24,000 nucleotides of DNA from Peribacillus simplex (lineage in GTDB: Bacteria > Bacillota > Bacilli > Bacillales > DSM-1321), in assembly GCF_030123325.1 (NCBI RefSeq), contig NZ_CP126106.1, positions 1,993,077 to 2,017,076 of the forward strand. The letters run 5' to 3'. Below are positions 1-24,000 of the stretch, one piece after another. The translations under genes were made by a program, and so were the position numbers. The first letter of the stretch is position 1, and each line of letters opens with the position of its first letter. The notes beneath the pieces were generated by a model. It did no database searches. It worked only from the letters and a program-made list of their open reading frames with translations, and was not told the DNA's origin.

Positions 1-606
1 TTGATGAAGGAGTTGGGACTAAAGTGTCTGGTCCGTATGAAGAAATACCGTTCATACAAAGGCAAGATTGGAAAGGTTGCGCCTAATATCCTCAATCGTA
101 ATTTTAAGGCAACAAAGCCAAATCAAAAATGGGTTACGGACGTAACTGAATTTCATTTACACGGTGAGAAGTTGTATTTATCGCCCATTCTAGATTTATT
201 TAATGGAGAGATCATTGCTTACAATATCGAATCACGTCCTGTTTATCCCTTAGTCTCCAAGATGCTAGACCAAGCCTTTATGCGATTGGAATCGAAAGAT
301 TCCCCCGTTCTCCATTCAGATCAGGGCTGGCATTACCAGATGAAACAATACTCACATGATTTGAAAAGACATAACATTATACAAAGCATGTCCCGCAAAG
401 GAAATTGTTTAGACAATGCCGTCATAGAAAACTTCTTTGGCTTACTGAAATCGGAATTACTTTATTTACAGAAGTTCGACAGCATGGAGCATTTCAAAAA
501 AGAACTGGAAGATTATATCCATTATTACAATCACCGACGAATCAAAGTAAAACTAAAAGGCATGAGCCCAGTAGATTACCGGGTTCATGCCCTCAAGGTT
601 GCCTAA
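1..606 (+). CDS. IS3-family transposase OrfB (DDE/rve integrase core), 5'-truncated by the window edge
   Basis: Translation carries IS3 OrfB hallmarks: [60 protein letters not shown]. The first residues in the track are internal, not a true start. Confidence 0.9.
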
Positions 607-641
607 TTAAATAAAGTGTCTAACTTTTTGGGTTCACTTCA
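1..641 (+). mobile_element. IS3-family (IS150-like) insertion sequence, right-hand part; the left part lies outside the window
   Basis: Transposase ORF runs off the left edge. The reverse complement of 613-641 reads TGAAGTGAACCCAAAAAGTTAGACACTTT, a TG-initiated terminal inverted repeat typical of IS3/IS150 ends, 35 bp after the transposase stop. Confidence 0.85.
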
Positions 642-699
642 TATCGGGACTCTTTTAATTTCCAATTCTTCTTATATGAGACGAGATTATTTCACATTA

Positions 700-1107
700 T
701 TATATTGTTAAGCTATCCTTATTGCTCAAAGTGCTCGATGTAGCGGATTTTAATATTTTATGATGGTAAATATAAGAGCCGGCTATCAATATATATCCGA
801 TAATGAAAAGCAGCCATCCACTGGCAGGGTCGCCCACTGATATGCTTGAATACATAGCACCCGTCAAATCAAATACAAAACCGGCATAAGCCCATTCCTT
901 AATTCTCGGAAAACCTGGAATGAGTATTGCCGCGACACCTAATAATTTGGCTATTCCAATGAAGGGCAGAAGGTAGGTTGGATAACCTAAATGATCAAAT
1001 AAAGCGACTGCATCGGGAACAGACATTATATCCGGAATAGAACCCAAAACCATTAGTGCCACCAAAAGCCCTGTGAAAATCCAATATATAATTTTTATTT
1101 TTTTCAT
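700..1107 (-). CDS. DoxX-like family small integral membrane protein (135 aa, about 4 TM)
   Basis: Full ORF preceded by AAGGGAGGG RBS. Four hydrophobic segments with a DoxX-like pattern (GIAKLLGVAAILIPGFPRIKEWAYAGF). Confidence 0.7.
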   Translation of the reverse strand: MKKIKIIYWIFTGLLVALMVLGSIPDIMSVPDAVALFDHLGYPTYLLPFIGIAKLLGVAAILIPGFPRIKEWAYAGFVFDLTGAMYSSISVGDPASGWLLFIIGYILIAGSYIYHHKILKSATSSTLSNKDSLTI

Positions 1108-1231
1108 TTATTCAAATTCCCTCCCTTAGGTTGACATTTTAATCATATTCCGCTTTCCTTTTTTTAATGCACTCTATATTATTGAACTTCAACAGTCATG
1201 GCGCGATTCTTTAATAAGAATCGCGCCACGA

Positions 1232-1276
1232 CTGTAGGCAAACTCGAAGAAAAGCGAGTTTGCCTACAGTTTTTTT
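1232..1276 (+). terminator. Strong rho-independent terminator oriented on + strand, preceded by a second GC-rich hairpin at 1200-1227
   Basis: Perfect 15-bp stem CTGTAGGCAAACTCG / CGAGTTTGCCTACAG (1232-1246 / 1255-1269) followed by T7 (1270-1276). Directly upstream is a perfect 10-bp stem GGCGCGATTC / GAATCGCGCC (1200-1209 / 1218-1227). No + strand gene lies upstream. Confidence 0.7.
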
Positions 1277-1307
1277 CTTGAAAAATATTCTGATAATTTC
1301 AACAATC

Positions 1308-1531
1308 CGATCCCAAGAGTAAATGTGCGAAATCATGTGTGCAGCACGAATTCACGAGTAAATAAGCTGAATTCACGAGTAAAAGGCCAAAACTCACGAG
1401 TAAAAGGGCCAAACTTACGAGTAAATGGTGCGAAATCACGAGTAAACGCGAGAAATCATGGGTGCAGCCCGAACTCACGAGTAAACTGGGCGAAATCCCA
1501 AGTAACTGTGCAAAATCATGGGTGCAGCACG
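1308..1531. repeat. Degenerate tandem array, 11 contiguous units of 19-22 bp (consensus about AATCACGAGTAAAnnnGCGA)
   Basis: CACGAG cores at 1353, 1374, 1395, (TACGAG) 1416 and 1437 are spaced exactly 21 bp apart. A variant unit AATCATG(T/G)GTGCAGC(A/C)CGA occurs at 1330, 1453 and 1513. CCCAAG variants occur at about 1310 and 1493. Units abut with no spacers. Confidence 0.9.
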
Positions 1532-1602
1532 AACAAAATGTATATCGATAGGGGGATATGCTTTGATCAGTCTTCCCTGTTGCAGCACTTGTAGGTATGG
1601 CT

Positions 1603-2184
1603 TTATCTTATAAAAATGTTTATTGCCTTAAAAGAATTGATAAAGGAGACGCATATGCCGACACAGGAAATCGTGATGAGTGAATACATTAACTTTAAGT
1701 CATTCAATATAATAATTCCCGCAATTACTATGAGTGAATCAATAATAAAAATAATGATTCCAGGATTAGTTGCTGTGGTTTTAGCGATTAATAGTGCCAG
1801 TAAATCCACTCCACCGGGGCTAATATGTTGTCTCAGCATAAAACCAACACCAATCCCAATCGTCATTCCACCGATAATGGCACTCGTTATGATCGGTAGA
1901 TGAACCAAACCGTTTAGTGGTGTTAGCCAATCAATAATGGTTGAAGTAAAAGCTAACCCAAGGATGGCATTGAAGAAATAAGACTTGTCGTATAGAAGAG
2001 ATACAAGGTATATGGGAATGTTGATCATGATCATGGTATGTCCAACCTGGATTCCCCAAACATATTTGATTAACAAACTTATTCCGAATATCCCGCCATT
2101 TATTAGATGAATGGGGACAATGAACAGATTAAGACCTACTCCAATGCAAAAACTTGAAAAAAGCAGAGTAACGAACTTTTTCAT
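1603..2184 (-). CDS. YitT/YczE-family integral membrane protein (membrane domain only, 193 aa)
   Basis: Motif LNLFIVPIHLINGGIFGISLL typical of the YitT-type membrane domain. ATG at 2184 lies 8 nt after AAGGGGA, so it is preferred over the TTG at 2205 given in the track. Confidence 0.7.
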   Translation of the reverse strand: MKKFVTLLFSSFCIGVGLNLFIVPIHLINGGIFGISLLIKYVWGIQVGHTMIMINIPIYLVSLLYDKSYFFNAILGLAFTSTIIDWLTPLNGLVHLPIITSAIIGGMTIGIGVGFMLRQHISPGGVDLLALLIAKTTATNPGIIIFIIDSLIVIAGIIILNDLKLMYSLITISCVGICVSFINSFKAINIFIR

Positions 2185-2354
2185 AAAAACATTCCCCTTG
2201 TCCAAATCATTATCTTAAAATATATGAGAGGAATGTAAATATATACTTAGTATAATGAAAGTACCATTGCAATTTGTGTATTGTTTGCTTTGCTCCCCAA
2301 ATGATGTTCTGAAATTTAAATGGATGCCGTCACCTTGAGCACATGAATTAATTT

Positions 2355-2400
2355 GGCAAAAAAAAAGAGACACTCATAAAAAGTGTCTCTTTTTTTTGCC
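2355..2400. terminator. Bidirectional rho-independent terminator (downstream of the MFS gene)
   Basis: GGCAAAAAAAAAGAGACACT-loop-AGTGTCTCTTTTTTTTGCC: a stem flanked by an A-run and a T-run, so it can function on both strands. Confidence 0.8.
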
Positions 2401-2471
2401 TTAATGGGGCAAGTCAGTTTTATAAGAATTTTTTATACCTTGGAAAATAGGTTGAATTTAGCCTTGTTTAT

Positions 2472-3962
2472 TCAAGCTCTTTTTTTTGATAGGCGATTTG
2501 TAATGGTATCTTCTTGAGGTGAAGTTTGCCGTATATAAAAGGCCAGTATGAATGCAACTATGGTCAATCCTGTTGCAATCATGAATGCATCATCCACTCC
2601 CATTACGCTACCTTGTTTAATGGCCATGGCCATTTGTGATGTATTATCTGGTGATATGTTTCTTTGAGATAAGATTTCCTGAACATGCTTCGTTCCCTGG
2701 TTTGTCATGATGGAAACAAAGAATGCCATGCCAACAGCACCTGCTACCATTCTCAATGTATTGACCATTGCTGTTCCATATTTATTTAGGCTAAGTGCCA
2801 ATTCATTTAATCCAGCAGTGAAGATGGGCATCATCAGTATCGACATTCCGAACATTCTAATAGTATATACCCACACCACATAAGAATAGGACGTATCTGT
2901 TTCAAGCCGCGTTAAAAGATAGGTTGTAATGATAGTGATGGCAAGTCCGCTCACCGCAAGCCATCTCGCACCAAATCGATCGAACAGCTTACCTGTGATA
3001 GGAGACATGATCCCCATTAAAATCCCGCCAGGCAATAGCATGAGACCGGATTCCATCGGGGTAAACCCCCGGATATTCTGCATATAGATTGGCATGATGA
3101 TCATTCCAGAGAACATACCCATAGTTGCGATGATGTTGATAACCGTCGTTAAAGTGAACATCCGATACCGAAAAATTCTAAATTCCAAAATAGGATGGGA
3201 TACAGTAAATTGCCTCCAGACAAATAAAACTAAACTGATTCCCCCAACAAGGAACATCGTCAGTACTTCGGGACTGTCCCATCCCTTGGTACCGCCTGTA
3301 GCGAATCCATATAGAACTCCGCCAAATCCGATAGTGGAAAGAATTACACCCATTTTATCGAGTTTAGGCCGACTCGTTTTCCCTACTTTTTTGATGATGA
3401 AAATGGCAAAGATGAAGTCAAGCAATGCAAATGGGAAAATGACAAAAAACAGAACCCGCCAAGAGTAGTTTTGTATAATCCATCCTGATAACGTCGGTCC
3501 TACAGCAGGGGCAAAATTCATCGCGATACCAAATATGCCCATTGCGAAACCGCGTCTGTTAGGTGGAAATATAGTGAAAATCACATTTGTGATCAAAGGG
3601 AATAAAATCCCCGCCCCGGCGGCTTGAACCACACGTCCAATCAATAAGACGGAGAAGCTGGGGGCAATTCCACATAGGAAAGTTCCTAAAGCGAAAAGTC
3701 CCATCGAAGCAAGATATAGTTGCCTTGTATTGAAACGTTCCATTAAGAAAGCAGTGATAGGGATGACGATCCCATTGACCAATAGGAAGATTGTAGTAAG
3801 CCAGTTAGCTGTTGCAGCTGAGATTTCAAAGTGATTCATTAATTGAGGCAATGCTATATTAATTAAAGTCTGATTTAAGAAAGCGACTAGAGCCCCAGCC
3901 AGCATCACCGCAAACATGGGACCCGTACGAATTTTAGTGATGGCTGTTTTGTCGTGATTCAT
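2472..3962 (-). CDS. MFS transporter, DHA2 (EmrB/QacA-type, 14-TMS) drug:H+ antiporter
   Basis: 496 aa, about 14 hydrophobic segments. The N-terminal region LNQTLINIALPQL...ATANWLTTIFLL...GRVVQAAGAGILFP matches the EmrB/LmrB subfamily pattern. RBS GAAAGGA lies upstream of the ATG. Confidence 0.85.
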   Translation of the reverse strand: MNHDKTAITKIRTGPMFAVMLAGALVAFLNQTLINIALPQLMNHFEISAATANWLTTIFLLVNGIVIPITAFLMERFNTRQLYLASMGLFALGTFLCGIAPSFSVLLIGRVVQAAGAGILFPLITNVIFTIFPPNRRGFAMGIFGIAMNFAPAVGPTLSGWIIQNYSWRVLFFVIFPFALLDFIFAIFIIKKVGKTSRPKLDKMGVILSTIGFGGVLYGFATGGTKGWDSPEVLTMFLVGGISLVLFVWRQFTVSHPILEFRIFRYRMFTLTTVINIIATMGMFSGMIIMPIYMQNIRGFTPMESGLMLLPGGILMGIMSPITGKLFDRFGARWLAVSGLAITIITTYLLTRLETDTSYSYVVWVYTIRMFGMSILMMPIFTAGLNELALSLNKYGTAMVNTLRMVAGAVGMAFFVSIMTNQGTKHVQEILSQRNISPDNTSQMAMAIKQGSVMGVDDAFMIATGLTIVAFILAFYIRQTSPQEDTITNRLSKKRA

Positions 3963-3984
3963 TATTATGGCACGTCCTTTCCGC

Positions 3985-4015
3985 TAGGATAGTACGTATT
4001 GTACTGTCTGCTAGT
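3985..4015 (-). promoter_or_regulatory. Palindromic candidate operator in the MFS leader
   Basis: GATAGTAC-GTATT-GTACTGTC (3989-4009; 8-bp arms, 1 mismatch) flanked by CTAG on both sides. It lies between a minus-strand TATAAT (4028-4023) and the MFS RBS. Confidence 0.4.
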
Positions 4016-4345
4016 TTTTAAAATTATAGAAGTTAAAGCGACTTCACTAAGTTTATAAGTGAACCAACCTATATTTTCCAATGATATACCCCATCTTAAG
4101 GAGATTAACCTCAATTCACGGCTTTTGGAGGTGTTTATTCTTCATTAGCAACTTACTTGACAATAACCAGGATATATTCTCTTTTTTAGGAAATCCCCCA
4201 GTTTAACATCCATTCTACAGGTATACCATACTTCGAACAATAATCACCAATCTAATACTTAATACGTATCAGAAAAATTGTTTCCTTTAGTATAAATACT
4301 TTAACATTCTATCATTCGTATTCACTAAATAATAGTTAATTGATA

Positions 4346-4380
4346 AAAAGGTGTGATGGGCAATAAAATCACGCCTTTTC
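4346..4380 (+). terminator. Orphan + strand terminator-like hairpin with no annotated upstream gene
   Basis: AAAAGGTGTGAT / ATCACGCCTTTT. The single non-Watson-Crick position is a U-G wobble only in the + strand RNA (A-C in the minus RNA). It is followed by TTTTCC. Confidence 0.45.
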
Positions 4381-4423
4381 CGTATGTTGAGAATTAATGT
4401 TTTTTAAATATTCAAAATAATCA

Positions 4424-4472
4424 TTGCAATCAATGTACTGTTTAATTATAATACAAAGCATAACAAATAAAA
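4424..4472 (+). promoter_or_regulatory. SigA-type promoter of frlC-frlA with conserved downstream box (copy 1)
   Basis: TTGCAA (4424-4429), 17-nt spacer, TATAAT (4447-4452). The segment TGTTTAATTATAATACAAAGCATAACAAATAAA (4439-4472) recurs almost identically at 6757-6789. Confidence 0.6.
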
Positions 4473-4496
4473 AGTCTTTATGAGGAGGTGAAATAA

Positions 4497-5315
4497 TTGA
4501 ACATTGCAGGGATGAATATCACTTTTAGGCATTTCCCTTTTCATTATTTTTTGGATTGCATGGATCACCTTGAGATTAAAAGCATTGAATTATGGGGTGG
4601 GGAGCCACATCTATATGTTTATCGCAACATACTAGAAAATATAAGAAGTTTGAGAAGGGAAATTAAGTCCAGAAATATGAAAATCATCTGCTATACTCCA
4701 GAGCAATGTATCTATCCTTATAACATTGCATCCTCGGATGCTCATTGGCGAAAAAAAAGCATTGAATATTTTATGGACAATCTTTACGCCGCGCTGGAGT
4801 TAGACACAAACATGATGCTTATCACTTCTGGAATAGGGGACTTTTCCGTCTCACAAGAGGAATCATGGAAGTATGCGAGTGACTCAATCTTTCAATTAAC
4901 CAAAGTAGCTGAGATGGAAGGTTTGATTCTTGCTTTAGAGCCATTAACAAAATATGAATCCAATCTGGTAATAGACTCTATAGGGTTAAAGAAAATGTTA
5001 GAGGAAATCCAGTCTTCCTCATTAAAAGGAATGATCGATACAGTTTCGATGCATCTGGCAGGTGAAACCCCTGATGAGTACTTTTCCTTCCTTCCCGAAT
5101 TAAGCCATTTTCACCTAATGGATGGAGATGGTCAATCAGATTCGCATCTGGCACTAGATGATGGGGTTTTAAATTGGAGAGAATACTTAACAAGCCTTAA
5201 AGATCATCGTTATAAAGGAAGTTGTACTCTAGAGATTATGGGATCAAATTATTATCAAAATCCAAGGGTTGCAATCATGAAATCTATTGAAAAAGTAAGG
5301 GAATTGGGAATTTAA
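4497..5315 (+). CDS. frlC: Xylose-isomerase-like TIM-barrel sugar epimerase, FrlC-like (fructoselysine/psicoselysine 3-epimerase)
   Basis: TTG start 6 nt after GAGGAGGTG. Blocks IELWGGEPH, CYTPE..YPYN, LEPLTKYESN and HFHLMDGDGQSDSH parallel my recollection of E. coli FrlC. Operon context with frlA/B/D/R supports the call. Confidence 0.65.
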   Translation: MNIAGMNITFRHFPFHYFLDCMDHLEIKSIELWGGEPHLYVYRNILENIRSLRREIKSRNMKIICYTPEQCIYPYNIASSDAHWRKKSIEYFMDNLYAALELDTNMMLITSGIGDFSVSQEESWKYASDSIFQLTKVAEMEGLILALEPLTKYESNLVIDSIGLKKMLEEIQSSSLKGMIDTVSMHLAGETPDEYFSFLPELSHFHLMDGDGQSDSHLALDDGVLNWREYLTSLKDHRYKGSCTLEIMGSNYYQNPRVAIMKSIEKVRELGI

Positions 5316-6680
<1,365 letters not shown>

Positions 6681-6741
6681 CAGAATGCTAAGGGAAGTTA
6701 GGCCTCTTCGATGAACGCCCTAAAAATTTAAAATAAAACAA

Positions 6742-6789
6742 TTGTGAATTTTATTATGTTTGAATATAATACAAGACATAACAAATAAA
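6742..6789 (+). promoter_or_regulatory. SigA-type promoter of frlB(-frlD) with conserved downstream box (copy 2)
   Basis: TTGTGA (6742-6747), 17-nt spacer, TATAAT (6765-6770). TGTTTGAATATAATACAAGACATAACAAATAAA (6757-6789) matches copy 1 at nearly every position. Confidence 0.6.
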
Positions 6790-6814
6790 TGAAGATACAG
6801 GGAGGAATATATTG

Positions 6815-7828
6815 ATGCTAAAGTTTGATGAGGGGTTATTTCTTGATCTTGTAGAAAAAGAGGGCCTTGCTTTTAGAGGTCAGATTGAAGAAATCGTAGA
6901 TGGAATCACAAAAAGGGGCTACAGCAATATTTTCCTGATCGGGGCTGGTGGCACCATAGCCATGATGTATCCATATGAATACATTTTAAAATCAAATTCT
7001 ACCATTGATGTCCATGCAGAAATTGCTGCTGAGTTCATGGTCATGAATCATAAGCATTTCAGCAAAGATTCAGTCTGTATTTTTACATCTGTATCTGGGA
7101 CAACTCAAGAAACAGTTGCAGCGGCTGAGTATTGTAAAGCAAAAGGGGCTACTACAATCGCTTTAGTTGCAGAGCCAAATACCCCGTTAACACAAATTGC
7201 GGATTACTGTATAACGACAGGTTCTGAAACGCACTCTTTTGATACTTTCTTTATGCTTTTGTACATGTTCGTCTTCCGTTTCATGTATAACAATAATGAA
7301 TTCCCACAATATGAACAATTCACGAAGGAGGTTTCTCTACTTCCACGTGCAATTCTGGATGCCGTTAAATCTTTTGATAAAAAAGCAGAGGAATTTGCCA
7401 TTACTCATAAAGACACGGATTACCACATGATGGTCGGTTCTGGTAACCTATGGGGAAACACTTATTCATATGCGATGTGCATTTTAGAGGAAATGCAATG
7501 GATCCAAGCGAAATCCATCCACGCGGCAGAGTTTTTCCATGGTACGCTTGAACTTGTTGTTGAAGATACAAGTGTTATTTTACTAAAGGGAGAAGACGAA
7601 ACAAGACCGCTGATGGACCGTGTAGAGAGATTTGTAGAAAAAATCTCAAAAAATATAACGGTTATTGATACCAAAAACTTTGATATGGAAGGCATCAGCG
7701 AAGAATTTAGAAAGCACTTTTCTGTTAGTATTAACTGGGCAGTATTAAGTCGAATCAGCGTTTACCTTGAGCGTGAAAGAAATCATCCATTAACACTTAG
7801 AAGATACTATCGACAAATGGAATATTAA
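6815..7828 (+). CDS. frlB: Double-SIS-domain protein, FrlB-like fructoselysine-6-phosphate deglycase
   Basis: ATG 7 nt after GGGAGGA. SIS signature FLIGAGGT...FTSVSGTTQET, a second SIS half (GSGNLWG...EE..H) and a C-terminal RRYYRQMEY tail as in FrlB/GlmS-isomerase-like deglycases. Operon context supports the call. Confidence 0.7.
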   Translation: MLKFDEGLFLDLVEKEGLAFRGQIEEIVDGITKRGYSNIFLIGAGGTIAMMYPYEYILKSNSTIDVHAEIAAEFMVMNHKHFSKDSVCIFTSVSGTTQETVAAAEYCKAKGATTIALVAEPNTPLTQIADYCITTGSETHSFDTFFMLLYMFVFRFMYNNNEFPQYEQFTKEVSLLPRAILDAVKSFDKKAEEFAITHKDTDYHMMVGSGNLWGNTYSYAMCILEEMQWIQAKSIHAAEFFHGTLELVVEDTSVILLKGEDETRPLMDRVERFVEKISKNITVIDTKNFDMEGISEEFRKHFSVSINWAVLSRISVYLERERNHPLTLRRYYRQMEY

Positions 7829-7836
7829 GATATGTA

Positions 7837-8181
7837 GAGCATTACTTAGTAGTGCTCCAGACTGTATCTTAAAAAAAGTTCCAACAGATCAAAAAAAACA
7901 TTCCAGTTGATTGGAGCGGGTGTGCGAGACTCCTGCGGGAAATACGTGCCCAAGGGAGACCCCACAGGCGCACAGAGCGCCAAAGGAGGCCCCCTTTCCG
8001 CCGACTGTCTGCCAAGCCTCATCAAAGCATGAGCCAATGTGGTCTTGGCTAGCCAGTTATTCGGCAGGAGTGTCGCAAATCTCTACAATTCAGAGGGTGT
8101 TTCGTTTCATTCTTAAAATCAAGTAAAAAAACATGAAGGATTCATTTGACGTCAAAATGGAGCACTACTTAAGTAGTGCTC
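7837..8181. mobile_element. MITE/PATE-like non-coding insert: GC-rich structured core bounded by two copies of a 21-22-bp palindrome
   Basis: GAGCATTACTTAGTAGTGCTC (7837-7857) and the perfect palindrome GAGCACTACTTAAGTAGTGCTC (8160-8181) bracket the insert. Terminal inverted pair AGTAGTGCTCCA (7848-7859) / TGGAGCACTACT (8158-8169). The core at 7911-8080 is markedly GC-rich against an AT-rich background, with long-range pairing GCGAGACTCCTGC (7924-7936) / GCAGGAGTGTCGC (8064-8076). No credible CDS. Confidence 0.6.
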
Positions 8182-8211
8182 ATTTCTTAAGTTCAAAGAA
8201 AGCGGGGGAAA

Positions 8212-8997
8212 ATGATGAGAACGGTTTCAGTCGGAGATAACTGTATGGATGTCTATCAAAAGAGCGGGGAGGTCTATCCTGGCGGTAATCCTTTAAATGT
8301 GGCTGTCTATTTAAAAGGGTTAGGTGCTGAATCTGCTTATATTGGCTGGGTGGGTTCCGATCAATATAGTGAAAAAATGGTTCAAGCGATTCTGGGAAAA
8401 GGCGTTGATATAACTCATCTTTCGAGGAAAGAAGGAAAAACAGCGGTTACTTTTGTTGAAATGGTAGGAAGTGACCGGAGGTTTGGAGAATACGACGAAG
8501 GTGTCATGGAACATTTCTGTTTAACGACGGAAGAACTCCAATACATTCAAACATTTCAGCTCATACATTCAGGGATTTGGGGACATGCGGATAAGTACTA
8601 TTCCTTTTTTAAAGAAAAAGGAATGCTCACGTCTTTTGATTTCTCAGATCAGCTTGATCACGATTTAGTGAAGACTTTGCCGCAGTTTGTTGATTATCCT
8701 TTTTTTTCTTATACGAAGGATGATGCCTTTATCCGCCAATTTCTAGAGGATGTAAAAAATCAAGGATCTAAAATTGCGGTCGCCACTTTAGGTGAAAATG
8801 GTTCACTTGCTTATGACGGTATTCAATTTTATCAATGCGGTGTCGTTGAAGCGAAAGTGGTGGACACTATGGGGGCGGGGGATTCCTTCATTTCTGGTTT
8901 CATTTATGGAATATTGAATGGCAAATCTATCGGCAATTGCTTGGAATTGGGAACAGAGTCTGCTGCGAAAACAATTAGATATTTCGGTGCGTGGTGA
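8212..8997 (+). CDS. frlD: PfkB-family kinase, FrlD-like fructoselysine 6-kinase
   Basis: GDNCMDVY, GGNPLNVAVY, WVGSDQY, ATLGENGSLAYDG, VDTMGAGDSFISGF and a C-terminal AAKTIRYFGAW match block by block my recollection of E. coli FrlD. Confidence 0.8.
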   Translation: MMRTVSVGDNCMDVYQKSGEVYPGGNPLNVAVYLKGLGAESAYIGWVGSDQYSEKMVQAILGKGVDITHLSRKEGKTAVTFVEMVGSDRRFGEYDEGVMEHFCLTTEELQYIQTFQLIHSGIWGHADKYYSFFKEKGMLTSFDFSDQLDHDLVKTLPQFVDYPFFSYTKDDAFIRQFLEDVKNQGSKIAVATLGENGSLAYDGIQFYQCGVVEAKVVDTMGAGDSFISGFIYGILNGKSIGNCLELGTESAAKTIRYFGAW

Positions 8998-9064
8998 CTG
9001 GGACTGGATATAATGTATAATAGATAGTAAATAATAAATTTTGACGGATAAGGATGAATATAAT

Positions 9065-9793
9065 ATGAATTTAAATCCTTCAACCCCCCAGCCATTATAT
9101 ATGCAAATAAGGCAAATGTTGAAGAATGATATTCAGAACGGTAAATATAAACCAGATGAACAGATCCCAACCGAAGCGGAGCTTTGTGAAACTTATAGCG
9201 TTAGTCGCATTACCATACGAAAAGCAATAGAGGAATTGGTGAAGGAAGGAACGCTGACACGTATTCCGCGCAGAGGTACCTTTGTTGCATCTAATAAGTT
9301 CCATAATGAATTGTTATCGATAAGTGGATTCTCGGAGTTTAGTCATCAGCTTGGGATGATACCTAATTCCCGGATTTTAAGAAGTGAGGTCATACCAGCG
9401 CCAAAAGATGTTGCAGGTCATCTCCTCATTGAAGAAGGTAGCCCCGTTCTCGAACTTGAGAGACTCATGTATGTGAATGATCGTCCGCTTTTCTACGATA
9501 CCGCTCATTATTCGTTAATTCGTTTTCCGGATTTAGAAAAGAAGATTGCAAGGGATGAATCAACTTATAAAATCCTTATGGAAGATTACCATACAGAAAT
9601 AGTCAGTAACGATAAAATTATAGACGTGATTGGTGCTACAAAAAACTATGCTAAATTTTTAGAATGTGATATTGGCGCCAATTTATTTAGAATATTAAAG
9701 ACCGCCTTCGATGCAAACGACCGGCCTGTGCATCTTTCAACGTTCATGTGCGAAACCAACAAGGTCAATCTGACTGTTCATCGGGCAAAATAG
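9065..9793 (+). CDS. frlR: GntR-family (HutC subfamily, wHTH + UTRA domain) transcriptional regulator, FrlR-like
   Basis: N-terminal PLYMQIRQMLKNDIQNGKYKPDEQIPTEAELCETYSVSRITIRKAIEELVKEG is a GntR wHTH. The C-terminal half is UTRA-like. ATG 9065 (after AAGGA) is preferred to the TTG at 9041. It is the last gene of the frl cluster. Confidence 0.75.
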   Translation: MNLNPSTPQPLYMQIRQMLKNDIQNGKYKPDEQIPTEAELCETYSVSRITIRKAIEELVKEGTLTRIPRRGTFVASNKFHNELLSISGFSEFSHQLGMIPNSRILRSEVIPAPKDVAGHLLIEEGSPVLELERLMYVNDRPLFYDTAHYSLIRFPDLEKKIARDESTYKILMEDYHTEIVSNDKIIDVIGATKNYAKFLECDIGANLFRILKTAFDANDRPVHLSTFMCETNKVNLTVHRAK

Positions 9794-9825
9794 GTCATGC
9801 CAAATTATTGGCATGACCTATTTTT
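9787..9825. terminator. Bidirectional terminator shared by frlR (+) and the convergent small gene (-)
   Basis: AAAATAGGTCATGCC / GGCATGACCTATTTT, a perfect 15-bp stem with an A-run and a T-run on either side. The frlR stop codon lies inside the stem. Confidence 0.85.
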
Positions 9826-9838
9826 GTGTATTACTCCT

Positions 9839-10003
9839 TCAACTCTCATCATCCAATTCTTCTTCATTGATCAATGCATATAAAATATCATTACAATTAA
9901 TACATAAGATTTTTTTGTTATCTAACAGAATACCGTTTAGAAATCCAGCAGTACAATATACTTTACGTGCACAGCGAACACAAGTGCCAACTAGTTCGTC
10001 CAT
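9839..10003 (-). CDS. Small zinc-ribbon protein (54 aa, two CxxC pairs); below the ORF-track length cut-off
   Basis: Hand translation gives MDELVGTCVRCARKVYCTAGFLNGILLDNKKILCINCNDILYALINEEELDDES. The ATG lies 7 nt after AAGGGGA, 42 bp downstream of the DinB stop, and the gene ends at the bidirectional terminator. Confidence 0.65.
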   Translation of the reverse strand: MDELVGTCVRCARKVYCTAGFLNGILLDNKKILCINCNDILYALINEEELDDES

Positions 10004-10045
10004 TGATACATCCCCTTATTCAGGAATCGGATATTGTTTGGTTTT

Positions 10046-10552
10046 CTATTTTGAATAAAGGTAAAGGCCAAAATCTTGCATAACGGAAGTGTGCCCCATT
10101 TGCCGCAACATGGTAGCAATATTGCCACGATGATATGATCCGTGAGTGACAACGTGTAATACCGATTCGGAAATGGAAGTTTCAAGCAACCCAGCATATG
10201 GGTTATCCACGACAATTACCTTATCCGTATCCTCTGTACTCAGTATTGCTTTGTTTCTGTCGTATAAATCTACAAATATTTTTTTCATTTCCTCAATACT
10301 TTTCTTTTCAACCTCTTCTCTTGATTGATTGGAACATGCCATTGCTTCATCCATACTTTTACCCGAGATAATGTCAAACCACGCATAATCTGTGAGATAA
10401 ATGTGAGACAACACTTTTGAAACCGACGAAAAACCACTCTGAATTTCCTTATGGTAAATGTGCTGCGGAAGTTCATTTAACCGATCGATGATGACTCCGT
10501 TTGCCCACGAGTGATAGTTATACATTTCTAATACTGGCTCGGGATGATTCAT
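10046..10552 (-). CDS. DinB-family (DinB/YfiT-like metal-binding four-helix bundle) protein
   Basis: 168 aa. Start YNYHSWAN and C-terminal HVVTHGSYHRGNIATMLRQMG show the His-triad pattern typical of the DinB superfamily. Confidence 0.8.
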   Translation of the reverse strand: MNHPEPVLEMYNYHSWANGVIIDRLNELPQHIYHKEIQSGFSSVSKVLSHIYLTDYAWFDIISGKSMDEAMACSNQSREEVEKKSIEEMKKIFVDLYDRNKAILSTEDTDKVIVVDNPYAGLLETSISESVLHVVTHGSYHRGNIATMLRQMGHTSVMQDFGLYLYSK

Positions 10553-10851
10553 TAAAAAACCCCCATATACACTAGTTTTTTCGTATTCAACAATTTATGC
10601 AGTAAAAACAAAAAAATACACGAATGTATAATTATTAATATGCTGTTCTCTTATATATAACAATTCCCCCTAACCGTTCGTCCGCTCATCGCGAGTTTCC
10701 AATGTATAAAAAAGAGGATTTTGAGATAATACGGACTACTTATCACTCTGATTAGAAAAATGAATAGTTAGTGGAGGTCACATTAGAGTATTTTTTCTTG
10801 CAGGAAAACAGCTCCTTATATCGAAATGATAGTAAAGGAGATGGTATTTTT

Positions 10852-11058
10852 ATGAATCTGAGGATCAAATATAGGCTTTATATCCATGTAGACGGAAAAC
10901 TTATTCCAGAACAGTATGACCGATACGAGATACTAAATGTCAGGGAAGGTATAGATCCAAATGATACTAAGGATTACCAAGAGCTTATTAGTAAATTGAG
11001 TAAGTCGATTAATCGACCACTAAGTGAATTTGAAATAAAAAACTATGAAACAATGTAA
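10852..11058 (+). CDS. Hypothetical small protein (68 aa)
   Basis: ATG 10852 lies 10 nt after AAAGGAGA. The upstream GTG 10771 in the track has no RBS. No recognisable family. Confidence 0.5.
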   Translation: MNLRIKYRLYIHVDGKLIPEQYDRYEILNVREGIDPNDTKDYQELISKLSKSINRPLSEFEIKNYETM

Positions 11059-11290
11059 GTGCAGTTAGTATTCTAAAATTTTCTCCTTCATTAGAATGAA
11101 AATCAAAATATAAAAGTGAAAATATTTAAAGAGAACTAGTTTCAGTCTCATTTTTCTTCTTTACTAGTTTAAAATGTTGTAGGAATCTGAGTGAGCACCG
11201 CCTGATGTATCTCTAAAAATAAAGACGGTGGTATAGACTTGCTCCGGTAGAGGACAGGGGACACAGACATGATTGAAGTGCATGATATAT

Positions 11291-11336
11291 AACGCCAATT
11301 AAGCGCTCCATTTTCTTGGAGCGCTTAATTGGCGTT
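11291..11336. other. Perfect 20-bp-stem hairpin without a clear U-tract
   Basis: AACGCCAATTAAGCGCTCCA-TTTTCT-TGGAGCGCTTAATTGGCGTT, 20/20 pairing. Only TTT follows on the + strand and no T-run on the minus strand. Confidence 0.8.
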
Positions 11337-11485
11337 TACTCATTAAAATCAGATATCCGTCGGAAATATTGTTTAAGGCTTATTTATTGAGAGAAATTGT
11401 TTCTGATTTTTTGAATGGTCGTTGAAGCGCTTCATCCGAATGGGCTGGCAGTTATATTTGTGAACAAAAAACCTCCTTATTGACC

Positions 11486-11514
11486 TTGACTTTGTAATAT
11501 TTATTTCATATTAT
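11486..11514 (+). promoter_or_regulatory. SigA-type promoter upstream of the aminotransferase gene
   Basis: TTGACT (11486-11491), 17-nt spacer, TATTAT (11509-11514). This implies an approximately 240-nt leader before ATG 11762. Inverted ATTTCAT/ATGAAAT arms flank the -10 region. Confidence 0.5.
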
Positions 11515-11761
11515 ATTTTATAATGAAATGTTTATTTTAATAATTAGAAAATTCACTATGGGTACAACCGGAGGTGAATGAGAAGCTTGGAATGATGGTT
11601 GGTGGAAGCAATTTCAAAGTGTATGCCTTATCATCTTTTATCTTCTTATGGTCGGGCTGGACCTGGCATTTAATAGAAGTTTGATTAAATTGTAAAAAAT
11701 ATCTTCTATTATTTATCAATCCTTTCGCATGAAAGAAATCTATAAAAAGGGGAAATTAATT

Positions 11762-13135
11762 ATGATACTACACGAGAAGAATTCATTGTCAGAAAAAACG
11801 AAAAAATCAGCTGATTTATTTGAAAAAGCTTGTGAAGTGATTCCGGGCGGTGTCACAGCACATATTAAATACTTTCCGCCACATCCCTTAATGATGGAAA
11901 AAGGAAAAGGCAGTAAGTTATATGATGTAGATGGCAATGAATATATCGATTATTTATTATGTTATGGAGCTCTTATATCAGGTCATGGTCATCAACAAGT
12001 ATTTGATGCTGTGACAAAACAAATGTTAGAGTCTGGAACTACCATATTCGGTACGCCTCACAAGATGGAAACAACAATGGCGGAAAAATTAGTAGGGTTA
12101 TATCCTGGGATTGAAATGGTACGTTATACGAATTCGGGCTTAGAAGCTACACTTCTTGCAATTCGTACGGCGGTGGCTTATACCGGAAAACCGAAATTGG
12201 CAAAGTTTGAAGGACATTATCATGGAGGATATGATCAAGTATTAGTGAGTGTTAACCCTGATATGGAACAGGCAGGTAACGCAACAGCTCCTAAAGCGGT
12301 AGGAGAATCAAGAGGAATACCAGATTACTATATTGAAAATACCGTCATTCTTCCATTCAATGATTTAGAATCTACCGAGAAGATTTTACGTGCCCATGCA
12401 CATGAATTAGCAGGTGTTATTTTAGAGCCAATTCAAGGAGGGTTCATACCTGCTGAACAAGAATTCATGGAAGGACTTCGTAGAATAACAGAAGAACTTA
12501 ATATAGTGCTTATTTTCGATGAAGTAAAAACAGGATTCAGGATATCAATTGGGGGAGCTCAAAAAGTATATGGCATTAAACCGGATATCACTACCTTAGG
12601 AAAAGTTCTGGGCGGCGGATTCCCAGTAGGGGCCATTGGAGGTAAAAAAGAAATAATGATGATTACCTCTGCTAGAGGCGGACGAGATATTTTAACAGCT
12701 GGAGCAGATAATGCAGATAAACAAAATCCGTTATATCATAGTGGAACATACAATGGTCATCCGACCATATTGGCTGCCGGTTTAGCAACTATTGACTTAT
12801 TGGAACAAGAAGGAACAATGGAAGATTTGTTTGCTAAGACGCAATCTTTACGTAAGGAACTTGAGAATGTGTATAAAAAACACGGCTTAAACATGCAAAC
12901 AGTCGGTATGGGCAGTATCTTTAACATTATCTTAGCCGAAGGCCCGATTAAAAATTATCGTGATATGGGCAGGGCAAATACGAAGTTAAGAAAAGAGATT
13001 GACTATGAGTTATTAAAATTAGGTATTTATACAAAGCCGCTAAATCGTTATTCGATGTCTGTTGTACACACGGAGGAAGATATTCTTCGAACTGTGGAAG
13101 CGCATGACGAAGCCATTGGGCGGATCCTGAAATAA
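11762..13135 (+). CDS. Class-III PLP aminotransferase, glutamate-1-semialdehyde-2,1-aminomutase-like paralogue
   Basis: ATG 11762 follows AAAGGGGA. IFDEVKTGFRISIGGAQKVYGIKPDITTLGKVLGGGFPVGAIGGKKEIM is the HemL/GsaB-type PLP-lysine block. The gene is not in a hem operon context, so no hemL symbol is given. Confidence 0.8.
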   Translation: MILHEKNSLSEKTKKSADLFEKACEVIPGGVTAHIKYFPPHPLMMEKGKGSKLYDVDGNEYIDYLLCYGALISGHGHQQVFDAVTKQMLESGTTIFGTPHKMETTMAEKLVGLYPGIEMVRYTNSGLEATLLAIRTAVAYTGKPKLAKFEGHYHGGYDQVLVSVNPDMEQAGNATAPKAVGESRGIPDYYIENTVILPFNDLESTEKILRAHAHELAGVILEPIQGGFIPAEQEFMEGLRRITEELNIVLIFDEVKTGFRISIGGAQKVYGIKPDITTLGKVLGGGFPVGAIGGKKEIMMITSARGGRDILTAGADNADKQNPLYHSGTYNGHPTILAAGLATIDLLEQEGTMEDLFAKTQSLRKELENVYKKHGLNMQTVGMGSIFNIILAEGPIKNYRDMGRANTKLRKEIDYELLKLGIYTKPLNRYSMSVVHTEEDILRTVEAHDEAIGRILK

Positions 13136-13165
13136 TTCAGCTTAACTGAGTGTCAGATGGAAAGC

Positions 13166-13208
13166 AAAAGGCCCGATCAAAGCGATTTTAATTGATCTGG
13201 CCTTTTTT
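13166..13208 (+). terminator. Rho-independent terminator after the aminotransferase
   Basis: AAAAGGCCCGATCAA / TTGATCTGGCCTTTT (1 mismatch) followed by TTTTTT. Confidence 0.75.
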
Positions 13209-13341
13209 AATTCCACCATGGCACTTGCAATTAACTTGACAAAAAAGGATGAAAAAACCTATTGTTAAATTATAATCCTTCACAAAAAGGAACTAGATAC
13301 TCCTACAATACATAAATATAATTAAAGGGGCGCTCTTTTTA

Positions 13342-14202
13342 ATGTCAAACGTCTATCAAAACATCGCTGGACAAATAGGGGAAATGAGCAAGTCCCACGT
13401 GAAAATAGCTACATATATTTTAGAGAATCAAACGACCGTTCCTTTCTTTACAGTTGGGAAATTAGCAAAAATGGCAGGCGTCAGTGATGCCACTGTTGTA
13501 CGGTTTGCAACCTCGCTTGGCTATTCAGGCTATCCAGAGATGCAGCAGTATATGCAGAATTCCGTTAAGCAGCAGCTGACAACGACAGAACGACTGAAGA
13601 TGTCACAAAAAGTATACAATAAAGAGTCTTCAGGGGTATACGAAGTTTTCCAAGATGACATCGCAAACATAAAATCCACTATGGAGAAATTGGATGAAGA
13701 TGCATTCCATGAAGCAGTGAAATGCTTATTACAAGCGAGACGAGTATATGTTATCGCAAACCGCAGTGCCACTTCCCTAGGCGTGTTTTTGGAATATTAT
13801 CTTCAAATTGTTTTAAATAATGTGGAACTTCTGCAGTCATTGGAGAATTCATCGGAAAAGTTATATAATTTAGGTGAAAAAGATGTAGTGATTGGCGTCA
13901 GTTTTGCACGATATACGAAAAGCACAATTCAAATGTTTTCGTTTGCAAAGGAAAAAAATGCGACAACAATTGCCATTACTGATAATTTACTCTCACCGCT
14001 TATTCCTCATGCGGACATTCCGTTGACAGCATCCAGTCAGATGCCCAGCTTCATTGACTCTTTCGTTGCACCATTAAGCTTGATTAATGCTTTGATCATG
14101 TTTGTCGGAAAAGAGAAGCAGGAAGATATACACGATCGATTAGAAGTTTTGGAAGACATCTGGAGTCATTTTGATGTTTTTCAAAGAAAGAAAATGCAAT
14201 AG
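13342..14202 (+). CDS. MurR/RpiR-family transcriptional regulator (HTH_6 + SIS phosphosugar-binding domain)
   Basis: N-terminal IATYILENQ...FTVGKLAKMAGVSDATVVRFATSLGYSGYPEM is the RpiR HTH. The C-terminal half has a SIS fold pattern (VYVIANRSA...VVIGVSFARYTK.T). Confidence 0.85.
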   Translation: MSNVYQNIAGQIGEMSKSHVKIATYILENQTTVPFFTVGKLAKMAGVSDATVVRFATSLGYSGYPEMQQYMQNSVKQQLTTTERLKMSQKVYNKESSGVYEVFQDDIANIKSTMEKLDEDAFHEAVKCLLQARRVYVIANRSATSLGVFLEYYLQIVLNNVELLQSLENSSEKLYNLGEKDVVIGVSFARYTKSTIQMFSFAKEKNATTIAITDNLLSPLIPHADIPLTASSQMPSFIDSFVAPLSLINALIMFVGKEKQEDIHDRLEVLEDIWSHFDVFQRKKMQ

Positions 14203-14245
14203 AAAAAAAGCCTTACTCTTCCAATGTGGAAGAGTAAGGCTATTT
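14203..14245. terminator. Bidirectional terminator between the convergent RpiR and permease genes
   Basis: Perfect 13-bp stem GCCTTACTCTTCC / GGAAGAGTAAGGC, with A7 upstream (a T-run for the minus strand) and TATTT downstream. Confidence 0.8.
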
Positions 14246-14276
14246 AATTTATCACATAATGATATTCCGCCATAGC

Positions 14277-15680
14277 TTATTTCAATGGAGGCAAATTACT
14301 GGATCGTTTACTTTTCTCGTCTGCGCTACTGATTTCCTTTTTTCCGAAAAAATGAGTCAACACAATGATTACCCCGGTTAGTAATAGTGTTGAATATAGT
14401 TGGCTTCTTGTAGAATCGATAAAAGCCATGGAAATTAAAATGATGGAAATCCCCAGGATCGTCGCATATGTCAAATATGGGAACAACCACATCTTCACTT
14501 TCAGAGCATCAGGATTCTCTTTTTCCAATCTATTTCTCATCCTTAACTGAGAAATGGAAATAACCAAATAAACTAGCAAGATAATCGCTCCTGAAGAGTT
14601 AACCAGAAAGAGAAAAACCAATTCAGGCGAAACATAACTCATCACTACAGCAATATAAGAAAATATGGTAGCTGCAAAAACAGCTCTGGCAGGTACGCCA
14701 TTTTTATTCAACTTACTAAAATATTGTGGGGCATCCCCTTTTTTTGCTAAAGAGAAAAGCATTCGGGATGTTGTATACAATCCAGCATTTAGACATGATA
14801 AAACAGCAGTTAGTACGATGAAATTCATGAGGTGAGCTGCAAAAGGAATGCCTAGGTTTTCTAAAACGGCAACAAATGGACTTTGTAATACATTGGCAGA
14901 ATTCCATGGAAGTAATGTCACAACTACGGCTATTGATCCTACATAAAAGATCAAGACACGCCAAATTGTACTATTAATGGCTTTAGAGACGGACTTAACA
15001 GGATCCTTTGATTCAGCTGCTGCAATGGTCGCTACTTCTGTACCGGCAAAAGAGAAAAATACAGTGATGACTCCAACGAAGACGGAACTTACACCATTAG
15101 GGAAAAAACCCCCGTTTTGTACAAGGTTAGATATTCCAACCGTCGATTCTCCTGAAAATCCGAATATATAAGATACTCCTAAAATTAAAAAGGCGATGAT
15201 GCTCGCTACTTTAATCATGGCAAACCAATATTCAAATTCTCCAAAGGATTTCACTGAATAGATATTTGTTAAAGTCAAAGCGATTGTCAAGGCCAAAGCA
15301 AGAAACCATAAAGGAATACCTGGGTACCACATATTGATGATGGCTGCACCTGCAATGGCTTCAATGGCAATAACGACAACCCATTGAAACCAATAAAGCC
15401 ACCCAACCGTAGTACCTGCCCAAGGGCCAATTGCGTCCCGGGCATATTCTGAAAATGAACCACTTGATGGATTGGAAGTGGCCATTTCACCAAGGCTCTT
15501 CATAATCAAGAACACTAATACACCGGCAATTACATAAGAGACCAAGATGCCAGGCCCGACCTTATGTATGGCAGCGCCACTACCTACAAAAAGACCTGCA
15601 CCAATGACGCCTCCGATTGCAATCATTGACATGTGACGAGAACTGAGTGATTGTTCTAAATCATTCTGTTGTTTTTTCAT
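14277..15680 (-). CDS. Amino-acid permease (APC superfamily, AAT family, GabP/AroP/LysP-like)
   Basis: 467 aa, 12 TM segments. Signature SRHMSMIAIGGVIGAGLFVGSG...SGSFSEYA...WLYWFQW. Confidence 0.85.
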   Translation of the reverse strand: MKKQQNDLEQSLSSRHMSMIAIGGVIGAGLFVGSGAAIHKVGPGILVSYVIAGVLVFLIMKSLGEMATSNPSSGSFSEYARDAIGPWAGTTVGWLYWFQWVVVIAIEAIAGAAIINMWYPGIPLWFLALALTIALTLTNIYSVKSFGEFEYWFAMIKVASIIAFLILGVSYIFGFSGESTVGISNLVQNGGFFPNGVSSVFVGVITVFFSFAGTEVATIAAAESKDPVKSVSKAINSTIWRVLIFYVGSIAVVVTLLPWNSANVLQSPFVAVLENLGIPFAAHLMNFIVLTAVLSCLNAGLYTTSRMLFSLAKKGDAPQYFSKLNKNGVPARAVFAATIFSYIAVVMSYVSPELVFLFLVNSSGAIILLVYLVISISQLRMRNRLEKENPDALKVKMWLFPYLTYATILGISIILISMAFIDSTRSQLYSTLLLTGVIIVLTHFFGKKEISSADEKSKRSSNLPPLK

Positions 15681-15812
15681 GTAAGACCTCCCCGAAAAAT
15701 GTTGTGTAAAAGCTTACAATTACCCTACCGAAACTGGATTGATTATAGTTTACACAATTTTTAGATTTTTTGAAATAAAAAATTCAAAATTATATACAAA
15801 AAGAAATAATCA

Positions 15813-15841
15813 TTGCTTAATTAAATGAAATAAAATATTAT
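15813..15841 (+). promoter_or_regulatory. SigA-type promoter of the C-N hydrolase gene
   Basis: TTGCTT (15813-15818), 17-nt spacer, TATTAT (15836-15841). A 7-bp hairpin CAGATTT/AAATCTG lies just downstream. Confidence 0.5.
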
Positions 15842-15896
15842 TAAATTAAACACAGATTTCTAAAAAATCTGATAATTTTCATTTGCAGAAAAGGAT

Positions 15897-16706
15897 GTGC
15901 TTTTGTTGATTAAGGTTGCTGCAGTTCAATTACAAGCTATCCCTGGTGAAAGGGATAAAAATATTAAAAATTGTATAGAAATGGTTGAAGAGTCGGCTAA
16001 ACAGGGAGCTGAATTAATCGTATTACCTGAACTTTGGGTGAGTGGCTACTATTTATCGAAGGAGCAATTCGAATCGTTGCAAGAGGTTCCGACTGGAGAA
16101 ACTGTTACATTATTTCAAAAGCTCGCTAAAGAGTTAAAAGTAATACTCATCGTCCCTTTTGTAGAGGGAGAAAATGGAAACCTTTACATATCCTTAGCTG
16201 TAATTGAGTCAACAGGGGAAGTCATTGCCACTTATCGAAAATCATTTTTATGGGGAAGAGAGAAGGATATATTTACTCCTGGTGAGAAAGCCTATAATGC
16301 AATAGAAACATCGAAAGGGAAAATAGGTGTTCTTATTTGTGCAGATATTGAATTTCCTGAACCAAGCCGGATTCTAGCTCTTCAAGGTGCAGAACTTATT
16401 ATTGTTCCTTCAGTGTGGAGTTACGGAGCTGAAACAAGATGGGATATTCAACTTCCGGCACGTGCACTCGATAATACGGTTTATATTCTTGGAGTAAACA
16501 CGGTTAATGAGGGAAGTTGCGGAAAGAGTAAACTTGTCGCTCCGACCGGTGAGGTCCTATGTGAAGCTTCAAGATCAGAGCAGAGTATTCTAATTCATGA
16601 TGTGGATTTTTCAATTATATCCGAGGTGCGAAATGAAGTTCCTTATCTGGATGATTTAGACAAGAAATTGTGGCCGAATGAGTTGTTATTTGCATTGGAA
16701 AAATAG
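15897..16706 (+). CDS. Carbon-nitrogen hydrolase (nitrilase superfamily) protein; candidate N-carbamoyl-amino-acid amidohydrolase or omega-amidase
   Basis: Catalytic triad context is present: VLPELW (Glu), YRKSFLW (Lys), GVLICADIEFPE (Cys). The start is ambiguous among GTG 15897, TTG 15903 and TTG 15906, all after AAAAGGA. Confidence 0.8.
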   Translation: MLLLIKVAAVQLQAIPGERDKNIKNCIEMVEESAKQGAELIVLPELWVSGYYLSKEQFESLQEVPTGETVTLFQKLAKELKVILIVPFVEGENGNLYISLAVIESTGEVIATYRKSFLWGREKDIFTPGEKAYNAIETSKGKIGVLICADIEFPEPSRILALQGAELIIVPSVWSYGAETRWDIQLPARALDNTVYILGVNTVNEGSCGKSKLVAPTGEVLCEASRSEQSILIHDVDFSIISEVRNEVPYLDDLDKKLWPNELLFALEK

Positions 16707-16770
16707 ATTTTTTCAAAATTCATTAAACGAATCACGTGGGTCTATAACTAAAATCTTATAAAAGTTTATT

Positions 16771-16812
16771 AAAATCCATTTTTCATTATTAAATGATTAA
16801 TGGATTTTTTGT
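16771..16812 (+). terminator. Rho-independent terminator after the C-N hydrolase
   Basis: AAAATCCATT / AATGGATTTT stem with an internally paired loop, followed by a T-run. Confidence 0.7.
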
Positions 16813-16941
16813 TTTATTAGGAATTATAAGCAAAATAATTTTTGAACCATGAATCGGCTTTTTCGAATTATCATGCCAAAGGTCAATGTATTGATCCCTG
16901 TACAACTACAGTTATCACAATGATAATTATTAATCGGGGAA

Positions 16942-16986
16942 AAATTTCAGAAAATTATTGTTTTTCTGAAATATACACTTTATAAT
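16942..16986 (+). promoter_or_regulatory. Promoter of the tetR operon overlapped by an 11-bp perfect inverted repeat that also matches the CodY box
   Basis: ATTTCAGAAAA (16944-16954), 7-nt spacer, TTTTCTGAAAT (16962-16972). TTGTTT (16958-16963), 17-nt spacer, TATAAT (16981-16986). AAATTTCAGAAAATT (16942-16956) matches AATTTTCWGAAAATT at 14 of 15 positions. Confidence 0.6.
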
Positions 16987-17015
16987 TTACCTAACAAACG
17001 TTAGGTGGGGATGAA

Positions 17016-17612
17016 TTGAAAAAGCAAGAATTGATAGATGCAGCCCTTTTGCATTATTCACTACATGGATATCAAGGAGCTACCATGAAGAAAATCGCGG
17101 ATGAAGTGGGAATAAAACCAGCATCCATTTATTTTTTTTATAAAAACAAAGAGGAATTATTTATCGCCGCTTTTCAACATTTACTTGATAACCATTTAGC
17201 CGAAATGAAACGAATTTTAGCTAAAACAAGTTCACGATCAGTTGATCGGATTTTTAGCGAAATGCTTCATGGGATCGTTAAGTATCACAAAAATGATGAG
17301 CGAGGGACTATGGCGTATATATCGTTAGTTACGTCACCCATTCCGGAAATCAAACTATATTTACAAAAGTATTTGTTGCATTTTAATGATTGGATGGCCA
17401 GTTCACTTGAGGATCTATTGAGGCAGAGGTATCCGAGCATTTCTGCAGACGAAGTGGACCAAATCATTAAGCAATTTGTTTTACTCGGGAATGGATTATT
17501 CTGGGGTATTAACTTGTATGAGGGACAAGATTTAATGGAACAAGTTCATATTGCAGATCGTTTCATCAGCTCCATGTTTAGTGATATAGAAAGGAAATAT
17601 GTGAAGTCATAA
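17016..17612 (+). CDS. TetR/AcrR-family transcriptional regulator
   Basis: TTG start after AGGTGGGGA. N-terminal HGYQGATMKKIADEVGIKPASIYFFYKNKEELF is the TetR HTH. Confidence 0.9.
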   Translation: MKKQELIDAALLHYSLHGYQGATMKKIADEVGIKPASIYFFYKNKEELFIAAFQHLLDNHLAEMKRILAKTSSRSVDRIFSEMLHGIVKYHKNDERGTMAYISLVTSPIPEIKLYLQKYLLHFNDWMASSLEDLLRQRYPSISADEVDQIIKQFVLLGNGLFWGINLYEGQDLMEQVHIADRFISSMFSDIERKYVKS

Positions 17613-17730
17613 TTATGGCAGGAATGGATTAGTTGCTAAAAGGGGGTGATATAAATAATAAAATCATGACAAGGAAAATGGTTCAGCATGTCTATTAAAA
17701 ACAAAGGAGTGTATTCCAATAAAAATTAAA

Positions 17731-18444
17731 GTGATCATGCCAGTTATATCGGATATTTTTAATGAAGAAATTAGAAAAGAGATTAAATCTTATGTTTCTG
17801 AAAGCACTGAAGTAGGAGTTTGCAACCTTGATTATGGACCTGAATCAATTGAAAGCGAATATGATGAAGCACTATGTATACCTAATTTCCTGGAAAAAGC
17901 AAAGCAGGCTGAAGAAGAGGGGTATCAGGGTGTAATCAGTGATTGTTTTGGAGATCCGGGTGTGAAGCCTGCAAGAGAAATATTGGATATTCCCGTTGTT
18001 GGGCCGTGTGAGTCCTCCATGCTTGTTGCGAGCTCACTGGCAAAATCCTTTTCGATTGTAACGGTGCTGCCCAATGTTGTGCCCATGATTGAAAATATAA
18101 GTAAAACTCTAGGTGTGGATGGGAATGTCGCCTCCATTAGATATGTGAATATTCCTGTTCTGGAAGTTCAAGACAAGGAAAAGTTAAAAAGTGCGTTGTT
18201 TGAAGAAATGATAAAGGCGATTGAACATGACAATGCCCATGCTTTAGTGTTAGGGTGTACAGGCTTTATGGGTGTTGCAGCGGAGCTTCAGGAACGATTA
18301 TCGCAAAATGGTTATGATGTTCCGGTTATTGATCCCGCATTTGCAGCTACAAAGATGCTTGAAATTTTAATTGCTATGGGGGTTAAACAAAGCCGCTTGA
18401 CCTACATGACTCCACCTTCTAAACAGAGAACAAAAAGTTCATAA
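17731..18444 (+). CDS. Asp/Glu/hydantoin racemase family protein (HyuE-like hydantoin racemase); true start probably upstream at a non-canonical codon
   Basis: Two catalytic-Cys contexts, SDCFGDPG and LGCTGF. The conservative GTG start is listed, but the only SD (AAAGGAG, 17703-17709) lies 9 nt before in-frame ATA 17719, which would give the family-typical (M)KIKVI N-terminus. Confidence 0.8.
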   Translation: MIMPVISDIFNEEIRKEIKSYVSESTEVGVCNLDYGPESIESEYDEALCIPNFLEKAKQAEEEGYQGVISDCFGDPGVKPAREILDIPVVGPCESSMLVASSLAKSFSIVTVLPNVVPMIENISKTLGVDGNVASIRYVNIPVLEVQDKEKLKSALFEEMIKAIEHDNAHALVLGCTGFMGVAAELQERLSQNGYDVPVIDPAFAATKMLEILIAMGVKQSRLTYMTPPSKQRTKSS

Positions 18445-18593
18445 ACTTTTTTGAAGAAAACGAAAACACCGAATCTTGTAAAGTGAATTAACGGAATATT
18501 CAGGATATTTAAGATTCAATATAGCTTGAAAAAGGCAGGGAAATCTCCAAGTTGATCGATAAAGCTGAGGAGTAATTCATAGGGGGTGAGTTT

Positions 18594-19913
18594 ATGGAAG
18601 ATCGTACAAAGTTGGGAGACGATTACTCTCTATCGAGAGTTCCACAAAATGCGAGATTGCCAATGTGGGATATCATGATTGTCAGAGTCGGTGCCCTGGC
18701 TACACTTTCTCAATTTATGCTAGGAGCGGCGTTAGGATACGGAATGACTTTTTGGCAGGCGTTTTGGGCCATGATGTTTGGAAGTGTCATTTTACAAGTT
18801 ATAAGTTTTCTAATCGGTTATGCCGGTGCACGTGAAGGGCTTTCAACTAGTTTATTGTCGCGTTGGACAGGATTCGGCAGGTATGGTTCGAGTATCATTG
18901 GCGCGGTCATTGCTTTTTGTACAATTGGCTGGTTTGTAGTACAGAACACTGTTTTTGCTAATGGATTGGTCGAAGCCACCGACGGTAAATTGACCCTCCC
19001 AATTGCAGCTGCCATTACCGGATTAGGTGTAACGGTGCTGGTTATATTTGGTTTCAAGCTATTGAGCATGACAGCCAAAATTACCGTTCCTGCCTTTCTA
19101 TTGGTGGTAGGGATTGGCATCTATCAAGTTCTTAGTGATCATTCCATTTTCAGTTTAATGGGAACGCCGCCTCCGGGAGAGAGTCTTTCTCTGGGAGTGG
19201 GTGCAACAATGGTTGCTGGAGGATTCATTATTGGTGCCGTAATCACACCTGACTTCAGTCGGTTTGCCCGAAATGGTAAGGATGTTTTTTGGATGACTAC
19301 CATTGGTACGCTAGTGGGTGAACTTGGGGTGGGAATGATCGCTGTGTTAATGGCCCATGCAGCAAAAACGAGCGATGTCGTCAGCATCATGCTACAAACG
19401 TCTGGCTGGCTTGGCGCTGCAGTTGTCGTTTTTTCCACAGTGAAAATTAATAACGTAAATTTATATTCCTCTTCTCTTGGCTTTACTAATATTTTCGATT
19501 CTGTTTTTAAGGTCAAGATGAATCGAGGACTCGTTACACTTGTAATTGGTGCTATCGGCACTTTGCTTTCCATTATGGGCATTCTCGATAGATTTGTAGA
19601 CTTCCTTGTTTTACTTGGAATCATGATACCTCCAATAGCCGGAATTATGGTGGTTGATTACTTCGTGCTTAGAACGTATCGAAAAGCCCTTGATGAAAGC
19701 AGGGAAAAAGGAACATTGCCATCTGATCCTGAAAAATTGAATCCAGTTACATTAGTTGCCTGGGCAGCAGGATTTGCAAGTGGCTATTTCATTACAGTTG
19801 GCATACCATCTATCAATTCCCTTCTAATAAGCGGCATTATCTATTACGCAGGTGTGTTATTCACAAAAGCCATCAAAGGGAAAAAAGAGAATAGGGATCA
19901 TATCGCATCATAA
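18594..19913 (+). CDS. NCS1-family permease (purine-cytosine/hydantoin permease type, CodB/Mhp1-like)
   Basis: 439 aa, 12 TM segments. The N-terminal SRVPQNARLPMWDIMIVRVG...LGAALG pattern matches cytosine-permease-like NCS1 proteins. RBS AGGGGGTGA. Confidence 0.8.
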   Translation: MEDRTKLGDDYSLSRVPQNARLPMWDIMIVRVGALATLSQFMLGAALGYGMTFWQAFWAMMFGSVILQVISFLIGYAGAREGLSTSLLSRWTGFGRYGSSIIGAVIAFCTIGWFVVQNTVFANGLVEATDGKLTLPIAAAITGLGVTVLVIFGFKLLSMTAKITVPAFLLVVGIGIYQVLSDHSIFSLMGTPPPGESLSLGVGATMVAGGFIIGAVITPDFSRFARNGKDVFWMTTIGTLVGELGVGMIAVLMAHAAKTSDVVSIMLQTSGWLGAAVVVFSTVKINNVNLYSSSLGFTNIFDSVFKVKMNRGLVTLVIGAIGTLLSIMGILDRFVDFLVLLGIMIPPIAGIMVVDYFVLRTYRKALDESREKGTLPSDPEKLNPVTLVAWAAGFASGYFITVGIPSINSLLISGIIYYAGVLFTKAIKGKKENRDHIAS

Positions 19914-19940
19914 TTTTTGAAAATCGGGGGTTGTGAGAAA

Positions 19941-21035
19941 ATGAGGAGATTAGGTAAACAGGAAATTGAAGATATAGCAGTAGGTGCGGCTTTACTCGGA
20001 ACGGGTGGAGGAGGAGATCCTTACATTGGTAAACTAATGGCTTTACAGGCAATTGAAGAATACGGGGAAATCACATTGTTGGATGTGGATGAAGTTCCTG
20101 ATGACGCACTAGTAGTTCCTTCCGCGATGATGGGGGCACCGACGGTAATGTTGGAAAAAGCTCCAAGTGGTGAAGAGGCAACAGCCGCTTTCAAAAACCT
20201 CGAAGCTTATTTAGGAAAAAAGATTTTTGCAACGATGCCGATTGAAGCAGGCGGAGTGAATTCGATGGTGCCACTTGCACTTGCTGCCAAACTTGGCTTG
20301 CCTGTAGTGGATGTTGATGGAATGGGAAGAGCATTCCCCGAATTGCAGATGGTCACTTTTTATTTGGATGGAATTGCAGCCACTCCGATGGTTCTTGCGG
20401 ATGAGAAAGGCAATACGTCACTGCTCTCAACCATAAACAATGTTTGGACGGAAAGGATTGCCCGTGCCGCAACGATTGAAATGGGCGGTTCCACCATGAC
20501 AGCCATCTATCCAATGACAGGAAAGAATATAAAGGAAAGCGGAATTAGAAATATACTAAGTTTAGAAGAACAAATCGGCAAGACAATAAGGCTTGCAAAG
20601 CAAAACAATGTTGATCCAATAAAAGAAGTGTTGAATAAGGCGGACGGGTTTGAATTGTTCCGTGGAAAAGTGAGTGATATCAACCGCAAGACAGAGGCGG
20701 GATTTGCTAGAGGTGTGGCAACATTCGAGGGAATCAATGAGTATAAGGGAGAAAAACTCGAGGTGCGATTCCAAAATGAACATTTAATTGCACAGACAGA
20801 GAAACGCTTGCTTTGTGTCACTCCAGATTTGATTGCGGTGCTTGATGCAGAAACAGGCTTGCCAATCACTACTGAAGGGATCAGATATGGAGCAAGATGC
20901 GTGGTGATCGGAATGCCATGCCATCCTAAGTGGCGAACGGAAAAGGGAATTGAAGCTGTAGGCCCAAGATACTTTGGCTATGAAGTTGGTTATGTACCTA
21001 TTGAAGAACTAGTGAAAAAAGGAGGGATAGCATAA
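19941..21035 (+). CDS. DUF917-family protein (function uncertain)
   Basis: N-terminal IAVGAALLGTGGGGDPYIG, then EAGGVNS and VDGMGRAFPE blocks, as I recall for DUF917. ATG 19941 is preferred to the TTG at 19917. The stop overlaps the next gene's start. Confidence 0.7.
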   Translation: MRRLGKQEIEDIAVGAALLGTGGGGDPYIGKLMALQAIEEYGEITLLDVDEVPDDALVVPSAMMGAPTVMLEKAPSGEEATAAFKNLEAYLGKKIFATMPIEAGGVNSMVPLALAAKLGLPVVDVDGMGRAFPELQMVTFYLDGIAATPMVLADEKGNTSLLSTINNVWTERIARAATIEMGGSTMTAIYPMTGKNIKESGIRNILSLEEQIGKTIRLAKQNNVDPIKEVLNKADGFELFRGKVSDINRKTEAGFARGVATFEGINEYKGEKLEVRFQNEHLIAQTEKRLLCVTPDLIAVLDAETGLPITTEGIRYGARCVVIGMPCHPKWRTEKGIEAVGPRYFGYEVGYVPIEELVKKGGIA

Positions 21036-22615
21036 TGGGTGTTTATCGAATAGGAATTGATGTCGGGGGAACCCATACAGATGCAGTGCTTTTAGATCAA
21101 TATAATCAGGTCATTTCGGAAACGAAATCGCATACAACGGAGGATGTTTTCATTGGCATCTATACAGCAATGAGAAAAATAATCGATGATGCAAAGGTTC
21201 CGGTGGAGCAAATTAAGTATGCAATGCTCGGTACGACCCATTGTACAAATGCTATCGTTGAACGAAAGAGATTAAACAAAATCGCAGCAATCCGTATTGG
21301 TGCACCGGCTACTTTAGCAGTTAAACCGCTGATTGGCGTACCTGAAGACCTCTGCGCAGTACTCGGAAAATACGTATACCTAATCCGCGGCGGACATGAA
21401 TATGATGGCCGTGAGATTGTTGAATTAGATGAAGCCCGTTTGTATGAAATTGCAGAAGAAATCAATGGGAAAGTGGATTCCATCGCGATTACATCTGTCT
21501 TCTCACCTGTATCGCAAACACATGAACAAAGAGCAAGTGAAATTTTCAAAGAAGTGCTGGGAGAAGAAATTTCAATTTCTTTATCTTCAGAAATTGGTTC
21601 AGTCGGTTTACTGGAAAGGGAAAATGCGACGATTCTTAATGCTGCTGTCGTAAATGTCGCTAAAACGACTGCTGACGGATTCATCAATGCCCTGAAGAAT
21701 GAAGGAATTGAGGCAAAAGTATTCTTTTGCCAAAACGATGGGACATTAATGTCAATTGAATATGCGGTTAAATACCCAATCTTCACTGTTGCTTGCGGTC
21801 CGACTAACTCATTAAGGGGAGCATCCTATTTGAGTGAGTTAACAGATGCAATCGTTGTTGATGTTGGGGGGACAACAACAGATATTGGTGTTCTAGTTCA
21901 ATCGTTTCCAAGGGAATCTTCTTTGGCAGTAGAGATTGGAGGAGCCAGAACAAACTTCCGGATGCCTGATTTAATTTCGATTGGACTTGGCGGAGGGACA
22001 ATAATCCGCATAGAAGATAATGGAGAGTTCACAATTGGACCCGATAGTGTCGGTTACCGACTGCCAGAAAAATCCTTGATTTTCGGAGGTGATACTTTAA
22101 CGACAACTGATGTTGCTGTGGCTCTTGGTAAGGTGGAACTTGGGGATGCTTCAAAAGTGGCTCACCTTGATAAGGAATTATTAAATAGAGTCTATTTAAA
22201 TATGGTCAATCTGGTCGAAGAAGCCATTGATAAGATGAAAACAAGTGCTGCACCAGTGCCTGTCATTCTCGTTGGAGGTGGAAGCATCCTTTTACCTGAG
22301 GAATTAAAAGGTGCATCTGAAGTCATACGCCCGTTACATTCAGGTGTAGCAAATGCCATTGGGTCGGCTATCTCACAGGTTAGCGGACAGATTGAAAAAG
22401 TATATGCACTAGCTGAAATAGGAAGGGAAACAGCATTGGAACAGGCAAAGGAAATAGCGATGTCAGAAGCGATCAGCGCCGGAGCCGATCCCGAAACGCT
22501 TGTTATTGTTGATATAGAAGATGTACCTTTAGCGTATATGCCTGGGAATGCAACCCGTATTCGTGTGAAAGCAGCTGGTGATTTAGCCCAGACTGAAATG
22601 AATGAACTGGTGTAG
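21035..22615 (+). CDS. Hydantoinase/oxoprolinase A-type (HyuA-like, ASKHA ATPase fold) protein, short form, 526 aa
   Basis: N-terminal YRIGIDVGGTHTDAVLL and internal VVDVGGTTTDIGVL are the two ASKHA phosphate-binding loops of Hydant_A_N/Hydantoinase_A proteins. Its ATG overlaps the DUF917 stop (ATAATG). Confidence 0.8.
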   Translation: MGVYRIGIDVGGTHTDAVLLDQYNQVISETKSHTTEDVFIGIYTAMRKIIDDAKVPVEQIKYAMLGTTHCTNAIVERKRLNKIAAIRIGAPATLAVKPLIGVPEDLCAVLGKYVYLIRGGHEYDGREIVELDEARLYEIAEEINGKVDSIAITSVFSPVSQTHEQRASEIFKEVLGEEISISLSSEIGSVGLLERENATILNAAVVNVAKTTADGFINALKNEGIEAKVFFCQNDGTLMSIEYAVKYPIFTVACGPTNSLRGASYLSELTDAIVVDVGGTTTDIGVLVQSFPRESSLAVEIGGARTNFRMPDLISIGLGGGTIIRIEDNGEFTIGPDSVGYRLPEKSLIFGGDTLTTTDVAVALGKVELGDASKVAHLDKELLNRVYLNMVNLVEEAIDKMKTSAAPVPVILVGGGSILLPEELKGASEVIRPLHSGVANAIGSAISQVSGQIEKVYALAEIGRETALEQAKEIAMSEAISAGADPETLVIVDIEDVPLAYMPGNATRIRVKAAGDLAQTEMNELV

Positions 22616-22813
22616 CAGGCAGGGGTTTGTAAATTTTACTGTGCAGAGGGAGCTTTACTTTTTTCAGTAAGTGGAAAAGGCAAGGCGCTATGCTAACACA
22701 GATAAATAAGCTTATACACTAACTTGTTTGCCGAATTACATTGAATATAAATGTTTTTGATTGGCGATAATTATATTAATGTACTACCCCCTAAGTGGTA
22801 CTCCTCCATTGTT

Positions 22814-22846
22814 AAAAGCCCCTCTCTTAATCGAGGGGCTTTTTTT
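22814..22846. terminator. Bidirectional terminator (ends the hyu-like operon and the convergent membrane-protein gene)
   Basis: AAAAGCCCCTC / GAGGGGCTTTT stem with flanking A- and T-runs. Confidence 0.8.
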
Positions 22847-22893
22847 GTGTCGGGAATTGTTAAATAAATTTGTAGGAGCTTTTTGGACTGCAT

Positions 22894-23361
22894 TTAGATT
22901 GAATTGGATTTTTTATACTTCTGTCCAACCAAAAATATCAGCGGTGAACCTATAATGCTTGGAAGAAACCAAAAAATTAATGGGTTCCATTCATTCAAGA
23001 AAGTTATATTGGGTACATTCACTACAAGAATGGCAGTACAAATGGCGATATAGGAACCGAGCATCCCGCTAATATGGGATGCAATCCAGTTTTTCCATTT
23101 CTTCTTACCAGCAAGATAGCCTATAAATGCGAAAGAATATGAAAATATTCCAATGAAAAATAAATATGCGCTGCTTTCCCAATTCAATATTGCCATTGTC
23201 AGGGATGTGACAAAGAGTACAACATATGCACTGTGATATATTTCACCACAAATTGAATGCATACCTCTTTTTTTATTTGAAGACATAGCACCTATTCCAC
23301 TAACAAGACATATTGCTCCAGCGAAAATATGAATGAATAGAATGATCTGAAAGATAAGCAT
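22894..23361 (-). CDS. Hypothetical integral membrane protein (155 aa, about 4-5 TM)
   Basis: Full ORF with a hydrophobic segment pattern. No family recognised. Confidence 0.6.
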   Translation of the reverse strand: MLIFQIILFIHIFAGAICLVSGIGAMSSNKKRGMHSICGEIYHSAYVVLFVTSLTMAILNWESSAYLFFIGIFSYSFAFIGYLAGKKKWKNWIASHISGMLGSYIAICTAILVVNVPNITFLNEWNPLIFWFLPSIIGSPLIFLVGQKYKKSNSI

Positions 23362-23705
23362 CTTTCCTTTCGTTAAATAATCATTATCATAACGTAACAG
23401 ATTAAATATTTATTTTATTATAATACAAATATTTACCAAAATATGAATGTTATTTTGCAAAGAACAAAATCAATTTAGTTATGGAAGATGAGTTTCAAAA
23501 TACAATGGAACATCCTTTGCAAAAAGGGTTCAGGCGCTGTTTTTGTTGCGGAAAGCCGTCAGTGAATCCGTTTTTTTTGTTAATTTTTATCTTTTGTACA
23601 AAGGCAGTGCCCGCTCAAATAGGCAGTATGCGTGGTCCTTTTTAAGGATAAAGGAGGATTTTTCGTTTCATTTGAAGAATGTTTTGGGGAATGGGGGTGG
23701 ATTAT

Positions 23706-24000
23706 TTGCGACAACATATTGAACAGGACTTATCTAAAGATGATATTTTTAAAATGATCGTTAAGCACCTTGATGTATTTCCGTTGACTAGTCTAGAGGC
23801 TATTAGAGAAGTGATCAGAAGTTCATTAAAACAAAGAGGCTTGATAGGGGGGATGAATAAACAATCAGGAGCCGCTAATGTAGCATATAACCGGAAAATA
23901 TCAGACCAGGATATCCAGTTATTAAATGATTGTATTTGTGAGCTTTTATATAGCCGCATTATCCAACCTGGTATTAATGAAGTTAATCAGGATTTACCAT
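23706..24000 (+). CDS. Hypothetical protein, N-terminal 98 codons, continues past the window end; absent from the ORF track
   Basis: The frame is open from stop 23673-23675 to base 24000. TTG 23706 lies 8 nt after a GGGGG(TGG) SD; alternative ATG starts are 23679 and 23691. Translation LRQHIEQDLSKDDIFKMIVKHLDVFPLTSLEAIREVIRSSLKQRGLIGGMNKQSGAANVAYNRKISDQDIQLLNDCICELLYSRIIQPGINEVNQDLP looks protein-like. Confidence 0.55.
   Translation, partial: MRQHIEQDLSKDDIFKMIVKHLDVFPLTSLEAIREVIRSSLKQRGLIGGMNKQSGAANVAYNRKISDQDIQLLNDCICELLYSRIIQPGINEVNQDLP

What the first reader, a model, noticed from the sequence alone, without database searches (positions are those of the whole stretch)
17016..22615. Top candidate system: HyuA-like ATPase with no HyuB partner, translationally coupled to DUF917, with racemase, NCS1 permease and TetR
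ATP-dependent hydantoinases, oxoprolinases and acetone/acetophenone carboxylases normally need A-type and B-type components: HyuA and HyuB as separate subunits, or fused as in eukaryotic oxoprolinase. This window has only a short (526-aa) A-type protein with both ASKHA phosphate loops and no Hydantoinase_B gene anywhere. The gene immediately upstream encodes a DUF917 protein whose stop overlaps the HyuA-like start (ATAATG, 21033-21037), which implies stoichiometric co-production. A two-Cys hydantoin-racemase homologue and an NCS1 permease precede them under a TetR promoter. This argues for a dedicated uptake-racemisation-ring-opening system for a chiral cyclic amide or ureide, in which DUF917 replaces the B subunit. 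The substrate and the role of DUF917 cannot be deduced from the sequence. I recall that database naming links DUF917 to a thiohydantoin-type activity, but I cannot confirm it.
Basis: partly seen in the sequence, partly recalled or inferred. Interest (0 to 1): 0.75.

Follow-up and report, generated by a model that had tools for sequence, protein, structure and literature searches.

The report
HyuA-like ATPase paired with DUF917
A short ATP-binding "hydantoinase A" protein and a DUF917 protein form a two-part enzyme of unknown substrate that is conserved in bacteria and archaea, is fused into one protein in many marine animals and amoebae, and here sits in a Peribacillus uptake operon with no classical B subunit.

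Summary
On the + strand lie TetR (17016-17612), a two-Cys hydantoin/allantoin-racemase homologue (17719/17731-18444), a CodB-like NCS1 permease (18594-19913), DUF917 (19941-21035) and a 526-aa HyuA-like ATPase (21035-22615). The last two share a TAATG stop/start overlap. No Hydantoinase_B is in the window.

The DUF917/short-HyuA pairing is not local:
- In 80 genome loci chosen by DUF917, every locus with intact flanks (77) has an adjacent short HyuA.
- In 80 metagenome loci chosen by HyuA, 74 have DUF917, 5 are truncated and 1 is an exception.
- HyuB is nearby in only 2/80 and 4/80 loci.
- More than 115 eukaryotic proteins (echinoderms, amphioxus, molluscs, cnidarians, Trichoplax, Naegleria) fuse HyuA-like to DUF917. 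An AlphaFold model of one fusion has pTM 0.92.
- DUF917 shows no fold match to HyuB.

DUF917 here is a paralogue, not an equivalog, of the (S-methyl)thiohydantoin desulfurases.

Best reading: an obligate ATP-dependent two-component enzyme that activates a cyclic amide or ureide, with DUF917 as the non-homologous substitute for HyuB. Substrate and chemistry remain inferred. I found no published assignment. The racemase and TetR are accessory, lineage-specific parts. I rate it a new variant of a known kind, interest about 0.7.

The parts
16944..16972 (.). Candidate TetR operator: perfect inverted repeat ATTTCAGAAAA-N7-TTTTCTGAAAT, 44 bp upstream of the tetR start
   Evidence: a single site in the window, with 0.04 expected by chance; the identical 27-bp pattern lies about 45 bp upstream of the orthologous tetR in L014 (Pseudalkalibacillus). 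Function is inferred.
17016..17612 (+). TetR-family regulator (198 aa, TTG start; a gene caller on the same contig chose 17031)
   Evidence: Pfam TetR_N 44.6 bits. No NCBIfam equivalog. TetR homologues directly precede NCS1 in 11/80 genome loci.
17719..18444 (+). Two-Cys hydantoin/allantoin-racemase homologue. The ancestral ATG is ATA here; the first canonical start is GTG 17731.
   Evidence: Pfam Asp_Glu_race 136.5 bits. The best solved relatives are 3qvj (deposited as 'putative hydantoin racemase') and the allantoin racemase 5lfd. The alignment starts at the ATA codon, and both catalytic-Cys motifs (DCFGDPG, LGCTG) are kept. Relatives have ATG at this codon.
18594..19913 (+). NCS1 permease, CodB-like subfamily (439 aa)
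   Evidence: Pfam Transp_cyt_pur 96.2 bits. NCBIfam cytosine permease 206.5 bits, below the cut-off of 326. The only PDB hit is CodB 7qoa. An NCS1 gene is in the locus of 45/80 and 26/80 related loci.
19941..21035 (+). DUF917 / S-Me-THD-like protein (364 aa), proposed catalytic partner of the ATPase
   Evidence: Pfam PF06032 plus PF20906. NCBIfam desulfurase models score 113 and 96 bits against cut-offs of 450 and 440. AF2 model pLDDT 95.7. The only fold match is 2o3i. Motif residues are invariant in 211 paralogues.
21035..22615 (+). Short HyuA-like ASKHA ATPase (526 aa), with the TAATG overlap to DUF917
   Evidence: Pfam Hydant_A_N plus a partial Hydantoinase_A. PDB hits are A-type subunits only, best 7hk5 at 1.8e-28. 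It is 24% identical to classical 680-aa HyuA over residues 1-370. ATP-site residues D9, K31, D276 and D283 are invariant.
22814..22843 (+). Intrinsic terminator-like hairpin plus T-run, ending the operon
   Evidence: 11-bp stem, 6 GC pairs, T tail.
15897..16706 (+). CN_hydrolase (nitrilase-superfamily amidase) with its own terminator-like inverted repeat at 16771-16808. It may act downstream on an N-carbamoyl or amide product; the link is weak.
   Evidence: Pfam CN_hydrolase 184 bits. No equivalog. CN_hydrolase homologues occur near the pair in L011, L020, L085-L087, L108 and L109.

Best explanation
The DUF917 protein and the short HyuA-like protein form one obligate two-component, ATP-dependent enzyme. 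Here it is embedded in a substrate-inducible catabolic uptake operon: TetR repressor, racemase, NCS1 importer, DUF917, HyuA-like.

Proposed mechanism:
1. The NCS1 permease imports a small cyclic amide or ureide. The best guess is a 5-substituted hydantoin or allantoin-like compound. In other lineages, with Dpp-type transporters, it may be a diketopiperazine.
2. The two-Cys racemase equilibrates the ring's stereocentre.
3. The HyuA-like ASKHA ATPase phosphorylates the lactim oxygen of the ring carbonyl. This is the role proposed for the A-type subunits of caprolactamase, 5-oxoprolinase and acetone carboxylase.
4. DUF917 takes the place of the metal-dependent HyuB subunit. It adds water at the activated carbon and expels phosphate, opening or transforming the ring. 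DUF917 is unrelated to HyuB in fold. By their names, the characterised DUF917 enzymes (thiohydantoin and S-methyl-thiohydantoin desulfurases) remove sulfur from a hydantoin-type ring. From memory, not from a paper I could read, they do so by hydrolytically displacing SH or SCH3 from C2. A phospho-lactim would be the oxygen analogue of such an S-methyl-isothioureide.

Shown: the gene content, the coupling, the conserved ATP site, the conserved pairing and fusion, and the absence of HyuB. Inferred: physical complex formation in this organism, phosphoryl transfer to substrate, hydrolysis by DUF917, and the substrate class.
For: Pairing:
- Of 80 genome loci found with DUF917, 77 have a 510-535-aa HyuA-like gene directly adjacent. 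The other three sit at contig ends.
- Of 80 metagenome loci found with the HyuA-like protein, 74 have DUF917, 5 are contigs of 3.1 kb or less, and 1 (L101) is a real exception.
- Junction distances cluster at -1, -4 and -8 nt in both gene orders.

Fusion:
- Proteins of 920-1113 aa carry Hydant_A_N, Hydantoinase_A, S-Me-THD_N and S-Me-THD_C. They occur in echinoderms, Branchiostoma, hemichordates, molluscs, cnidarians, Trichoplax, Lingula, Naegleria and Balamuthia.
- They are 38-45% and 35-43% identical to the two window proteins, with a disordered linker of about 40-80 aa.
- The AF2 model of the fusion P0278 has pTM 0.92 and pLDDT 90.7, with only the linker (574-593) disordered. This implies a defined inter-module packing.

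No B subunit:
- HyuB is absent from the window and is near the pair in only 2/80 and 4/80 loci.
- The DUF917 model matches only 2o3i. The fusion model aligns to A-type subunits and 2o3i, never to B parts.

ATP site and catalytic motifs:
- D9, K31, D276 and D283 are invariant. Three are the apparent counterparts of CapA D11, K32 and D295, which are needed for or bind ATP in caprolactamase (PMC8453981). I inferred this correspondence by position, not from an alignment.
- All DUF917 paralogues keep GxGGGG, E72, E102xGGxN, D124xD126GxGR, N279-E280 and P295-D296.

Context:
- NCS1 or Dpp-type importers; TetR, PucR or sigma-54 regulators; hydantoin/allantoin racemases; CN_hydrolases; and CDO-like nitroreductase plus DUF6092 pairs.
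- An independent paper noted DUF917 enrichment with hydantoin racemases in CDO clusters and states that DUF917 is uncharacterised (PMC11055893).
Against: - There is no biochemical evidence for any member of the paired clade.
- The characterised DUF917 enzymes are, to my knowledge, stand-alone and ATP-independent, and they share the same motifs. DUF917 may therefore not need an activated substrate.
- The window's DUF917 fails the desulfurase equivalog cut-offs, so its chemistry may differ.
- Substrate hints conflict. Racemase, PucR and CN_hydrolase point to hydantoins or allantoin. SBP_bac_5 transporters and CDO-like oxidases point to cyclic dipeptides.
- The racemase has lost its ATG in this strain.
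- I had no model coordinates, so juxtaposition of the active sites was not examined. pTM is an indirect measure.
- A HyuB encoded elsewhere in the Peribacillus genome cannot be excluded from the window.
Confidence: 0.55

Rival explanations
1. The HyuA-like protein is an ATP-dependent activase or chaperone for DUF917, like GlmL/MutL, diol-dehydratase reactivase or HgdC/BcrAD activators. On this reading it is not a substrate kinase. DUF917 does all the chemistry and the ATPase maintains, assembles or reactivates it.
For: There are weak Pfam and NCBIfam hits to MutL/GlmL, BcrAD_BadFG and CoA_E_activ. Low-ranked Foldseek hits include the diol dehydratase reactivating factor 2d0p, HgdC 1hux and the RACo activator 3zyy. 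Tight pairing and fusion fit this reading equally well. In type II loci one ATPase serves up to 5-6 DUF917 paralogues.
Against: Those hits are generic ASKHA similarity with E-values of 1e-4 to 1e-7. A-type hydantoinase and carboxylase subunits score 1e-17 to 1e-28 and align over about 630 columns. No radical, cobalamin or Fe-S cofactor signature appears in DUF917. The characterised DUF917 relatives are, from memory, not known to need reactivation.
Confidence: 0.12
2. The pair catalyses a different ATP-dependent reaction from ring hydrolysis. Examples are carboxylation or decarboxylation as in acetone/acetophenone carboxylase, amination or thiolation of a ring carbonyl through a phospho-intermediate, or ATP-driven cyclisation in the biosynthetic direction.
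For: The A-type family includes carboxylases as well as lactamases (PMC8453981). DUF917 enzymes exchange substituents at a ring carbon rather than open rings (NCBIfam names; the reaction detail is from memory). Classical HyuA/HyuB genes lie next to the pair in a few loci (L080, L106, L147, L157, L158). They could be the true ring-opening step after a DUF917/HyuA-like modification.
Against: The consistent association with importers and catabolic-type regulators argues against biosynthesis. No gamma-type carboxylase subunit or B-type metal subunit is present. CN_hydrolase neighbours fit a ring-opened N-carbamoyl or amide product.
Confidence: 0.2
3. The two proteins are independent enzymes for consecutive steps of one pathway. 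On this reading DUF917 is a stand-alone hydrolase or desulfurase. The HyuA-like protein works alone or with a HyuB encoded elsewhere, and the proteins form no complex.
For: Operon neighbours often catalyse successive steps. The characterised DUF917 enzymes are, from memory, stand-alone. HyuB elsewhere in the genome cannot be excluded from a 24-kb window.
Against: Fusion into one polypeptide in more than 115 eukaryotic protein clusters, with a confidently packed model at pTM 0.92. HyuB is absent from 154 of 160 neighbourhoods. The A-type protein is truncated and diverged after about residue 370, which is the part that differs from HyuB-partnered HyuA. Reciprocal adjacency is near 100%.
Confidence: 0.08

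Closest known systems
ATP-dependent lactamase/carboxylase family with A and B subunits: HyuA/HyuB hydantoinase, N-methylhydantoinase, 5-oxoprolinase, caprolactamase CapAB, acetone and acetophenone carboxylases
   Same: The 526-aa protein has the Hydant_A_N and Hydantoinase_A domains. It keeps the ASKHA phosphate loops and the Asp/Lys ATP-site residues of the A-type subunits. Its best sequence and structure matches are exactly these subunits.
   Different: It is about 150-200 aa shorter and diverged after residue 370. It is only 24% identical to classical HyuA and scores far below every NCBIfam equivalog cut-off (108 against 1000 for CapA). It has no HyuB partner. Instead it is coupled or fused to DUF917, which shows no fold match to HyuB.
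Thiohydantoin desulfurase and S-methyl-thiohydantoin desulfurase (NCBIfam NF058529 and NF058532; Pfam S-Me-THD_N/C, formerly DUF917), from ergothioneine catabolism
   Same: It has the same two Pfam domains and the same fold as the family's only solved structure, 2o3i. The family-wide motif residues are also present in 2o3i.
   Different: It scores 113 and 96 bits against cut-offs of 450 and 440, so it is a paralogue. No ergothionase or thiourocanate hydratase is in the window. It is always paired with an ATPase. From memory, the characterised desulfurases are stand-alone and ATP-independent.
Classical hydantoin-utilisation operons: NCS1 hydantoin permease (Mhp1), hydantoin racemase, hydantoinase and carbamoylase
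   Same: There is an NCS1 importer. The two-Cys racemase's closest solved relatives are hydantoin/allantoin racemases. A CN_hydrolase lies just upstream.
   Different: The ring-opening enzyme is neither a dihydropyrimidinase-type amidohydrolase nor HyuAB. The permease is CodB-like rather than Mhp1- or PucI-like. The CN_hydrolase is a separate transcription unit and is not an N-carbamoyl-amino-acid amidohydrolase equivalog.
Non-CDPS cyclodipeptide-oxidase (CDO-like) gene clusters described in Nat Commun 2024 (PMC11055893)
   Same: That paper reports enrichment of DUF917, hydantoin racemase and Dpp/Opp transporters around CDO-like genes. I see the same nitroreductase plus DUF6092 pair next to DUF917/HyuA-like genes in about 9 loci.
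   Different: The window has no CDO-like genes. The paper does not mention the HyuA-like partner or the fusions, and it calls DUF917 uncharacterised.

Membership tests
A-type subunit of ATP-dependent hydantoinase/oxoprolinase/carboxylase (Pfam PF05378 + PF01968) | Hydant_A_N and Hydantoinase_A domains above the gathering score | tested here: met
   138.2 bits (cut-off 25.2) and 131.6 bits (cut-off 22.9). The second match covers only profile positions 1-177 of 291.
A-type subunit of ATP-dependent hydantoinase/oxoprolinase/carboxylase | ASKHA phosphate-1 and phosphate-2 loops and ATP-binding Asp/Lys residues | tested here: met
   DVGGTHTD (9-16), DVGGTTTD (276-283), K31 and D283 are invariant in 15 orthologues. 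Counterparts in CapA were shown essential or ATP-contacting (PMC8453981); the correspondence is by position.
A-type subunit of ATP-dependent hydantoinase/oxoprolinase/carboxylase | Full length of about 650-730 aa with the C-terminal part of the A subunit | tested here: not met
   It is 526 aa. Alignments to PDB A subunits and to 680-aa HyuA stop at about residue 368. No Pfam hit covers the C-terminal 150 aa.
A-type subunit of ATP-dependent hydantoinase/oxoprolinase/carboxylase | A Hydantoinase_B partner, adjacent or fused | tested here: not met
   None in the window. HyuB lies within about 6-10 kb in 2/80 and 4/80 related loci. In the genome loci and in L158 it sits beside a classical 680-aa HyuA. 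Genome-wide absence is not testable.
A-type subunit of ATP-dependent hydantoinase/oxoprolinase/carboxylase | NCBIfam equivalog score (CapA, ApcA/C) | tested here: not met
   CapA 108 against 1000; ApcC 70 against 1500; ApcA 30 against 1250.
DUF917 / S-Me-THD-like (PF06032 + PF20906) | Both domains above the gathering score, and the fold of 2o3i | tested here: met
   212 and 240 bits against cut-offs of 27. AF2 model pLDDT 95.7. Foldseek match to 2o3i at E 4e-26 and TM 0.78.
Thiohydantoin / S-methyl-thiohydantoin desulfurase (NF058529 / NF058532) | Equivalog score cut-off | tested here: not met
   96 against 440 and 113 against 450. All paired paralogues tested scored 37-128 bits.
Thiohydantoin / S-methyl-thiohydantoin desulfurase | Context of ergothioneine catabolism (ergothionase, thiourocanate hydratase) | tested here: not met
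   No ammonia-lyase or urocanase-type domain was found among the window ORFs scanned with Pfam.
Hydantoin/allantoin racemase (PF01177, two-Cys) | Asp_Glu_race domain with both catalytic Cys motifs | tested here: met
   136.5 bits. The alignment to 3qvj keeps CFGDPG and LGC(G/T)G. Caveat: the start codon is ATA where relatives have ATG. Substrate not tested.
NCS1 transporter (PF02133); cytosine permease CodB equivalog | Family domain; equivalog cut-off | tested here: inconclusive
   The family domain is met (96.2 bits). The CodB equivalog is not met (206.5 against 326). The only PDB hit is CodB 7qoa. Substrate unknown.
HyuA-like/DUF917 two-component module (defined here) | Reciprocal adjacency, translational coupling, and natural fusion of the two families | tested here: met
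   77/77 untruncated genome loci and 74/80 metagenome loci. Junctions are mostly -1, -4 or -8 nt. More than 115 fusion clusters exist.
HyuA-like/DUF917 two-component module (defined here) | Physical complex and ATP-dependent activity | not testable with these tools
   Only indirect evidence: the AF2 fusion model has pTM 0.92.

The most novel reading that the evidence does not exclude
The short HyuA-like ATPase plus DUF917 is the prototype of an unrecognised, near-universal class of ATP-driven enzymes. It is found in bacteria and archaea, and as a single fused protein in marine invertebrates, amphioxus and amoebae. In it an ASKHA kinase activates a stable cyclic amide or ureide (hydantoin-type rings or 2,5-diketopiperazines). 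A DUF917 domain, unrelated to HyuB, completes the hydrolysis or substitution. The expansion to 2-6 DUF917 paralogues per ATPase would then give a modular, substrate-swappable system. That would define a new catabolic route, for example the long-missing general diketopiperazine or hydantoin hydrolase, including in animals.
Probability: 0.35. Interest if true: 0.85.

Novelty: new variant of a known kind. Interest (0 to 1): 0.7.

Why it matters
All characterised members of the ATP-dependent hydantoinase/oxoprolinase/carboxylase family need a metal-containing B component. Here a large and ancient clade of A-type ATPases has dropped HyuB and is married to an unrelated fold. There are thousands of homologues across at least ten prokaryotic phyla and much of animal diversity.

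If the proposed mechanism holds, it shows a second evolutionary solution for ATP-driven cleavage of stable cyclic amides. It also gives DUF917 a general mechanistic logic: displacement of a leaving group (SH, SCH3 or phosphate) from a ring carbon. And it points to an uncharacterised metabolite class used by soil and gut bacteria, including C. difficile, E. faecalis and L. rhamnosus, and by marine invertebrates.

The Peribacillus operon is a convenient entry point. It is small, apparently TetR-controlled with a conserved operator, and includes an importer and a racemase that narrow the substrate search.

Tried and rejected
- **The window's DUF917 as a thiohydantoin or S-methyl-thiohydantoin desulfurase: rejected.** Scores are a quarter of the cut-offs and the pathway context is absent.
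I modelled a natural fusion instead. Coordinates are not exposed, so no interface or active-site geometry could be measured.
- **Literature.** Searches for DUF917, PF06032, COG3535, IPR010318, S-Me-THD, thiohydantoin desulfurase, ergothioneine catabolism, hydantoin utilization protein A, and hydantoinase combined with cytosine permease, racemase or diketopiperazine found no functional assignment of the pair. They found only incidental mentions: the C. difficile CDR20291_1615-1617 trio, L. rhamnosus and CDO clusters. The ergothioneine-catabolism paper, whose DOI I recalled from memory, is not held.
- **First alignment (A1) for the genome scan:** too diverse, so a closer set (A2) was used.
- **CN_hydrolase as the operon's carbamoylase: undecided.** It has no equivalog, has its own terminator, and co-occurs in only about 8 of 161 loci.
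- **PDB profile search for further DUF917 structures:** only 2o3i.

Full report
**What is in the window**

The source is a Peribacillus of the simplex/frigoritolerans group. The HyuA-like protein is 98% identical to proteins from those species, and the same contig was found in a Logan assembly.

Five genes lie on the + strand. Domain assignments are from Pfam:
- A TetR-family regulator, 17016-17612.
- An Asp/Glu/hydantoin-racemase homologue, annotated from GTG 17731 to 18444.
- An NCS1 permease, 18594-19913.
- A DUF917 protein, 19941-21035, which matches both domains now called S-Me-THD_N and S-Me-THD_C.
- A 526-aa protein, 21035-22615, with Hydant_A_N and the first 177 of 291 positions of Hydantoinase_A.

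The DUF917 stop and the HyuA-like start overlap as TAATG, and an AGGAGG lies 9 nt upstream. A terminator-like hairpin follows at 22814-22843. No other predicted terminator lies between genes of the cluster.

No Hydantoinase_B is encoded anywhere in the 24 kb. This rests on Pfam scans of the window's larger ORFs and a phmmer search with two HyuB sequences against the six-frame translation.

**The DUF917/short-HyuA pairing is general and reciprocal**

I scanned one genome per GTDB species with an alignment of DUF917 proteins and obtained 80 loci. They come from Bacillota, Chloroflexota, Deinococcota, Pseudomonadota, Spirochaetota, Bacteroidota, Verrucomicrobiota, Haloferax and a thaumarchaeon.
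- In 77 loci a 510-535-aa HyuA-like gene lies directly beside DUF917.
- The other three (L032, L061, L070) have the DUF917 match at a contig end.

For the converse test I scanned metagenome contigs with an alignment of the short HyuA-like protein.
- 74 of 80 loci have DUF917 next to it.
- Five of the remaining six are contigs of 3.1 kb or less, cut beside the gene.
- One (L101) is a real exception within its 10.9 kb.

Both gene orders occur: 64 junctions are DUF917 then HyuA, and 28 are the reverse. Junction distances pile up at -1, -4 and -8 nt, as expected for translational coupling.

HyuB homologues occur near the pair in only 2 of 80 and 4 of 80 loci. Where both flanks are visible, they sit beside a classical 680-aa HyuA.

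**Natural fusions**

An exhaustive HMMER search with the DUF917 protein returned several 960-1007-aa proteins among its best hits. Pfam shows they are HyuA-like at the N terminus and DUF917 at the C terminus.

A profile search with six of these fusions then returned more than 115 clusters of 920-1113 aa carrying all four domains. They come from starfish, sea urchins, sea cucumbers, crinoids, Branchiostoma, hemichordates, Trichoplax, corals and anemones, many molluscs, Lingula, a nemertean, a priapulid, and the amoebae Naegleria, Willaertia and Balamuthia. Several are transcript-derived complete ORFs, so gene-model merging is an unlikely explanation.

The two halves are 38-45% and 35-43% identical to the window's two proteins. 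They are joined by a low-complexity linker of about 40-80 residues.

An AlphaFold2 model of one fusion (P0278, 147-row alignment) has pLDDT 90.7 and pTM 0.92. Only the N terminus and linker residues 574-593 are disordered. A pTM that high for two modules joined by a disordered linker implies a confidently predicted mutual arrangement. I could not inspect coordinates.

**DUF917 is not a disguised HyuB**

The AF2 model of the window's DUF917 (pLDDT 95.7) matches only 2o3i in the PDB by Foldseek. 2o3i is a structural-genomics DUF917 protein with no assigned function.

The fusion model aligns over about 630 columns with A-type subunits: N-methylhydantoinase 9h03, acetone carboxylase beta, acetophenone carboxylase alpha and gamma, and caprolactamase CapA. 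Separately it aligns with 2o3i. It never aligns with the B half of the 1277-residue N-methylhydantoinase. So if DUF917 fills the B role, it does so as a non-homologous replacement.

**Relation to the characterised DUF917 enzymes**

NCBIfam has equivalog models for thiohydantoin desulfurase and S-methyl-thiohydantoin desulfurase. The window protein scores 96 and 113 bits against cut-offs of 440 and 450. Other ATPase-paired paralogues, and 2o3i, also score far below the cut-offs.

The paired clade is therefore a distinct set of paralogues. Even so, all 211 DUF917 genes in the 160 loci keep the same residues: GxGGGG, E72, E102xGGxN107, D124xD126GxGR130, N279-E280 and P295-D296. This holds for the 2-6 paralogues that accompany a single ATPase in Chloroflexota and Pseudomonadota. 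Much the same motifs are visible in 2o3i. The catalytic apparatus is family-wide.

**The ATPase**

The short protein is 24% identical to classical HyuA over its first 370 residues and unalignable after that. Residues D9, K31, D276, T280/T281 and D283 are invariant in 15 orthologues from distant phyla.

In caprolactamase, the apparent counterparts D11 and D295 are required for activity, and K32 contacts the nucleotide. That paper summarises the family logic. The A subunit phosphorylates the substrate or bicarbonate. The activated lactim then moves to the metal site of the B subunit for hydrolysis (PMC8453981).

**Context and substrate hints**

Two architectures recur.
- **Type I**, which includes this window: a regulator (TetR, PucR or a sigma-54/PAS activator), then a CodB-like NCS1 permease, DUF917 and HyuA-like, sometimes with a racemase. 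It occurs in Bacillota including E. faecalis, C. difficile-like Clostridia and L. rhamnosus, in a thaumarchaeon, in spirochaetes and in a Bacteroidota MAG.
- **Type II**: a Dpp/Opp-type ABC importer (SBP_bac_5) with one HyuA-like gene and 2-6 DUF917 genes. It occurs in Chloroflexota, Rhizobiales, Deinococcota and Haloferax.

Other recurring neighbours:
- A nitroreductase plus DUF6092 pair, the cyclodipeptide-oxidase-like unit, lies beside the pair in about nine loci. This matches an independent report that DUF917 and hydantoin racemases are enriched in non-CDPS CDO clusters. That paper calls DUF917 uncharacterised (PMC11055893).
- The window's racemase keeps both catalytic-Cys motifs. Its closest solved relatives are 3qvj and the allantoin racemase 5lfd.
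- CN_hydrolase genes occur near the pair in the window and in at least seven other loci. The window's copy has its own terminator-like repeat and no equivalog assignment.

These hints point to small cyclic amides or ureides, meaning hydantoin or allantoin-like compounds and perhaps diketopiperazines in type II. They do not identify the substrate.

**Mechanism proposed**

Steps 1-4 are all inferred.
1. A TetR-controlled operon imports the compound through NCS1.
2. The racemase equilibrates its stereocentre.
3. The HyuA-like ATPase phosphorylates the lactim oxygen.
4. DUF917 adds water at the activated carbon and releases phosphate, opening or transforming the ring.

By their names, the characterised DUF917 enzymes remove sulfur from a hydantoin-type ring. 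From memory, they do so by displacing SH or SCH3 from C2, and a phospho-lactim is the oxygen analogue of that substrate.

What is shown is the gene set, the coupling, the intact ATP site, the conserved partnership and fusion, and the lack of HyuB.

Rival readings remain open: an ATP-dependent activase role for the ASKHA protein, a non-hydrolytic reaction such as carboxylation or substituent exchange, or merely consecutive independent enzymes. I rate each as less likely, for the reasons given under Rival explanations.

**Regulation**

A perfect inverted repeat, ATTTCAGAAAA-N7-TTTTCTGAAAT, lies at 16944-16972, 44 bp upstream of tetR. It is unique in the window, with 0.04 matches expected by chance. 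The identical 27-bp pattern lies about 45 bp upstream of the orthologous tetR in Pseudalkalibacillus decolorationis (L014), whose DUF917 is only 70% identical. That conservation makes it a credible operator.

**Known or new**

I found no functional assignment of the pair in 8 million open-access papers and preprints. There were only incidental listings. One is the C. difficile trio CDR20291_1615-1617, which was mildly regulated in an hcpR study. Subscription-only literature could not be searched.

I therefore rate it a new variant of a known kind: the ATP-dependent A/B lactamase-carboxylase family with the B component replaced by an unrelated fold. It is a good experimental target.

Noticed in passing
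window 17703-17740: The racemase has ATA (17719) exactly where close relatives L002 and L003 have the ATG start (MKIKVIMP...). The Shine-Dalgarno AAAGGAG sits 9 nt upstream of the ATA. The gene may start at a non-canonical ATA, may yield an N-truncated protein from GTG 17731 or ATG 17737, or may be decaying in this strain.
   Followed up: partly
window 16944-16972; L014 7971-7997: The perfect 11-bp inverted repeat with a 7-bp spacer upstream of tetR is conserved base-for-base upstream of the orthologous tetR in another genus. It is a candidate TetR operator.
   Followed up: partly
L002, L003, L005, L006, L012, L065 (about 4.8-8.6 kb in each locus): Close relatives of the window carry a second, divergent DUF917/HyuA-like pair plus a sigma-54/PAS activator immediately upstream of the NCS1 gene. 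In the window that position is occupied by TetR (and the racemase), so the regulatory and upstream part of the locus has been swapped.
   Followed up: partly
L048, L053, L057, L060, L068, L071 (Chloroflexota); L063, L066, L075, L078 (Pseudomonadota): One HyuA-like gene is accompanied by 2-6 tandem DUF917 paralogues, all keeping the catalytic motifs, next to a Dpp/Opp-type ABC importer. This suggests hetero-oligomers or a set of interchangeable specificity subunits.
   Followed up: partly
proteins P0345, P0392-P0506: HyuA-like::DUF917 fusion proteins are widespread in marine invertebrates, amphioxus, Trichoplax and amoebae, often in several copies per genome (for example Haliotis, Gigantopelta). 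All are annotated as uncharacterised. None of the 120 listed hits is from a vertebrate, insect or nematode.
   Followed up: partly
L018, L019, L030, L032, L035, L041, L045, L050, L061: A nitroreductase plus DUF6092 gene pair (cyclodipeptide-oxidase-like) lies beside the DUF917/HyuA-like genes.
   Followed up: partly
L106, L147, L157, L158, L080, L032: In a minority of loci a classical HyuA/HyuB hydantoinase is encoded right next to the DUF917/HyuA-like pair. The two systems might act in sequence there.
   Followed up: no
window 4497-9793: A sugar-amine-type cluster: xylose-isomerase-like TIM barrel, amino-acid permease, SIS-domain protein, PfkB kinase and GntR/UTRA regulator. It resembles fructosamine (frl-like) utilisation loci.
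   Followed up: no
window 1-606: The 3' part of an rve-family integrase/transposase runs off the left edge of the window, which suggests an IS element nearby.
   Followed up: no
window 11729-16706: A class-III aminotransferase, an RpiR/SIS regulator, a divergently oriented amino-acid permease and a CN_hydrolase lie just upstream of the operon. They could be a separate amino-compound catabolic unit or a downstream branch of the same pathway.
   Followed up: no
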